Origin: Candidatus Magasanikiibacteriota bacterium
GTDB lineage: Bacteria > Patescibacteriota > Patescibacteriia > Magasanikbacterales > GWA2-37-8
DNA length: 64,000 bases
NCBI GenBank assembly: GCA_017991415.1
Contig: JAGOQR010000004.1
Coordinates: 17,549-81,548, forward strand
Direction: 5' to 3'
Positions 1-64,000 of the stretch are shown here, piece by piece. The position numbers and the translations under genes were made by a program. The notes beneath the pieces are model-generated. The model worked only from the letters and a program-made list of their open reading frames with translations, was not told the origin of the DNA and did no database searches. Every line of letters begins with the position of its first letter. Within the stretch, counting starts at the first letter, position 1.

Positions 1-1346
1 TCGCTACCCGCGCTTAAATATTCCGTGTTAATATATTTTCCTTTGCGTTCGGAAATAAGCCCCATTACGTTGCCTACAAAATCTTTAGGGGTGATAACAT
101 CTAGTTTCATCCATGGTTCTAGGATTTGTTCTATGTGGGTCGGGTCGGGCATTTCTTGGGGGCTATGGATAGTTTTCTCTTGGTGGGTATTACTTATAAT
201 TCGGTATGCAACGCTTGGTACTGTAATTACTATTTCTAAATTATATTCTCTTTGCAATCTTTCTTGAAAAATATCCAAATGCAATAATCCTAAAAATCCA
301 CAACGGAAACCAAAGCCCAGGGCAAGAGAGTGCTCTGGTTCGTAAAAAAGAGAAGCATCATTTAGTTTTAGTTTATCTATAGCGTCGCGCAGCACTTGGT
401 ATGCATCACCTTCCTTGGGAAATATGCCTGCATATACCATTGGCTTTACTTCCTTATAGCCTGGTAGAGCGAGGGTATGAATATCTTTTTCTTCTTCCTT
501 TTTTTGGTAGGTAGTAATGGTATCACCGACTCGACAGTCTTTTAAATCCTTTAAACCAGTAATAACGTAGCCGATTTCACCATTGCCTATTTTGGGAGCT
601 GATTGAAATTTTGGTTTGTAGTAACCAACATCTAAAATTTCAGCTGGGGTTCTGGTACCAATTAAAAATATTCTATCTCCCTTTTTGAGTTCACCATCTA
701 CCACTCGAACTGAAGCAATAACGCCTTTATAATCATTGTATACTGAATCAAAAATCAACGCTCGGGTTGGTTTTTCGGTGGTTGATATTGGTGGAGGTAC
801 CTTATCTATAATTGCTTGTACTATATTTTCTACTCCTTGACCTGTTTTACCAGAGGCCAAAATAATTTCTTCTGGTTTACATCCAAGAAGATGCACAATT
901 TCATCCCGAGTTTTTTCAATATTGGCATTAGGCATGTCAATTTTATTGATCACGGGGATGATAGTGAGGTTTTGTTCTATGGCTAGGTAAAGGTTTCCAA
1001 TAGTTTGAGCTTGTACACCTTGGCTGGCATCGACAAGAAGCACCGCACCTTCTACTGCAGCCAGGGATCTTGATACTTCGTAATTAAAATCAACATGTCC
1101 AGGTGTATCGATAAGGTTGAGGATATAACTCTCGTGGGGAGAGGTAGGCGGAGAGTAGGTCATGCGAACAGGAGTGAGTTTGATAGTAATTCCTCGCTCA
1201 CGTTCGAGATCCATTGAATCTAAGAGCTGGGCTTTCATGTCGCGACGAGCAACGGTGCCTGTAAATTCTAAAAGACGGTCAGCCAGCGTGCTTTTACCAT
1301 GATCAATATGGGCTATGATGCAGAAATTGCGAATATTATTGTTCAT
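1..1346 (-). CDS. lepA: Elongation factor 4 (LepA), N-terminal ~448 aa; C-terminus lies beyond the window start
   Basis: Reverse-strand translation from ATG (rc of 1344-1346) reads MNNNIRNFCIIAHIDHGKSTLADRLLE...DTPGHVDFNYEVSRSL...NKIDMPNA, the GTPase G1-G4 motifs of LepA. The ORF runs off the window edge, so it is absent from the ORF track. Confidence 0.9.
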   Translation of the reverse strand, partial: MNNNIRNFCIIAHIDHGKSTLADRLLEFTGTVARRDMKAQLLDSMDLERERGITIKLTPVRMTYSPPTSPHESYILNLIDTPGHVDFNYEVSRSLAAVEGAVLLVDASQGVQAQTIGNLYLAIEQNLTIIPVINKIDMPNANIEKTRDEIVHLLGCKPEEIILASGKTGQGVENIVQAIIDKVPPPISTTEKPTRALIFDSVYNDYKGVIASVRVVDGELKKGDRIFLIGTRTPAEILDVGYYKPKFQSAPKIGNGEIGYVITGLKDLKDCRVGDTITTYQKKEEEKDIHTLALPGYKEVKPMVYAGIFPKEGDAYQVLRDAIDKLKLNDASLFYEPEHSLALGFGFRCGFLGLLHLDIFQERLQREYNLEIVITVPSVAYRIISNTHQEKTIHSPQEMPDPTHIEQILEPWMKLDVITPKDFVGNVMGLISERKGKYINTEYLSAGS

Positions 1347-1361
1347 ATTCTGAAAAATTCT

Positions 1362-2978
1362 CTATGCGTTAGTTTCAATTGATTCTTCCATTTTTATTTG
1401 TTTTGGTCTAAAGAATCGGGTGCTTAAAGTGTCTTTTATTTGTAGTAATTCTGGCACTTTCAAAAGGTAACATATTATTAGATAAATTGCTATACCAGCC
1501 AAGCTGGCAGTAAGGCCTTGTCCTAAAATTCCAATAAAGTAGTCCTGGTTAAATATTGTTGCCAAAGGCTTTTTGGCATATTGAATTGTCAGAGCCATCG
1601 GTATAGCTGCTATTAATATTTTATATAAAGAAGCAAGTATTTTTTCTCCATCAATTACTTGTATTGTTTTTTTAAGGTAAAACGTGAGGATAGTAAGGTT
1701 TGTAATCGATCCGATTGAGAAGGCGAGGGCAAGGCCAGCTACGCCGAGTGGCTTCATAAGGAGTAAGGCAGCAATAATGCTAGTAAGTTCTGAAATAATG
1801 CCAATTACAAATGGTGTTTTAGTGTTAGATAGCGCATAAAATGCTCGAGCAAGTAGTGGAATAAGTGCCTGGGCGAATAAACTTAAGGCAAAAAAAGCTA
1901 GGGTGTCGGCAGTATTGATGGTGTCGTTCCAGCTAAATTTTCCTGTACCGTAGACTACGCGTACTGTTTGGGCTCTGAGTAATAAAATGATAAGAGCGCA
2001 CGGTATGATTAAAAATAAAACTTGTCGTATTGTGGAAGATAAATTTTTTACAAATTCGTTCATGTCATTTTTAGAAGCAGCGGTTGCGAGAACTGGAAAA
2101 ACTGCCAACGCGAATGGTATGCCAATAATGCCGATAGGCACTGCTTGTAAATTGTTGGCATAGTTAAAAATTGCCACACTACCAACGGGTAGTAGCGATG
2201 CTAAGATGGTTATGATGACCAAGTTTAATTGACTGATAGCTAGTCCTAAAGTTCTTGGTATCATGAGTTTTCCTACCAGCCTGGCGTTACTATCTTTTAA
2301 ATTAAAGTACCAGCGCCACCTGTAGCCATTGGCATAGGCGCTATAGGCCTGTAAAGAAAAATGCATGAATGCTCCTAAAACAACACCCCAAGCTAAGCCA
2401 CTTATGCCAATCATTGGTACAAGAACAGTGGCGCCTATTATAATGCCTAAATTATAAAAAATTGGAGCAAGAGAGTATAGAAAAAAAGTTCGTAGTGATT
2501 GGAGTATGCCTCCGATAACCATAGAGAGCCCGAGCAGTATGGTAGACCCAAACATGATGCGGGTCAGTGTAGCGACGAGCTCTTTGGAAGAATCGCTAAA
2601 TCCAGGGGCAATAAATGGTGCAAGTTTTGGCGCAAAGATGATGCCAAAAAAACTAACGAGCAACAAAGAGAGGGCAGTAATATTTAAAATATTATTGGCT
2701 AGTTTCCAAGCAGATGACTTATCTTCGCTTTGATTAAAAAGTTTGGTAAAAGTGGGGATAAATCCAGCGCTTAAGGCGCCGATAATAAGTAGATTATAAA
2801 TTAAATCAGGAATTTTAAAGGCCGCATAGTAGGCGTCCATAACTGGGCCAGCGCCAAAATAATGTGTAAAAATTCTATCGCGCGCCAAGCCCATAAGACG
2901 GCTCACGAGGGTAGCGCCAGAAATTATAATAGCGGCTCCAGTGATGGATTTTGATTGGCCATTAAAAATTTTTAACAT
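1362..2978 (-). CDS. murJ: Lipid II flippase MurJ (MviN family, MOP superfamily)
   Basis: 538 aa polytopic membrane protein. N-terminus MLKIFNGQSKSITGAAIIISGATLVSRLMGLARDRIFTHYFGAG is typical of MurJ/MviN. Confidence 0.85.
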   Translation of the reverse strand: MLKIFNGQSKSITGAAIIISGATLVSRLMGLARDRIFTHYFGAGPVMDAYYAAFKIPDLIYNLLIIGALSAGFIPTFTKLFNQSEDKSSAWKLANNILNITALSLLLVSFFGIIFAPKLAPFIAPGFSDSSKELVATLTRIMFGSTILLGLSMVIGGILQSLRTFFLYSLAPIFYNLGIIIGATVLVPMIGISGLAWGVVLGAFMHFSLQAYSAYANGYRWRWYFNLKDSNARLVGKLMIPRTLGLAISQLNLVIITILASLLPVGSVAIFNYANNLQAVPIGIIGIPFALAVFPVLATAASKNDMNEFVKNLSSTIRQVLFLIIPCALIILLLRAQTVRVVYGTGKFSWNDTINTADTLAFFALSLFAQALIPLLARAFYALSNTKTPFVIGIISELTSIIAALLLMKPLGVAGLALAFSIGSITNLTILTFYLKKTIQVIDGEKILASLYKILIAAIPMALTIQYAKKPLATIFNQDYFIGILGQGLTASLAGIAIYLIICYLLKVPELLQIKDTLSTRFFRPKQIKMEESIETNA

Positions 2979-2981
2979 ACT

Positions 2982-3668
2982 TTATTGGTTGGTGGTAGTG
3001 GTTGATTCGGTTTGGAGGTTAACGGTGAGAACAGCATATTCGGCGCCTTGTCCTGATGGGCCTTGTACATACATAGAGCCTGTAATTGTATCTTTGCTAA
3101 AAGAAAATTGTCGTACATTTTCTCCTTCACTTTCCACATCAATCGTAAAACCTTTGTTTTTTAATTCAGTTTTATAGTAGCCAATAATAAAAAACGGATC
3201 AGCGTTGAGTTTTTTCCATTCTATTTGTACGGTATCACGATGGTCGCTTACGGGTGCGCTAATCATTTTCCAAGCACTGGCTACGGTGTTGAGTTTGTTA
3301 TTTTCTTCTTTATTTTGAGGGCTTTTGTCTAAAGTGAGGAGAAGGGGAGATAAGATTATTTTTGGAAAAAAAGCAGCAATTTCGATACCGCGATTTTTAT
3401 ATTTTCCAGAAATAAAGGTAATTTGTTCGATACTATCTTTGTCATACACAGGAATTTCTTCGGGAAAGTTGTCTGGGACACTGGCCAGAGTTTCGGGACC
3501 GCTACCAAGCGCAAGACGGATAAAAATAATTATGCCAATAATAATAAAAACTAAACAACCGCAACCAGTAAAACAGGCTCGTTTGATAGCGGAGAAAGCA
3601 GAATATTTTTTGGTTAGCTCGCCAATTGGCGGTTCAACTATTTCGACACTGTCTAGATTTCTGCGCAT
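2982..3668 (-). CDS. Hypothetical membrane-anchored protein (single N-terminal TM)
   Basis: 228 aa ORF with a hydrophobic stretch CLVFIIIGIIIFIRLALG near the N-terminus. It is tightly packed against murJ; no family recognised. Confidence 0.5.
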   Translation of the reverse strand: MRRNLDSVEIVEPPIGELTKKYSAFSAIKRACFTGCGCLVFIIIGIIIFIRLALGSGPETLASVPDNFPEEIPVYDKDSIEQITFISGKYKNRGIEIAAFFPKIILSPLLLTLDKSPQNKEENNKLNTVASAWKMISAPVSDHRDTVQIEWKKLNADPFFIIGYYKTELKNKGFTIDVESEGENVRQFSFSKDTITGSMYVQGPSGQGAEYAVLTVNLQTESTTTTNQ

Positions 3669-3886
3669 ATTGATTTAGCAAAATCACGCCGTGCAATGTC
3701 CGTTGAAGCGCGACGTTTAGTGAAACTATTGTAGCAGAAAATCTTATTACTGGATAGGTTCAACTTAAGATGATTTTGTGTCGTCTTGACGTTTTTTAAC
3801 TTTTAAGGTATGTTCTGCTTTATCTCTGGTGCACGTTGCTCCAGTAGATAATGGCTCTGTAGGAAAGTTCGAGGTTCGAAATCAGT

Positions 3887-4318
3887 ATGAAGAAGAACAT
3901 CTTGCGTGTCGTGTCGGTTGCGTTGCTCTTCGCCGCCGTCCTGTTGGTGGCAGCCTGCGTCGAGCAGGCGGGGGGTGACATGGGTTTCGTCACCCAGGCG
4001 ATCACGAACGAGGAGGCTAGGTCCGACATCGAGAAGGCCTACGAAGGAGGGGATCTCGGTTCGGCGACGGTCGAAGTGAAGACCCCGCCCAAGGACAGCC
4101 ACTACCTCACCGGCGACGTGTGGGTCATCGGTTGGAGCAGCGCCAGCAAGCAGGTCTGCGACATGCGAACCCGCACGTGGGCGACCGAGGTCAACTTCGG
4201 CATCCTGTGCTACCGGCTGTCCGCCCTCTGTTGCAACACGATCCACCCCTACCCGAACTCGCCGCCGATGGCGTACTGCGACGTCTACAAGCTGGAGTGC
4301 TACCCCGCCATGTGGTAG
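3887..4318 (+). CDS. Cysteine-rich small lipoprotein, compositionally foreign (GC-rich)
   Basis: 143 aa. Signal peptide plus lipobox MKKNILRVVSVALLFAAVLLVAAC, with 7 further Cys in the mature part. Codons are GC-rich (GCC, GTC, CTG, CGC), unlike every neighbouring gene. Confidence 0.6.
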   Translation: MKKNILRVVSVALLFAAVLLVAACVEQAGGDMGFVTQAITNEEARSDIEKAYEGGDLGSATVEVKTPPKDSHYLTGDVWVIGWSSASKQVCDMRTRTWATEVNFGILCYRLSALCCNTIHPYPNSPPMAYCDVYKLECYPAMW

Positions 4319-4378
4319 TAGTTTGCTGGGCGTTAAAACCCAGCAAAAAACTACCGAGCATGCAGGAGCCTTACAACA

Positions 4379-4447
4379 GGCCGCCTACATGTTCATTATT
4401 TTTTACTTAAATGTAGAAGTTAATGAACAGGCGGTCTTTTGTTTTTG
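4379..4447 (+). terminator. Putative rho-independent terminator after the GC-rich lipoprotein gene
   Basis: Arms ccgcct..gttcatt (4381-4397) and aatgaac-aggcgg (4422-4434), followed by tcttttgtttttgg. The loop is long, which weakens the call. Confidence 0.45.
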
Positions 4448-4501
4448 GAAAATTTACTCTTTCTCTGCTATACTTAATTTTATCTTAATAAATCTAAGTT
4501 T

Positions 4502-5851
4502 ATGAAATTATCTTTTTTTGGGGCAGCGGGCGAAGTTACTGGTTCATGTAGTATGTTCACCGTGGGTGAAGATGCCTTTTTGGTAGATTGCGGTATGTTT
4601 CAAGGCGAGCAAACCAAAGAAGTAAAAAATAAAGAATCCCTTCCTTTTAATCCCGCTGAGTTAAAAGCGGTTATAATTACTCACGCCCATCTCGATCATG
4701 TCGGTCGTTTACCTGTGCTCGTTAAAAATGGCTATGAAGGGCATTTTTATGCTACAGCACCTACTATAGAGTTGGCCGAACTTATTCTGGAGGATGCGCT
4801 GCATATTATGATCTATAACCATCGCCACTCAGGCGCAGAATTGTTATATGATTCAGAAGACATTGCGCGCGTGATGGAAAGGTTTAAGCCTGTTGCTTAT
4901 AAAGAAAAATTTTCATTAACCCCTACTGTTGCTTTTACGCTGCATGACGCAGGTCATATTTTTGGTTCTGCCTTTGTAGAAGTAGAGGCAGAAGGCAAGC
5001 GAGTAGTATTTTCTGGCGATGTGGGAAATGCTCATGTGCCGATCTTAAAGGATACGGAACCATTGCCAAAAGATATAGATCTGCTGGTCTGTGAATCTAC
5101 GTATGGAAATCGTTTGCACGAAACAACGAGTAAGCGTCAAGAAATCCTTACTACTCTTATTTCCGAAGCAATTGCTCGAGGAGGAGTCCTTATGATCCCA
5201 TCTTTTTCTTTGGAAAGAACGCAAGAGCTAATTTATGAACTAAACAATCTGGTAGACCGTCAGCACGTGTTGCCTCGTATTCCTATTTTTTTGGATAGTC
5301 CGCTGGCTATTAAAGCAACCAAAGTGTATTTAAAGTATCCAGAGTATTATGATGCTGAAGCAGAAAAATTATTAAAAAATGGTGATGATTTATTTGATTT
5401 TCCAGGCTTAGTAATGACCGAAACAAAAGAAGAATCAAAAAAAATTAATCAAACTCCTGGTCCAAAAATTATTATTGCTGGTTCTGGTATGATGAATGGT
5501 GGCAGAATTTTGCATCACGCCATTCGTTATTTATCAGACAAGAAAAATACGTTATTAATTATTGGGTATCAATCTGAAGGTACGCCTGGAAGAAAAATTT
5601 TAGATGGTCATTCGCCTGTTGAAATTATGGGAGAACGAGTAGCGGTCAATTGCCAAGTAAAAGCGATAGGTGCTCTTTCAGCTCATGCTGATCAGGAAAA
5701 ATTGCTGGCTTGGATTGGGAGTGCTAAACCAAAAAAAGTAGTGCTTAATCACGGTGAAAAAAATGTTGCTGAAGTTCTAGCCAACAAATTACAAGGAGAG
5801 TTTGGGATAGAAGCTATACCTGCAGATTTTGAGCAAGAAATACAAATTTAA
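4502..5851 (+). CDS. beta-CASP family MBL-fold ribonuclease (RNase J / CPSF-like RNA-metabolising metallo-beta-lactamase)
   Basis: 449 aa. HxHxDH motif HAHLDHVG, then later D/H motifs, and the C-terminal beta-CASP motif SAHADQEKLL. Confidence 0.75.
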   Translation: MKLSFFGAAGEVTGSCSMFTVGEDAFLVDCGMFQGEQTKEVKNKESLPFNPAELKAVIITHAHLDHVGRLPVLVKNGYEGHFYATAPTIELAELILEDALHIMIYNHRHSGAELLYDSEDIARVMERFKPVAYKEKFSLTPTVAFTLHDAGHIFGSAFVEVEAEGKRVVFSGDVGNAHVPILKDTEPLPKDIDLLVCESTYGNRLHETTSKRQEILTTLISEAIARGGVLMIPSFSLERTQELIYELNNLVDRQHVLPRIPIFLDSPLAIKATKVYLKYPEYYDAEAEKLLKNGDDLFDFPGLVMTETKEESKKINQTPGPKIIIAGSGMMNGGRILHHAIRYLSDKKNTLLIIGYQSEGTPGRKILDGHSPVEIMGERVAVNCQVKAIGALSAHADQEKLLAWIGSAKPKKVVLNHGEKNVAEVLANKLQGEFGIEAIPADFEQEIQI

Positions 5852-5886
5852 TTTAAACAAAAAAAGATAATCTAAAAATTATCCCC

Positions 5887-5914
5887 AGGTCCCTGAAAAG
5901 GGACTTTTTTTGTT
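5887..5914 (+). terminator. Rho-independent terminator
   Basis: Stem gtccct / agggac with loop gaaa, followed by tttttttgtttt. Confidence 0.7.
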
Positions 5915-5957
5915 TTATTTTAGCCAAATAAAATGATGTGAGAAATGGTTTAAAATG

Positions 5958-5986
5958 TTGACTTATGTTTGAAAGTGGTATAAAAT
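5958..5986 (+). promoter_or_regulatory. Sigma70-type promoter for the mraZ operon
   Basis: -35 TTGACT (5958-5963), then a 17 bp spacer, then -10 TAAAAT (5981-5986). Confidence 0.5.
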
Positions 5987-6010
5987 GGATTGTAGTGGAG
6001 TGAAGTGGGG
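5974..6010 (+). promoter_or_regulatory. Direct AGTGG repeats (candidate MraZ boxes) overlapping and downstream of the mraZ promoter
   Basis: AGTGG at 5974, 5994 and 6004 (spacings 20 and 10 bp; the last reads AGTGGGG). MraZ is known to bind direct GTGG(G) repeats in its own promoter. Confidence 0.4.
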
Positions 6011-6044
6011 AAAATATAGCTTACGTTCAAAAATCCTATCATTA

Positions 6045-6479
6045 CGTATGTTCATTGGTGAATATAGTCACAACGTAGACGATAAAGGCAGAATGGCAAT
6101 TCCTGCTAAATTTCGTCGTGAACTTAATAAGGGTGCAGTTGTTACTCGTGGTCTAGATAACTGTCTTTTTTTATATACCAAAACTGAATGGGAAAAATTA
6201 GCTGAAAAATTGGCAGCATTACCTATTAGTCAATCTAATACGAGAGCTTTTTCTCGTCTTATGCTTGCAGGAGCTATGGATGTGGAGTTGGACAAACAAG
6301 GACGAGTAATTTTACCAGAGTATTTGCGTACTTTTGCTGGAATTAAAAAAAGTTTAGTTATTGCAGGTTTGTATAATCGATTAGAAATTTGGGATACAGA
6401 AGTATGGAATAAATATAAAAATCAAACTGAAGCTGAAAGTGGCGCAATTGCCGAGAGAATGGGTGAGCTAGGGGTTTAA
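6045..6479 (+). CDS. mraZ: Transcriptional regulator MraZ
   Basis: MFIGEYSHNVDDKGRMAIPAKFRREL...GRVILPEYLRTFAGI shows the duplicated MraZ/SpoVT-AbrB motif. The track start at 5985 is over-extended into the promoter, so ATG 6045 is preferred. Confidence 0.85.
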   Translation, partial: RMFIGEYSHNVDDKGRMAIPAKFRRELNKGAVVTRGLDNCLFLYTKTEWEKLAEKLAALPISQSNTRAFSRLMLAGAMDVELDKQGRVILPEYLRTFAGIKKSLVIAGLYNRLEIWDTEVWNKYKNQTEAESGAIAERMGELGV

Positions 6480-6490
6480 TAATTCAACCT

Positions 6491-7417
6491 ATGAAACATG
6501 TACCGGTATTACTAACAGAGACGATTGATTCTTTACAATTAAAACCTGGAATGAATGTTATTGATTGTACGCTCGGTGATGCGGGCCATAGCGAAGCGAT
6601 GCTTGAGAAAATTTCTCCTCAGGGAAAATTGCTTGGTATAGATTTGGATCCAGAGGCTGTGTTACGAGCTAAAAGATTTTTATATCGTTTTGAAAATCAA
6701 ATTCTGCTGGTAAGAGATAATTTTGCAAACCTAGAAGAAATCATGAGCAAAAATAATTTTTTGCAAGTAGATGCGATTCTTATGGATTTAGGCTGGTCTT
6801 CGCCTCAATTTGAGGAAAGAGGTAGAGGCTTTAGTTTTTTAACAGACGAGCCGCTTGATATGCGGTATGGTGTGGGTGAGATGTTAAAAGTTCAAGGTGA
6901 GGAAAGTGTAACAGCCGCAGATATTGTAAATTCTTATTCCGAAGATGAGCTCAATCGAATTTTTAAAACGTACGGAGAAGAAAAATTTAGTAGAGATATA
7001 GCTAGGGCAATAATGGTATATCGAAAAAATAAAAAAATAGAGAAAACAGCCGAATTTACCGAAATAATTTTACAAGTCTATAGAGAAAAATTGCATACTG
7101 AAAAAGAGGTTCCGTGGTTAGGTGGCTTGCACCCAGCTACAAAAATTTTTCAAGCGTTGCGCATAGAGGTAAACCGAGAGTTGGAAAGTTTAAAAAAAGT
7201 GTTACCTCAGGCAGTAGAAGCGTTGCAAAGTGGCGGGCGACTCTCAGTAATCACCTTTCATTCACTCGAAGATAGAATAGTAAAACAATATTTTAAATCA
7301 GTCGAACATAAAAAAATAAAATTAGTAAATAAAAAACCTATTATTGCCACCGAAGCAGAGCTAAAAAATAATAGCAAAGCTCGCAGCGCAAAATTAAGGG
7401 TTGTAGAAAAAATTTAA
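6491..7417 (+). CDS. rsmH: 16S rRNA (cytosine1402-N4)-methyltransferase RsmH (MraW)
   Basis: MKHVPVLLTETIDSLQLKPGMNVIDCTLGDAGHSEAML..., canonical RsmH, lying immediately after mraZ. Confidence 0.9.
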   Translation: MKHVPVLLTETIDSLQLKPGMNVIDCTLGDAGHSEAMLEKISPQGKLLGIDLDPEAVLRAKRFLYRFENQILLVRDNFANLEEIMSKNNFLQVDAILMDLGWSSPQFEERGRGFSFLTDEPLDMRYGVGEMLKVQGEESVTAADIVNSYSEDELNRIFKTYGEEKFSRDIARAIMVYRKNKKIEKTAEFTEIILQVYREKLHTEKEVPWLGGLHPATKIFQALRIEVNRELESLKKVLPQAVEALQSGGRLSVITFHSLEDRIVKQYFKSVEHKKIKLVNKKPIIATEAELKNNSKARSAKLRVVEKI

Positions 7418-7426
7418 TTTATATAT

Positions 7427-7786
7427 ATGTCACTCAAACGCCAAATTCAACACAAGTATCAAAATTTCAAATTTTCTATTCGCACTATTGCGGTGCCTGC
7501 TTGGGTTACCTCTCGAGCTATGCGTGTAGGACTATTTTTTACTATATTTTTATTTGGCACGGCCTATATCTTAAACATCACCGCCTCTGCTACAAGTGGT
7601 TATCAGGTAAGAGAGTTAGAAAAAAATACCCAATCATTAGAAATGGAAGTGCGTAAGTTAGAAGTAGAGATAGCCGATAATAGCTCTATTACAAGTATTG
7701 CTTCTCGATTAGAAAAGCTCGACATGACTGAAGCTACAAATATCAAACATGTAGCCATGAAAAGTAGTGTGGTTGCTAAGAATTAA
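7427..7786 (+). CDS. ftsL: Cell division protein FtsL-like (small bitopic coiled-coil protein)
   Basis: 119 aa with one TM (VGLFFTIFLFGTAYIL) followed by a coiled coil (ELEKNTQSLEMEVRKLEVEI). It occupies the conserved position after rsmH. Confidence 0.6.
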   Translation: MSLKRQIQHKYQNFKFSIRTIAVPAWVTSRAMRVGLFFTIFLFGTAYILNITASATSGYQVRELEKNTQSLEMEVRKLEVEIADNSSITSIASRLEKLDMTEATNIKHVAMKSSVVAKN

Positions 7787-7801
7787 AATTTATTAATTTA
7801 A

Positions 7802-7832
7802 AAAAATCCCTCTGAGTCAGAGGGATTTTTTA
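7802..7832 (+). terminator. Strong rho-independent terminator
   Basis: aaatccctct-gagtc-agagggattt followed by ttttatt. Confidence 0.8.
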
Positions 7833-7893
7833 TTAGCTTTTAATATGATATACTAATAGTAAATCATATTTACCATAGTCTGTATAAATTGGT

Positions 7894-8253
7894 ATGGGAA
7901 TTTTAATTTTGCAACGTCTATTCTTAGAAGCCATTTTGGATATTTTTTATTTTCCAATTTGGTGGTATAGCAAAGGCGCTCTCTATGCCATAAAAAAATG
8001 TTTTGGTTTTTTCAAACAGGGGAATGCAAATCTAGCCCCTGGTTTATGGCTGGCCAATTTATTTGTGCCAATGTTTGGTCAGTTTGATTGGGAAGGTCGT
8101 ATTGTGAGCTTTTTCATGCGTCTTGTGCAAACTATTGTCCGTGCGTTTGGCCTTCTGATATGGCTCATATTTTGTTTGGCTTTATTTATTATGTGGCTAT
8201 CTTTGCCAGTAGTAGTATTTTATGGACTTGTTTTTTGGTCTCATTCAAATTAG
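7894..8253 (+). CDS. Hypothetical small membrane protein
   Basis: 119 aa with 3-4 predicted TM segments (FYFPIWWY..., LIWLIFCLALFIMWLSLPVVVFYGLVFW). It directly precedes the Clp-like gene. Confidence 0.5.
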   Translation: MGILILQRLFLEAILDIFYFPIWWYSKGALYAIKKCFGFFKQGNANLAPGLWLANLFVPMFGQFDWEGRIVSFFMRLVQTIVRAFGLLIWLIFCLALFIMWLSLPVVVFYGLVFWSHSN

Positions 8254-8268
8254 TTAAGGAGAGTTAGT

Positions 8269-11049
8269 ATGGATTTCAAACAATCATCGCCGCTTAATAT
8301 ATTGCCCTGTACTGTATGCCAATATGGCAGTCTGAGTAATATAAAAAAATGTGCCCAATGCAAGGGGATGTCTATTGGGTTTGCTCAGCGTGGGCTGTGG
8401 TTATATTGGAATTATCCACTTACTAGATATCATTTGGCTCTCCAGACTGGCAGAAGAATCCTAAACCGAGTGCGACTAATAACTGCGTTTGTGCTCTGGC
8501 TGAATGCTTGGATTTGGATGGGATTTTTAATATATAAACAGAATCATAATTATAGGACGTTGCTTGATCCGCTTCAGTGGGATGATTTTTTGAGTAGTAT
8601 AAATAATTGGGCTGTATTTTTATTTTGGTTTGGTGTGGCAACCTTATTATATATATGGTATCGAATTATTAGAAAAAAAGAAGCGGTTGGAAACCCAAAG
8701 CTATTTACATATAATTATAAAAATAAAAATGAGAATGAGAGTGATGCTATTAACCTTCAATCTTGGGCAGCTGTGCAAAAAATTTCTCGAAGAAAAAAAT
8801 GCAATATTGCAGACTCTTTCACCGATGAAGCGTTGGCGGTGCTCGCCAAAACATACCGATTTGCTGATAAAAATAGAATTAAAGAATTAAGGCCTGAGCA
8901 TTTATTCTATAATTTATTGTCGTTTAACAGGATTAGTAATATTTTTATCAGATTAGGAATTCCAGCCAGTGCGTTGCAGAAAGAATTAGAGACAATGTTG
9001 CAGGTAGATAAAAAACAAACTGCGTATAAAGGTGTGGCACCTGTTGTCCCTGTTGATTTTTATCAGATTATTTTTAAGGCCTATGAAGAGGCATACTTAG
9101 CCAAGCAAGATTATATAAGTGTAACTGAGTTATTGCTTGTTACGCTCAAAGAAAATCCCGCTTTGGCAGAAGTGCTGTTTAATTTCGATATTACTGAGCG
9201 TCAAATTACAAATGTAATTGAATGGGCGAGAATGAAAGAGAAAATGTATCGCGATTATATAAAATTTGCAAAGGCAGCGAGTCATCATTCAAAATATGGT
9301 ATGGATAAGGCTATGACTGCCTTGGCAACGCCGTATTTAAATAGTTTTAGCTCCGATGTTACTATGTTGGCGCATTATGGTCAGTTAGAAACTTGTGTTG
9401 CTCGTACGAGCGAAATTGATGAAATTTTTCAGATTATTGAGGGTGGTCAGAGTAACTTGTTGCTTGTTGGTGATCATGGTGTTGGCCGAAAAACTATTAT
9501 CGAAGGTATTGCACAAAGCATGATTGAAGACGAGGTCCCTGATGCCTTAAAAGATAAAAGATTGGTTCGATTAAGTGTTTCGGCGCTTTTATCTGGCACT
9601 ACTCCAGAAGGGGCAGTAGAACGATTGCGTCGAATTATGGAAGAGATGTCTCGCGCGCGCAACGTGGTGTTGTTTATTAATAATTTACATGAGTTAATTG
9701 GTGTTTCTGTTGGAGAGGTGGGTAGTCTTGATATCGCTGGCACACTCGCTGAATTTTTGAATAATAAAAGATTTTTAGTTGTTGCTACGACTACGCCCGA
9801 AGATTATTCACAGCATTTTTTGGCTTCATCGGTTCGGGATGTTTTTGTTAAAGTTGATATTGCCGAAATGAATCAGGATCAAGCAATTCAAGTGCTTGAA
9901 TCAAGAGCGGGCATTTTGGAATATAAACAAAATGTATTTTTTTCGTATTCTGCCATAGAAAAATGTGTTGAGTATGCTGCGAAATTTTTTCATGAATCTT
10001 TTTTGCCTGGCAATGCTTTGGAACTGCTTACTGAAGCGGCTGCGTTTACTCATAATAAAAAAGGTTCTCATACTATTGTTACTAAAGAAGAGGTGGCAGC
10101 AGTTGTTACTGAAAAAACAAAAATTCCACTTTCTGCTATATCGAGCAATGAATCTGATAAGCTTATGCGTCTAGAGGAAGAAATGCGAAAGCGGGTGATT
10201 GGACAAGAAGAAGGCGTGAGTGCAGTGGCTAATGCATTGCGCCGGGCCAGAGTAGAAATGCGGTCTAGTAAAAGACCTATCGCAAGCTTTTTATTCTTGG
10301 GCCCAACTGGTGTTGGAAAAACAGAGCTTGCCAAAACAATTGCCGACATATATTTTGGTGGTGAGCACATGATGATTCGTTTGGATATGAGTGAATACCA
10401 GGAAAAATCCAGTATTTATAGGCTTATTGGTATGCCTGGTGCTAAAGGTACAGGCATATTAACGGAAGCAGTGCGCAAAAGTCCGTTTTCTTTGGTGCTC
10501 CTTGATGAAATAGAAAAAGCTGATCCTGATGTACTCAATCTATTTTTACAAGTAATGGATGATGGTCGGTTGACTGATAGTGCTGGCCATGTTTTTGATT
10601 TTACTAATGTGATCATTATTGCCACTTCTAACGCAGGCACTGCTTTTGTCCAGGAGCAAAATAGAAAAGGAATGTCACACGAAGAATTACTCAATCAGTT
10701 ATTGCATACAGAACTTAAGCAGTATTTTCGACCAGAATTTTTAAACCGATTTGATGGCGTTGTGTTATTTAATGATTTAAAACGTGAAGATATCAAAAAA
10801 ATCTCCGCACTCATGTTTGCTCGTATTGCTCAAGATATAGAAAGTAAAGGTATAACACTGGTTGCTACCGATGAAGCCTTAGAATTTTTAGCCGACGCTG
10901 GTTTTGATCCAGAATTTGGTGCCAGACCGATGCGACGGGCTTTGCAAGAGCGAGTAGAAAATAAGATGGCTGAATTGTTTTTACAAGGTAAAATAAAAAG
11001 AGGAAGTACCGTAACTATTGGAGCTGGTGGCGCTATTCTGGTAGAATAA
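8269..11049 (+). CDS. Membrane-anchored Clp/Hsp100-family AAA+ ATPase (Zn ribbon + 2 TM + Clp_N-like + degenerate D1 + canonical D2)
   Basis: N-terminal CxxC...CxxC (CTVCQYGS...CAQCKG), then two hydrophobic segments, then a Clp_N-like repeat (FTDEALAVLAKTYRFA). D1 has Walker A GDHGVGRKT and Walker B region LFINNLHEL in place of FIDELH. D2 is canonical ([26 protein letters not shown]). Confidence 0.8.
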   Translation: MDFKQSSPLNILPCTVCQYGSLSNIKKCAQCKGMSIGFAQRGLWLYWNYPLTRYHLALQTGRRILNRVRLITAFVLWLNAWIWMGFLIYKQNHNYRTLLDPLQWDDFLSSINNWAVFLFWFGVATLLYIWYRIIRKKEAVGNPKLFTYNYKNKNENESDAINLQSWAAVQKISRRKKCNIADSFTDEALAVLAKTYRFADKNRIKELRPEHLFYNLLSFNRISNIFIRLGIPASALQKELETMLQVDKKQTAYKGVAPVVPVDFYQIIFKAYEEAYLAKQDYISVTELLLVTLKENPALAEVLFNFDITERQITNVIEWARMKEKMYRDYIKFAKAASHHSKYGMDKAMTALATPYLNSFSSDVTMLAHYGQLETCVARTSEIDEIFQIIEGGQSNLLLVGDHGVGRKTIIEGIAQSMIEDEVPDALKDKRLVRLSVSALLSGTTPEGAVERLRRIMEEMSRARNVVLFINNLHELIGVSVGEVGSLDIAGTLAEFLNNKRFLVVATTTPEDYSQHFLASSVRDVFVKVDIAEMNQDQAIQVLESRAGILEYKQNVFFSYSAIEKCVEYAAKFFHESFLPGNALELLTEAAAFTHNKKGSHTIVTKEEVAAVVTEKTKIPLSAISSNESDKLMRLEEEMRKRVIGQEEGVSAVANALRRARVEMRSSKRPIASFLFLGPTGVGKTELAKTIADIYFGGEHMMIRLDMSEYQEKSSIYRLIGMPGAKGTGILTEAVRKSPFSLVLLDEIEKADPDVLNLFLQVMDDGRLTDSAGHVFDFTNVIIIATSNAGTAFVQEQNRKGMSHEELLNQLLHTELKQYFRPEFLNRFDGVVLFNDLKREDIKKISALMFARIAQDIESKGITLVATDEALEFLADAGFDPEFGARPMRRALQERVENKMAELFLQGKIKRGSTVTIGAGGAILVE

Positions 11050-11061
11050 TACAAAAATTTT

Positions 11062-12066
11062 GTGCTTTATTTTGTAATTACATTTTTATTATCGGTAGCG
11101 TTAACCTTTCTGGTGAGAAAGGTGTCTTTGCGACTTGGTATTGTAGATCGTCCAGATGGAGAGCGGCACCTGCATGCAAAGCCAACACCGCTGTTGGGTG
11201 GGGTGGCTATTTTTGTTTCATTTTGGTTAGTCGTTCTTTATTTGATATTGTATCATCCAGTTCAAGGTATTGATAGGATAGCTAATTCTTTGGGGTTGGC
11301 CCTACTTTCTTCGTTTATCCTCATGCTCATTGGTATTGCCGATGATATTCGTCCTTTTTCGGCTCGAGCTCGTTTGGGAATGGTTGCTGCGGCTATTCTA
11401 ATTAGTTCGCTGTACCCCTGGATTGCAAAAATAACGAACCCTTTTGGGGGGTATATTGAAATTACAGAGTTGTTAAGCAAAGTCATTGTATTTTTTTGGT
11501 TTTTAGGAATGACGTATACAACCAAAATACTAGACGGTTTAGATGGTTTGGCTACGGGCATTGTTTCTATTGGAGCTTTTGTCATTGTTCTTCTTACATC
11601 AGTCACTAAATTTTATCAGCCAAATGTTAGTTTGGTATCCTTAGTTTTTTTGGCAGCCTGTCTTGGTTTTCTAGTTTTTAACTTTTATCCAGCTAAAATA
11701 TTTTTGGGAGAAAGTGGCAGTATGTTTATTGGTTTTATGTTGGCAGTTCTGGCAATTATCGGTGGTGGCAAACTAGCCACAGCCCTCCTTGTTATGGCTA
11801 TTCCGATGCTCGATTTATTACGGGTAATATTTATTCGGTTGCGCCGAAAGCAGCCGTTGTTTGTTGGGGATAGAGAGCATTTGCATTTTCGACTTGTAGA
11901 TTCTGGTTTTAGTCAGAGAAAAACAGTTATCGTTTTGTATATTTTATCTTTTTTGTTTGGTTTAACGACTTTGTTTTTACAAAGTCTGCAAAAATTTTAT
12001 GCACTTTTGTTTCTAGTTGTAATTATGGCTATTTTGAGTCATATTATTGGTAAGAGAACAATATAA
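11062..12066 (+). CDS. Polyprenyl-phosphate sugar-1-phosphate transferase, MraY/WecA family (motifs closer to MraY)
   Basis: 334 aa, ~10 TM. HAKPTPLLGG (compare MraY HxKxGTPTMGG), ILDGLDGLATG, GESGSMFIG, EHLHFRL (compare HHHFEL). Lies in dcw context. Confidence 0.7.
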   Translation: MLYFVITFLLSVALTFLVRKVSLRLGIVDRPDGERHLHAKPTPLLGGVAIFVSFWLVVLYLILYHPVQGIDRIANSLGLALLSSFILMLIGIADDIRPFSARARLGMVAAAILISSLYPWIAKITNPFGGYIEITELLSKVIVFFWFLGMTYTTKILDGLDGLATGIVSIGAFVIVLLTSVTKFYQPNVSLVSLVFLAACLGFLVFNFYPAKIFLGESGSMFIGFMLAVLAIIGGGKLATALLVMAIPMLDLLRVIFIRLRRKQPLFVGDREHLHFRLVDSGFSQRKTVIVLYILSFLFGLTTLFLQSLQKFYALLFLVVIMAILSHIIGKRTI

Positions 12067-12078
12067 ATTATTACTACT

Positions 12079-12549
12079 ATGGGTGAATCTAAAGTTTTTA
12101 AAACATGGCATCTTATTTTGTTGGCAGCGCTGGTTCTAATAGCAGCAGGTCATAAAATTTACGGATCTTTGTGGGTTAAAGGAACTGTAAGTATTGCTGG
12201 CAAGGACGTGCGAGTTTTGATAGCCGATACATATAAACACCGTTTGCAAGGGTGGAGTGGTAAGAAAGACATGGGAAAGTATGGCGGGATGTTATTTGTA
12301 TTCCCTGATGCTAATCGTCATGCTATGGTAATGAGAGATATGTACTTTCCATTAGATATAGTTTGGATAAATGGAGAGACTGTTGTCGATATTGCCCCTA
12401 ACCTGGCTCCAGAAGCGGGTATAGCAGAGGAAAATTTGATTGTTTACCAGGCCCGAACTACCTCGACACTCGTTTTAGAGTTGCCAGCTGGGTTTATGGC
12501 TCAAACTGGTTTAAAAATAGGGGATAAGGTCCAGATAGTCAAAGACTAA
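12079..12549 (+). CDS. DUF192 family protein
   Basis: 156 aa with an N-terminal TM, then VLIADTYKHRLQGWSGKKDM...MLFVFPD...MRDMYFPLDIVWI, as in DUF192 (COG1430). Confidence 0.65.
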   Translation: MGESKVFKTWHLILLAALVLIAAGHKIYGSLWVKGTVSIAGKDVRVLIADTYKHRLQGWSGKKDMGKYGGMLFVFPDANRHAMVMRDMYFPLDIVWINGETVVDIAPNLAPEAGIAEENLIVYQARTTSTLVLELPAGFMAQTGLKIGDKVQIVKD

Positions 12550-12568
12550 AAGCCATGGTGATTTGGGG

Positions 12569-12597
12569 TTGACATATTATCACTTTTAATATATACT
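12569..12597 (+). promoter_or_regulatory. Sigma70 promoter for rplU
   Basis: TTGACA (12569-12574), then a 17 bp spacer, then TATACT (12592-12597), preceded by GGGG. Confidence 0.6.
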
Positions 12598-12643
12598 ACG
12601 CCCATTATTCTTTTCTCATAATTTTTGATATATCATTTGTAAT

Positions 12644-12949
12644 ATGTTCGCAGTAATTGCTACCGGTGGAAAACAATATTTGGTTAAGACTGGAGATGTT
12701 CTAAAAATAGAAAAATTACCAACCGAAGAAGGTTCTAAAGTGGTTTTTGACAAGGTCTTACTTACTGCCAATGATGACGGTACTGGTGTAAAAATCGGTC
12801 AGCCATACTTGGAAGGTGTAACTATCGAAGCTGTGCTTGAAAAACAAGGCAAAACCCGTACTTTGCGTGTAGAGAAATTTAAGCGTAAAGTTCGTTATCA
12901 TAAAGTACATGGCCAAAGACAGAGATTCAGCCAAGTAAAAATTGCCTAA
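12644..12949 (+). CDS. rplU: 50S ribosomal protein L21
   Basis: MFAVIATGGKQYLVKTGDVLKIEKL... Confidence 0.95.
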   Translation: MFAVIATGGKQYLVKTGDVLKIEKLPTEEGSKVVFDKVLLTANDDGTGVKIGQPYLEGVTIEAVLEKQGKTRTLRVEKFKRKVRYHKVHGQRQRFSQVKIA

Positions 12950-12961
12950 GATATAATTTTA

Positions 12962-12998
12962 AAACAAAAAATTCCGAGCATATCGGAATTTTTTGTTT
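12962..12998. terminator. Bidirectional rho-independent terminator between convergent rplU and recR
   Basis: aaaacaaaaaattccga-gcata-tcggaattttttgtttt is flanked by A-runs and T-runs on both sides. Confidence 0.8.
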
Positions 12999-13598
12999 TT
13001 ATTTAACTGTTCTATTTTTTATGGCACTGCCAAGTGTGATTTCGTCCGCATATTGCAGATCGCTACCCATAGGTAAGCCGCGCGCCAAGCGAGTGATTTT
13101 AAGATTCGGGTTTTTTTCTTTTAATCTTTTTTCTAAAAATAACATGGTAGTTTCTCCAGATAAGTCCGGGTTGAGGGCAAGGATTACTTCGGTAATTTTA
13201 TTAGGATTCTCTATCCTGGTAAACAACTCTTTGATTTTTAATTTATCGAGCTCTTCTTGTCCAGATTCTACGAGGCCACGGAGTACGTGGTATAGACCTG
13301 TAAAAGCACCAGTTTTTTCTATAATCGGAATATCTTGTGGCTCGCTCACTATACAGAGTAGTGATTGCTCTCTGTTCTTGTTGTTACAGATAGAACATGG
13401 ATTATGGTCGCTAAAATCCCAACACAATTCACAGCTTTTTACATTTTCAATTAACTCTTTTAATGAAAGTGTAATTTCTGCTACTTCTTTTTTCCCAGAT
13501 TTGAGAAGATAAAAAACAAACCGTTCGGCAGTACGATGGCCAACCGTAGGAAGTTTACGAAAAGAATTAATTAAATTTTGAATTGATTTTGAGTACAT
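12999..13598 (-). CDS. recR: Recombination protein RecR
   Basis: C4 zinc finger CELCWDFSDHNPCSICN, then a Toprim region. Confidence 0.95.
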   Translation of the reverse strand: MYSKSIQNLINSFRKLPTVGHRTAERFVFYLLKSGKKEVAEITLSLKELIENVKSCELCWDFSDHNPCSICNNKNREQSLLCIVSEPQDIPIIEKTGAFTGLYHVLRGLVESGQEELDKLKIKELFTRIENPNKITEVILALNPDLSGETTMLFLEKRLKEKNPNLKITRLARGLPMGSDLQYADEITLGSAIKNRTVK

Positions 13599-13625
13599 GT
13601 AGAAGTGTTAGAGGGTAAGATTGGT

Positions 13626-13928
13626 TTATTTGTTTGAAAACAAACCTTCCATACCGCCCATCTCCTGCATTTTGCTGGCCATGATTCTCTGCATTTTTTT
13701 AATAGCATCACCATGAGCATCTTTAATAGCGTTTTGTAATTTTTCTTTTTTGGCAGGGTTTAGAAGTTCTTCATCGATAGCAACGCCAGTTAATTGGAAA
13801 TTGCCATCCATGGTGAGTGTTACGCCGCCAGTACCCACGGTAGTAGATTCTCCTGCTAGAGATTCTTGTAATTTTTTACCCTGATCTCGAAGGTCTTTGA
13901 ATTGTTTGAGTTTTGAAAATACAGACAT
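13626..13928 (-). CDS. ybaB: Nucleoid-associated protein YbaB/EbfC
   Basis: 100 aa, MSVFSKLKQFKDLRDQGKKLQESL...MQEMGGMEGLF. Confidence 0.9.
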   Translation of the reverse strand: MSVFSKLKQFKDLRDQGKKLQESLAGESTTVGTGGVTLTMDGNFQLTGVAIDEELLNPAKKEKLQNAIKDAHGDAIKKMQRIMASKMQEMGGMEGLFSNK

Positions 13929-13959
13929 ATATATAATTAAATTAATTAATACGTGTTTT

Positions 13960-15429
13960 TTACATTGGTGGATCTGCTAATCCGTGGCTAGGACTAAAAG
14001 CTGATTTTGGTTTGAGTGCTGGTGGTATAGCTGGAACAGGCGCAGCGGTGTTTGCATTATTATATTGGGTAGAGATACTTCGAAATGAAGCACGCTGTTC
14101 ATCAAAAAATGTGCGTACCATGCCAGTTGGACCGTTACGGTGTTTGGCGATATGAATTTCGGCAATATTTTTTTCGTCTGGAGGAATGTCCTCGGGTCGG
14201 TAGTTACGATCTGCAGCTTTTCGGTAGATAAATAATACCACATCCGCATCCTGCTCGATAGATCCAGATTCGCGCAAGTGAGATAGTTTAGGGATAGCTG
14301 GTGTGCTTGCTTCTACCGTACGAGAAAGCTGTGACAGGGCAAGTACAGGTATGTTTAATTCACGAGCAATACCTTTTAAACCTCTGGTAATTTCGGCAAT
14401 TTCCTGTACACGGTTTTCTATGCTACCACGAGATTCCATAAGCTGTAAGTAGTCGATAACAAGTAGACCAAGCCCATGCTCCATTTGCAGGCGTCGAGCT
14501 TTGGTGCGGATCTGCATGATGTTATTGTTAGGAGCATCATCAATAAAAATAGGCGCTTCTGAAAGCACACCCATAGCATGTCCGATACGAGGAAAATCAT
14601 CATCTTCTGGCCTGTCGCTTAAGCGGCCAGTGCGCATTTTCCATAAGTCTACATTAGCTTCGGAACAGAGTAGGCGGTCTACGAGCTGCTCTTTACTCAT
14701 TTCCAAAGAAAACAATCCGACGGATACTTTTCGTTTTACACCCACGTGTCGCACAATATCGAGGGCAAAAGAGGTTTTACCGACACTTGGGCGGGCAGCC
14801 AAGATAATAAGGTCAGATTTTTGAAAACCAGCAAGCAGAGCATCTAAATCGGGGTAGCCAGTTGGAACACCGCGCAATTGCCCTTTGTTTTTATGAAGTT
14901 CATCTATTCTATCAAAGGCATCATTTAATACGCTTCGAATCGGGCTAAAGGTTTGTTTCATGTAGTTTTGTGAAACGCCAAATAGCTCTCTTTGCGCTTG
15001 GTCAAGGAGGGTGTCTAGTTCTTCGTTTTCTTCGTATCCGAGCTTGGAAATTTCGTGAGCTGCGCCAAGTAAACGGCGTCTCGTAGCTTTTTTATGAACA
15101 ATGTTAGCGTAATTTACAACATGTGCTGCCGTAGGTACGGTATTGGTAAGGGAGACAAGATAGCTATAACCACCAGCCTGTTCTAGTTGGTTTTTTTCTG
15201 CTAACCGATTGCTGAGTGTAAGAAGATCGATTGGGTCATTTTTTTGATATAGTTCCAAAATAGCTTCAAAAATTTTGGCATGGGCATTTTTATAGAAATC
15301 TTCTGACTGAACAATGTCAGCAATTTTAAGCATGGCATCTTTATCTAGCAAAACAGAGCCCAAAAGAGACATTTCAGCTTCCAGGCTTTGAGGTGGAACT
15401 TTTTCCAGTTGCGTAATGTCTTGACTCAT
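13960..15429 (-). CDS. dnaB: Replicative DNA helicase DnaB (with Pro-rich C-terminal tail)
   Basis: Walker A ARPSVGKTSFAL, GLFSLEMS, RecA-like fold, and an N-terminal DnaB domain. Confidence 0.95.
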   Translation of the reverse strand: MSQDITQLEKVPPQSLEAEMSLLGSVLLDKDAMLKIADIVQSEDFYKNAHAKIFEAILELYQKNDPIDLLTLSNRLAEKNQLEQAGGYSYLVSLTNTVPTAAHVVNYANIVHKKATRRRLLGAAHEISKLGYEENEELDTLLDQAQRELFGVSQNYMKQTFSPIRSVLNDAFDRIDELHKNKGQLRGVPTGYPDLDALLAGFQKSDLIILAARPSVGKTSFALDIVRHVGVKRKVSVGLFSLEMSKEQLVDRLLCSEANVDLWKMRTGRLSDRPEDDDFPRIGHAMGVLSEAPIFIDDAPNNNIMQIRTKARRLQMEHGLGLLVIDYLQLMESRGSIENRVQEIAEITRGLKGIARELNIPVLALSQLSRTVEASTPAIPKLSHLRESGSIEQDADVVLFIYRKAADRNYRPEDIPPDEKNIAEIHIAKHRNGPTGMVRTFFDEQRASFRSISTQYNNANTAAPVPAIPPALKPKSAFSPSHGLADPPM

Positions 15430-15594
15430 ACAGAAGTTTTTGAATAGTGCGTATATCTTAATCTAAGCACTTTTTTTTGGCAAGAAAAATTGAATAGAAT
15501 CTGTTAGTAGTTAGGGGATAAGATGTGCAAGGCTAATCAGGGGCGTGTAGCCATGCTTCTGATTTTTGCATTTTTGACCCTTCTTAACGTTCTG

Positions 15595-15624
15595 CCTTCT
15601 AAAACGAGGTAGGATTTTAGAAGG
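15595..15624. promoter_or_regulatory. Perfect 10-bp inverted repeat (candidate operator) in a divergent intergenic region
   Basis: ccttctaaaa-cgaggtagga-ttttagaagg lies just upstream of a TTGTTT-17-TATACT promoter for the downstream membrane protein gene. No U-tract follows it. Confidence 0.35.
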
Positions 15625-15678
15625 GTTGTTTAATTTTATATAATTTTATATACTGAGACAGTAGATATACAACATGTG

Positions 15679-17781
15679 ATGTACCTTATTTTTTTCCTAG
15701 TGTATGTATTAGTGTTTGGTTATCTTGCCTCTTTTATTTTAGGCAAGTTTTTTGGTTTTACTAATAATTTTTCCAAAAGAGTATTGGGAATTTTTTCTGT
15801 TTTTGTTAGTTTGGGATGGTTTTCTGGAGCAGCAATTTTATTTGTACCATTGCATGTTTGGGTTTGGGTTGGAATTTTTGTTTTAAATTCTTTATTTTAT
15901 TTTTTCTTGGCTCGTTGGGCAAAGAAAAGAGAGGGTGTTGCGAATACAGTTTCTTATAATGATGAACTGGGCGGGGAGTGGCTTTCAGGTGACAAAAGCC
16001 TTGCTTTATTTTTTTTAGTGCTTATGTCGGTTGGTTTTTACCTCCTTTATAACTCGAAGAGTGGTGCTGTATTACTTACACCGTGGCAAACTATCAATTC
16101 AACGTATATTATTATTTTTCTTCTTTCAACCTGTGCGCTTGGCTTGCTTATTTTTTCTAAATTAAAAACAACCACTATACTACTATTTGTAGTTCTGCAA
16201 ACTTTTTTATTACACAGCTATTTACCTGCCTCACATACGCTCATTTATGGCGCTGATGGGTGGAGGCATATAGCCAATGAAGCGCGGTTTCAAGAAGGCA
16301 AGGGCTTCCTCGAAGCAAAACTTTCACCGCCAAAAGATAGTTCAGTGCCAACAGTCAATATAGCAGGTGTTGGATCAAAAATTGGCCAACTCTCATATAG
16401 TAGTTTTTGGTCTACCAACGTACTGCTTGCCAAGATTTTTAATCAGAATCTAATCGTAATAACAAAATGGTTTTTACCTATTGTTTGGTCGTTGGTTTTT
16501 CCATTAGTTTTATTTGAACTTGTTATAGTATTGGGCCTGAGTAGAAAAAAATCTTTATTTATTTCGTGGCTTAGTTTGTTGCCGTTTGCCTGGCATGCAG
16601 CAGGTGCATTTAGTCTACCTGTTAACTTTGGTTTGCTTATCTGGCTATTTTTAATAACGCTCATTTTAAAAAGAATCAACGCGCCTCGCACAGAGCAAAT
16701 ACCAATACTCGTTTTAGTGGGGGTAGGTTTAATTTTTGGCTATGCGCTCTATTTTATTTTATTTTGGTTTGCATGGTTTGTGGCCGAAGTTTTTATCTAT
16801 ATCTCTTCGAGAAAAGAAAAATTATTAATTAATTTTCGGTTCGTGCCTGTGCTTATAGCAATAGGTGCTATGGCTCTTATTCCAATTATAGAATTTATAT
16901 TTGGTTATAGTAGTTTTGATAGGCATATATATTGGTTCGATCAGGCGAAGCAACTCGTGGGGAACATATCTGGTTTTTATTTGGCACAGGGTCCGCGTGC
17001 ACACGATATTGTGTTTGGCAATATTATTTTTAACCAAACTCCTGCCTCTGCTTTTGTACCAACTGTCATTACATATTGGCGATGGTGGATTGTGGTGTTT
17101 GCTGTAAGTTTTTTTATCATATCTGTATATGGTTTTATAAAAATTTGGCAAAAGAAACAGAGTATTTTTGATTGGCTGCTTGTTATTGCTGCCACCTGTA
17201 TTGGTGGATACTTTATTACTAATTATTTTTTAACAGGGTCTCATATTTTGGCCAGACGATTAGATGGGGTGGTTGTTTTATTTTTATTAATGCTATTTTG
17301 TTATGGTTTATTTGGTATTTTTAGGCAGTCTGTGAAATATTACTGGCGTGTCTTGGGTTTATTTGTATTTTCGGTAGCTATCTCTGCTTCGTATTCTTTG
17401 GGTCCTGATACAAACACGGTAAGCGTCAATCAGTATCAAGCAGCGCAGCATGTCTGGGATCAAGAAAAAAATAATTCTCAAAAATGTGTTTTGGGCGATA
17501 CGTATCCCTTGCTTGCCCTCGAAGCTATTTCGGCAAAAGAAGTTATCGGAGGAAATTTTCCGATAGATGCTAATTTTGGTCAGCCAGAACGGGTAGAATT
17601 ATTTGCGCAAACAAGTGTGGCTATTAATGAACAGCTGCTTAGTAGGGCAGGTCAGCTTACACAATCAGATCATTGTTGGTTTATTGGCAGTACTGATAAT
17701 TTTAAAAAACAAGGAATTTTAAGTACAGGTGATTTTAAAATTTTTGATGACACAGCAGTGGTGCGATATAATATTTATTAA
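15679..17781 (+). CDS. Large polytopic membrane protein (possible GT-C-like glycosyltransferase/polymerase); function unknown
   Basis: ~700 aa with at least 14 hydrophobic segments and then a ~150 aa soluble C-terminus. ATG 15679 is preferred over GTG 15676. Confidence 0.5.
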   Translation: MYLIFFLVYVLVFGYLASFILGKFFGFTNNFSKRVLGIFSVFVSLGWFSGAAILFVPLHVWVWVGIFVLNSLFYFFLARWAKKREGVANTVSYNDELGGEWLSGDKSLALFFLVLMSVGFYLLYNSKSGAVLLTPWQTINSTYIIIFLLSTCALGLLIFSKLKTTTILLFVVLQTFLLHSYLPASHTLIYGADGWRHIANEARFQEGKGFLEAKLSPPKDSSVPTVNIAGVGSKIGQLSYSSFWSTNVLLAKIFNQNLIVITKWFLPIVWSLVFPLVLFELVIVLGLSRKKSLFISWLSLLPFAWHAAGAFSLPVNFGLLIWLFLITLILKRINAPRTEQIPILVLVGVGLIFGYALYFILFWFAWFVAEVFIYISSRKEKLLINFRFVPVLIAIGAMALIPIIEFIFGYSSFDRHIYWFDQAKQLVGNISGFYLAQGPRAHDIVFGNIIFNQTPASAFVPTVITYWRWWIVVFAVSFFIISVYGFIKIWQKKQSIFDWLLVIAATCIGGYFITNYFLTGSHILARRLDGVVVLFLLMLFCYGLFGIFRQSVKYYWRVLGLFVFSVAISASYSLGPDTNTVSVNQYQAAQHVWDQEKNNSQKCVLGDTYPLLALEAISAKEVIGGNFPIDANFGQPERVELFAQTSVAINEQLLSRAGQLTQSDHCWFIGSTDNFKKQGILSTGDFKIFDDTAVVRYNIY

Positions 17782-17795
17782 TAAAAAAATTTATT

Positions 17796-18200
17796 ATGGA
17801 TGATTGCCTTTTTTGTAAAATCGTTGTTGGACAAATTCCAAGCCACAAAGTATACGAAGATCAACATGTCTTGGCTTTTTTAGATATTTTCCCCTGTACC
17901 AAAGGACACACCGTTTTAATTCCAAAAAAACACGTCGCTACCTTGTGGGATATTAATACCGAAACTTTTGAACTTGTAGCTGCAGGTTTGCAAACAGCTG
18001 CTGGCAAAGTGCAAGCAATACTTAAGCCAGATGGTATGAATATAGGTCTAAATAATGGTAAGGCTGCAGGGCAGGCTGTAGGTCATATGCACTGGCATAT
18101 TTTACCGCGCTGGGAAGGGGACGGGGGAGGCAGTATGCATTCCATTATCCGCAATGATAAGGGTATTGATGTAAAAGAAGTGGCAAAATTGTTTCTTTAA
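17796..18200 (+). CDS. HIT family (histidine triad) nucleotide hydrolase
   Basis: HxHxHxx motif GHMHWHILPRW, and a zinc-ribbon-like CLFCKI at the N-terminus. Confidence 0.9.
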   Translation: MDDCLFCKIVVGQIPSHKVYEDQHVLAFLDIFPCTKGHTVLIPKKHVATLWDINTETFELVAAGLQTAAGKVQAILKPDGMNIGLNNGKAAGQAVGHMHWHILPRWEGDGGGSMHSIIRNDKGIDVKEVAKLFL

Positions 18201-18208
18201 AAATATTT

Positions 18209-18751
18209 ATGTCTACTATAAAAAAAGTGTCTTCAGAAATTATTCATAAAAATCCGTGGTGGGAATATAAAAGTGATAAAATTATTAGGTCAGATGGTTC
18301 GGAAGGGGAATATGCTTATATTGAAACTCCTGGGAATAGTATAGTTGTACCAGTGCTTGATGACGGGCGTTTAATTTTGGTTAGGCAATATAGATACTTA
18401 AATGAAAAGTGGAGCATAGAGTTTCCTGGTGGTGGTATACATGCGGGCGAGTCACCTTCGGACGGTGCAAAAAGAGAATTGCTTGAGGAGTCTGGGTATA
18501 GTACTGAAAATCTAATTAAAATTGGAAATTTTGAGCCTTCTGTCGGTGTGATAAAAGATATGTCGCACGTGTTTATTGCCAATGAGCTATCTTTGGTCAA
18601 AGCGCCGCAATCAGATATTTTTGAGCATACTGAGGTTATTTTGCGCAGAGTCGATGAATTTGAAGAAATGATAAAGCGTGGCGAAATTTGGAATGGGCAG
18701 ACGCTTGGAGCATGGACGATGGTAAGAAATTTAATTCCAAGTAATTTGTAA
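18209..18751 (+). CDS. NUDIX hydrolase
   Basis: Nudix box GGGIHAGESPSDGAKRELLEESGY. Confidence 0.9.
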   Translation: MSTIKKVSSEIIHKNPWWEYKSDKIIRSDGSEGEYAYIETPGNSIVVPVLDDGRLILVRQYRYLNEKWSIEFPGGGIHAGESPSDGAKRELLEESGYSTENLIKIGNFEPSVGVIKDMSHVFIANELSLVKAPQSDIFEHTEVILRRVDEFEEMIKRGEIWNGQTLGAWTMVRNLIPSNL

Positions 18752-18824
18752 AATTTATTTTTTATCGAATTGTGCCAAGCCGTATTATATGGTACAATTT
18801 TGATATTAAATTAGGGTGTAGTAT

Positions 18825-20939
18825 ATGGATGCTCATAGTGAAAGTAACGAAAGGAAACCTGTTTCTCTAGATAACACTAATACAGAGATCAATTTTTTTG
18901 CGTCTACAAATTTTCGCAATACTAATCGTAAATTTGGTATCAAGCTCGATGATCGTCGTCGCCATATGTATGTGGTTGGAAAAACTGGTATGGGCAAGAC
19001 AACGCTTCTGGAGAATATGGTGCTTAACGATATCTATGCAGGGCATGGCGTAGGAGTAGTGGATCCTCATGGAGACTTTGCCGAAAAAATTATCGATTAT
19101 ATTCCTCCCAATCGTATTAATGATGTTGTTTATTTTAACCCATCGGACATTGATTATCCGATCGGTTTTAATATTTTAGAAACTATCGATCCTCGCTATC
19201 GTCATTTGGTAGCTTCGGGTCTTATGGGTGTATTCAAAAAAATATGGCCAGATGTGTGGAGCGCGCGTATGGAATATATTTTGAATAATACCTTGCTTGC
19301 GTTACTCGAATTTCCAAATACTACACTTCTTGGTATTAATAGGTTGCTTGCCGATGATGCGTATCGTAAGCGAGTAGTGCGCAACCTTAAAGATCCGGTG
19401 ATTCGTTCTTTTTGGGAAACAGAATTTGCTGGCTATAACGATCGGTATAAGCAAGAAGCAGTCGCTCCAGTGCAAAATAAAATTGGTCAGTTTTTATCTG
19501 CTTCAGTTATTCGTAATATTGTGGCTCAGGTTAGGTCTCGTATCAATATACGAGAAATAATGGATACCAAAAAAATATTTATCATGAACCTCTCAAAAGG
19601 TAGAATTGGTGAAGATAATTCTCGTCTGTTGGGTGGTATGCTTATTACCAAAATTCAGCTTGCAGCCATGGAAAGAGTCGATACTATAGAAAAAGACCGT
19701 AAAGATTTTTTCTTATACGTAGATGAGTTCCAAAATTTTGCTACAGAAAGTTTTTCTAATATCTTATCCGAAGCCCGTAAGTATCGCCTGGATCTTATCA
19801 TGGCCCATCAGTATATGGAGCAGCTAGATGAGACAGTGCTTGCAGCGGTAATCGGTAACGTTGGTACGCTTGTTACGTTTAGAGTAGGTTCAACTGATGC
19901 CGAAATTTTAGCCAAAGAATTTGCGCCTACTTTTTTGGAAACAGATTTGGTAAACCTTACCAAATTTCAAATTTATTTAAAATTGATGATCGACGGTGTA
20001 GCATCGCAGCCATTTTCAGCAAACACATTATCTCCAATTAATTTATCTACAGGTAGTCTCGAAAAAGTTGTTCGTGTTTCTCGAGAACGATATGCAACTA
20101 ATAGAGAAAATATAGAAGATAAAATAATGCGTTGGACTGGTATAGACAGCAAAGGCTCTGATGCCGATGCAGAAGATGGAAGTGATGATAGAGATGAAGA
20201 TTATACCGAAGATGAAGAAGGAATGCCTGTTAGAATTACACCAATTAAAAAAGAAGTGCCAGAGCCAGTCGAACCTCCTCCGCCAGTGCCACCACCAAGT
20301 AAACCAGCCGTTGTAACAGCTCCCCCTGTTGCGCGAGAACCAGAAAAAAAACCAGAACCAGTTGTGCCTCAAAAACCAAAACAAGATCAACCAAAACCAC
20401 AATCACAGCCGCAATCTGGCAGAAATGATAATAACAAAAAAAACAACAATAATCAGAATAATCAAAATAATAATAAAAACAAAGATAGAGATCGCAATAG
20501 AGATCGAAATAAACAGCAAAATTCTGAAAAGAATAAAAAACCTTTGGACATTAGGCAGAGTACGCCTGTTGCGCTTGTTGATGCAGGTCAAAAAGGAATT
20601 AGCTTGTCTCAAGCTATGCAAACAAACAAACAGGCAGTACCTGTTTCAGAACCTTTTAAATTTAATAACCCGCAGATGGGTGTAGTTCAAGAGGTGCAAG
20701 AGGTATATGACGAACCAAAAAATAGTGAGCAGGAGAGTGTTTTGGTGCCAGTCTCAGCAGAACCTGTTATTAGTCAGTCTGCCCCAATTTACGAGGAAAA
20801 ACGAGAAGAAGCCCAAGTTAAGCCAATTCCACCCTCAAATACACAAGATGTTTCAGAGGCAGTAAAAGGGCATAGTCGACATAGTAGCGGGCATATTCCT
20901 CCAAACAAAGTGGTAAAAATTGACGATAGTGCTGTTTAG
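18825..20939 (+). CDS. TraD/VirD4-like (type IV coupling protein-like) P-loop ATPase with long disordered acidic/Pro/Asn-rich C-terminal tail
   Basis: Walker A VVGKTGMGKTTLL and Walker B FFLYVDEFQNF, with overall resemblance to TrwB/TraD DNA-binding ATPase domains. The last ~270 aa are low complexity (DADAEDGSDDRDEDY, PPPPVPPPSKP, NNNQNNQNNNKNKDRDRNRDRN). Confidence 0.55.
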   Translation: MDAHSESNERKPVSLDNTNTEINFFASTNFRNTNRKFGIKLDDRRRHMYVVGKTGMGKTTLLENMVLNDIYAGHGVGVVDPHGDFAEKIIDYIPPNRINDVVYFNPSDIDYPIGFNILETIDPRYRHLVASGLMGVFKKIWPDVWSARMEYILNNTLLALLEFPNTTLLGINRLLADDAYRKRVVRNLKDPVIRSFWETEFAGYNDRYKQEAVAPVQNKIGQFLSASVIRNIVAQVRSRINIREIMDTKKIFIMNLSKGRIGEDNSRLLGGMLITKIQLAAMERVDTIEKDRKDFFLYVDEFQNFATESFSNILSEARKYRLDLIMAHQYMEQLDETVLAAVIGNVGTLVTFRVGSTDAEILAKEFAPTFLETDLVNLTKFQIYLKLMIDGVASQPFSANTLSPINLSTGSLEKVVRVSRERYATNRENIEDKIMRWTGIDSKGSDADAEDGSDDRDEDYTEDEEGMPVRITPIKKEVPEPVEPPPPVPPPSKPAVVTAPPVAREPEKKPEPVVPQKPKQDQPKPQSQPQSGRNDNNKKNNNNQNNQNNNKNKDRDRNRDRNKQQNSEKNKKPLDIRQSTPVALVDAGQKGISLSQAMQTNKQAVPVSEPFKFNNPQMGVVQEVQEVYDEPKNSEQESVLVPVSAEPVISQSAPIYEEKREEAQVKPIPPSNTQDVSEAVKGHSRHSSGHIPPNKVVKIDDSAV

Positions 20940-20956
20940 CCGGTTGCTTGGCGGGG

Positions 20957-20985
20957 TTGACAAAAGAGCAAAATAATGGTATAAT
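20957..20985 (+). promoter_or_regulatory. Consensus sigma70 promoter with ~95 nt leader
   Basis: TTGACA (20957-20962), a 17 bp spacer, then TATAAT (20980-20985), preceded by GGGG. The leader contains the inverted repeat ttcccaaaat (21014-21023) / attttgggaa (21051-21060). Confidence 0.65.
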
Positions 20986-21079
20986 TTTTTTTATAAAAAT
21001 TGGGCAACAACCGTTCCCAAAATAGGTCGAATTAATCAATCTCAAAAACCATTTTGGGAACAAAAAGTACAAAAAACAT

Positions 21080-21391
21080 ATGGCATTCGATGGAACAAGA
21101 CAAATGTATAATGTGGATTTAACTTGCGCTAAATGCGGTAACCACATCTCTCAATTGCCTTTTGAGCCAAAAGGAGATCGCCCAGTTTATTGCTTTGACT
21201 GCAATAAATCTTTCCGCCAAAATCGTACAGATGACCGCGGACACGGTGGCCCTCGCGCTCCAAGACAAATGTACAGCGTTAACGTACAGTGCGCTGAATG
21301 TGGAACCCAGATTTCGGAATTACCATTCCAACCATCTGGAGACAAGCCAGTTTACTGCAGAAACTGCATGATGGCTCGCAGAAATTCCTAA
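21080..21391 (+). CDS. Tandem zinc-ribbon protein (2 x CxxC-x18-CxxC repeats)
   Basis: Two ~45 aa internal repeats: MYNVDLTCAKCGNHISQLPFEPKGDRPVYCFDC and MYSVNVQCAECGTQISELPFQPSGDKPVYCRNC. GC content is higher than in the neighbouring genes. Confidence 0.7.
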   Translation: MAFDGTRQMYNVDLTCAKCGNHISQLPFEPKGDRPVYCFDCNKSFRQNRTDDRGHGGPRAPRQMYSVNVQCAECGTQISELPFQPSGDKPVYCRNCMMARRNS

Positions 21392-21409
21392 TTAAGAATT
21401 TTTAAACAA

Positions 21410-21445
21410 AAACACCGTCGAGAAATCGATGGTGTTTTGTTATTG
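21410..21445 (+). terminator. Rho-independent terminator
   Basis: acaccgtcga-gaaa-tcgatggtgt (one G-U pair) followed by tttgttatt. Confidence 0.7.
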
Positions 21446-21477
21446 AAATTTTTAGCTAATTCTGGTATGTTTCTGTT

Positions 21478-22566
21478 ATGCAAAATAAAAACAATAAAAA
21501 AATAAAAGTGCTTGTAGCTATGTCTGGTGGCGTAGACTCTTCGGTCGCGGCCGCTCTTTTGGTATCCCAAGGATATCAGGTAACTGGTGTTTTTGTTGTT
21601 AATTATGAAGAAGAAAATACAACCGATATCAAATGTTGGACAGGGGACTATCAAGACGCTTTGCGTGTAGCTGCCCATATTGGTATTCCGCTCGTGCGTT
21701 GGGATTTTAAAAAAGAATACAAAAAAAACGTTTTAGATTATATGTACGCCGAATATAGATTGGGGAGAACGCCTAATCCAGACGTGTTATGTAATAAATT
21801 TATTAAATTTGGTGCTTGGCTTGCCAAAGCCACAGCCCTTGGTTTTGATAAGCTGGCTACTGGCCATTATGCCAAGATTGGTGGGCAACTAGCAAAATCA
21901 AAAAATAGTACAATTAAATTACTGCAAGCAAAGGATGATAACAAAGACCAGACATATTTCTTGCACCAGTTAAATCAGGGGCAGTTGGCATATACGCTCT
22001 TTCCTTTAGGGAATTATACCAAACCTCAGGTGCGAAAATTGGCACAAAAATTTGGCTTGCCAAATGCAGAAAAAGAAGAAAGTATGGGGATTTGTTTTAT
22101 AGGTGAAGTGCCGATGAAAGAGTTCTTAATGAAAGAAATAAAAACAAAAAAAGGAGATATTATGCTTAGCAGTGGCGAAAAAATAGGAGAGCACGATGGT
22201 CTCTCTTTTTACACTATTGGCCAAAGAAGTTTGGGGATAAAGACAGATTTAAACAGGCCCCTCTATGTAGTAGATAAAAAAGAAAATACTAATACCGTTG
22301 TAGTTGGTTATGAAGATGATCCGTTATTATATAAAAAAGAGGTAGAAATAGACGATATAAATTGGGTGGCCGAGCAAGAACCAGTGTTTCCTTTGGTATG
22401 TCAGGTCCGTTTGCGTCATCGACAATCTTTGCAGAAAGTAGTGGTAGATAAGCAAGATAAAAAAATAATGTTAAAGTTTGCCGAGTCTCAGCGCGCAATA
22501 ACTCCAGGCCAGTTTGCAGTATTTTACAAAAAAAATGAATGTTTAGGCGGGGGAGTGGTAAAATAA
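21478..22566 (+). CDS. mnmA: tRNA-specific 2-thiouridylase MnmA
   Basis: PP-loop AMSGGVDSS, and the pattern of catalytic Cys is conserved. Confidence 0.9.
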   Translation: MQNKNNKKIKVLVAMSGGVDSSVAAALLVSQGYQVTGVFVVNYEEENTTDIKCWTGDYQDALRVAAHIGIPLVRWDFKKEYKKNVLDYMYAEYRLGRTPNPDVLCNKFIKFGAWLAKATALGFDKLATGHYAKIGGQLAKSKNSTIKLLQAKDDNKDQTYFLHQLNQGQLAYTLFPLGNYTKPQVRKLAQKFGLPNAEKEESMGICFIGEVPMKEFLMKEIKTKKGDIMLSSGEKIGEHDGLSFYTIGQRSLGIKTDLNRPLYVVDKKENTNTVVVGYEDDPLLYKKEVEIDDINWVAEQEPVFPLVCQVRLRHRQSLQKVVVDKQDKKIMLKFAESQRAITPGQFAVFYKKNECLGGGVVK

Positions 22567-22615
22567 AGCACTCTTGAATTTCCTTAGTATTATTGCTATT
22601 ATTTAAATAGAAAAT

Positions 22616-24610
22616 ATGAATTTTATTACGAAAAATCAGGATAATTCACGCGCTCTGCGACTGGGATATATTGCCTTTGCTTTGGCTATAGCTGTGCTCT
22701 ATGACCTCTTTTTTTGGCAACAAGAAATCGGGGTCGCTTTTCCGTTGTTTGTAGTTATATATTTGGTGGGTTTTCTGCTTATTTCTGTATTAACCAATCA
22801 ATTCCGCCAGCGCTGGCCGCTAGCTTTGCTTTTGCCAATAGTAGTGCTAAGTATTAATACTATTTTATATAGCAATAACCTCGTGCATTTGCTGGTTACT
22901 AAAGTAGTTTTTTTGTTATCAATCGTTTTTTCTTTGTTGGTCACCCTTGCCAATCCGCATAGACATCCATTCTCATTTCGCCAGATACCTTTGCTTCATA
23001 GTATAGATTTGCCGTTTACCAAGTGGAATCAGATGTATATGGATTTGTTCCGTTGGAAAGGAGAAGCTGATAAAGATATAACGCGTAAAGTGGCGATTGG
23101 TCTTATTATTTCGCTACCAATTTTGTTTATTTTCACCATTCTCTTCATGCAGGCAGATGCTGTATTTTCACAGTGGTTTAATAATATATTTGATCTTACT
23201 AACGAAATTTCATTGCAAGGGCTGTGGAGAGTGGTGCGGGCGATTATTTTTACAATTTTTATTGGCAGTTTTTTCTATTGTGTTTTTTCCGATGGTCACG
23301 AGCTTGGGCACAAAGAGCAGTCTGTCATGAGGTTTGATCGGATTATTACTGGGGTTGTGTTAGGGCTGGTAAATATTTTGTTTTTGATTTTTGTGACTAT
23401 ACAGTTTAAGTATTTGTTTGGCTCAGCTAGTTTTGTTTTTGAAAACGGCCTGGCTTATGCCGAATATGCTCGTAAAGGATTTTTTGAATTGGCCTGGGTA
23501 GTGGCGCTGGCAGCGTTTATGATAATTGCGGTATACCGTTCATTTGTGCGTCATGGCATTTCCAAAATAATTACCGCCTTACAAATAGTGCTTGTAGCTC
23601 AGGTGGGAGTAATAGCTATATCTGCCCTCAAACGCATGTATCTGTACCAAGAAGTCTATGGTTTTACCGTACTGCGATTGTATGTAGAATGGGCGATTTA
23701 TCTGGTGCTGCTATTACTGGCATTTACAATTGTTAGTTTGCTACTAAAAATTTCATTTAGAAAGTTTTGGTATGTTAATTTAGCCGTTGGCGTTCTTGCA
23801 TTTACAGTAGTTGCTACTATCAATGTTGATAAAATGATCGCTAAAGAAAATATTGATCGCTTTCTACGGCAGGGAAAGGAGTTGGATTTGTTATACTTTG
23901 AGCGTCTTTCCACTGATATTTTGCCGGTATTTCATCAATTATTAAATCAGGAAAACTTTAATAAATTTTCTGCCACAGATCAGCTGTATATCGCGGGAAT
24001 TTTCAAGCAAAAAATTGGATCTATTGCCAAGCGGGATAGTTGGCGTGAATGGCATATTGGTGATGCTAAAAATAGATATTTTACTATTGCTCCAGATCCA
24101 GATTACTTTAACTATATAAACCGGTTACAGGCTGCAGAGGCAGAATATACAAACATTGAAGCCCGAGCTGCTTCAGTTCAGCTGCCTTCATGCGAGTTGT
24201 ATAAAGGTATTGATCCAAGTCCGTTTATGATGAGACGTTGTTTTGCGACTGTTGTGAATGGAAAAAGTTATGTTTATGTACTTGATGTAATGAAAAATTC
24301 CTTACCTCTTCCAGAAGGTAGTAAAAATATAACAGGAGTTGGAGATATTCAGTATACCCCAAGTTTTTTTGTGTATGAGAAAGCTACGAGTACCGATCCT
24401 GGTATAGTTACGTACCGTCAGGTATATAAGAAATCATTACCTGTCTACCTCGCTAAGGATTATACTTTTACTCAAATTCCACTTCATGTATTTTTAGCAG
24501 ACGGCAGGGTTCTTGAAAAAGCGCCAAAAGAAAAAAGACATTACGCATACAATCTGGTAAATACTAACAATCAATTTAATTTAGTACGATCGGGTCCTTT
24601 AGAAAAATAA
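22616..24610 (+). CDS. Hypothetical polytopic membrane protein with soluble C-terminal domain
   Basis: 664 aa. About 12 TM segments in the first ~400 aa, then a hydrophilic domain. No family recognised. Confidence 0.5.
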   Translation: MNFITKNQDNSRALRLGYIAFALAIAVLYDLFFWQQEIGVAFPLFVVIYLVGFLLISVLTNQFRQRWPLALLLPIVVLSINTILYSNNLVHLLVTKVVFLLSIVFSLLVTLANPHRHPFSFRQIPLLHSIDLPFTKWNQMYMDLFRWKGEADKDITRKVAIGLIISLPILFIFTILFMQADAVFSQWFNNIFDLTNEISLQGLWRVVRAIIFTIFIGSFFYCVFSDGHELGHKEQSVMRFDRIITGVVLGLVNILFLIFVTIQFKYLFGSASFVFENGLAYAEYARKGFFELAWVVALAAFMIIAVYRSFVRHGISKIITALQIVLVAQVGVIAISALKRMYLYQEVYGFTVLRLYVEWAIYLVLLLLAFTIVSLLLKISFRKFWYVNLAVGVLAFTVVATINVDKMIAKENIDRFLRQGKELDLLYFERLSTDILPVFHQLLNQENFNKFSATDQLYIAGIFKQKIGSIAKRDSWREWHIGDAKNRYFTIAPDPDYFNYINRLQAAEAEYTNIEARAASVQLPSCELYKGIDPSPFMMRRCFATVVNGKSYVYVLDVMKNSLPLPEGSKNITGVGDIQYTPSFFVYEKATSTDPGIVTYRQVYKKSLPVYLAKDYTFTQIPLHVFLADGRVLEKAPKEKRHYAYNLVNTNNQFNLVRSGPLEK

Positions 24611-24614
24611 TTAT

Positions 24615-26465
24615 ATGATCACCTCACACGAACTCCGCCAAAAATATTTAGACTTTTTCAAATCAAAGGGCCATGCCATTATTAGCTCTGCTTCGGTTGT
24701 GCCTGATAACGACCCAACAGTGCTTTTTACTACAGCTGGTATGCATCCACTTGTCCCATATTTAATGGGTCAAAAGCATCCAAGTGGTACCAAACTTGCT
24801 AATATTCAAAAGTGTATTCGTACTCAAGATATTGATGAAGTGGGAGATAATCGCCATGATACTTTTTTTGAAATGTTAGGTAATTGGTCGCTCGGAGATT
24901 ACTTTAAAAAAGAAGCTATTACGTGGAGTTGGGAATTTTTAACTTCCAAAGATTACTTAAGTATTGATAAAAATAAATTAGCTGTAACTGTCTTTGCTGG
25001 TGACGCAGATGCTTCAGTAGATAGTGAATCTGCCGAAATTTGGAAATCGCTCGGTGTGCCAGAAAATAGAATTGGCTATTTGCCAAAGAAAAATAACTGG
25101 TGGGGACCAGCGGGAGTAACTGGCCCATGCGGACCAGACACAGAAATGTTTTACTGGAAAGGAGAAAGTGAGTTGCCTCCAGAAAATAGTAACCCTGCCA
25201 CCGATGAAGATAATTGGTTAGAAATTTGGAACGATGTCTTCATGCAGTATTTTAAAAAAGCAGACGGAACATTTGAGCCGCTACAGCAAAAAAATGTAGA
25301 TACTGGCATGGGTCTTGAGCGTACCCTTATGGTCTTAAATGGCTTTACCGACGTCTTTCAGATAGATACATTTTGGCCGCTTATCAAAAAAATCGAAGAA
25401 ATTTCTGGTCGTATTTATATGGAAAGCAATGACGTTACTCGCTCAATGCGCGTGATTGCGGATCATATTCGTACTGCCACCATTATAATGGGCGACGATA
25501 AAGGTATTGCCCCAGCTAACGTAGATCAGGGCTATATTGTGCGTCGTCTTATTCGTCGGGCGGTGCGTCATGGTCGCACACTAGGAATCAAAGAAAATTT
25601 TTGTACCGCCATTGCCGAAGGAGTGCTTGTTATTTTTGCTGATGTTTATCCAGAATTAGTACGTAATAAAGAATTTGTCATGCTCGAAATGGCAAAAGAA
25701 GAAAGTAAATTTAGAAACACAATTGAGCAAGGCCTCAAAGAATTCGATCGTTTAATGGGCGAGCTCCAATTATTTTTTGAAAAAACAGGGGAAACACTCA
25801 AGCAGATTTCTGGGAAACAAGCATTTAAATTATATGATACCTATGGTTTTCCGCTTGAGATAACCCAAGAGTTGGCTAATGAGCGGGGCCTTATGGTAGA
25901 TGTAAATAGTTTTGAAGAAGAATTTAAAAAACACCAAGAATTATCACGCGCAGGATCTACGCAAAAATTTCATGGCGGATTGGCTGATCATTCCGAAATT
26001 TCTACAAGGTATCATACAGCTACTCATTTATTGCATGCTACGCTTATCAAAATTCTTGGTCCTCATGCTACGCAGCGTGGTAGTAATATTACCCAAGAGC
26101 GTATGCGCTTTGATTTTGCGCATCCTCAAAAAATGACTCCCGAACAAGTAAAATTAGCCGAAGATTTGGTAAATGCCGCTATTACCCGAGATTATCCAGT
26201 AAGTTGGGCGGAAATGAGTTTTGCTGAAGCTAAAGAAAAAGGAGCTATTGGTTTATTTGAAGATAAATACCAAGCAATGGTCAAAGTTTATACCATGGGT
26301 GATATAAACGTACGAGCTGATGCAGATCCAAATAGTCCTACCTATAGCCGTGAAGTATGTGGAGGTCCTCATGTAGAACATACTGGTCTAGTTGGGAAGT
26401 TTAAAATTGTAAAAGAAGAAGCCGTAAGTGCAGGTATGCGAAGAATTAAAGCAATTGTGGAATAA
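24615..26465 (+). CDS. alaS: Alanine--tRNA ligase, short form lacking C-Ala domain
   Basis: Class II motifs (FTTAGMHPLVPYL, GNWSLGDYFK) and editing-domain zinc motifs (HTATHLLHATL, CGGPHVEH). Only 616 aa, ending shortly after the editing core. Confidence 0.9.
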   Translation: MITSHELRQKYLDFFKSKGHAIISSASVVPDNDPTVLFTTAGMHPLVPYLMGQKHPSGTKLANIQKCIRTQDIDEVGDNRHDTFFEMLGNWSLGDYFKKEAITWSWEFLTSKDYLSIDKNKLAVTVFAGDADASVDSESAEIWKSLGVPENRIGYLPKKNNWWGPAGVTGPCGPDTEMFYWKGESELPPENSNPATDEDNWLEIWNDVFMQYFKKADGTFEPLQQKNVDTGMGLERTLMVLNGFTDVFQIDTFWPLIKKIEEISGRIYMESNDVTRSMRVIADHIRTATIIMGDDKGIAPANVDQGYIVRRLIRRAVRHGRTLGIKENFCTAIAEGVLVIFADVYPELVRNKEFVMLEMAKEESKFRNTIEQGLKEFDRLMGELQLFFEKTGETLKQISGKQAFKLYDTYGFPLEITQELANERGLMVDVNSFEEEFKKHQELSRAGSTQKFHGGLADHSEISTRYHTATHLLHATLIKILGPHATQRGSNITQERMRFDFAHPQKMTPEQVKLAEDLVNAAITRDYPVSWAEMSFAEAKEKGAIGLFEDKYQAMVKVYTMGDINVRADADPNSPTYSREVCGGPHVEHTGLVGKFKIVKEEAVSAGMRRIKAIVE

Positions 26466-26473
26466 TTAATTTC

Positions 26474-26920
26474 ATGCTAAAAAAATTACTTTTACATCTG
26501 TGGTCAATGCGCGATCAGTTTACGCGTTATTTTATTGTTGGTTTTAGTGGTGTTTTCTTGGATATTGGCTCTTTATATCTACTTTCAGACGTTTGGCACC
26601 TCAAACCGTATCTCGCAGTTGGTATAAACGGTATATTTTTGCTTAGTTACGTATTTTTCTTAAATAAGCACTGGACCTTTAAATCAAACGGCGTTACCCA
26701 TAAGCAGGTAGTTCGTTTTTTTGTCGTTTCAGGGTTTAACTATGCAGTTTCAGTCAGCTGGATGTACTTTTTCAATGAAAAATTAGGCATCAATCATCTG
26801 ATAGCCCGTATTTTCAATATTGCGGTAGCTGTAGCCTGGAACTTCTTTTTATACAAGTTTTGGGTCTATAAACCCGATAAAATCCTAGTCACTCCTGAAA
26901 CCGTGGTAAATAAAGGCTAA
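26474..26920 (+). CDS. GtrA-family membrane protein
   Basis: 148 aa, 4 TM, with N-terminal FTRYFIVGFSGVFLDIGSLYLL typical of GtrA-like proteins. Confidence 0.75.
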   Translation: MLKKLLLHLWSMRDQFTRYFIVGFSGVFLDIGSLYLLSDVWHLKPYLAVGINGIFLLSYVFFLNKHWTFKSNGVTHKQVVRFFVVSGFNYAVSVSWMYFFNEKLGINHLIARIFNIAVAVAWNFFLYKFWVYKPDKILVTPETVVNKG

Positions 26921-26946
26921 AATGTGTATAAATGCCATTTTTGCTC

Positions 26947-26975
26947 TTGACGAAACCGAATATTTCCATTATCAT
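26947..26975 (+). promoter_or_regulatory. Sigma70 promoter for infA
   Basis: TTGACG (26947-26952), a 17 bp spacer, then TATCAT (26970-26975). Confidence 0.55.
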
Positions 26976-27001
26976 ATAACAGTTATTAATTTTGAAAACA
27001 A

Positions 27002-27217
27002 ATGGCTAACAAGGACCTTATAGAATTAAAAGGTACTATTGAGGAGTTATTGCCTGCTACGACTTTTAAGGTAAAACTTGAAAGTGGACAGGTGGTTATT
27101 GCTCATTTGTCAGGAAAGTTACGAATGAACAAGATTAGATTGAGTCTTGGGGACAGTGTCAGAATAGAAATGACCCCATACGACTTGACAAAAGGACGAA
27201 TTACATATAGATTCTAG
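27002..27217 (+). CDS. infA: Translation initiation factor IF-1
   Basis: 71 aa S1-like fold; [67 protein letters not shown]. Confidence 0.95.
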
Positions 27218-27426
27218 GTATACAATTTAAAAATACTTTGAAAAGAGTATCAACCATTGCGGTGTAGCCTGATCGTTGTTATACACACGGCCAAATGTCC
27301 GTATAACAGACCATCGGGCGTTGATATCGCGGCAGTGGTTGGTATTTTTTGAAACTAAAATTACAGGTAATCATTCGTTCGGAAATAAGCAAAAACATTT
27401 GCTCATTTCTCTCACTCATTTCGAAT

Positions 27427-27540
27427 ATGAAAGTTAGAGTATCAGTTAAAAAAATGTGTATTAAATGTAAGACTGTGCGCCGCAAAGGCCGCGTTTGTGT
27501 TATTTGCAGTAATCCAAAACACAAACAAAGACAAGGATAA
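27427..27540 (+). CDS. rpmJ: 50S ribosomal protein L36
   Basis: [37 protein letters not shown]. The track ORF starting at 27349 is an over-extension. Confidence 0.9.
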
Positions 27541-27584
27541 TTACTCAAAAATTTAAATAAACCTAAATTCTAAATTTCAAAAGT

Positions 27585-27968
27585 ATGAGAGTAGCTGGTA
27601 TAAATATTCCTAAAGAAAAAAGAATCGTTGTAGCGCTAAATTATATTTATGGCGTTGGTCCAACGTTGTCAAAAAAGATTTTGGCTCAAGCTAAAATTGA
27701 TGAAAATACTCGTACCAAAAACCTTACTCCTGAACAAGAAGATAAGTTGCGCATGATAATTGAAAAAGAGTATAAAACAGAAGGTGACCTTCGTCGTGAA
27801 GTGATGGCTAATATCAAACGTCTCAAAGATATTAAAGCTCATCGCGGTATCCGCCACATGAAGCACTTGCCAGTAAGAGGTCAACGCACCAAAACCAATT
27901 CTCGTACTGTACGCGGCAATACTCGCAAGACTATGGGAAGTGGCCGTAAAGTTGAAACCAAAACCTAA
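27585..27968 (+). CDS. rpsM: 30S ribosomal protein S13
   Basis: MRVAGINIPKEKRIVVALNYIYGVGPTLSKKIL... Confidence 0.95.
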   Translation: MRVAGINIPKEKRIVVALNYIYGVGPTLSKKILAQAKIDENTRTKNLTPEQEDKLRMIIEKEYKTEGDLRREVMANIKRLKDIKAHRGIRHMKHLPVRGQRTKTNSRTVRGNTRKTMGSGRKVETKT

Positions 27969-28025
27969 GCTATAACATACGATTTCAGTTTATAAAGTTA
28001 ACAATGAAATTATAAGTTAAAAATT

Positions 28026-28481
28026 ATGTCAGATATTCAAACACAACCAACTGCGCCTAAAGGACAAGAGGCAGCTCCAGTAAAAACTTCCTCTGCTAAA
28101 GTTGTCAAAGGCAAGAAAAAGAAAGTAGTAAAACAAGTTGCTCATGGCAATGCGTTTATTCAAGCTTCTTACAATAATACTATCGTTTCTATCGCAGATC
28201 CTAATGGTGATGTATTAAGCTGGTCTTCATCTGGAAAAGTTGGTTTTAAAGGACCGAAAAAAGCTACTCCATATGCTGCAGGTATTGTGGTAAAAGATGC
28301 TATCGATAAAATTGCTGCCTACGGATTGAAAGATATTCATGTTTTTGTAAAAGGTATTGGCGGTGGTAGAGAGGGTGCAATTCGTGCCCTACACCTCAAT
28401 GGCCTTAATGTCTTATCTATTAGCGATGTTACTCCTATTCCTCACAATGGTTGTCGCGCTCCTGGTAGAAGACGTGTTTAA
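28026..28481 (+). CDS. rpsK: 30S ribosomal protein S11 (with Lys-rich N-terminal extension)
   Basis: [46 protein letters not shown]. Confidence 0.95.
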
Positions 28482-28517
28482 TTTAACATTACTAAATAAG
28501 TTTAGAACCAAAAAACT

Positions 28518-29126
28518 ATGGCTAGAGATTTAAAACCAAAACATAAATTTTGCAGAAAATACGGACAGAAGCTTTGTGATTCTCCAAAATGTCCAGTAAC
28601 CAAACGCAGCTATGCGGCTGGTGTTCATGGTCCAAGTAAAAAGCATGCCAAACAGTCTGTGTATGGCAGACAGTTGTTTGAAAAACAAAAAGCAAAACAA
28701 TTGTATGGCTTACTTGAAAAACAATTTTCCAACTACGTAGCCGAGGCTTCCAAGAAAACCGGAGACACTGCTAAGTTTTTGGTAAATTATCTAGAATCAC
28801 GATTAGACAATGTTGTGTATAGAGCTGGGCTAGCTTCTTCTCGCCGTGCTGGTAGACAGCTTGTTGGCCATGGTCATGTTTTGGTAAATGGTAAAAAAGT
28901 TGACATTGCTTCTTACAGAGTACGTATTGGTGAAGAGGTTGCTTTGGCAGAAAAAAGTAAAGCAAGTCCATTATTTGCAAAAATTACAGAAAAATTAAGT
29001 AAAGTGGAAGCTCCAGGTTGGTTGGGTCTTGATCCTAAAAAAGTATCAGCTAAAGTGCTTAACGCTCCAACAGTTGATGAACCAGGATACGATGCCAAAT
29101 CTATCATTGAGTTTTATTCACGCTAA
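28518..29126 (+). CDS. rpsD: 30S ribosomal protein S4
   Basis: MARDLKPKHKFCRKYGQKLCDSPKCPV... with a zinc-ribbon N-terminus and an S4 domain. Confidence 0.95.
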   Translation: MARDLKPKHKFCRKYGQKLCDSPKCPVTKRSYAAGVHGPSKKHAKQSVYGRQLFEKQKAKQLYGLLEKQFSNYVAEASKKTGDTAKFLVNYLESRLDNVVYRAGLASSRRAGRQLVGHGHVLVNGKKVDIASYRVRIGEEVALAEKSKASPLFAKITEKLSKVEAPGWLGLDPKKVSAKVLNAPTVDEPGYDAKSIIEFYSR

Positions 29127-29169
29127 ATAACTTAGGAGGGGATTTTCCCCAGTTTAATATTATTAACAT

Positions 29170-29979
29170 ATGGAAAATTTATTACTGCCATCAAAAGTAG
29201 AATTTGTTCCTGGAGACAGTCCAAACAAAGGATCTTTGGTTGTATCTCCTTGTTTTTATGGCTACGGCACTACGCTTGGTAACACATTACGCCGTGTTCT
29301 TCTTTCTTCTCTTCCAGGAGCTGCTGTTGAAGCCTTGAAAATCAAAGGCGTGCAGCATGAATTTTCTTCTGCTGACGGCTTAAAAGAAGATGTGGTAGAT
29401 ATTATTTTAAATTTAAAACAATTGGCTGTGCGTGTATTTACCGACGAGCCAGTAACTTTGCATATTAGTAAAAAAGGCCCAGGAGAAATAACTGGTGCAG
29501 ACATCGAACCAAATTCTAATGCAGAAATCATGAATCCAGAATTGGTACTTGCTACACTTACTTCTAACAAGCCATTTGAAATGGATTTGATCGTTGGTAA
29601 GGGTCGTGGTTTTAGACCAGTAGAAGAAAAAGATAAAAAGCATTATGATTTAGGTACTATCGTTATCGATTCTATCTATACTCCAATCAAAGATGTAGGA
29701 TATAACGTAGAATATACTCGCGTGGGTGATATTACTAACTACGAAAAATTAACTTTGAATATTCAAACTAACGGCACTATTTCACCTTCCGACGCTATCC
29801 AACAGACTACTCAAATTATCATGGATCATTTCTCTATTATTGCGAGCGCTGCCAATGATATGGTTTCTCAAATGCCAATGCCAAAAGCAGTGGTAGAAGA
29901 AGTAGAGGAAAGTGAAGAAAAAGAAGAAGAGGGCGATGAAACTAAAGCTAAAAAAGTTAAGAAAGCTAAAAAGAAATAA
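29170..29979 (+). CDS. rpoA: DNA-directed RNA polymerase alpha subunit, NTD only (no alpha-CTD; acidic/Lys tail instead)
   Basis: The alpha-NTD dimerisation/assembly domain is intact. The protein is 269 aa and ends EEVEESEEKEEEGDETKAKKVKKAKKK, with no helix-hairpin-helix CTD. The next gene is rplQ. Confidence 0.9.
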   Translation: MENLLLPSKVEFVPGDSPNKGSLVVSPCFYGYGTTLGNTLRRVLLSSLPGAAVEALKIKGVQHEFSSADGLKEDVVDIILNLKQLAVRVFTDEPVTLHISKKGPGEITGADIEPNSNAEIMNPELVLATLTSNKPFEMDLIVGKGRGFRPVEEKDKKHYDLGTIVIDSIYTPIKDVGYNVEYTRVGDITNYEKLTLNIQTNGTISPSDAIQQTTQIIMDHFSIIASAANDMVSQMPMPKAVVEEVEESEEKEEEGDETKAKKVKKAKKK

Positions 29980-30018
29980 GCCAGCTCGATTTTCGGGCAC
30001 TAATAAATCATTTACTGT

Positions 30019-30369
30019 ATGAGACATAAGAAAAATAAAATTACACTAGATAGAAAGACAGCTGCCCGCCGATCTTTGATGGCAAATATGGCTGAGAGTT
30101 TGGTTTTGTATGAAAAAATTAAAACTACCAAAGCCAAAGCAAAAGCAGTACGTTCGTATGTAGAACGTTTAATTACCAAAGCAAAAGGTCAAGATCTAAC
30201 TGCTCGTCGCGACCTCATGAAATCTTTGTACACCGAAAATGCTATTAAGAAGTTGCTCGAAGATTTGGCTCCACGATATAAAGATCGTAAGGGTGGTTAT
30301 ACAAGAATTATTCTATTCAAAAACAGAAAAGGTGATGGTGCGGAAGAAGTGATTGTGGAATTAGTTTAA
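30019..30369 (+). CDS. rplQ: 50S ribosomal protein L17
   Basis: MRHKKNKITLDRKTAARRSLMANMAESLVLYEKIKTTKAKAKAVRSYVERLIT. Confidence 0.95.
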   Translation: MRHKKNKITLDRKTAARRSLMANMAESLVLYEKIKTTKAKAKAVRSYVERLITKAKGQDLTARRDLMKSLYTENAIKKLLEDLAPRYKDRKGGYTRIILFKNRKGDGAEEVIVELV

Positions 30370-30392
30370 AATCTTTGATCAATAACATTTAT

Positions 30393-30740
30393 ATGAAAAG
30401 AGAAAAAATTTCAATTGATGCCTCAGGCCAAGTAGTTGGTCGCCTTGCTACAAAAGTAGCGATGATTTTAATGGGCAAAAACAAGCCAGACTACCAGCAT
30501 CATATTGATTCTGGAGATAAAGTGGAAATTAAAAATGTAAAAGAAATTCGTTTTACTGGTAAAAAAATGGAAGCAAAAGAATATAGACACCACTCTAATC
30601 ACCCAGGTGGTTTGAAAACAAAATTGGCCAAAGAATTAATGGCTGATAATCCAGAAGAAATCATTTTGCACGCTGTATCAAAAATGTTGCCAAAAAATAA
30701 AACTCGTAATACGAGATTAAAACGTGTATCTTTCAAATAA
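30393..30740 (+). CDS. rplM: 50S ribosomal protein L13
   Basis: MKREKISIDASGQVVGRLATKVAMILMGKNKPDYQHHIDSGDKV... ATG 30393 is preferred over the track's TTG 30375. Confidence 0.9.
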   Translation: MKREKISIDASGQVVGRLATKVAMILMGKNKPDYQHHIDSGDKVEIKNVKEIRFTGKKMEAKEYRHHSNHPGGLKTKLAKELMADNPEEIILHAVSKMLPKNKTRNTRLKRVSFK

Positions 30741-30741
30741 T

Positions 30742-31170
30742 ATGACAAAGATTACTCAGAAAAAAGAAAAGACAGAAAATAAAGGCGAATTTACCCGTTC
30801 CGTAGGAAGACGCAAAAGAGCTTCTGCTCGCGTGCGTATTTCTCCTGGTACAGGTATTGTGACTGTAAACGGTAAACCATGTGCAGAGTATTTTCCATAT
30901 TTTGAATGGCAAAATATCGTAATGGCTCCGCTTGTGGCTGTAGGTAAAGAAAAAACCTTTGATGTTTCTGCCAAAATTGCTGGCGGTGGCAAGAAAGGCC
31001 AAGCTGTATCTGTTCGTCATGGTATTGCAAGAGCTTTGGTGATCTGGAACGAAGATTTGAAAAAAACACTCAAAACTCAAGGTTACTTGACCAGAGATGC
31101 TCGTATCAAAGAAAGAAAGAAGCCAGGTTTGAAGAAAGCTCGTCGCGCACCACAGTGGTCCAAACGTTAA
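30742..31170 (+). CDS. rpsI: 30S ribosomal protein S9
   Basis: ...GRRKRASARVRISPGTGIVTVNGK...ARRAPQWSKR. ATG 30742 is preferred because the track start at 30724 overlaps rplM. Confidence 0.9.
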   Translation: MTKITQKKEKTENKGEFTRSVGRRKRASARVRISPGTGIVTVNGKPCAEYFPYFEWQNIVMAPLVAVGKEKTFDVSAKIAGGGKKGQAVSVRHGIARALVIWNEDLKKTLKTQGYLTRDARIKERKKPGLKKARRAPQWSKR

Positions 31171-31183
31171 TCTCAATTTCAAA

Positions 31184-31213
31184 AAAGACCCTTCTCAAAA
31201 GGGTCTTTTTTTG
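31184..31213 (+). terminator. Rho-independent terminator after the ribosomal protein block
   Basis: aaagaccctt-ctcaa-aagggtctttttttg. Confidence 0.8.
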
Positions 31214-31258
31214 TCGCATTGACAAGTTTGTGCAGGTCTTGTTACCATAGCTGTTACT

Positions 31259-31681
31259 ATGATTGAATTTTCAAAAGAAAATCACGGAGAATTGTTGGGT
31301 TTGCGAGAGTTTTTAGATAAAAAACATAGATTGTTGATGGAAAAAATTGCTAATTCATCAACTCTGTCGTCTGATACTGTAGATATTTTACCTAATAATC
31401 ACCGTGCGCCAAATCGTACAATTGGTTTTGATGCACAAAAAAACAGGCAGCATCCGATAAGGCTGCACACTGCTCTTGCTGACAAGTATAGTGATATTTT
31501 TCGCGACATTGAAACATTAGCACATGATTATTTTGACGCAGCTCAAAAAGCGTTGCAAATGGGTAACTTATCTGATGCACGGAATTTTATAGATGAGGCA
31601 ATGCAGCTTCCTGCTCAATTTGAAATGCATGTGCCGAAAGAGTTTATTGAGCTTAACGCCGAGATTTTGTCCAAATTCTAG
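31259..31681 (+). CDS. Hypothetical protein
   Basis: 140 aa soluble ORF. TTGACA at 31219 lies upstream. No family recognised. Confidence 0.4.
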   Translation: MIEFSKENHGELLGLREFLDKKHRLLMEKIANSSTLSSDTVDILPNNHRAPNRTIGFDAQKNRQHPIRLHTALADKYSDIFRDIETLAHDYFDAAQKALQMGNLSDARNFIDEAMQLPAQFEMHVPKEFIELNAEILSKF

Positions 31682-31744
31682 GGTGATTAAGAATCTTGTT
31701 AATACTTTCCTTGTTTGGTTTTTTAGGGTAATATAACGGTATAT

Positions 31745-33190
31745 ATGTCCTATACCGTTGCCCAAAATACCTCATTTCTTACGGTTGCCTCTGTCTTGCA
31801 GAAGGTGATTTCTTTTTTTTATTTTATCTTTGTAGCCCGCATGATTCAGGTAGAAAATACTGGAGTCTATTTTTTTGCAATTACCTTTACTACGATTTTT
31901 ACCGTAGTCGCCGATTTTGGCATGGGTCCAGTTCTTACCCGAGAAGCGGCACGATTTCCCGATAGAGCTCAGAATTACTTTAATACGGTGTTTTGGACCA
32001 AAATAATGTTTGGCTTAGGTGCATATTTGCTTATTGTTTTCTTTGCTAATATTTTACATTACCCCGAATCTACCAAGCTCCTTATCTATATTTCGGGTAT
32101 TACCATGTTTTCGGACAATCTTACTACTGCCTTTAATAGTATTTTTCGTGCGCGTAAAAATTTGGTGTACGAATCAATGGGGGTTATCGGGTCTCAGTTT
32201 ACCACACTCCTTATTGGTACGTTTGCATTGTTCAATCACTGGTCGCTTGTATGGCTTATTATTGCTTATACTATTCCAAGTTCTCTCAATTTGTTATACA
32301 TGAGTTTGGCTCTCAAAAAAGTCTACGGCATTACAGTCAAATTTATTTGGAATTCACAAGTATTTAAAATATTTTTGGCCACGGCCTTGCCGTTTGCGTT
32401 GGCAGGAATTATTGGTCGTTTATATTCGTATAGCGACTCGCTCCTTATGTCCAAAATGCTCACTGCCAAAGAATTGGGTTTTTGGAGTGTGCCATACAAA
32501 ATTAGCTTTGCGTTTCAGTTTATCCCTGTCGCACTCTCGGCCAGTGTCTACCCAGTCTTTAGCAGCCTATTTTTGACCGAAAAAACGGCCATAGGACCGT
32601 TATTTGAGAAGTCATGGCGGTATTTGTTTGCCATTGTCTTTCCGCTGTCTCTCGGGCTTATAGCGGTGGCCGATCCAGTGGTGCGCCATGCTTTTGGCGA
32701 GCAGTACGCACCATCTATTATGCCGCTTCGTATCTTGCTTGTTAGTTTGGTATTTGGATTTTTAGCTTTTATTACAGGCGCATTACTCAATGCTACCAAT
32801 CGTCAAAAAACACAGACTGGACTTATTGCTACGGTTTTAGTTATTAACATTATTTTAAATTTAATTTTACTACCAAAGTTTAGAATAAACGGCGCTGCTA
32901 TTGCAGCTCTGGTGAGTAACGCGGTTCTGTGTTTGGTTGGTTTTTATTTTTCTATTCGCCAAGTACCAATTCGCTTAAAAAATATTGCAAGCTATATCAA
33001 TCAAACATTGTGGCCAGCCGCGGTTATGGCTATAGTGGCATATGCCTTGTCGCTTAAAGTTCATTACTTACTTGCTATTGTTATTGGTGGTATTATCTAT
33101 ATTACCTTATTAATTTTTACCAAAGTAATCACCAAAGAAATTATTCTGATGATTCTCAATAAAATAAAACCAAAATCACGAACTGTATGA
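31745..33190 (+). CDS. Polysaccharide/oligosaccharide flippase (Wzx-like, MOP superfamily)
   Basis: 481 aa, ~12-14 TM, with N-terminus typical of the polysaccharide biosynthesis protein family. Confidence 0.8.
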   Translation: MSYTVAQNTSFLTVASVLQKVISFFYFIFVARMIQVENTGVYFFAITFTTIFTVVADFGMGPVLTREAARFPDRAQNYFNTVFWTKIMFGLGAYLLIVFFANILHYPESTKLLIYISGITMFSDNLTTAFNSIFRARKNLVYESMGVIGSQFTTLLIGTFALFNHWSLVWLIIAYTIPSSLNLLYMSLALKKVYGITVKFIWNSQVFKIFLATALPFALAGIIGRLYSYSDSLLMSKMLTAKELGFWSVPYKISFAFQFIPVALSASVYPVFSSLFLTEKTAIGPLFEKSWRYLFAIVFPLSLGLIAVADPVVRHAFGEQYAPSIMPLRILLVSLVFGFLAFITGALLNATNRQKTQTGLIATVLVINIILNLILLPKFRINGAAIAALVSNAVLCLVGFYFSIRQVPIRLKNIASYINQTLWPAAVMAIVAYALSLKVHYLLAIVIGGIIYITLLIFTKVITKEIILMILNKIKPKSRTV

Positions 33191-34296
33191 AAACTTTAAT
33201 TATCACCCTTGAATACCCGCCCCAGATTGGTGGCGTTGCCTCGTATACCTACAATCTTGCCAAAAATATGACTCCCGAAGATGTAGTGGTATATGCGCCG
33301 CAAATGCCAGGCGAAGCAGAATTTGATAAAAAAAATCCATGGAAAGTATTCCGCGCTAAGCCATATTTTTTGTTGTTGTGGCCTCGATGGATAAAATTGC
33401 TATGGCAAGTATGGCACATAGTTAAGCAAGAGCAAATTGGCCAAATTTATGTGCACCACGCACTGCCAGCAGGCTATGTAGCTTTGCTTATATCAAAATT
33501 CAAACATATTCCATACACCATATTTTTTCACGGCACCGATTTATTATTAGGAGTAAAAAATAAGAAAAATAAATTAAAAAAAGTGTGTGCGGGTGCGCAA
33601 AAAATTGTGGTAAATAGTCAGTTTTTAAAAAATCAATTCTTGACTCATTTTGAAAGTGTTAAAAAAGAGGTGGTTGTTATTTATCCATGTCCAGATAAAA
33701 GTTTTTTAGCAACCGTGCCTGAAAATGAAATTAAAAAAATAAAATCACAATTAGCATTGGAAGGAAAAAAAGTAATTATTACCGTGGCGCGCATGAGTGA
33801 GGGTAAAGGTTTTCCGCATATTATTCGCTTGTTGCCAAAAATATTAGAAAAAGTTCCCAATCTTGTTTGGCTTATCATTGGTGATGGCCCCAAGAAAACC
33901 GAAATTATAACCGCTATTCAAAAAAATTATTTACAAAATGTAACTCGCTTTATTGGGCAAGTGCCGTATGCACAACTGCCAAAGTATTATCAGGTATCAG
34001 ATTTATTTGTCTTACTTACTCATCCCGATGAAAGCGGTCAAGAAGCGTGGGGCACATCGTTTGTAGAAGCAGCTGCCTCGGGTATTCCGTCGGTGGCTGG
34101 TCGCTCTGGTGGGGTAGAGGAGGCAGTGCAAAATTTGGTTACAGGACTGGTAGTAGATGTATATCAAGATCAAAGTATTATCTCGGCAATATCGGATATT
34201 TTGCGAGAAACAGATTATGCTAAAAAGATGGGCCAAGCTGGTAAAGAAAGAGTGCAAAACGAATTTACCTGGGAAAAACAATTAGAGAAACTATAA
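33187..34296 (+). CDS. Glycosyltransferase family 4 (GT-B, 'glycos_transf_1')
   Basis: C-terminal E-x7-E-type motif FVEAAASGIPSVAGRSGGVEEAV. Its start overlaps the flippase stop. Confidence 0.85.
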   Translation: MKTLIITLEYPPQIGGVASYTYNLAKNMTPEDVVVYAPQMPGEAEFDKKNPWKVFRAKPYFLLLWPRWIKLLWQVWHIVKQEQIGQIYVHHALPAGYVALLISKFKHIPYTIFFHGTDLLLGVKNKKNKLKKVCAGAQKIVVNSQFLKNQFLTHFESVKKEVVVIYPCPDKSFLATVPENEIKKIKSQLALEGKKVIITVARMSEGKGFPHIIRLLPKILEKVPNLVWLIIGDGPKKTEIITAIQKNYLQNVTRFIGQVPYAQLPKYYQVSDLFVLLTHPDESGQEAWGTSFVEAAASGIPSVAGRSGGVEEAVQNLVTGLVVDVYQDQSIISAISDILRETDYAKKMGQAGKERVQNEFTWEKQLEKL

Positions 34297-34301
34297 TTTG
34301 T

Positions 34302-34814
34302 ATGAAGAATGAGCTATTAAAGCAAGAAATACTCACAATGGTTTATGCCGATCAAAAAATGAGAAAAAGTAATCATTGGAATTTAGATCTAGATAAGCAA
34401 AACACCGAAAGAGTTAAAAAAATTATTTCACAATATGGGTGGCCAGGAAAATCAATAGTAGGTGAAGAAGCGGCTAATGGGATATGGCTTTTAGTGCAAC
34501 ATGCTGATCATGATATTGAGTTTCAAAAAACAGCATTAAAGTTTTTGCAAGAAGCGGTTATTAGTGGGGAGGCAGAGAAAAATAACGAGGCTTATTTAAT
34601 AGATAGGGTAAAAGTAAACTCAGGACAACCACAAATATTTGGAACACAATTTTACGAAGACAAAAAGAAGCAATTTGGTCCATGGCCAATTGAAGATTTT
34701 GAAAATATTGAAAAAAGAAGAATGCAATTTGGTTTAGAGCCATTTTTCAATTATAAGCAATTGATGTTACGAAGGCATGTAGAGTTAAAAAATAAAGAGG
34801 AGCAAGTAGTTTAA
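34302..34814 (+). CDS. Hypothetical protein within glycan locus
   Basis: 170 aa soluble ORF. No confident family. Confidence 0.45.
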   Translation: MKNELLKQEILTMVYADQKMRKSNHWNLDLDKQNTERVKKIISQYGWPGKSIVGEEAANGIWLLVQHADHDIEFQKTALKFLQEAVISGEAEKNNEAYLIDRVKVNSGQPQIFGTQFYEDKKKQFGPWPIEDFENIEKRRMQFGLEPFFNYKQLMLRRHVELKNKEEQVV

Positions 34815-34824
34815 GATTTTTTGT

Positions 34825-35556
34825 ATGCAACCATTAATTAGTGTAATTATTCCAGTTTTTAACCACGCTCATACACTTAAAGCCTCTATAGAGAGTGTTT
34901 TTCGTCAAACCTATCGACCTCTCGAAATAATTGTAGTTAACGATGGCAGTACAGATAATTTTGATCAGGTGGTCGATGAATGTTTGCAACTTACCGAAAA
35001 CAATTGTATTGGTGCAGGAAGTTTGTTATCTATATTGTCTCAAGAAAATAGTGGTGCGCCAGCTGCGAGAAATAAAGGCTTTGCCGCTTCCAAAGGTGAG
35101 TATGTTATTTTTTGGGATGCAGATACCATGGCCGAAAATACTATGTTGCAAAAAATGTTTGACGCTCTGCAAAAAAATCCGCAAGCTGCTTATGCGTATA
35201 GTCAATTTAAATTTGGTTGGAAGGTTATGAAAAGCCAGCCGTTTGATGCAGAAAAATTAAAACAGCTAAACTATATAGATGCTACCTCGCTCGTTCGTCG
35301 CTCGGCTTTGAATCCTACTCCGTGGGATGAAAAATTAAAGCGTTTTCAAGATTGGGACCTGTGGCTTGGTTTGTTGGAGAAGGGGAAAACAGGTGTTTTT
35401 GTGTCCGAAGTTTTATATGCAAAAATAGTGAAAGGGAGAATGGGTATAAGTAATTGGTTACCTAGTTTTATGTTTAAGTTACCGTGGAAGACGAGTGGGG
35501 TAAAGAGGTATGAAGAGGCGAGGAGTGTTGTTTTGAGGAAATATAAAATAATATGA
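34825..35556 (+). CDS. Glycosyltransferase family 2
   Basis: ISVIIPVFNHAHTLKASIESVFRQTY...VVNDGSTDN...FWDADTMAE. GT-A fold with a DxD motif. Confidence 0.8.
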   Translation: MQPLISVIIPVFNHAHTLKASIESVFRQTYRPLEIIVVNDGSTDNFDQVVDECLQLTENNCIGAGSLLSILSQENSGAPAARNKGFAASKGEYVIFWDADTMAENTMLQKMFDALQKNPQAAYAYSQFKFGWKVMKSQPFDAEKLKQLNYIDATSLVRRSALNPTPWDEKLKRFQDWDLWLGLLEKGKTGVFVSEVLYAKIVKGRMGISNWLPSFMFKLPWKTSGVKRYEEARSVVLRKYKII

Positions 35557-36326
35557 ACTTGTTTTTTGAAACAAAATTAGCAGACAAATATACAAACCTT
35601 TCGCAAAAAGTAAGAGTTTTGACGGAAGATTGGGTCGATAGACAAGTTTATTGTCCAAACTGCGGGCATCTGGAAATTAATAAGTACGAAAATAATAAAC
35701 CCGTCGCTGATTTCTTTTGTTCTAATTGTAAAGAAGATTACGAATTAAAAAGTAAAAAAGATTCCGTTGGAGTAAAAATAATTGATGGCGCTTATCGAAC
35801 AATGATTGAAAGATTGCAAAGTACGAATAATCCAAATTTCTTTTTACTAAATTATGATTTAAGAGATTTCTCTGTTTTAAATTTTCTTGTTATTCCAAAG
35901 CACTTTTTTGTTCCGGGTATTATTGAAAAACGTAAAGCATTATCACAAACGGCTAGACGTGCTGGCTGGATTGGTTGTAATATTTTATTACAAAGTATTC
36001 CACAAACAGGAAAAATATTTTTTATAAAAAATCGTCAAATTGAATCAAGAGAGAAAGTCCTCGCAGGATGGAAAAAAACATTATTTTTGCGTGAACAAAA
36101 GGAGATTTCCGCAAAAGGGTGGCTGCTTGATATTATGAGGTATATAGACTTGCTCGGAAAGAAAGAATTTGTACTAGACGATGTTTATGCTTTTGAAAAA
36201 CCTTTAAGTAAATTACATCCTGAAAATAAACATGTTAAAGAAAAAATTCGTCAGCAATTACAAATCCTGCGCGATAAAGGTTACTTGGATTTTGTTTCTA
36301 TAGGGGTATATAGATTAGTAAATTAA
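35553..36326 (+). CDS. DpnI-like / Dam-replacing (DRP) family methyl-directed restriction endonuclease (G-m6A-TC specific, Type IIM)
   Basis: 257 aa. SQKVRVLTEDWVDRQVYCPNCGH...PVADFFCSNCKEDYELKSKK...ARRAGWIGCNILL...KEKIRQQLQILRDKGY closely parallels S. pneumoniae DpnI (ILTEDWVYRQ.YCPNCG...KIRQQLQILRDK), as recalled from memory of the DpnI sequence rather than a search. The start overlaps the GT2 stop by 4 nt. Confidence 0.75.
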   Translation: MNLFFETKLADKYTNLSQKVRVLTEDWVDRQVYCPNCGHLEINKYENNKPVADFFCSNCKEDYELKSKKDSVGVKIIDGAYRTMIERLQSTNNPNFFLLNYDLRDFSVLNFLVIPKHFFVPGIIEKRKALSQTARRAGWIGCNILLQSIPQTGKIFFIKNRQIESREKVLAGWKKTLFLREQKEISAKGWLLDIMRYIDLLGKKEFVLDDVYAFEKPLSKLHPENKHVKEKIRQQLQILRDKGYLDFVSIGVYRLVN

Positions 36327-36335
36327 CTTTAATTT

Positions 36336-36488
36336 ATGAAATTAAAAGAATTTATTAGTGCATTAGAAAAGATTGTAAACAAGGTTGATGAACCAGATAC
36401 AATCGAAGTTAGATTGGCAGATTTCGCCCCAGTGGTAAGTCCAGTTTTAAAAGATAATATAGTATTTGTTACAGATTTAAATAAATAG
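36336..36488 (+). CDS. Possible small ORF (50 aa), hypothetical
   Basis: MKLKEFISALEKIVNKVDEPDTIEVRLADFAPVVSPVLKDNIVFVTDLNK. It falls below the ORF-track size cutoff and has no supporting homology. Confidence 0.25.
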   Translation: MKLKEFISALEKIVNKVDEPDTIEVRLADFAPVVSPVLKDNIVFVTDLNK

Positions 36489-36524
36489 CAAGTTTATTGG
36501 CTAAATGCTTAAACTATAATTAGT

Positions 36525-36830
36525 ATGCTCTTCCACAAAACCCCGCCCACCCCAACCCCAACCAAAAAAATAATCTACCTCATCTCTTGGGTCGTTTTAG
36601 GCGCACTCCTTGGCTTTCTCGCCTATATTTTTATAGAAATTAAATATATTAGCTGGATAGTAGCGCACGATACAACTATCGTATCTTTTAACGACAAAGT
36701 TATTTGGCCATTGCTCCATTTTGGCCTATTGTTGCTCGGTGCCATTGGCGGGTATTTCCTTGGCCGTATGTGGTGGAGAAAAGTATATATTGAGAAGTAT
36801 TGGGAAAAGAAATTTAATAATTTAAAATAA
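36525..36830 (+). CDS. Hypothetical small membrane protein (2 TM)
   Basis: 101 aa with a Pro/Thr-rich N-terminus, then 2 hydrophobic helices. Confidence 0.4.
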   Translation: MLFHKTPPTPTPTKKIIYLISWVVLGALLGFLAYIFIEIKYISWIVAHDTTIVSFNDKVIWPLLHFGLLLLGAIGGYFLGRMWWRKVYIEKYWEKKFNNLK

Positions 36831-36840
36831 ATTTTATTAT

Positions 36841-37011
36841 ATGGATGACAAAAACGAAGATTTTTTAGATTTAGTAAATTTTGAACAAGAGACCAAGCAC
36901 CTTATGGATCAATATGGCTTGGATTCTGATACTGCCGAACGGGCAAAAGAAATTATGGATACTAGTGATGTAACAGAAGAAGAGGCTATTGAAATGGCCG
37001 AGGAGAATTAA
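36841..37011 (+). CDS. Possible small acidic ORF (56 aa), hypothetical
   Basis: MDDKNEDFLDLVNFEQETKHLMDQYGLDSDTAERAKEIMDTSDVTEEEAIEMAEEN. It falls below the ORF-track size cutoff and has no homology evidence. Confidence 0.3.
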   Translation: MDDKNEDFLDLVNFEQETKHLMDQYGLDSDTAERAKEIMDTSDVTEEEAIEMAEEN

Positions 37012-37031
37012 TAGTATAAGTATTTTTTTGT

Positions 37032-37346
37032 ATGGAAAAAGATAGAGGTATAATTGATTTAGCAGTAGAGCGTGAGAAAAGATTAAAAACAGCTCCGGAT
37101 GCAGTAGTAGATTTTGATGGCGCTGAAGACGAAACAGAACTGGATACAAGTCATTTTTTGTATCATGTAGACAATGATTTGGTTCGTGAGGGTTGGCGCC
37201 CCTTTTCATTTGTTGAGATAAATACAGGTACGCTAAAAAATAGAGAAGAAGTAAGAAAGCTTGCTGGATGGAAAAATGTACAAGAAAAAGAATCCACTAT
37301 AAAAGATGGCGGTAAACCGTGTATTGTATTTTATGGTAAAAACTAA
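37032..37346 (+). CDS. Hypothetical protein
   Basis: 104 aa, acidic N-terminal half. It is first in a run of 4-nt-spaced or overlapping genes ending at the Pif1 helicase. Confidence 0.4.
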   Translation: MEKDRGIIDLAVEREKRLKTAPDAVVDFDGAEDETELDTSHFLYHVDNDLVREGWRPFSFVEINTGTLKNREEVRKLAGWKNVQEKESTIKDGGKPCIVFYGKN

Positions 37347-37349
37347 GGT

Positions 37350-37976
37350 ATGTTCGATCTGACTAAACAAGAATTAAAAATATTTAAAAAATTAACTACG
37401 CCCATAAAAATCCAGGATTTTTTGGATAGTGTGCCAGTTAATTGGGAGAAAAAAGGGGAGACATATATGTCTCCGCGTCGGGCACTCCAAGCTCAAAAAA
37501 TGCATTGTTTTGAAGGGGCTTTGTTTGCCGCCGTGGCCCTGTGGCTTAATGGTGAAGAGCCACTGGTAATGGATTTTAAAAATAAAGGGGACGATGACCA
37601 TGTGGTAGCTTTGTATAGGCGCAATGGCTATTGGGGAGCGATAAGCAAAACCAATCATGCTTCGGTGCGGTTTCGTGACCCAGTGTACAAAACTATCCGC
37701 GAATTAGCTCTTTCTTATTTCCATGAATATTTTAGAGAGCGTGATGGTAAAAAAACGTTAGTTAGTTTTTCTTCTAAACCATTTGATTTACGGGTCTTTG
37801 GCACTGGCTGGATTACAACGCCAGAGGACTTAGATGCTATTGCCGAAGCTGTCGACGTGGCTCCGCACACAATGATTTATCCAAAAAAGAACGCACGCTT
37901 TATTCGCACTGCCGATGCGATGGAGCAAAAAGCAGGCAGACTTATTGAATGGAAAAAAAGTGACCCAAGAACCTAA
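37350..37976 (+). CDS. Hypothetical protein with candidate Cys/His catalytic pair (possible papain-like/transglutaminase-fold hydrolase)
   Basis: 208 aa. QKMHCFEGALFAAVAL ... DDDHVVALYRRNGYWG resembles the Cys...His arrangement of NlpC/C39-like folds. This is speculative. Confidence 0.4.
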   Translation: MFDLTKQELKIFKKLTTPIKIQDFLDSVPVNWEKKGETYMSPRRALQAQKMHCFEGALFAAVALWLNGEEPLVMDFKNKGDDDHVVALYRRNGYWGAISKTNHASVRFRDPVYKTIRELALSYFHEYFRERDGKKTLVSFSSKPFDLRVFGTGWITTPEDLDAIAEAVDVAPHTMIYPKKNARFIRTADAMEQKAGRLIEWKKSDPRT

Positions 37977-37979
37977 TAT

Positions 37980-38372
37980 ATGATAATTCCTCCAGACGAA
38001 CTTGTTATTACCTTTGCCAGGTCATCGGGAAAAGGCGGGCAGAACGTGAATAAAACATCCACGAAAGTTTTTGTACACTGGGGAATAGAAAATTCTACCG
38101 TATTAACTGATGATGAGAAAAATCGAGTACGGACAAAATTGGCTAATAGAATAAATAACGAAGATGAGCTCGTTGTATTTTCGGAAGAAGAACGCTCGCA
38201 AGCGCAAAATAAAGAATTGGCGATAAGTAGATTGCAGACGCTAGTTGATGAGGCATTGGTTGTACCAAAAATTCGTCGTGCTACCAGGCCAACGCTCGGT
38301 TCAAAAATAAGAAGAATAGAATCAAAACGAATGCGTTCTCAGATTAAAACACAGAGACGAAGTGTTGAGTAA
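37980..38372 (+). CDS. arfB: Alternative ribosome-rescue factor ArfB-type peptidyl-tRNA hydrolase (RF-1 domain, GGQ)
   Basis: 130 aa with GGQ motif SSGKGGQNVNKT and a basic C-terminal tail (KIRRIESKRMRSQIKTQRR). Confidence 0.85.
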   Translation: MIIPPDELVITFARSSGKGGQNVNKTSTKVFVHWGIENSTVLTDDEKNRVRTKLANRINNEDELVVFSEEERSQAQNKELAISRLQTLVDEALVVPKIRRATRPTLGSKIRRIESKRMRSQIKTQRRSVE

Positions 38373-38373
38373 T

Positions 38374-38619
38374 ATGTATTACCTCTATATCCTGGAATGT
38401 GCAGATAAAACATTGTATACTGGTATCACCGTAGATTTAGAACGAAGAGTGCGCGAACACAATACCTCGGCTATTGGTGCAAAATATACGCGTGCCCGAA
38501 GGCCTGTGCGACTCGTATATAGTAAAAAATTTCGCAATCGGTCTACCGCTTCCAAAGCGGAAAGTAAAATAAAAAAACTGAGCAGGGAAGCAAAGCTACA
38601 TTTAATTTCTCTCGTATGA
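38374..38619 (+). CDS. GIY-YIG nuclease family protein (UPF0213-like)
   Basis: YLYILECADKTLYTGITVDLERRVREHN is a GIY-YIG core. ATG 38374 is preferred over GTG 38362. Confidence 0.85.
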   Translation: MYYLYILECADKTLYTGITVDLERRVREHNTSAIGAKYTRARRPVRLVYSKKFRNRSTASKAESKIKKLSREAKLHLISLV

Positions 38620-40292
38620 CGCAAGATCAGGCGCTTGATATTTTAAAAACTGGCGCTAATGTTTTTTTAACTGGTGAGCCTGGAGCAGGTAAAACACATA
38701 CCATCAATCAGTATGCGTCTTATTTGCGTACGAGAGCTATAGAGCCATCTATTACTGCTTCTACAGGTATTGCCGCTACTCATTTGGGTGGTATGACCAT
38801 TCATTCCTGGACTGGCATTGGTATTAAAAAATACTTGGATAAATATGAGTTAGATAAAATTTCTTCTACCGAATATCTGGCCAAACGTATTCGCCGCGCC
38901 AAGGTTCTTATTATCGACGAGGTGTCTATGCTTGGTCCCGAAACACTCGATATGGCCGATGCAGTTTGTCGAAATATTCGTCAAAACAATGACGCCTTTG
39001 GTGGGTTGCAAGTTATTTTTGTTGGTGATTTTTTTCAATTGCCGCCAATTGTGCGAAACGAAACAAGCCAAGACCCGCAAACCTCGATGCTCCAAGCGCC
39101 CAAAGCTCGTTTTGCCTACGACGCATCTGCGTGGCAGAGAGCCAGGCCAGTTATTTGTTATCTTACCGAGCAACACCGCCAAGATGACGATGCTTTTTTA
39201 CGTCTTCTTTCTGCTATTCGTACTAATAGTTTTGGCAGTTCTCATTTAGAAGAAATTAAAAACAGAAAAATATTTAGTGATAAGGGGATGGATAAAGCGG
39301 TAAAATTGTATACTCGTAATATAAATGTAGATCGAACTAATGATGAAATGCTTGCAACGGTGGTAAATCGACCAGTTACTTTTGAGATGAAAACAAAAGG
39401 TGCGCCAGCGCTCGTTGCAGCTCTGCAAAAAGGGTGCCTGTCTCCCGAAAAATTAATTCTCAAAGTTGGTGCCAAAGTAATGTTTACTAAGAATAATCCT
39501 AAAGAAGGATTTGTAAATGGTACGCTCGGTACGGTAGAAGGTTTTGATACATATATTGGTCTACCAATTATACGAACAAACGATGGTCGTAAAGTTATGG
39601 TAGAAGCTATGGATTGGAGTGTAGAAGAAAATGGTAAACCGCGCGCCACGATAACTCAGGTACCGCTCCGGCTCGCATGGGCAATTACGGTGCATAAAAG
39701 CCAAGGCATGAGTTTGGAAGAAGCGGTTATGGACCTAAGCGATGTGTTTGAGTTTGGCCAGGGGTATGTGGCCTTATCTCGTGTCCGTAGACTATCGGGG
39801 CTTCATTTGCTTGGCTGGAACGAGCAGGCATTTCAAGTTCACCCAGAAGTACTCCAAAAAGATAAAGATTTCCGAGTTAATTCCGAAGCTACAGAGCTTG
39901 CTTTTGGCAAAATTTCAAAAGAAGAATTGGCTATCATGCACAAAAATTTTATTAAAGCTTGTTCGGGAGATGAAGTGTCTGAAAAAGAAAAAGTAGTTTC
40001 CAAAGCAAATTCTGATAGTGAGGAGATAGTATACGCGCCAGTGACAGGGCCAGACTATGTACCAGGAAAAAGAAAAAATAGAACAAGTACCATGAAAGGT
40101 AAGGGGCATGAAAAAGTTCGAGAAAAACACCCTAATGCGTTTAAGACATGGAGTGAGCAGCAGGACGAAGAGCTCAAAGAATTTTTTGCCAACGGCGTAC
40201 CGCTCCAAGAAATTGCCGAAACGCTTGGTCGCAAATCGGGTGCTGTGGCTATGCGGCTTACTAAGCTTGGGTTGATGGAAGATTTGGATTAA
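38616..40292 (+). CDS. Pif1/RecD-like SF1B DNA helicase with C-terminal HTH domain
   Basis: Walker A LTGEPGAGKTHT, motif II IIDEVSML, motifs VFVGDFFQLPP and ITVHKSQGMSLE. The C-terminus WSEQQDEELKEFFANGVPLQEIAETLGRKSGAVAMRL is helix-turn-helix-like. The start overlaps the GIY-YIG stop. Confidence 0.85.
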   Translation: MTQDQALDILKTGANVFLTGEPGAGKTHTINQYASYLRTRAIEPSITASTGIAATHLGGMTIHSWTGIGIKKYLDKYELDKISSTEYLAKRIRRAKVLIIDEVSMLGPETLDMADAVCRNIRQNNDAFGGLQVIFVGDFFQLPPIVRNETSQDPQTSMLQAPKARFAYDASAWQRARPVICYLTEQHRQDDDAFLRLLSAIRTNSFGSSHLEEIKNRKIFSDKGMDKAVKLYTRNINVDRTNDEMLATVVNRPVTFEMKTKGAPALVAALQKGCLSPEKLILKVGAKVMFTKNNPKEGFVNGTLGTVEGFDTYIGLPIIRTNDGRKVMVEAMDWSVEENGKPRATITQVPLRLAWAITVHKSQGMSLEEAVMDLSDVFEFGQGYVALSRVRRLSGLHLLGWNEQAFQVHPEVLQKDKDFRVNSEATELAFGKISKEELAIMHKNFIKACSGDEVSEKEKVVSKANSDSEEIVYAPVTGPDYVPGKRKNRTSTMKGKGHEKVREKHPNAFKTWSEQQDEELKEFFANGVPLQEIAETLGRKSGAVAMRLTKLGLMEDLD

Positions 40293-41682
40293 CTTTTTTT
40301 GCAAGAAGTAACGTTATAAAAATAATTCCCATAACGTGAAATAGAGCAGGGGAAGTTAGGTTAATGACCAGTAATGCCAAGAGTGCCGCAGGCAACCCGT
40401 ATTGTTTGGCAATAAGACGTAAGGCGTATGCAACAAGTGATAACCAAATAAGCAGCCCAAGCATTCCCATTTCAGCTATAATTTCTAGATATCCCCAGTC
40501 GAAGTGCGGTGTAGTAATATTTTGTTTAAATACAGGGCTATATACTGTTACCGTATCGCCCAAACCATTACCCAGCACAGGGTGATTTTTTATTTTTTCG
40601 AGTATTTTTGGTAGTAGTAATACACGGCTTAGCGAGCTCTCTTCGGTCTGCGGGGCAGTTATGCTTTGGAGGCGTAGACCAAAAAATTCCCAACCTAAAT
40701 TTTTGCCCCGGCTAGTCGCGAGGTGTGCAGTGGTAAAAATTATAATAAAACCAATTACCGTGGCAGTAGAAACTACAAACCAGCGCTTCCAATTGGTTTT
40801 GGAAAATAAAAATAACAATCCAACGCCAAGTGCGAGAATATAAATACGGGTGAGGTTTACGGCGAGGATTGCCACAAGTGCCCCTGTTACTCCAAAGAGA
40901 ATTTTGTGTAATAGCGTGGTGGCTTCGTTGGTTTTTTTATCTACAATAATACGGCTGATAAAGAAAATTAAGAGTGGAATAAGCAGTAAATGTTCATTGA
41001 GAACAATGCGATAAAAATTAAAACCATACTCAGTAATTTTGCCACTGGCTATATCGCGAAACCAATGATAGTAGTTGTCTTGCAGCACAAGCAGTTTGCT
41101 AGAGAAACCAACAAGAGTTATATACATTAAGATACAGTTGCCGATAATAGCAGATAGAATCATGCCAAAAGTAATACGGCGGAAGGGTTCAGATTGTAAG
41201 AGTTGTTTGAGAGGAAAGTAATATAAAAAGAAAAAATAGGGGACAGTATCGGCAATAATTAAATGTGGAGCATGATGAAAGTAAAAACCATGAAAAACAG
41301 AAATGGCTGTAGTGATGAGTAAGCCTGTAAGGAGGTAGAAAATAGTTTTATTTTCTAAAAATAAGGTATATTTTTTTTCTTTTATTGTGTGATATAAAAA
41401 AATACCAAGAGAAGATATAAGCAAAAGTGTTCGGAGCGCTATTCCGTTTATTTCTAAAAAACTTCCTGCACCACCCAGTATTATTTCGGCAGCAATAATC
41501 AGCCAGCCCCGTATATCTTTTTTGAGTAAAAAATAAATAGCAGTGGCCAAAATACCAGCCGAAATAATCCAGTTTATAGGATTGGCCGTATATAGTGGTG
41601 TGCCAGGGCTAAAAAAATAAGAAAAAATTCTGATGGTAATATATATCATCAGCCCCCCTGTTATTTGTTTTTTCAAATTCAT
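40261..41682 (-). CDS. O-antigen ligase/polymerase family membrane protein (Wzy_C / WaaL-like)
   Basis: 473 aa, ~12 TM. A periplasmic loop carries HFDWGYLEIIAEMGMLG, matching the Wzy_C signature H-x-x-YLE...E.G. Its 3' end overlaps the convergent Pif1 gene by 32 nt. Confidence 0.7.
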   Translation of the reverse strand: MNLKKQITGGLMIYITIRIFSYFFSPGTPLYTANPINWIISAGILATAIYFLLKKDIRGWLIIAAEIILGGAGSFLEINGIALRTLLLISSLGIFLYHTIKEKKYTLFLENKTIFYLLTGLLITTAISVFHGFYFHHAPHLIIADTVPYFFFLYYFPLKQLLQSEPFRRITFGMILSAIIGNCILMYITLVGFSSKLLVLQDNYYHWFRDIASGKITEYGFNFYRIVLNEHLLLIPLLIFFISRIIVDKKTNEATTLLHKILFGVTGALVAILAVNLTRIYILALGVGLLFLFSKTNWKRWFVVSTATVIGFIIIFTTAHLATSRGKNLGWEFFGLRLQSITAPQTEESSLSRVLLLPKILEKIKNHPVLGNGLGDTVTVYSPVFKQNITTPHFDWGYLEIIAEMGMLGLLIWLSLVAYALRLIAKQYGLPAALLALLVINLTSPALFHVMGIIFITLLLAKKVNPNLPSTQA

Positions 41683-41697
41683 ACGTAGTTGGCGACT

Positions 41698-42615
41698 TTA
41701 TAATATCGCTTTATTAAAATTTTTATATCCATTCGCAAATACATCGGCTGTCATAGAATTTTTTCCTTCTAGCTGTAATTCGAGTATTTCTATGGCATCT
41801 TGTCCGCAGCCCACAAAAATATGTGCATCTTCGATTAAAACTTCGCCAGGCGGTATTGTTTTTTTTGCTTTGATTATTTTAAGAAGCTTTAATCTTTTAT
41901 TATTCCAGGTACACCAAATACCTGGCCAGGGAGTAAGGCCCTGGTATAGGTTATAGATAGTGTTTGCAGGCAACGCAAAGTCTATTTTGCCATTATCTTT
42001 GGTAAGTAGTTTGGTAAAGGTAGCTTTGGCATGATCTTGAGTTTGGGGTGTTATTTCGCCGCTCACATATCGGGGAAGGGTGTCTAAAAGCAATTTTGAG
42101 CCCTCTACAGCCATTTTTTGAGCCAAAGTAGTATATGTGTCGTCTAAAGCGATTGGTAAGCTGCTTTGAGCCAAAATTGGGCCATGATCGACCAGTGAAT
42201 CCATAATCATGATGGTGATGCCTGTTGTTTTTTCTCCTGTCATAAGCGCAGCTTGGATAGGGGATGCACCTCGATATGCAGGTAATAGAGAGCCATGTAC
42301 GTTTATCATTCCCTTTGGAAACGCATCGATAATATGTTGGGGAATAATAAGTCCGTATTGAGCCACAACGGCCAGTGAGTAGTTGCCCGTTTCTATAGAA
42401 TAATTTTTGAGAGATTCTGGTTGTTCTGTGTGCAGACCGTGTTTGGTTGCTAATTTTTTAACAGGAGATTCTTCAACTATCTGTTTGCGGCCAACTTTTC
42501 TATCTGGTTGCGTAAAAACTGTTTCCACTGAAAAAAGAGTATTAGAAAGAAGGCCGTCTAAAATAGTGGCGGCAAAATCTTGTGTACCGAAGAAGGCGAT
42601 TTTTATTTTTTCCAT
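41698..42615 (-). CDS. fmt: Methionyl-tRNA formyltransferase
   Basis: KIAFFGTQDFA...NVHGSLLPAYRGASPIQAALMTGEKTTGITIM. Confidence 0.9.
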   Translation of the reverse strand: MEKIKIAFFGTQDFAATILDGLLSNTLFSVETVFTQPDRKVGRKQIVEESPVKKLATKHGLHTEQPESLKNYSIETGNYSLAVVAQYGLIIPQHIIDAFPKGMINVHGSLLPAYRGASPIQAALMTGEKTTGITIMIMDSLVDHGPILAQSSLPIALDDTYTTLAQKMAVEGSKLLLDTLPRYVSGEITPQTQDHAKATFTKLLTKDNGKIDFALPANTIYNLYQGLTPWPGIWCTWNNKRLKLLKIIKAKKTIPPGEVLIEDAHIFVGCGQDAIEILELQLEGKNSMTADVFANGYKNFNKAIL

Positions 42616-42628
42616 GTAAGAGAATTAT

Positions 42629-43123
42629 TTACAAAACGTTTTCATCCAGACCGTGCAAATTTTTTGCTTTGGAGTTAAATAAAACGCCGTTTAGATGATC
42701 GATTTCGTGTTGGCAAATTCTGGCAAAAAAATTGGAGGCAATAAATTGAATTTTCTTGCCAGTAACATCAAGAGCGGTAACTTTTATTTTTTTATAGCGA
42801 CGTACTTTGCCATAAATTTTGGGCACAGACAAACAGCCTTCTTCGTCCCAGTCGCGAAGGATAGATGCTTTTTCAAAAGATGGGTTAATAAGAACCAGGT
42901 CTGCTTTTTTGCCTGGAGTAAAATCTTTGGCAATAACACATAACGCAATGGGTCGGGCCACTTGCACCGAAGCAATGCCAACGCCATTTTTGTAATACAT
43001 GGTTTCGATAAGGTCTTTGGTAAATTCTTTTATTTCGGCAGATTTAATTTCTTCGAGTGTTAAACTGCGAGAAACTTCTTTGAGCATGGGACTTTCTGCC
43101 TCTTTTGGAACGTTAAGAATCAT
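42629..43123 (-). CDS. def: Peptide deformylase
   Basis: Motifs GVGIASVQV, EGCLSVP and QHEIDHLNG. Confidence 0.95.
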   Translation of the reverse strand: MILNVPKEAESPMLKEVSRSLTLEEIKSAEIKEFTKDLIETMYYKNGVGIASVQVARPIALCVIAKDFTPGKKADLVLINPSFEKASILRDWDEEGCLSVPKIYGKVRRYKKIKVTALDVTGKKIQFIASNFFARICQHEIDHLNGVLFNSKAKNLHGLDENVL

Positions 43124-43129
43124 ATGTTT

Positions 43130-43212
43130 TTTGTCATCCTGAATGAAATGAAGGATCTCTGTCGGTTTGTTGTGCGAACAGAGATTCTTCGCGCTGCTCA
43201 GAATGACAGTGA
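43130..43212. other. ~85 nt nested imperfect palindrome in the priA-def intergenic spacer (candidate structured RNA / REP-like element / attenuator)
   Basis: Outer arms gtcatcctga / tcagaatgac (9 of 10 pair). Inner perfect 8-bp arms atctctgt / acagagat. It is locally more GC-rich than its surroundings. Confidence 0.35.
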
Positions 43213-43219
43213 GTATAAT

Positions 43220-45121
43220 TTAAGAAAATGATAGAATTGAATTTGGGTTAGGGTCTATTTTCCAGCTATCTGGCGTCTCGGAAAGTAGTAATTTGGTATT
43301 TTTTTTATAGTTTTCGTAGCCTATCTTGGCTAAAATTACGTACCAGTATTGGCCATTATAGTGATGTGGCGAAGTTTCCCAAGGCCCTAGTATTGTAATA
43401 TCTGAGGTGTTTTTGGTCAACTGAGTGAGTTTTGTAGCTAATTTTTCTGTCTCCTCAGCAGCTGTCTGTGCTGTAGTTGTGCCAGTGGCAAATTTTACCA
43501 AAAATTTGAAAGGTGGGTAGCCTAATGCTCGTCGTTCTTCTAATTGTTCTTTGTAAAAAGAGGCTGGGTCAAAGAGTGAAGCAAAAACAAGATGTTCGGG
43601 GTGGCTTGTTTGGATAACAAAGTCTGAGTTTGGTGAAAGATTGAATTGCGCATCACGGATTTGTTGCCATAAATTTTCTACAATTTTATATTCTGGAATA
43701 AAAAGGGAAGAATCTGCATCGAGAAATGCCATGAGTTTTATGTTACTCCAATCGATATGAGCCCAAGCCATTTGGGTGCCAATAATAATCTTGTCACCAG
43801 GTTTTTTTAATTTTTCGAGATCGTTTTCATCACTGTCAATACGAATAATTGCTCGGGTATCACTATGAGCAGTGATTTTTTTGATTAAATCTTCGGCTAA
43901 CTGTGTGCCAGCGCCATACATATTTACATTGGTGCCCTGGCATGTGGCGCATCTAAGCGGCATAGTCGTCGTGTAATGACAGTAATGGCAGCTGAGTTGA
44001 TTGGTGCTTTGGTGATAAGTAAGAGAAAGGTTGCATGAAGGACATTTTAAAACAGTGCCGCAATCGCGACAGCCAACATAACTTACGGTGCCACGCCTGT
44101 TGATAAAGAAAAAGATATCACCAGTTTTTATTTTTTTGTATGCTTCGAGCAGATCATGACTGAGTAAACTAAAATTTTTGAGACGACGTTGTGTGCGCAT
44201 GTCTATGATTTCTATCGGTTTTTGGATAGCTGTTATTTCTGCGCTTGGCGAGGTGTATACTTTTTTTTGCGCAAAAAATAATGTTTCAACGCTCGGAGTG
44301 TGCGCTGTAAAGATAAGTTCCGCATTGTGGCTTTTGGATAAAAATAAAGCTGCATCACGTGTGTGGAGACGAGGTGCCATGTCCCAGCTTTTGTAATTTG
44401 GATTACCTTCGTCATCTAAAATAATATGCTGCAAATTAAACCACGGTAAAAACAGCGCCGATCTGGTGCCAATGACAATATTTTTTTCTCCAGACCAGAT
44501 TTGAAGCCATTTGGAAAATAATTCTTTATCATTAAGTGTGCCGGTAATAGTAATAGTTTTATCTACAATAGCGTTCGGTAATAGTTTTTTAATTTTTTCT
44601 ATAGAATTTATTTCTGGAACTAAAATTAGTGTTTGGCCAGAAGTTTTTTGTATATGCTTTGTGAGGATTTCTTTTTTTTCTTCTACAGTTTTGTATAGTA
44701 ATAGTGTTGGTTTGCTCGGTGCGGTTTCTTTTTTGGTCACAGAAGAGGTCTCAAGTGATGAGTTGCTCTCGGCTAGTTTTTGAAGCTTCCTTTTTTGCAA
44801 AGGAATGAGATTGGTTTTTAATAAAAAACCAAGAGGTGTGTGATAAAACTCAGAGATATCTTTAATAAAAGCGAGCTGCTCTTTGGAAATAATAGATTTT
44901 TCGAAAATTATTTTGGTAATTGGTTTTAGCTTTGCCTCTGTCTGTTCCGTAGTAGGTTGAATATCAAAAATCACCCCAAATTCTTCTTTGCGACGAAACG
45001 GAATTGTTACCAGCTGTCCAATTTTTACTGTATGTTGTATTTTTTCTGGTACAGAATAATCTAAAAAAGGTAAGGACAGTGGCATTCGTTTGGCCAGAAT
45101 AACACGGACGATCATAAACAA
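43220..45121 (-). CDS. priA: Primosomal protein N' (PriA) homolog with degenerate helicase motifs
   Basis: N-terminal 3'-DNA-binding region, IVIGTRSALF, and a Cys-rich zinc region (CRDCGTVLKCPSCNLSLTYH...CHYCHY...CATCQG). Walker A is replaced by KTVEEKKEIL, DEEH is replaced by DDEG, and the motif VI arginines are absent. Confidence 0.85.
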   Translation of the reverse strand: MFMIVRVILAKRMPLSLPFLDYSVPEKIQHTVKIGQLVTIPFRRKEEFGVIFDIQPTTEQTEAKLKPITKIIFEKSIISKEQLAFIKDISEFYHTPLGFLLKTNLIPLQKRKLQKLAESNSSLETSSVTKKETAPSKPTLLLYKTVEEKKEILTKHIQKTSGQTLILVPEINSIEKIKKLLPNAIVDKTITITGTLNDKELFSKWLQIWSGEKNIVIGTRSALFLPWFNLQHIILDDEGNPNYKSWDMAPRLHTRDAALFLSKSHNAELIFTAHTPSVETLFFAQKKVYTSPSAEITAIQKPIEIIDMRTQRRLKNFSLLSHDLLEAYKKIKTGDIFFFINRRGTVSYVGCRDCGTVLKCPSCNLSLTYHQSTNQLSCHYCHYTTTMPLRCATCQGTNVNMYGAGTQLAEDLIKKITAHSDTRAIIRIDSDENDLEKLKKPGDKIIIGTQMAWAHIDWSNIKLMAFLDADSSLFIPEYKIVENLWQQIRDAQFNLSPNSDFVIQTSHPEHLVFASLFDPASFYKEQLEERRALGYPPFKFLVKFATGTTTAQTAAEETEKLATKLTQLTKNTSDITILGPWETSPHHYNGQYWYVILAKIGYENYKKNTKLLLSETPDSWKIDPNPNSILSFS

Positions 45122-45125
45122 TTAC

Positions 45126-45917
45126 CTACAGAACAAAATTAGCAGTAAGATAGCCGACACCAAAAGGAGCTTCGTACGCGTATGACTTATATGTATGTTG
45201 AAAGCCTTGGAGGATGCCCATTAAAATTAAGAACGAACGAAAGCCGCACTCCGCTGCATCTGCAACCATCTCTTTATCCATTTGCAGCATTCCCGCTAAA
45301 TTATGCGTAGAAAGAAGGTCTTGAATTTTTTTATCAAATTCTGGACCAGCGGCATTGTAGCCGGCAGGCGCGTCGGTAAAGAGAGCATGTGATAAATCAC
45401 CCGAAGCAATAACTGCTACTCGTTTATTTGTTTCTAAGATTTTTTCTTTTAAGATATTGCCAAATGCAACATGAGTTTTCCAGTCAAGATCACAAAAACC
45501 AATTGGAATTATCTTTGTATTTTTTAGGTGAGGGGTAAGATAGGCGAGTGGTATGGAAGCTCCATGATCCAGGTTTGGTTCACTTACCATGGTAGAAGGT
45601 ATATGTTCTTTTTTTAAAGCCTCTACAATTCCCGTTGTTAAAGAGCGTTCTCCAGGAAATTTTAATCTGGTAGCTAGGTCTCCAAAAGAACGGAGGTCTG
45701 TTTGGTATTGAGGGTTTTGGTGTACGGTAAAAGCCTCTTTGAAATAACTGCCATGCGGAGAGATTATAATAAGGATATCTGGGTGGGTAATATAGAGATC
45801 CTTTTCTAATTGCTCCATTGCGTTTTTTGTTTTTTCTACTTTTTTTATTTCACCATGGCCAATAGCAGGGATTAAGAAGGGTGGGTGAGGAGTAATAGCA
45901 GCAAATACAAGCGACAT
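45126..45917 (-). CDS. LigB-superfamily protein (class III extradiol dioxygenase / DODA- or Memo-like)
   Basis: AITPHPPFLIP...IIISPHG...DHGASIPL...IASGDLSHAL parallels the His-containing motifs of the DODA/LigB catalytic subunit. Confidence 0.55.
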   Translation of the reverse strand: MSLVFAAITPHPPFLIPAIGHGEIKKVEKTKNAMEQLEKDLYITHPDILIIISPHGSYFKEAFTVHQNPQYQTDLRSFGDLATRLKFPGERSLTTGIVEALKKEHIPSTMVSEPNLDHGASIPLAYLTPHLKNTKIIPIGFCDLDWKTHVAFGNILKEKILETNKRVAVIASGDLSHALFTDAPAGYNAAGPEFDKKIQDLLSTHNLAGMLQMDKEMVADAAECGFRSFLILMGILQGFQHTYKSYAYEAPFGVGYLTANFVL

Positions 45918-45926
45918 ATAGATGGG

Positions 45927-48149
45927 TTAATTATTAGTGGTTATTTTTACCTCTCCGCTTGTTATCCATTTAGCCATTTTATTTGCTTCTGCGTTTTTGA
46001 GATCCTGGCCACCCATAGTAATGATGGTATATTGTTTTTTATTTTTTAGAGATTCTACAAGCAGTATAGTGACAACGCCAGCTTGGTCGGTCGAGCCAGT
46101 TTTACTGGCAATTATTTTGTAGTTTTTTGTTCCTACTGGTGCAGATACGGCTAAGCCGCTTACGCTATGTTTGGCAGCGCCAACCTTACTTACTACCTCT
46201 TTAAAGGAGTAGCTGCTTTTTGTTAAAGCTGTTTTGATTGTACTGTTTTCTAAGATTTTAGTAGTAATTTTTAAGAGATTTCGAGGAGTAGATTTATTCT
46301 TTGGATCTAAGCCAGTAACTTCGGTAATGATCGTGTCGTCGGCACCCCAATTATTTAATCTGGTTTTTATTTTATTAATAAAATCAGCTTCGGATACGCC
46401 GCTATTTTGGGCAACCATGCGAGCCGTGTTGTTTGTTGAGCCGATTATCATGGCGCTGAGCAGGTCGGTATTTTTTATGGTAGCTCCATTTTTTAAATTT
46501 AAAACTCTGCCAGTTGATTTTTGTTTGGCGCTTGAATATACAGAAGATTGTGTTAGGTTAAAGTCTTGGTTAAGCGCTTCAAATGCTACAAGCAATTTTG
46601 TGGCCGAAGCAATGGGGCGAGTTTGGTCTATATTTTTTCCAGAGATAATACGGCCGCTTGGGTATTCTGCGATAAGATAGGCAGGAATGCTTGTTTTAAA
46701 CAAGTCATCTATTTTTATTTCACTATCACCAAGGTATTTATTGCGTGAAGAGATAAGGCTGCCATTTATAAAAATAGGTTCGCCTTCCAAAATATTGCTC
46801 GCAGTAACACGGCTAATAGAAAGCACATTTTCTCGTTTATATCCCAAAGCAGCAAAGGTATCTACATCGGCAATAAGACGTTTTTTACCATTTTCTATAA
46901 CGTAGATATTATTACTGTCCGTTACACGGAGCAATGTTCCGTCTTTAAAGCTCGTAGGTAGATTAGCCACTTCGAGATTTTTTATTTCGGTGAGTAGATG
47001 TTTTTCTATGCTGAGGTTTGCGTAGTTTGTATTAATAATATTTTTGTCTGTAATAGGGTATAAGATATTATCTTTAAAAAGATAGTACGTGTTATTAAGA
47101 TCTGTAATTTGGTAAATTACACCCGTTGGAGCAGTGGTAGATTCGGTAATGGTTGTTCCGAGGGGGTAGCCTGCAATATCAGCGTCGGAAATTTCCACAA
47201 ACTCTTCTGGATTATAGCCAATTTTTTTAACTACTTCTGCAGAAGCAAAAGGTCGTAAGGTGTCGTAGTCTAAAAGATAAAAAGTAGAAGGGGTTTTGAG
47301 GATAGAATAATTTGGGAATGATATATCTGGGCCAGTTTGGTAGTTGCTGAGTTCGGACTCTGAAACAGTGACAATCATTTTTGGATCTGCGCGACTGAGT
47401 AATGTGGCTTGATTTTTAAATTTACGCTTGATGTTATTTTGAATGAGCCATACTTCGGTGTTTGCGTCAGAGCGAAGCAAGCTGCCATTAGGATAGATTT
47501 GGGCAAACCAGGTGTTCCAAATGCGAAAAAAGTTCTGGTTGCCATGGAAGTGGGGAGTATATGTATATAAAAAAGCAGTTGCCCAGCTTTGAGGGATAAT
47601 TGGTTGATTATCAATTATAGTTGTTTGATCTTTCTTTTTGACATACGAAAGATTGCTGTTGTTGTAGTACCACCTAATAACACCAGCGGCATTGTCCACT
47701 TGTTTGCCAAAGCCTTTGAATTTTAATAGTTTAGGATCGCTCAGAGAGCAGCTATCGCAGACGCCGTATCCAGCTGCCCAGTCAAGTTGTTTCTGAGTGG
47801 GAGTGTCGTCAGTAATGAGACTTTGTTCTTTCTGTAGGGTAACGAGGAGATATTTTGGGTTAATTTGGTACTGTTGAGAGGCTTGGTAGATAATTTCTGA
47901 AGCAGGCTTAATTTGGCCATTTAAATCTTCGGACCGTAAAGTTGCCAAATAGCTTCCTCGATCTTCGAGAAATTTTTGAATATCTTGCACCGTCCAGTTG
48001 GCAGTGCTCTGCATTTCCTCGTCAGAAATGATAAATTGAGGATTAAATGCCACTTGAGCAGCAGATGCAGATAAAAGAGGGGAAAAACTAAAAATGCCGA
48101 GTAGTAAAAGGATGGTATATGTCGAGATTTGTTTATTATTCATATGCAA
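45927..48149 (-). CDS. Secreted D-alanyl-D-alanine carboxypeptidase (peptidase S11/PBP5-like) with ~450 aa N-terminal extension
   Basis: Signal peptide MHMNNKQISTYTILLLLGIFSFSPLLSASAAQ. The C-terminal domain has SxxK (ASATKLL), an SxN-like motif (GSTNN) and KTG (SKTGST). The N-terminal domain is unassigned. Confidence 0.65.
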   Translation of the reverse strand: MHMNNKQISTYTILLLLGIFSFSPLLSASAAQVAFNPQFIISDEEMQSTANWTVQDIQKFLEDRGSYLATLRSEDLNGQIKPASEIIYQASQQYQINPKYLLVTLQKEQSLITDDTPTQKQLDWAAGYGVCDSCSLSDPKLLKFKGFGKQVDNAAGVIRWYYNNSNLSYVKKKDQTTIIDNQPIIPQSWATAFLYTYTPHFHGNQNFFRIWNTWFAQIYPNGSLLRSDANTEVWLIQNNIKRKFKNQATLLSRADPKMIVTVSESELSNYQTGPDISFPNYSILKTPSTFYLLDYDTLRPFASAEVVKKIGYNPEEFVEISDADIAGYPLGTTITESTTAPTGVIYQITDLNNTYYLFKDNILYPITDKNIINTNYANLSIEKHLLTEIKNLEVANLPTSFKDGTLLRVTDSNNIYVIENGKKRLIADVDTFAALGYKRENVLSISRVTASNILEGEPIFINGSLISSRNKYLGDSEIKIDDLFKTSIPAYLIAEYPSGRIISGKNIDQTRPIASATKLLVAFEALNQDFNLTQSSVYSSAKQKSTGRVLNLKNGATIKNTDLLSAMIIGSTNNTARMVAQNSGVSEADFINKIKTRLNNWGADDTIITEVTGLDPKNKSTPRNLLKITTKILENSTIKTALTKSSYSFKEVVSKVGAAKHSVSGLAVSAPVGTKNYKIIASKTGSTDQAGVVTILLVESLKNKKQYTIITMGGQDLKNAEANKMAKWITSGEVKITTNN

Positions 48150-48152
48150 TCC

Positions 48153-48181
48153 AGTATATCATAGCTTGGTTTTTGGCTCAA
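48153..48181 (-). promoter_or_regulatory. Candidate sigma70 promoter for the secreted carboxypeptidase gene (minus strand)
   Basis: The reverse complement reads TTGAGC, a 17 bp spacer, then TATACT, ending ~4 nt before the ATG. Confidence 0.4.
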
Positions 48182-48206
48182 TTGGCTATTTTTACCCTAT
48201 TATTAT

Positions 48207-48233
48207 AATAACCCTGATATAGTCAGGGTTATT
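48207..48233 (-). terminator. Hairpin downstream of clpB (probable terminator)
   Basis: Perfect 11-bp inverted repeat aataaccctga-tatag-tcagggttatt, flanked by A/T-rich sequence rather than a clean U-tract. Confidence 0.5.
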
Positions 48234-48245
48234 ATGCAGATCAGT

Positions 48246-50876
48246 TTATTTTTCGAGGGCAATTTTGTTTTTAATGACTGTTACCCGTACTCTATCTCCC
48301 GCTTTAAACTTCTTTTCTATCAAATCCATAGCAAGAAGATCTAATACTTCGCTTTGGATAACCCGTTTGAGGGGTCTGGCGCCATAATTTTCATCGAAGC
48401 CTTTTTTAGCCAAGTATTTTTCGGCGCTCGTATCGACTTCAAGAGAGATTTTTTGTTCAAGCAATCTAGTTTTGACTTTTTCGAGCTGCAACTTAACGAT
48501 AAATGAAATATCCTTTTCTTTGAGCGAGTGGAAGATAATAATATCATCGATACGATTGAGGAATTCTGGCTTGAAATGATCTTTTAATCCTTCTAGGATT
48601 TTATCTTTCATTGTTTTTTCGCTGTTTTTTGTTTCCGTAGCGTTAAAACCAAATTCACCTTTTTTATTCCAATCTAAAATTAAATTACTGCCAATATTAC
48701 TTGTCATAATGACAACAGTATTTTTGAAGTTTACTTTGCGGCCTTTGGCATCGGTAACATGTCCGTCGTCTAAAATTTGTAATAAAATATTAAAGACATC
48801 GGGGTGAGCTTTTTCAATTTCATCAAATAGAATAACTGAATATGGTTTGCGACGTACCAGTTCGGTGATTTGGCCGCCCTCTTCAAAGCCCACATAGCCA
48901 GGAGGGGAGCCGATAATTTTTGAAACAGCATGTTTTTCCATATATTCACTCATATCAACGCGAATCATGGAATTTTCTGTATCAAACATAAATTCGGCTA
49001 ATGCTTTGGCGAGCTCTGTTTTTCCAACACCAGTTGGGCCAAGGAAGATAAAAGAACCAATCGGTCGATTGGGTTCGGCAATACCTGCGCGGGAGCGACG
49101 AATAGCGTTGGCAACTGCTTTTACTGCCTCTTCTTGACCAACAACTCGTTTGGTTAAATCTTCTTCCATGTGGGTAAGTTTTTCGGCTTCGCTCATGAGC
49201 ATTTTGTATACAGGAATTCCTGTCCATCTGGCTACGACTCGCGCAATGTCTTGTTCGGTTACTTCTTCTTTTAGAATGCCATTTGTTCTTTGAATGTTCG
49301 ATAATTTTTGTTCTTCTTGTCGAACTTCTGCTTCTAAATTAGGAATTTTTCCATATCTAATCTCGGCAACTTTTTGTAAATCACCACGACGTTCTTCTAT
49401 TTCTGCTTTCTGACGCAAGTCTTCTATCTCTTTTTTATGTTTGTGAATACTGGTTATAATTTCTTTTTCATTTTGCCATCTGGCTTCCAGCTCCGTGCTT
49501 TTATCTTTTAGCTCAGCAAGTTCCTTTTCAATTTTTTCTAAACGTTCCTGTGCCTCCTGTTCTTTTTCTTTTTTAAGCGCTCGTTTTTCAATTTCCATTT
49601 TGATCATGATTCGTTTCATTTTATCGAGTTCGTCAGGCATGGAATCTATTTGTAATCGTAAGCCAGAGGTTGCTTCGTCAATAAGGTCAATCGCTTTATC
49701 TGGCAAGAAACGATCCATAATATAGCGTTGTGATAAATCAACTGCTGCAATTATAGCGGTATCAGTAATACGAACACCATGGTGTACCTCATATTTTTCT
49801 TTGATACCACGCAATATAGCAATAGCATCTTCGCGAGATGGTTCACTTACCATAACTGGCTGGAAACGACGTTCCAGCGCTGCATCTTTTTCAATATATT
49901 TTTGGTACTCTTTAAGAGTAGTCGCGCCAATGGTATGGAGTGTGCCTCGAGCTAGTGCAGGCTTAAGCATGTTACTTGCATCCATAGAACCTTCCGAAGA
50001 TCCTGCGCCCACAATAGTATGAAGTTCGTCAATAAATAAAATTATTTTTCCAGCTGATTGATCTATTTCTTTTAATACTGCTTTGAGCCTATCTTCAAAT
50101 TCGCCACGAAATTTAGTGCCAGCAAGTAGAGAGCCAACATCAAGAGCAATAACTTCTTTATTTTTTAATGATTCTGGCACATCGCCGTTTACAATTCGTT
50201 GAGCCAAGCCTTCGGCAATGGCAGTTTTACCAGTTCCTGGTTCACCGATAAGTACTGGGTTATTTTTGGTACGACGACTGAGAATTTGCATAACACGACG
50301 AATCTCATCATCACGACCGATAACAGGGTCTAGCTTTTCTTTAAACGCAAGATCAGTAAGATTTTTGCCGTATTTTTCTAGCACATTGTATTTGCTTTCT
50401 GGTTCTGGGCCGTCCACTTTTTGGTTACCACGAATGCTCGCGAGGATTTTTAATGATTCGTCATAAGTGATTCCTTGAGCAGCAAGCAGTTCGTTAATAG
50501 GGTTATGGCCAATAAGAAAAGAGAGGAATAAATGCTCTACACTAATATATTCATCTCCTATTTTTTTTGCTTCACCTACGGCTGTTTGAAAAATATAAAT
50601 CATGCCTTGACTGAGCAGAATTTGACCAACACCGCCAGCAGGCATGCTTCCAGGTTGTTTCGGTAACTTATCGATAAGCGACTGTGCACCTGCTTTGAGC
50701 GCGATGATATTAGCGTTAAATTTATGTAAAACCGAAACAACAACGCCGTCGGCATCCTCTAAAAGGGCAAAAAACAAATGCGGGGGCTCTATTTGGGGCT
50801 GTCCATTTTCGTAGGCAATTCGAGCTGCATTTTGCATTATTTCCTGAGATTTATTGGTAAAATTTTGAGGAATCAT
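48246..50876 (-). CDS. clpB: Chaperone ClpB (Hsp100 disaggregase)
   Basis: N domain, D1 ([22 protein letters not shown]), a long coiled-coil M domain, D2 ([10 protein letters not shown]) and a C-terminal domain. 876 aa. Confidence 0.95.
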
Positions 50877-50885
50877 AAGTATAGA

Positions 50886-50912
50886 TTAAGGATTATTATC
50901 ACTCTGTATAGA
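50886..50912. promoter_or_regulatory. CIRCE-like inverted repeat (candidate HrcA operator) upstream of clpB
   Basis: TTATCACTC-N9-GAGTGATAA differs from the CIRCE consensus TTAGCACTC-N9-GAGTGCTAA at one position per arm. It lies 10-36 bp upstream of the clpB start codon. Confidence 0.6.
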
Positions 50913-51009
50913 AGAGTGATAATAGTATAACATCTTGTTAAAATGTGTCAAGTTTGCTATCATTTAGCTATGTTTTAGCTGTTGTGCCGTTATAAAATTA
51001 GATATAATT

Positions 51010-52671
51010 ATGATTAAAAAATTATTCTTTTTAACGATCTTGGGTTTTTTAATACTTTTGCCAAAAGTCGTAAGAGCGGAGGAGGTGCGATCGTTTCACG
51101 CTTCAATTCATATTTTAGATGACGCCTCTGTGCAAATTTCCGAAAAAATTCAATACGACTTTGGTTCTGCTCAAAAGCATGGTATTTTTAGAACTATTCC
51201 GTATGGTTTGTCTCTTCGTTCTTTGCCTCTGTATATTAGTGATATGCAAGTTGTTGATGAGCAAGGGGTTCGGCTTCCTTTTGATATTTCAAAAAAAGAA
51301 TCCAATCTTTTCATAAAAATAGGGGACCCAGATAAAACTGTTACAGGCATCCATACTTATATTATAAGCTACACCGTTCAAAATGTTGTAAAATTTTTAA
51401 AAACTAACGATCAATTCTATTGGAATATTACAGGTAATGCATGGGAAGTGCCTATTGCTGAAGCTTCAGCAAGTATTAGTTTTCCTTCTCAAGCCAGTTT
51501 GGACAAGATTAGTCTTTTTTGTTATGCCGGCGCATCCGGTTCGCTCAATAATTGCCAAGAGGCACGAACTGTAAATCCAATATATATAAGACAGACAGAC
51601 ATGTCTATCCAAGATGGAATCACTGTTAGGTTGGTTTTGCCTAAAGGTGTGATACGCCAGCCAAGTACGGTTCAATCAGTACTGTATTTTTTGCAAGATA
51701 ATAAGATATTGCTATTGCCGATAGTTTTGTTTTTCGTACTGTTATTACTATGGAAAAAATATGGTCGTGATTACAAAGGTACGGATGTGATTGTGGCTCA
51801 ATTTGATGCGCCAGATAATTTAACACCAGCAGAGGTTGGGGTAATTTTTGATCAATGGGCAAGTAACAGAGATGTTTCCGCGGAAATTATCAGTTTGGCA
51901 ATACGAGGATATATACAAATTGAGCAAGTAGAAAAAAGAAAAGATTTTTTGCTTAGCAAAGATGATTATCAATTTACTTTGTTAAAGAATCCGGAAGAAA
52001 TAGGTAATGATCATGATAAGAAATTATTAGAAGCTTTGTTTTCAAAATTTGAACAGAAGACTGTTTTACTTTCCAGTCTAAAAAATAACCCAGTTGTGCG
52101 CACGAGGATAAAACAAGTTGGAAAAATATTGTATAAAGATCTGACAAGCAAAGGGTATTTTAAGCTCAATCCGAACACTATGCGGCAAATTTATGTTGTC
52201 ACAGGGTTTGTGCTTATTTATTTTACCGTGAAACTATCGGCAGATTTTATGTTTTTGGCAGCGTTTATTATTTCTGGGATATTATTGATTTTGTTTAGCT
52301 TTATCATGCCGGCATTAACTCAGAAAGGCGTATTGACCAGAGAGTATATTTTAGGATTAAAAAAATATTTAGAAGTAGCTGAAAAAGCGAGGTTAGAATT
52401 TCATAACGCACCAGAAAAACAACCAGAACAGTTTGAAAAATTGTTGCCATTTGCTATGGTATTGGGTGTTGAAAAACAGTGGGCAAAGCAATTTGAGGAT
52501 ATGCATATACCTTCACCAGGTTGGTATACGGGCTATCATGTTGGCAGCTTTTCAGCGGTTGCTTTTACTAGCTCGCTGAGCAGTTTTAGTGCTAGTCTTA
52601 ATTCAGCCGGTATGAGCGGTAGGGGTTCTTCTGGTGGTGGTCGCGGAGGCGGCGGCGGTGGAAGTTGGTAA
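51010..52671 (+). CDS. DUF2207 family membrane protein
   Basis: Signal peptide, then a ~200 aa extracytoplasmic domain, TM helices, and the characteristic Gly-rich C-terminus GRGSSGGGRGGGGGGSW. Confidence 0.75.
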   Translation: MIKKLFFLTILGFLILLPKVVRAEEVRSFHASIHILDDASVQISEKIQYDFGSAQKHGIFRTIPYGLSLRSLPLYISDMQVVDEQGVRLPFDISKKESNLFIKIGDPDKTVTGIHTYIISYTVQNVVKFLKTNDQFYWNITGNAWEVPIAEASASISFPSQASLDKISLFCYAGASGSLNNCQEARTVNPIYIRQTDMSIQDGITVRLVLPKGVIRQPSTVQSVLYFLQDNKILLLPIVLFFVLLLLWKKYGRDYKGTDVIVAQFDAPDNLTPAEVGVIFDQWASNRDVSAEIISLAIRGYIQIEQVEKRKDFLLSKDDYQFTLLKNPEEIGNDHDKKLLEALFSKFEQKTVLLSSLKNNPVVRTRIKQVGKILYKDLTSKGYFKLNPNTMRQIYVVTGFVLIYFTVKLSADFMFLAAFIISGILLILFSFIMPALTQKGVLTREYILGLKKYLEVAEKARLEFHNAPEKQPEQFEKLLPFAMVLGVEKQWAKQFEDMHIPSPGWYTGYHVGSFSAVAFTSSLSSFSASLNSAGMSGRGSSGGGRGGGGGGSW

Positions 52672-52675
52672 AAAT

Positions 52676-53371
52676 ATGAATTCAGAAAAAATAATTCCAC
52701 AACACATCGCTATTATTTTGGATGGTAATAGGCGCTGGGCAAAAGCACGCGCGTTGCCAACTTTTTTTGGTCATAAAAAAGGCATGGAGAATGCTAAAAA
52801 AATAGTGCTCCACGCACAGAAAATGGGTGTCAAAGTAATTACCATGTATGGTTTTTCTACCGAAAATTGGTCTCGTTCAGAAAAAGAAGTAAACTACCTC
52901 ATGAAATTATTTGAAGCATATATAGATAAAAATATTGCAGAGTATAAGAAGAGGGGGATTAAATTTAGGCATATTGGATCGCTCAAAGAATTGCCAAGCT
53001 CGCTTCAAGAGAAAATTAAAAATGCAATTGCGCTAACCAAAGATTGTTCGGGTATTGTTGCAACTATGGCGCTTAATTACGGAGGGCGAGATGAGATAAA
53101 GCGTGCGTTACAAAAAATTATAAAAAGCGGCGTACCATCGAGCAATATTGATTTTGATCTCATTAGTAATAATTTAGATACGGCTGGTTTGCCAGATCCA
53201 GATTTGATAATTCGTACTTCGGGCGAGCAGCGAACGTCTGGATTTTTATTATGGCAAAGTGCTTATAGTGAACTTTATTTTCCCAAAGTAGAATGGCCCG
53301 ATTTTAATGTAGCAGAATTCGACAAAGCAATTTTGGAGTTTAATAAAAGACAAAGACGCTTTGGAAAATAA
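52676..53371 (+). CDS. uppS: Undecaprenyl diphosphate synthase (isoprenyl transferase)
   Basis: HIAIILDGNRRWAKARAL...YGFSTENWSRS. ATG 52676 is preferred over the earlier track start inside DUF2207. Confidence 0.9.
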   Translation: MNSEKIIPQHIAIILDGNRRWAKARALPTFFGHKKGMENAKKIVLHAQKMGVKVITMYGFSTENWSRSEKEVNYLMKLFEAYIDKNIAEYKKRGIKFRHIGSLKELPSSLQEKIKNAIALTKDCSGIVATMALNYGGRDEIKRALQKIIKSGVPSSNIDFDLISNNLDTAGLPDPDLIIRTSGEQRTSGFLLWQSAYSELYFPKVEWPDFNVAEFDKAILEFNKRQRRFGK

Positions 53372-53380
53372 TTTTTTGAT

Positions 53381-54130
53381 ATGGATTTACTTGGTGTAAC
53401 AATTACCCAAATAACAAAACAGCAGGCTTTAGAAAAAGTATCTGGTTTTTTACATCCGCTTATCGGGGAGCAGGCTTTATTAAATCAATATAAAATTTTT
53501 ACCCCCAATCCTGAAATGCTTGTAAAAGCGCAGAAAGATAAATATTTTAAAAATGTTTTAAATTCTGGTGATTTAAATTTGTGCGATGGTATGGGGGTGC
53601 AGATTTTTACAGGAATAAAAAGAATTCCTGGGGCAGATTTTATGCTAGAGCTCTGTGCGCTTGCAGAAAAAGAAAGTAAAGGGGTTTATCTGCTTGGCTC
53701 GGGAGACGAAATAGTTATTCAAAATACATTTAAGGCATTGCATAAAAAATTTCCTAACCTAAAAATATCGGGTTATAACAAGGGGCCTGTTTTGAACGAA
53801 GCTGCAATGCAGCAGTTTGATGTGTGTATTATTGACGAGATCAACAAAACTGGCGCAGAAATTTTATTTGTTGCTTTTGGTATGGGTAAACAAGAAAAAT
53901 GGATTTATGAAAATTTAAGTAACATGCCACATATTAACGTGGCTATGGGCGTGGGTGGATCTTTTGATTTTATCTCGAATCGTATAAAGCGTGCCCCTTT
54001 ATTTTTGCGTAGACTTGGGTTAGAATGGGTATATCGTTTATGGCAAGAGCCAGCGCGTATTGGTCGTATTTTCAATGCGACGGTAGTGTTTACATGGCTT
54101 GTGATACAAGAAAAAATATGGAAAAAATAA
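53381..54130 (+). CDS. WecB/TagA/CpsF family glycosyltransferase (GT26)
   Basis: 249 aa with C-terminal GVGGSFDFISNRIKRAPLFLRRLGLEWVYRLWQEPAR typical of TagA/WecG. Confidence 0.85.
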   Translation: MDLLGVTITQITKQQALEKVSGFLHPLIGEQALLNQYKIFTPNPEMLVKAQKDKYFKNVLNSGDLNLCDGMGVQIFTGIKRIPGADFMLELCALAEKESKGVYLLGSGDEIVIQNTFKALHKKFPNLKISGYNKGPVLNEAAMQQFDVCIIDEINKTGAEILFVAFGMGKQEKWIYENLSNMPHINVAMGVGGSFDFISNRIKRAPLFLRRLGLEWVYRLWQEPARIGRIFNATVVFTWLVIQEKIWKK

Positions 54131-54354
54131 GTGAGATTTTAGGTTGGGTTGGGGTGCTTTGTATTGTATGTGCGTATGCACTGGTAAGTTTCGGTCTTAT
54201 TGGTGCTGCCAGTTTGTCGTATCAGATACTAAATACTATTGGGGCTCTCGGGGTTATCTATAGTTCGTTTTGTAAAAAAAATTTTCAACCAGCTGTATTA
54301 AATATTGTTTGGGCGCTGATTGGAATTGTGTCAATTATAAAAATAATAATGTAA
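54118..54354 (+). CDS. Hypothetical small membrane protein (2-3 TM)
   Basis: MEKISEILGWVGVLCIVCAYALVSFGLIGAASL..., overlapping the tagA 3' end. Confidence 0.4.
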   Translation: MEKISEILGWVGVLCIVCAYALVSFGLIGAASLSYQILNTIGALGVIYSSFCKKNFQPAVLNIVWALIGIVSIIKIIM

Positions 54355-54371
54355 ATATATAGTGCTACTGT

Positions 54372-54962
54372 ATGGGTGAAAAAATAAGTGGTTCTAGAGA
54401 AGTAGGAGCCGAAAAAGAAAAAAAAATAATTGTGGAAGTGGGTACGGACGGCAAGCCATTTTTTTTGATTGGCCATAGAAAATTGAAGCCCGATGAACTG
54501 TACATTTCTATAGATCAAGATATTTCTCGCGCACGTGCTACTGACCGCATGGCGCATCGATTGAACGTAGAAAACACAATGGCTGTTAACGCAGATGCTC
54601 GCACTCTACCTTTTGCAGACAGTACAGTCGATGAAATGGTTTTTACTAATGTTTTTGGTGAAGGAGGTAAAACTGCGCCAAATTATTTTGATAGCATGCT
54701 TACAGAAGCTGTGAGGGTGTTAAAAAAGAACGGTACAATCCTTATCACCGAAACCTATACGCCCAGCCTTGTTCCCGACCGTATGCGTGTGGTGCAGGAT
54801 GTAAACGGCACTTTTGGGATAGACGAGAGTTATTACAAAACTAAGGGGTTGGAAATATCGGCACTTAGCTTTGATAACAAAGATATTAGTCAGCAGCACA
54901 AATTCGATTTGGGTGCAGATTTTTTTGATCATAATTTTCAGTTAACCTTAATTAAAAAATAG
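54372..54962 (+). CDS. Class I SAM-dependent methyltransferase-like protein (degenerate motif I)
   Basis: NADARTLPFADSTVDEMVF and LKKNGTILI match Methyltransf_11-type motifs. Motif I reads VEVGTDGKP rather than DxGxGxG. Confidence 0.5.
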   Translation: MGEKISGSREVGAEKEKKIIVEVGTDGKPFFLIGHRKLKPDELYISIDQDISRARATDRMAHRLNVENTMAVNADARTLPFADSTVDEMVFTNVFGEGGKTAPNYFDSMLTEAVRVLKKNGTILITETYTPSLVPDRMRVVQDVNGTFGIDESYYKTKGLEISALSFDNKDISQQHKFDLGADFFDHNFQLTLIKK

Positions 54963-54966
54963 TTGT

Positions 54967-56430
54967 ATGATAAAAACCCGTTTTGCCCCGAGTCCTACTG
55001 GATATTTGCATGTTGGTGGATTGCGCACCGCCTTGTATTCATATTTATTTGCCAAAAAACATGGTGGAACGTTTTTATTACGCATAGAAGATACTGATAG
55101 AGAGCGGTTTGTAGCAGACGGTGTTTCTAATATTTTAAAATCTTTATATTGGGCAGGAATAACTCCCAAAGAAGGTGTTGTGCAAGATGAGCATGGAAAC
55201 CCGCAGAATTTGGGAGAGAATGGTCCATATACACAGTCGGAACGATTGGAAATTTATAAAGAATATTCGCAAAAGTTACTCGATGCAGGCCATGCGTATT
55301 ACTGTTTTTGTACCTCCGAGCGATTAGAAAAACTTCGAGCTGATCAACAGGCAAGAAAAATGCCAACAGGCTACGATGGCCTTTGTGCAAAACTTGACCC
55401 AACAGAATCCAAACAAAAAGCAGAATCTGGAGAAAAGCATGTTATGAGATTAAAAATGGACAAGCATGGCGAAACTATTTTTAATGATTTAATTCGCGGA
55501 GAAGTCCGATTTAAAAATGAATTAGTAGATGATCAGGTGCTTATAAAATCCGATGGTTTTCCTACCTATCATTTTGCAGTGGTGGTAGACGACCATCTTA
55601 TGGGCATTACTCATATTATTCGCGGTGAAGAATGGATAAGTAGCGTGCCTAAACATGTTCAGTTGTATAAATTTTTTGGTTGGGATGTGCCAGAGATGGC
55701 TCATTTACCGTTGTTGCTAAACCCTGATAAATCTAAGCTTAGTAAACGTCAGGGAGATGTGGCAGTAGAAGATTATTGGAAAAAGGGTTATTTACCCGAA
55801 GCCTTAATCAATTTTGTGGCATTTTTAGGTTGGAATCCAGGCACCGAAAAAGAAATGTATACGCTTGAAGAGTTAATACAAGATTTTGATTTGGCTAAAG
55901 TAGGTAATACAGGCGCAGTCTTTAATATCGATAAATTGAATTGGTTTAATAAGCAGTATATAAAAAATCTAAGTAACCAGGAATTGGTTTTGCGTGCCAA
56001 GCCATGGCTCGAAGAAGCGGGTATACAGGATAGTGAATTATTAGAGAAAGCTGTAGGACTAGAACGAGAACGAATTGCAACTTTAGCAGAATTGCCAGAA
56101 GCAATTAAGTTTGTTTTTGCTTTGCCAGAGTACGACCCTAATTTATTGGTTTGGAAAAAGAGCTCTAAAGAAGAAGTTGTACAGATTTTGCCAGAGTTAA
56201 TGGTGTTTTTGGAAACGGTGAGTGATGACAAATGGAATAAGCAAGATTTGGAAATAGTCCTAAAAGCTTGGATAGCTGAAAAAGGATATTCTGTCGGTTC
56301 GGTAATGTGGCCAATGCGAGTAGCTTTGTCTGGACAGGAAAATTCTCCTGGACCCTTTGAAATTGCTGAGGTTTTGGGTAAGAAGCTTGTGCTGGAAAGA
56401 CTTGCAAAAGGTCTTGCTAGTTTGAAATAA
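54967..56430 (+). CDS. gltX: Glutamate--tRNA ligase
   Basis: RFAPSPTGYLHVGGLRTALYSY and a KMSKS-like motif KLSKRQG. Confidence 0.95.
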   Translation: MIKTRFAPSPTGYLHVGGLRTALYSYLFAKKHGGTFLLRIEDTDRERFVADGVSNILKSLYWAGITPKEGVVQDEHGNPQNLGENGPYTQSERLEIYKEYSQKLLDAGHAYYCFCTSERLEKLRADQQARKMPTGYDGLCAKLDPTESKQKAESGEKHVMRLKMDKHGETIFNDLIRGEVRFKNELVDDQVLIKSDGFPTYHFAVVVDDHLMGITHIIRGEEWISSVPKHVQLYKFFGWDVPEMAHLPLLLNPDKSKLSKRQGDVAVEDYWKKGYLPEALINFVAFLGWNPGTEKEMYTLEELIQDFDLAKVGNTGAVFNIDKLNWFNKQYIKNLSNQELVLRAKPWLEEAGIQDSELLEKAVGLERERIATLAELPEAIKFVFALPEYDPNLLVWKKSSKEEVVQILPELMVFLETVSDDKWNKQDLEIVLKAWIAEKGYSVGSVMWPMRVALSGQENSPGPFEIAEVLGKKLVLERLAKGLASLK

Positions 56431-56475
56431 GTTTTATAGAGGTCAAAATTCTTCTAGTGTGCTATAATACCAACT

Positions 56476-57684
56476 ATGAAAAAGCTGGTATTATTATTTA
56501 TCATTACTTTTGCTTTTGGGTTTACTGCCCCTGTTTTTGTTATTGCCCAAACTGCTAGTTCTGCAGAAATTGATGAGCTCAACAAGCAGATTGCCGCTAA
56601 AAAAGAAACCATTAAGCAGCTCGAAGAGACAATTGCGAAATATAATAAAAATATTACACAAACACAAACACAAGCTCAGTCACTCAAAAATCAGTTGAGT
56701 ATTTTGGATAATCATCTTGCCAAAGCAGAAACCGACATTGATTTAACCGAAGCAAAAATAAATCAAGCACAACTGCAAATTGAAGCGTTGGAGCTTACCA
56801 TTGCTTCTAAAGAGGCAACACTTGAAAAACAAAAAGCAATTATTGCCAAAATGGTTCAAAGTATTAATGCTGATAAACAGAAAAATTATTTAGAGGTCTT
56901 GCTAACAAATAATAGTTTTGCTTCTTTCTACGATCAGTTGCAATATACGTTAAAAATTTATCAAGATGTGGGACGGTCAGCCAAGGTGTTGCGACTTATA
57001 AAAGAAGATTTACAATCAAAGCGAGATCAGGTGGTGGCAACCAGAAAAACCTACGAAGATCTAAAAGCTGAACTGGAAGAAAAAAAAGCACGACTAAAAG
57101 GTCAGTCAGTTGCTAAAGAAAATTTACTGGTAACTACCAAATCTTCTGAATTAAAATATCGAACACTATTAAGCAGTCTCAAGCAGCAGTATCAAGCAGT
57201 GATAAACGAACAAAAAGCCTACGAGGATCAGGTAAGAAAAAAATTAGAACAACAAAACAAATTAGGAGATGTGGTTGGTTCGTTTGCTTGGCCTGTTTCT
57301 AGTCGTACGATTACCGCGCAATTTCACGATCCTGATTACCCGTTTAGAAATGTTTTTGAACATAGTGCCATTGATATTCGGGCTTCGCAAGGTACACCTG
57401 TGCGAGCGGCAGCCTCTGGGTATATAGCCAGAGCAAAAACATGCAGTTTAGCAAGTTGTTATGCGTATGTACTTATTGTCCATACTGGAAATTTATCCAC
57501 GCTCTATGGCCATTTAAGCCGCATTGATGTGGCGGCCGATCAATTTGTAAACAAGGGCGATATTATTGGTCTTTCTGGTGGTAAGCCAGGCACGGTAGGA
57601 GCGGGGCCGTTTGTAACAGGTCCCCACTTGCATTTTGAAGTGCGGTTAAATGGTATTCCTGTAGACCCGCTTGGTTATTTATAA
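56476..57684 (+). CDS. M23 family metallopeptidase with N-terminal coiled coil (EnvC-like)
   Basis: Signal peptide, ~250 aa coiled coil, then M23 motifs HSAIDIRA and GPHLHFEVRLNG. Confidence 0.85.
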   Translation: MKKLVLLFIITFAFGFTAPVFVIAQTASSAEIDELNKQIAAKKETIKQLEETIAKYNKNITQTQTQAQSLKNQLSILDNHLAKAETDIDLTEAKINQAQLQIEALELTIASKEATLEKQKAIIAKMVQSINADKQKNYLEVLLTNNSFASFYDQLQYTLKIYQDVGRSAKVLRLIKEDLQSKRDQVVATRKTYEDLKAELEEKKARLKGQSVAKENLLVTTKSSELKYRTLLSSLKQQYQAVINEQKAYEDQVRKKLEQQNKLGDVVGSFAWPVSSRTITAQFHDPDYPFRNVFEHSAIDIRASQGTPVRAAASGYIARAKTCSLASCYAYVLIVHTGNLSTLYGHLSRIDVAADQFVNKGDIIGLSGGKPGTVGAGPFVTGPHLHFEVRLNGIPVDPLGYL

Positions 57685-57701
57685 TGCCATCATATATTAA
57701 T

Positions 57702-58685
57702 ATGAAAATAAAAATCGGAGTGTTAATGGGAGGACCATCAACAGAACGAGAGATCTCTTTGGTAACAGGCAGAGCAATTTTTAATAATATTGATAGAAAA
57801 AAATATCTACCTTCGTTGGTAGAGATGTCCAAAGATAGAAATTTTTGGTTGCTTGATAAAAATGGAAAACAAAAAAGAAGATTGGATTTGCATTACAAAG
57901 ATAGAAAATTATTTGATATTATTTTTATCGCATTACACGGCTCGCCAGGAGAAGATGGGGGAGTGCAAGGAATGTTTGAAACATTAAATATTAAATATAC
58001 AGGGTCCAATGTTCTTTCGAGTGCCTTGGCGATGAACAAAGTATTCTCTGCTCAAATTTACTTTGCCAATAATTTACCTTACCCCGAATTTATTCATTTT
58101 AAAAAGGATGGTTGGAAACGAGAGGCAGCTCGTATTGTGCAAGATATCGAACAAAAAATTGGTTTTCCTGTTGTGATAAAACCTGTTGATGAAGGGTCTG
58201 CCGTTGGGGTGCATATTGTACAATCAAAAGATAAATTAAAAAAAATAATAGATACAAATATCAAGATTTTTCCTTGGCTGATGGCACAGCGTTTTATTAA
58301 GGGGCAAGAAGCAACATGTGGCGTGCTTGAGCAAAAAGGCGAATTGGTCGCGTTGCCTCCTACGCATATTTTGCCAAAAGCAGGAGAATTTTATGATTAT
58401 AAATCAAAATATAAAACAGGTGGTTCCACTCATATTTGTCCTGCAGATTTTGGGGATGATATAAATTTACAGATGCAAAAACTAGCTCTTATGGCTCATA
58501 AGGCATTAGGCTGTCGGGGTATGTCTCGCACCGATATATTTTTAGGCAATGATAAAAAATTATATATTTTAGAAACTAATACCATTCCTGGCATGACACC
58601 CACCAGCCTGCTCCCTGAAGCAGCTGCTCAAGCAGGAATTAGCTTTGCTGCTATGTTAGATGGTATAATTAGAGCTGCTTTATAA
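57702..58685 (+). CDS. ddl: D-alanine--D-alanine ligase
   Basis: KIGVLMGGPSTEREISL...IALHGSPGEDGGVQG...ATP-grasp. ATG 57702 is preferred over the track start at 57684. Confidence 0.9.
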   Translation: MKIKIGVLMGGPSTEREISLVTGRAIFNNIDRKKYLPSLVEMSKDRNFWLLDKNGKQKRRLDLHYKDRKLFDIIFIALHGSPGEDGGVQGMFETLNIKYTGSNVLSSALAMNKVFSAQIYFANNLPYPEFIHFKKDGWKREAARIVQDIEQKIGFPVVIKPVDEGSAVGVHIVQSKDKLKKIIDTNIKIFPWLMAQRFIKGQEATCGVLEQKGELVALPPTHILPKAGEFYDYKSKYKTGGSTHICPADFGDDINLQMQKLALMAHKALGCRGMSRTDIFLGNDKKLYILETNTIPGMTPTSLLPEAAAQAGISFAAMLDGIIRAAL

Positions 58686-58697
58686 AAAGTTTTTTGT

Positions 58698-60818
58698 ATG
58701 ACAGATTTGAAAACATTTTTTAAACCAAATTCAGTAGCTATACTTGGTGCTTCTCGTGATGAAAAGAAAATAGGAAATATTGTTTTGCAAAATATTATTA
58801 ACTCTCGTTTTAAAGGTAGAATTTTCCCAATTAATCCCAATTCTCAAAATATATTAGGACTAACTTGTTACCCAGATTTTGCCGCTTTGCCTCAAACTCC
58901 CGATTTGGCAATTATTTCTTTGCCAGCAACTGTGGCTATGTCACTCCTTGAGTCGATAGCTAAAAAAGGAACCAAAAATATTGTAATTTTTAGCGCTGGG
59001 TTTAAAGAAGCTGGCCTAGAGGGAGAGAAAATGGAGCGAGAATTATCTGTAACTGCTAACAGACTCGGCCTTACTATTCTAGGCCCAAATTGTCTTGGTT
59101 TTGCCAGTACGATAAGTAGTTTGAACGCTACATTTAGTTTGGCTGGAAATACCCCAGGTAATTTACGTTTTATTTCTCAGTCTGGAGCTTTGGCTTCGGC
59201 TATCTTTGATTGGGGAAAACAAAATGAAATTGGTTTTAGTGAGTTTATTACCTTGGGCAACAAAGCAGTGCTTAACGAAAATAATATTTTAGAATATTGG
59301 TTAAGTGATAAAACAGAAAAAATAAAACAAGTAGGGCTCTCCGACTACCAGCCAGTTGGTATGTACCTAGAATCAGTAGAAGTGAGCAAAGAATTTTTGG
59401 AGTTGGCAAAAAAAGTATCTAAAGAAAATCCTATTTTTATTTTAAAACCTGGCAAATCCCAGCATGCGCAAAAAGCCATTCTGTCTCATACAGGTTCTAT
59501 GGCTGGAGACGATAGTGTTCAAGATACGGTATTTGCTGAGGCGGGCATTATTAGGTGCGAAGGTATAGAGGATATGTTTGATTTAAGCAAAATCTTTTCT
59601 TGGGAGAATGCCCCAAAAGGACCCCGCGTAGCAATAGTCTCTAATGCAGGAGGGCCAGCGGTAATTAGTACCGATGCGCTCGAAGCGCATGGTTTGCAAC
59701 TAGCAAAACTGGGTGCTAAAACACTTGAAAAATTAAAAAATAGTTTACCGCGTGCAGCGAGTGTTATTAATCCAGTTGACGTATTGGGAGACGCGTTATC
59801 TGATAGATACCACGAAGCAATCGAAGATGTTTTGGCAGAAGGTGGTGTAGATGCGCTTGTAGTACTTCTTACACCACAAATAATGACTGAGATTAAAGCT
59901 ACGGCCGAGCTTATCGGAACCCTTTCAGCAAAATATAACAAACCAATTGTCTGTTCTTTTATGGGAGGAGCTATGGTAGATGTTGGTGAAAGAGTATTAA
60001 ATGCGTACAAAATTCCTTCGTTTCGTTTTCCAGAACGAGCGATAAAAGCCCTTGCTCATATGTGGCATTGGCAGGAGCAAAGAAAAAAAATAAAAACTCA
60101 AAAAACAGCAGTAGCTGTAAAAAATAATATTAAAAAAATCGAACAGATTATTGCGTCTTTAGAGCCTGGCAACAAAGTTTTGTCTTTAAAACAAGGAGAA
60201 GAGTTGCTCAAATTGTTTGGTATTAAAACGCCAAAATCCGAAGTTGTCCAAAGCTTTGCTCAAGCAAAAATATTTGCTCAAAAAAATCATTGGCCAGTTG
60301 TGTTAAAACTTTCATCTCCAGACCTTATTCATAAAACTGATGGAGGGGCAGTGCTGGTAAATATTCAAACTGACGAAGAGCTGGAAAAAGCATGGCAAAA
60401 AATTACTGCGATAGCTAAAAAATTACCTAAGAAATTTTCTTATTCTATCCAAGTACAGCAACAGGTAGAAAAAGGTACAGAAGTTATTGCTGGGATAAGA
60501 TATGATCATAGTTTTGGTAATGTTTTGTTATTTGGTGCTGGCGGTATTCTAGCCGAACTGGTAGGGGATAGAAATTTAAAAATGTTACCTCTTGATGAAG
60601 AGGATGCAAAAAACATAATAGCAAAATCAAGAGTTTCAAAATTATTAAATGGTTTTAGAGGGCATAAGCCGTATGCAATAAAAAAATTAGCAACTCTTTT
60701 GGTGCAGCTAAGTGCGGCAGCTCAAGCCACCTCATATTTTAGCGAAATTACTATCAACCCAATTATTGTTACGGCAACAGAAGCTTGGGCTGTAGATCCA
60801 AGAATTATTTTAAAATAA
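58698..60818 (+). CDS. Acetate--CoA ligase (ADP-forming), fused alpha/beta (CoA-binding + ATP-grasp)
   Basis: PNSVAILGASRDEKKIGNIV, then a succinyl-CoA-synthetase-like flavodoxin domain, then a C-terminal ATP-grasp domain. 706 aa. Confidence 0.85.
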   Translation: MTDLKTFFKPNSVAILGASRDEKKIGNIVLQNIINSRFKGRIFPINPNSQNILGLTCYPDFAALPQTPDLAIISLPATVAMSLLESIAKKGTKNIVIFSAGFKEAGLEGEKMERELSVTANRLGLTILGPNCLGFASTISSLNATFSLAGNTPGNLRFISQSGALASAIFDWGKQNEIGFSEFITLGNKAVLNENNILEYWLSDKTEKIKQVGLSDYQPVGMYLESVEVSKEFLELAKKVSKENPIFILKPGKSQHAQKAILSHTGSMAGDDSVQDTVFAEAGIIRCEGIEDMFDLSKIFSWENAPKGPRVAIVSNAGGPAVISTDALEAHGLQLAKLGAKTLEKLKNSLPRAASVINPVDVLGDALSDRYHEAIEDVLAEGGVDALVVLLTPQIMTEIKATAELIGTLSAKYNKPIVCSFMGGAMVDVGERVLNAYKIPSFRFPERAIKALAHMWHWQEQRKKIKTQKTAVAVKNNIKKIEQIIASLEPGNKVLSLKQGEELLKLFGIKTPKSEVVQSFAQAKIFAQKNHWPVVLKLSSPDLIHKTDGGAVLVNIQTDEELEKAWQKITAIAKKLPKKFSYSIQVQQQVEKGTEVIAGIRYDHSFGNVLLFGAGGILAELVGDRNLKMLPLDEEDAKNIIAKSRVSKLLNGFRGHKPYAIKKLATLLVQLSAAAQATSYFSEITINPIIVTATEAWAVDPRIILK

Positions 60819-60826
60819 AGATTAGT

Positions 60827-62530
60827 ATGAAACCATTTACTATCAAAGTAGGCGGAGAAGCAGGGTATGGCATAATGTCGACTGGCTTAACTTTTTCTAA
60901 AATCGCCACTCGTTCTGGCTATTCTATTTTTAGTTATGCCGAGTACCCGTCTATTATTCGTGGTGGTCACAATATGGTGCAACTCACAGTAGCCGAAAAA
61001 GCAGTAGCGGCCTCGTATCAAACAACAGATTTACTTGTAGCTCTAAATCAAGAAACAATTGATTTTCATTTCAAAGAACTTGTAGCTGGTTCGGTGTTAA
61101 TTTATGATGGTGAAAAATCTGTTCTGCCAAAATTAGCTAAAGGGGTGTATGCTCTTGCCATACCTCTTAATACAATTTCTAAGGATATCGCTCACACATA
61201 TTTATTACGTAATACAGTAGCTTTGGGTGCAAGTGTGGCGGTTTTGGGAGGAAGTATAAAAATTTTACAAGATTTGCTTAATGAGGAGTTTGCCCACAAG
61301 TCACCAGAAATAAAAAATAATAATCTTCGTGTTGCTCAGGCAGGGTACGACTATGTTAAAGAAAAATACGCTGATACGATAAAAAATATTCTTACTGTTA
61401 AAAAGAAGGCCTCCAAACAAATGGTTATAACAGGTGATGAGGCTATTGCCTTGGGAGCTGTGGCGGCCGGACTGCAGTTTGCTGCAATTTACCCCATGAC
61501 TCCGATCAGTAATATTTTGCATGTACTGGCTGCGTTGCAAGAAAAATATAATTTTATTTACAAACAACCAGAAGACGAAATTTCGGCCATTAATATGGCA
61601 ATTGGTGCTTCTTTTGCTGGTGCTAGGTCTATGACAGCGAGTGCAGGCGGCGGTTTTTGTCTAATGAGTGAAGGCTATGGGTTGGCTGCTATGACCGAAA
61701 CACCGCTTGTTATTATCGAAGGCATGCGTGGTGGTCCAGCTACAGGCTTGCCAACATGGACTGAGCAGGGTGATTTGCGATTTGTCTTACATGCTCACCA
61801 AGGAGAATTTCCTCGCATTGTGTTGGCTGCTGGAGATGCAGAAGAAGCCTTCCATCTTACTATGCAGGCATTTAATCTGGCTGATAAATATCAAACACCG
61901 GTAATTTTAATGGTGGATAAGCAAGTGTGCGAAAGCGGCTTTAGTGTACCAGCGTTTGAATACAATAAGTATAGAATAGCGCAAGGTAAAATAATTATAA
62001 AAAAACAAGCTAATTATAAGCGGTATGCGCTTTCGGCCGACGGTGTTTCGGTACGATCTATCCCTGGTGTAGGGAATCATATTGTTGCAAATTCCGACGA
62101 GCACAATGAACTAGGCTACTCTAATGAAGCCGCACAAAATAGATTGGATCAGATGAATAAGCGAATGCAGAAATTGCAGACTTGCGCACGAAAAGATATG
62201 CCTAAACCAATACTGTATGGTCCAAAAAATGCCGACCTTACTATTGTTTCGTGGGGAAGTAACAAAGGGGCTATTTTGGAAGCGCTCGATCAGTTTAAAA
62301 ATGTTAATTTTTTACATATAACATGGATAAGTCCATTTCCAACCAAAGAAGTGGCTGATGTATTACACAAAGCCAATCGTATTTTGAGTATTGAGTGTAA
62401 TTCAACAGGACAAATGACAGGACTTATAAAAGAGCAAACTGGTATTGGTATTAAAGATAAGTTATTAAAATACGACGGCCGTCCATTTTATCCAGAAGAA
62501 ATTATTGCTAAGATTAAAAAAATAATATAA
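60827..62530 (+). CDS. 2-oxoacid:ferredoxin oxidoreductase alpha subunit (fused gamma-alpha domains)
   Basis: N-terminal gamma-like domain (KVGGEAGYGI...IIRGGHN), then alpha-domain VITGDEAIALGAVAAGLQFAAIYPMTPIS. Confidence 0.85.
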   Translation: MKPFTIKVGGEAGYGIMSTGLTFSKIATRSGYSIFSYAEYPSIIRGGHNMVQLTVAEKAVAASYQTTDLLVALNQETIDFHFKELVAGSVLIYDGEKSVLPKLAKGVYALAIPLNTISKDIAHTYLLRNTVALGASVAVLGGSIKILQDLLNEEFAHKSPEIKNNNLRVAQAGYDYVKEKYADTIKNILTVKKKASKQMVITGDEAIALGAVAAGLQFAAIYPMTPISNILHVLAALQEKYNFIYKQPEDEISAINMAIGASFAGARSMTASAGGGFCLMSEGYGLAAMTETPLVIIEGMRGGPATGLPTWTEQGDLRFVLHAHQGEFPRIVLAAGDAEEAFHLTMQAFNLADKYQTPVILMVDKQVCESGFSVPAFEYNKYRIAQGKIIIKKQANYKRYALSADGVSVRSIPGVGNHIVANSDEHNELGYSNEAAQNRLDQMNKRMQKLQTCARKDMPKPILYGPKNADLTIVSWGSNKGAILEALDQFKNVNFLHITWISPFPTKEVADVLHKANRILSIECNSTGQMTGLIKEQTGIGIKDKLLKYDGRPFYPEEIIAKIKKII

Positions 62531-62578
62531 AAATTGAATAGTTTTATTGTTTGTCATGCCGTCTAAATTATAAAATAT

Positions 62579-63439
62579 ATGACTACGAGCGTACAAAATT
62601 TAAAAACACCCAACATGTGTAATTGGTGTCCAGGTTGTGGAAACTTTGGTATCTGGACTTCTTTTAAAGAAGCGGCGATGAGAGAAAAATGGGATAATAC
62701 TAATAGCGTAATTGTGGCAGGTATTGGTTGCCACGGACATATAAATAATTTTATTGAATTAAGTAGTTTTGAAGGGTTGCATGGACGAGCTCTACCTGTA
62801 GCCTCGGGAATAAAAATGGTTAATGATCGACTAAATGTGTTTGTTTTTACTGGTGATGGTGACTGCCTTGCCGAAGGTGGCAATCATTTTATGCACGCTG
62901 CTCGTCGTAATCAGGATTTGAATGTTATTTTACACGACAACGCTGTTTATGGCCTGACTACTGGCCAAACATCACCTCGTTCGCCTCATGGCTATAAATC
63001 AAAATCGACCCCAACCGGCAACCTAGACGAACCGATTAATCCGTTGTTACTAGCCCTTACTGCTGGTGCAACATTTATTGCCAGGGCTTATTCTGGCGAT
63101 GTGCCTCGCCTTACTAGTTTAATGATCGAAGCAAGTAAGCACAAAGGCTTTTCGGTACTGCAGGTATTGCAGCCGTGTGTAACCTTTAATAGAATATATA
63201 CACATGCTTTTTTCCAAGAAAATATTTATCATCTCGATAAAAAATATAATCCACAAGATAAACAAGCTGCATTTGCCAAGATAATGGAGTGGGGGATAAA
63301 GCAAATTCCAGTGGGAGTGTTGTACCAAGAAGATAGGCCTTCGTATGAACAGCAAATACCGCAAATTCAAAAAGGTCCGCTTCTATCTACTCCAATTAAG
63401 AAAAAAGACATCTCTGAAACTGTAAAATTGTACCAATAA
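62579..63439 (+). CDS. 2-oxoacid:ferredoxin oxidoreductase beta subunit (TPP-binding)
   Basis: NWCPGCGNFGIW, GIGCHG, and TPP motif FTGDGDCLAEGGNHFMHAARRNQDLNVILHDNAVYGLTTGQ. Confidence 0.9.
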   Translation: MTTSVQNLKTPNMCNWCPGCGNFGIWTSFKEAAMREKWDNTNSVIVAGIGCHGHINNFIELSSFEGLHGRALPVASGIKMVNDRLNVFVFTGDGDCLAEGGNHFMHAARRNQDLNVILHDNAVYGLTTGQTSPRSPHGYKSKSTPTGNLDEPINPLLLALTAGATFIARAYSGDVPRLTSLMIEASKHKGFSVLQVLQPCVTFNRIYTHAFFQENIYHLDKKYNPQDKQAAFAKIMEWGIKQIPVGVLYQEDRPSYEQQIPQIQKGPLLSTPIKKKDISETVKLYQ

Positions 63440-63442
63440 CAT

Positions 63443-63913
63443 ATGCCTTCCAAAATATTATTAGTATATTCAACTAACTCGGGCAGCACGTTTACCGTTG
63501 CTCAGATTATCCAAGATATTTTATCTGATAAGTTTGTAGTGGAAATGCAAAATGCCTTAGAGTTTAAACCAGGAGATGTAAAAAATTATAATACCATTAT
63601 TTTGGGTTCCCCAAGCTGGTTTAGTAGGGGATTGGAAGGTATGCCAACGGAGACCATGCTCAAGCTGTTAGATGCCTGGAAAAAAGAAAAATTAGCAGGT
63701 AAAAATTTTGCTCTCTATGGTTGCGGAGATGATGGGTTTGCACAATTTTGTGGTGCGGTTGGACACCTGGAAGATTTTGTAAAAGAAGTGAAAGGCAAGA
63801 GTATTACAACCCCTCTTCGTCTTAATAGTTTTTGGTTTGATATAGACAACAATGTAGCTCTGGCCAAAAAATGGGCAAAAGAATTAAAAGTAAAACTTCT
63901 CGAGATAAAGTAA
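63443..63913 (+). CDS. Flavodoxin
   Basis: ILLVYSTNSGSTFTVAQ is the FMN phosphate-binding loop (T/S-x-T-G-x-T type). Confidence 0.8.
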   Translation: MPSKILLVYSTNSGSTFTVAQIIQDILSDKFVVEMQNALEFKPGDVKNYNTIILGSPSWFSRGLEGMPTETMLKLLDAWKKEKLAGKNFALYGCGDDGFAQFCGAVGHLEDFVKEVKGKSITTPLRLNSFWFDIDNNVALAKKWAKELKVKLLEIK

Positions 63914-64000
63914 GTTACTTCTTGCCACTGTGGAATTTTTTGTGAATATCGCGTAGCTGGGGATTGGTCACGTGCGTATATATTTGAGTCGTGACAATAT

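Follow-up and report, generated by a model that had tools for sequence, protein, structure and literature searches.

The open reading frame (ORF) that lies next to def and fmt at this locus raises the question of whether a PriA that no longer carries the motifs of a helicase can still be a PriA under selection and, if so, what it would do at a replication fork. A sequence-only reading of the DNA had described an intact ORF of 633 aa, co-oriented with def and fmt and followed by a spacer of about 95 nt, and had proposed that it encodes a conserved but enzymatically inactive PriA, recognising forks without unwinding them. We analysed the gene in its window, i.e. the whole 64-kb stretch of DNA taken from a genome of ~0.8 Mb, to which our statements on gene content apply. 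The locus comprises:

43220..45121, minus strand: priA ORF, 633 aa from TTG 45121 or, likelier, 631 aa from ATG 45115; stop codon at 43220-43222
43124..43219, minus strand: spacer between priA and def, 96 nt, with a conserved long hairpin
42629-43123, minus strand: def, downstream of priA and co-oriented
41698-42615, minus strand: fmt, downstream of priA and co-oriented

The ORF bears no frameshifts, and its orientation and the length of the spacer are as had been described. The figure of 633 aa applies to initiation at the TTG, but the ATG at 45115, two codons inside that ORF, is the likely start, and the resulting 631-aa product is 100% identical to an NCBI protein (P0001) annotated as 'primosomal protein N'' of a Candidatus Magasanikbacteria bacterium MAG. 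The order priA-def-fmt is an ancient arrangement, and the gene at 43220..45121 occupies this orthologous genomic position. Among 49 loci of the clade with degenerate PriAs, def was found in 40 and fmt in 43, and the longer synteny S11 - Memo - priA - def - fmt - Wzy_C is kept in about 40. The spacer hairpin (MFE -31.9 kcal/mol, z = -5.46) belongs to this operon context and lies outside the protein. It is identical at 88 of 96 nt to the spacers of two related loci (L081 and L082), its motif is not repeated elsewhere within the 64-kb window, and an Rfam scan of 41000-48500 gave no match.

The product is a PriA ortholog. At the level of the whole protein, it matched the NCBIfam model TIGR00595 (priA) with 298.7 bits for a cut-off of 230.35, all PRK05580 sub-models staying far under their own cut-offs. 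PriA chains from the PDB aligned with E ~1e-58, in a core alignment that begins only after Walker A and ends at residue 622. The AlphaFold (AF2) model (pLDDT 87.6, pTM 0.86) found its best Foldseek matches in fork-bound E. coli PriA (8fak_H, TM 0.75) and in the PriA delta-WH structure 6dcr (TM 0.71); the nine top matches were all PriA, with E-values from 1e-43 to 1e-29, and the next family, Mfd, appeared at 3.5e-9. The protein is built from a 3'-end-binding domain (3'BD), two RecA-like lobes with an inserted Cys-rich region (CRR), and a C-terminal domain (CTD):

44801..45115, minus strand: 3'-end-binding domain, residues 1-105 (Pfam PF17764 PriA_3primeBD, 3.2e-17, 62.6 bits for a cut-off of 22.7)
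44714..44800, minus strand: linker, residues 106-134, 29 aa (pLDDT 53-68), where E. coli PriA has its winged-helix domain
44216..44713, minus strand: RecA-like lobe 1, residues 135-300, the predicted ATPase-dead helicase domain 1 (AF2 model and Foldseek)
43931..44080, minus strand: Cys-rich region, residues 346-395, four CxxC pairs (Pfam PF18319 Zn_ribbon_PriA, 9.3e-9)
43571..43930, minus strand: second part of RecA-like lobe 2, residues 396-515, which holds motifs V and VI
43223..43570, minus strand: C-terminal domain, residues 516-631 (pLDDT ~90 or more)

The 3'BD also matched the N-terminal domain structure 2d7e (E 2.4e-5), and the residues of its pocket are recognisable: D19 and Y20 correspond to E. 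coli D17 and Y18, and K64 to K61. Y20 is kept in all 41 degenerate homologues that we compared, K64 in 33. There is no winged-helix (WH) domain between the 3'BD and lobe 1, a stretch that falls ~85 aa short of its E. coli counterpart (residues 110-200); since short canonical PriAs of 635-690 aa exist and the WH domain is not universal in the family, its absence is compatible with PriA membership. The CRR is inserted inside helicase lobe 2 and has the four CxxC pairs of a PriA, with all eight cysteines (C349/352/358/361/376/379/389/392) present; seven are invariant among 65 family members and C379 is at least 90% conserved, a pattern consistent with two predicted Zn sites. Within the same region, H368 corresponds to the E. 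coli CRR-UP contact H455, and this column is H in 32/41 degenerate homologues. The CTD scored just under the Pfam PriA_C cut-off (1.1e-4, 23.4 bits for 26.9).

The motor tells a different story from the rest of the protein. We compared it in 25 canonical PriAs and in the 41 degenerate homologues, the direct alignments drawing on E. coli PriA and on Firmicutes or Bacteroidota PriAs from GTDB loci, and found its motifs replaced at the following positions:

44672..44695, minus strand: former Walker A (motif I), YKTVEEKK where canonical PriAs have GVTGSGKT
44405..44425, minus strand: degenerate motif II, IILDDEG where canonical PriAs have IVIDEEH
44294..44311, minus strand: degenerate motif III, FTAHTP where canonical PriAs have LGSATP
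43754-43789, minus strand: half-kept motif V, with IIIGTQ kept and KG lost
43631-43657, minus strand: erased motif VI, RDAQFNLSP

Between canonical PriAs and the degenerate clade, conservation drops from 0.92 to 0.30 in Walker A, from 0.91 to 0.45 in motif III, and from 0.85 to 0.27 in motif VI. The columns of K230, D320, E321, T358, K544, Q580, R584 and R587 are occupied by these residues in 25/25 canonical PriAs, and those of T231 and G545 in 24/25, while all ten are variable in the degenerate homologues. At E321, for instance, the degenerate clade has D in 19 cases, E in 7, and other residues in the remainder, the Magasanikbacteria protein carrying D. The first half of motif V behaves otherwise, T539 being kept in 39/41. 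The alignment with E. coli PriA therefore confirms the three losses proposed beforehand: the segment given as KTVEEKKEIL does stand at the aligned GVTGSGKT site, DEEH reads DDEG, and the arginine cluster of motif VI is gone, IRDAQFNL aligning with canonical QVAGRAGR and the R584 and R587 columns being unconserved. Canonical motifs displaced to another part of the protein, which would have undone this reading, are ruled out, as a regex scan found no GxxxxGK[ST], DExH or GRxGR anywhere in it, and a Pfam scan gave no DEAD or ResIII match, both of which are found in a canonical ortholog from Candidate Phyla Radiation (CPR) bacteria. The GK[ST] pattern of four relatives lies at unrelated positions. 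A weak Pfam Helicase_C match at residues 149-221 (E 0.005) was rejected as a functional motif: it falls in lobe 1, and hence represents a cross-match of the RecA fold. None of the hallmarks of an active SF2 enzyme (Walker A, a DExH motif II, SAT, the QxxGRxGR arginine fingers) is present, and from the replacement of motifs I, II, III, VI and the second half of V we infer that ATPase and helicase activity has been lost.

One can ask whether hydrolysis could persist through non-canonical residues, or in a composite site to which DnaB, a loader or a neighbouring subunit of an oligomer contributes in trans. K147 sits in the Walker-lysine column, where 26/41 degenerate homologues have Lys or Arg; D234, the motif II Asp, is kept in 31/41; and a second, weaker nucleotide site of unknown location has been reported for E. 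coli PriA (PMC5778457). Yet the glycine-rich loop is absent, the site being modelled as a 3-residue turn after strand beta-1 followed by helix alpha-1, which starts at V144 and places K147 in an acidic V-E-E-K helical context. Clade-wide, moreover, the catalytic Glu, the Ser/Thr of motif III, the Lys-Gly of motif V, and the Gln and both Arg fingers of motif VI are unconserved, and the replaced positions drift freely between lineages, which is how a site released from selection should behave. A hidden ATPase of this kind appears very improbable.

If the motor is gone, the elements that hold DNA are not:

44612..44638, minus strand: motif Ia, GQTLILVPE
44450..44479, minus strand: motif Ib, IVIGTRSALF, identical to E. 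coli
44354..44401, minus strand: aromatic-rich loop (ARL) / motif IIa, PNYKSWDMAPRLHTRD, the most conserved segment of the family
44090..44116, minus strand: motif IV, IFFFINRRG, with R340 and R341 at the positions of E. coli R427 and R428

From canonical to degenerate PriAs, conservation goes from 0.66 to 0.68 in motif Ia, from 0.77 to 0.70 in Ib, from 0.62 to 0.59 in the ARL (family consensus NYKSWDMAPR at a threshold of at least 80%), from 0.81 to 0.67 in motif IV, and from 0.60 to 0.59 in the CRR. The R427 column is R in 36/41 degenerate homologues; at the R428 column, 24 have R and 10 have K. [quoted passage not shown] The sequence-only reading was thus right in listing the 3'BD, the CxxC zinc-binding insertion and the CTD as retained, although the IVIGTRSALF segment that it took for motif Ia is motif Ib.

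Loss of motifs could also be the mark of a decaying pseudogene, or of an annotation artefact, with selection relaxed in a reduced genome. The genome is indeed reduced, and several ATPase-type motifs in the window are degenerate, including the defective D1 P-loop of the ClpB-like ORF at 8269-11049. Selection and conservation data refute this explanation, which we consider barely conceivable. Compared with an 88%-identical ortholog, priA has a dN/dS of 0.098 (0.010 for def and 0.152 for fmt), with values of 0.04-0.16 in every domain, and the ORF stays intact and of the same length in the homologues recovered, down to ~27% identity. Across 65 family members, 41 columns are invariant and ~80 more are at least 90% conserved, and the predicted fold is confident. 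Because of this dN/dS and this conservation, priA is not a pseudogene. What purifying selection maintains is the DNA-binding side of the protein: the pocket of the 3'BD, motifs Ia, Ib and IV, the first half of motif V, the ARL, and the CRR together with its hinge contacts.

Hundreds of relatives have likewise lost the motor; they belong to Magasanikbacteria, Sungbacteria, Portnoybacteria and further lineages of the Parcubacteria group. Nearly all of the full-length homologues listed in searches seeded with degenerate PriAs lacked the ATPase motifs, and among the matches listed only ten were canonical PriAs, at the distant end. Taxonomic labels needed some care, as many loci labelled 'uncultured Gammaproteobacteria' are Magasanikbacteria-type genomes. 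Likewise, an apparent extension of the loss to Saccharibacteria was rejected, since exact protein matches put one of the two loci concerned (L055) in the Parcubacteria group, within a family that has Portnoybacteria as its named members, and the other (L060) in Sungbacteria. A comparison of CPR relatives, suggested together with the original proposal, hence shows that the loss runs through the whole of a large clade of Parcubacteria type but does not extend to all CPR: every motif is kept in Torokbacteria, in one Peregrinibacteria protein and in other PriAs from Patescibacteria. Canonical and degenerate PriAs are interleaved in E-value lists, which could suggest multiple independent losses within CPR. 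We set this aside because all PriAs lacking Walker A cluster together, as sister to canonical CPR PriAs, in 89/100 bootstraps of a neighbour-joining tree, a method in which fast-evolving degenerate sequences may attract each other.

PriA is normally a single-copy gene, and a degenerate copy could be an accessory protein or a regulatory decoy if a canonical priA were present elsewhere in the genome. We inspected 64 kb, and another PriA, still active, or an accessory ATPase may be encoded outside this window. Such redundancy nonetheless seems most unlikely to us: the gene sits at the locus that corresponds to that of the canonical PriA in Torokbacteria, the GTDB scan found one locus per assembly among the 79 kept, and the dN/dS given above falls within the range of the neighbouring housekeeping genes.

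The in silico tests of motif loss, DNA-binding elements and fold all agree with the initial proposal of a PriA that would recognise forks without unwinding them. We consider it probable that this PriA ortholog has become a pseudohelicase, acting as an ATP-independent scaffold for fork recognition and primosome assembly. In such a mechanism the 3'BD would bind the 3' end of the leading strand where a fork has been abandoned, and the dead helicase core, the CRR and the CTD would close round the single-stranded lagging-strand template, in a state like the CRR-UP state of E. coli PriA. The resulting platform would recruit, directly or via a loader or SSB, the replicative helicase, which is encoded in the window:

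13960-15429: DnaB, replicative helicase

The degenerate PriA would neither translocate nor unwind, and a fork whose lagging arm is duplex would depend on a different helicase or on a nuclease, or would not be a substrate at all. The window also encodes RecR, YbaB and a PIF1-like helicase. Among the ~55 window ORFs scanned with Pfam, no DciA, SSB, PriB, DnaT, DnaD or DnaI was seen; this set does not include the ORFs at 54372-54962, 56476-57684, 57684-58685, 62579-63439 and 63443-63913. As the sequence-only reading proposed, the motor loss may also be connected with restart primosome partners that have disappeared or changed in a reduced genome.

The absence of a known partner from the ORFs scanned also fits a protein that has left restart altogether, and become a PriA-like DNA binder working in fork protection or capping, in recombination or DNA uptake, or as a structure-specific regulator. 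CPR bacteria have an unusual and reduced DNA metabolism, the whole motor and the WH domain have been lost, and the clade has acquired invariant motifs of its own (e.g.: KSWDMAPR and LFIPEYK). We judge this change of function unlikely, if less so than a cryptic ATPase or a redundant copy. The gene remains in the ancestral Memo - priA - def - fmt position, shared with canonical CPR PriA, every element for fork recognition and ssDNA capture is conserved, and there are no added domains pointing to a new activity. Besides, a PriA with a dead ATPase is known to support restart in E. coli, and the same is inferred for Deinococcus.

Extending the pseudohelicase scaffold to the whole clade is a broader claim, for and against which we see the case as evenly balanced. 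A large and ancient Parcubacteria-type clade (Magasanikbacteria, Sungbacteria, Portnoybacteria and relatives) would have restarted replication with an ATPase-less PriA since a single ancestral loss, the protein serving as a pure clamp for the fork junction and the lagging template, and handing on DnaB without partners of the PriB, DnaT or DnaD type. If this is true, these would be minimal natural PriAs, in which the surfaces sufficient for helicase reloading could be tested directly, and a considerable share of bacterial diversity would do without the 'universally conserved' helicase activity of PriA. The family can be seen as a candidate natural separation-of-function mutant: the 3'BD pocket, motifs Ia, Ib and IV, the ARL, the CRR hinge residues and the CTD would mark the scaffold role, and the elements serving only the motor would be those lost. 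A compact protein of 631 aa without a WH domain could also be of use in structural and biochemical studies of ATP-independent helicase reloading. The automatic label 'replication restart helicase' probably over-states the activity of degenerate PriAs.

We found no paper discussing CPR PriA in the literature, and the comparison with known systems begins with the canonical relative from Candidatus Torokbacteria (PIZ56789.1, P0234). This protein of 665 aa is ~30-35% identical to the degenerate PriA and among its nearest canonical relatives in the tree. It has no WH-sized insert, an ARL of the 'YKQWDQNPRY' type, and the same LigB/Memo - priA - fmt neighbourhood. It retains GSGKT, DEEH, SATP and QVSGRTGR and matches Pfam DEAD, ResIII and Helicase_C, so it is presumably an active helicase.

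Among the closest known systems are also the PriAs of E. coli (b3935; PDB 8fak, 6dcr) and K. pneumoniae (structures 4nl4 and 6dgd). E. coli PriA shares fold and domain order with the Magasanikbacteria protein at ~24-26% identity, together with the 3'BD pocket, the position of the ARL, the motif IV arginines and the four CxxC pairs; its CRR-UP contact residues H455 and D513 are both matched. The lack of a WH domain sets the Magasanikbacteria protein apart from E. coli PriA and makes it resemble the engineered delta-WH construct 6dcr. The SSB-tail site (the E. coli R697 column) is unconserved in non-enterobacterial PriAs, canonical and degenerate alike. PriB, DnaT and PriC are proteobacterial partners of E. 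coli PriA and are not expected in Magasanikbacteria. E. coli PriA K230R (priA300) has no ATPase or helicase activity, yet restart via the PriA-PriB pathway works (PMC5778457); there a single point mutation is involved, whereas the Magasanikbacteria PriA naturally lacks all ATP motifs.

The parallel with Deinococcus, already raised by the sequence-only reading, is borne out by Lopper, Boone & Morrow 2015 (PMC4504706). There, D. radiodurans PriA is described as a pseudohelicase in which binding to forks and to DnaB persists; its motifs I and II are off consensus, it is retained by a whole lineage (Deinococcus-Thermus), and it is thought to be a DNA-binding, DnaB-recruiting restart scaffold in organisms without PriB or DnaT. 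The survey covers 100 sequences from 18 phyla, and the legends describe no CPR bacteria. Loss of ATPase, fork binding and DnaB binding have been measured for D. radiodurans, and are predicted for the Magasanikbacteria PriA. The concept of a PriA without a motor is therefore already known from E. coli priA300 and D. radiodurans PriA, and this is not a new kind of system. Both natural cases descend from a helicase-type PriA by loss of catalytic motif residues. Their origins are independent, because the degenerate clade branches next to canonical PriAs of CPR bacteria, and Deinococcus-Thermus is a phylum unrelated to these. Deinococcus keeps a P-loop-like motif in which Lys is changed to Arg (GKT to GRT), while in Magasanikbacteria the glycine loop is fully replaced, and motifs III, VI and the second half of V are erased as well; the missing WH domain is a further difference. 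The Magasanikbacteria PriA is hence, as a putative case, the second natural PriA pseudohelicase after Deinococcus, of independent origin and more thoroughly eroded.

The priA gene is a single uninterrupted frame on the minus strand, encoding 633 aa from a TTG or 631 aa from an ATG at 45115, two codons further in. The shorter form is 100% identical to the NCBI 'primosomal protein N'' of a Candidatus Magasanikbacteria bacterium, which places the window in a CPR/Patescibacteria genome. As the sequence-only reading had stated, the ORF is intact and co-oriented with def and fmt; the spacer it put at ~95 nt measures 96 nt.

Genes and spacer around priA (window GC ~38%)
41698-42615, minus strand: fmt, downstream of priA, co-directional
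42629-43123, minus strand: def, downstream of priA, co-directional
43124-43219, minus strand: priA-def spacer, 96 nt, with a long hairpin
43220-45121, minus strand: priA
45126-45917, minus strand: LigB/Memo-like gene (AmmeMemoRadiSam system B-type), directly upstream of priA
45927-48149: S11 D-Ala-D-Ala carboxypeptidase-like gene, upstream of priA

The LigB/Memo-like gene is separated from priA by 4-10 nt, here and at locus L083 (3579-4943). No AMMECR1 lies between the two in the window; in Torokbacteria the LigB/Memo-like gene comes together with AMMECR1 and a radical-SAM gene. The spacer folds as a single long hairpin (MFE -31.9 kcal/mol, z = -5.46 vs shuffles) and is identical at 88/96 positions to the homologous spacer of L081 and L082, against pS ~0.4 at synonymous sites of the flanking genes, with the differences clustering in or beside the apical loop. 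Rfam gave no match, no T-run follows the hairpin, and the window has no second copy; the spacer may serve def-fmt as a structured leader or processing site that has been conserved.

The protein has the fold and domain order of PriA. It scores 298.7 bits against NCBIfam TIGR00595 'replication restart helicase PriA' (cut-off 230) and matches PriA chains of E. coli and K. pneumoniae in the PDB at E ~1e-58, with the core alignment beginning at residue 157 (E. coli 241), just past Walker A. Two of the domains said to be kept are clearly there: the N-terminal 3'-end-binding domain (PriA_3primeBD, 3e-17; pocket Asp-Tyr present) and the four-CxxC zinc-binding insertion, or Cys-rich region (CRR; Zn_ribbon_PriA, 9e-9; 8/8 cysteines). 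The C-terminal domain follows the PriA fold in the model, although its own Pfam score (PriA_C) falls slightly below threshold. The Pfam scan gave no DEAD, no ResIII and no correctly positioned Helicase_C. An AlphaFold2 model built with 65 homologues is confident (pLDDT 87.6, pTM 0.86), and its nine best PDB structure matches are all PriA, led by fork-bound E. coli PriA (8fak_H, TM 0.75) and an engineered variant without the winged helix (6dcr, TM 0.71); Mfd, the family that follows, is weaker by 30 orders of magnitude. In the model and the alignment the winged-helix domain is missing, with a 29-residue low-confidence linker in its place.

Alignment with E. coli PriA (NC_000913), further canonical PriAs (those with ATPase motifs) and CPR relatives shows, at the level of sequence, that all nucleotide-binding motifs are lost, and bears out the replacements first read for Walker A, motif II (DEEH to DDEG) and the motif VI arginine cluster.

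Motor motifs in canonical PriAs and in the query
Motif I (Walker A): canonical GVTGSGKT, query YKTVEEKK
Motif II: canonical IVIDEEH, query IILDDEG
Motif III: canonical LGSATP, query FTAHTP
Motif V: canonical IGTQMLAKG, query IGTQMAWAH
Motif VI: canonical QVAGRAGR, query IRDAQFNL

The model has a three-residue turn between strand beta-1 (137-140) and helix alpha-1, which starts at V144; an acidic helix N-terminus thus takes the place of the glycine-rich phosphate loop. Column conservation over 25 canonical and 41 Walker-A-less (degenerate) PriAs falls on average from 0.92 to 0.30 in motif I, 0.91 to 0.45 in III and 0.85 to 0.27 in VI. Eight residues found in 25/25 canonical PriAs (K230, D320, E321, T358, K544, Q580, R584 and R587, E. 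coli numbering) and two found in 24/25 (T231, G545) are variable in the degenerate set, a few members of which retain DE[EQ][HQ] at motif II.

The elements that contact DNA are still present. The query keeps motif Ia (LILVPE), Ib (IVIGTRSALF), IV (INRRG), the first half of V and, after motif II, the aromatic-rich loop (ARL), NYKSWDMAPRLHTRD. IVIGTRSALF, first read as the motif Ia region, is motif Ib and is identical to E. coli. From canonical to degenerate PriAs conservation is level in Ia (0.66 to 0.68), ARL (0.62 to 0.59) and CRR (0.60 to 0.59), and drops slightly in Ib (0.77 to 0.70) and IV (0.81 to 0.67). DNA and hinge residues are conserved among the 41 degenerate proteins: Y18 (41/41), the ARL Pro and T539 (39/41 each), R427 (36/41), R334 (34/41) and H455 (32/41). 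Published work on E. coli PriA has the ARL crosslinking, at the junction, to the template of the lagging strand (PMC5175346); ssDNA in the pore is contacted by R427 and R428, and the CRR-UP state is stabilised by H455 (PMC13594977). Drift of motor residues together with conservation of DNA and hinge residues makes the pattern selective, with the motor gone and the DNA track kept.

Could the gene be a pseudogene? Against its 88%-identical ortholog L081, recovered with its DNA, priA has a dS of 0.66 and a dN/dS of 0.098 (0.04-0.16 per domain; def 0.010, fmt 0.152), and 41 columns do not vary among 65 family members, each 42-88% identical to the query. Together with the uninterrupted ORF, these values rule out a pseudogene and show, from coding sequence, that the DNA-binding and CRR elements are retained under purifying selection. 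A canonical Candidatus Torokbacteria PriA (PIZ56789.1) lies in the order LigB/Memo - (AMMECR1) - priA - fmt, and the block S11 - Memo - priA - def - fmt - Wzy_C recurs in ~40/49 degenerate-clade loci. The query is therefore the resident priA ortholog with its motifs lost in place and, as far as the 64-kb window covers this genome, not a paralog; a second priA may still lie elsewhere in it.

The degenerate state is distributed clade-wide at the orthologous locus. The best 120 hits to the query include 119 full-length proteins, none with any ATPase motif. A separate, exhaustive HMMER search over 1.84 billion cluster representatives gave 16,570 matches at E <= 1e-3 (6,672 at E <= 1e-30), and only three of its best 150 (down to 30% identity) had a genuine Walker A. 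Among GTDB species representatives, Walker A and motif VI patterns were absent from 49/49 Patescibacteria-type loci (27-66% identity) and present in 30/30 non-CPR loci (Bacteroidota, Firmicutes, others), all but one of which also matched motif II (DEEH or DEEQ). Taxonomic names of relatives are depositor annotations of MAGs. Exact matches to NCBI proteins (100% identity) assign the PriA of locus L060 to Candidatus Sungbacteria and that of L055 to Parcubacteria group bacterium GW2011_GWC2_42_6, in a family where the members with names are Candidatus Portnoybacteria; searches seeded with each found a separate family of motif-less PriAs around it. Many 'binchicken'/SRP-derived MAG records in GTDB (L003, L005-L007, L010, L055, L060, others) go by titles such as 'uncultured Gammaproteobacteria', 'Saccharibacteria' or 'Thermodesulfobacteriota', yet their PriA and synteny are of Magasanikbacteria, Sungbacteria or Portnoybacteria type; the seeded searches show several of these titles to be unreliable, and they are unfit for taxonomy.

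Neighbour joining of 66 PriAs puts the 41/41 Walker-A-less proteins in one clade (89/100 bootstraps; Magasanikbacteria-type subclade, 98/100), sister to canonical CPR PriAs, a distance-based result that long-branch attraction could inflate. The single clade favours one ancient loss, after which former active-site residues would have drifted freely. The loss thus spans one large clade but is not CPR-wide, since Torokbacteria, one Peregrinibacteria protein and others have canonical PriA.

Replication and recombination genes in the window
12999-13598, minus strand: recR, clustered with ybaB/ebfC and dnaB
13626-13928, minus strand: ybaB/ebfC, clustered with recR and dnaB
13960-15429, minus strand: dnaB, intact P-loop ARPSVGKT
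38616-40292, plus strand: PIF1/RecD-like SF1 helicase, intact Walker A GEPGAGKT, 3 kb from priA

The proposal of a conserved, inactive PriA that recognises forks agrees with the lost ATPase motifs, the kept DNA elements and the dN/dS. The 3'-end-binding domain would recognise abandoned forks, the dead core, CRR and C-terminal domain would close round the single-stranded lagging-strand template, and PriA would form a platform on which DnaB lands, directly or via SSB or some loader. The window ORFs that were scanned showed no DciA, SSB, PriB, DnaD or DnaI-like protein. A further enzyme would be required where the lagging arm of a fork is duplex; the PIF1-like helicase, whose gene keeps its position in the closest relatives (L081, L003, L004, L006, L007), is a speculative lead for such remodelling.

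Other ORFs of the window drew attention. A ClpB/ClpC-like ORF of 926 aa (8269-11049, plus strand), in which Pfam detects just the D2 AAA_2 module and lid, has the D1 P-loop GDHGVGRKT, with an extra Arg before Lys, and an N-terminal CxxC...CxxC motif with hydrophobic segments; by its sequence, D1 is a candidate for another degenerate ATPase domain in this genome. An ordinary two-P-loop ClpB lies at 48246-50876. A 701-aa ORF with no Pfam match (15676-17781, plus strand) adjoins a TrwB/VirD4-like coupling ATPase of 704 aa (18825-20939, plus strand), and a DpnI-family methyl-directed restriction endonuclease gene lies at 35553-36326 (plus strand).

PriA function without a motor was accepted before the present case: E. 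coli K230R sustains restart by the PriA-PriB pathway (PMC5778457), and D. radiodurans PriA, the likeness first suggested, lacks ATPase and helicase activity yet binds ssDNA, forks and DnaB (PMC4504706). By analogy, the query would act as the scaffold documented for these two proteins. A 2017 review names Deinococcus as the sole exception to PriA helicase conservation (PMC5778457), and our literature search found no paper on PriA motif loss in CPR/Patescibacteria. The query PriA is a clean natural separation-of-function variant, spanning a large share of uncultured bacterial diversity. We file it as a putative, independently evolved PriA pseudohelicase, of a class already known and not a new kind of system. 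Its closest known counterpart, the Deinococcus-Thermus pseudohelicase, shares the idea and differs in lineage and lesion: there, as described, Lys is changed to Arg inside a retained P-loop and motif II is weak, whereas here motifs I, II, III, V (second half) and VI are replaced wholesale and there is no winged-helix domain.
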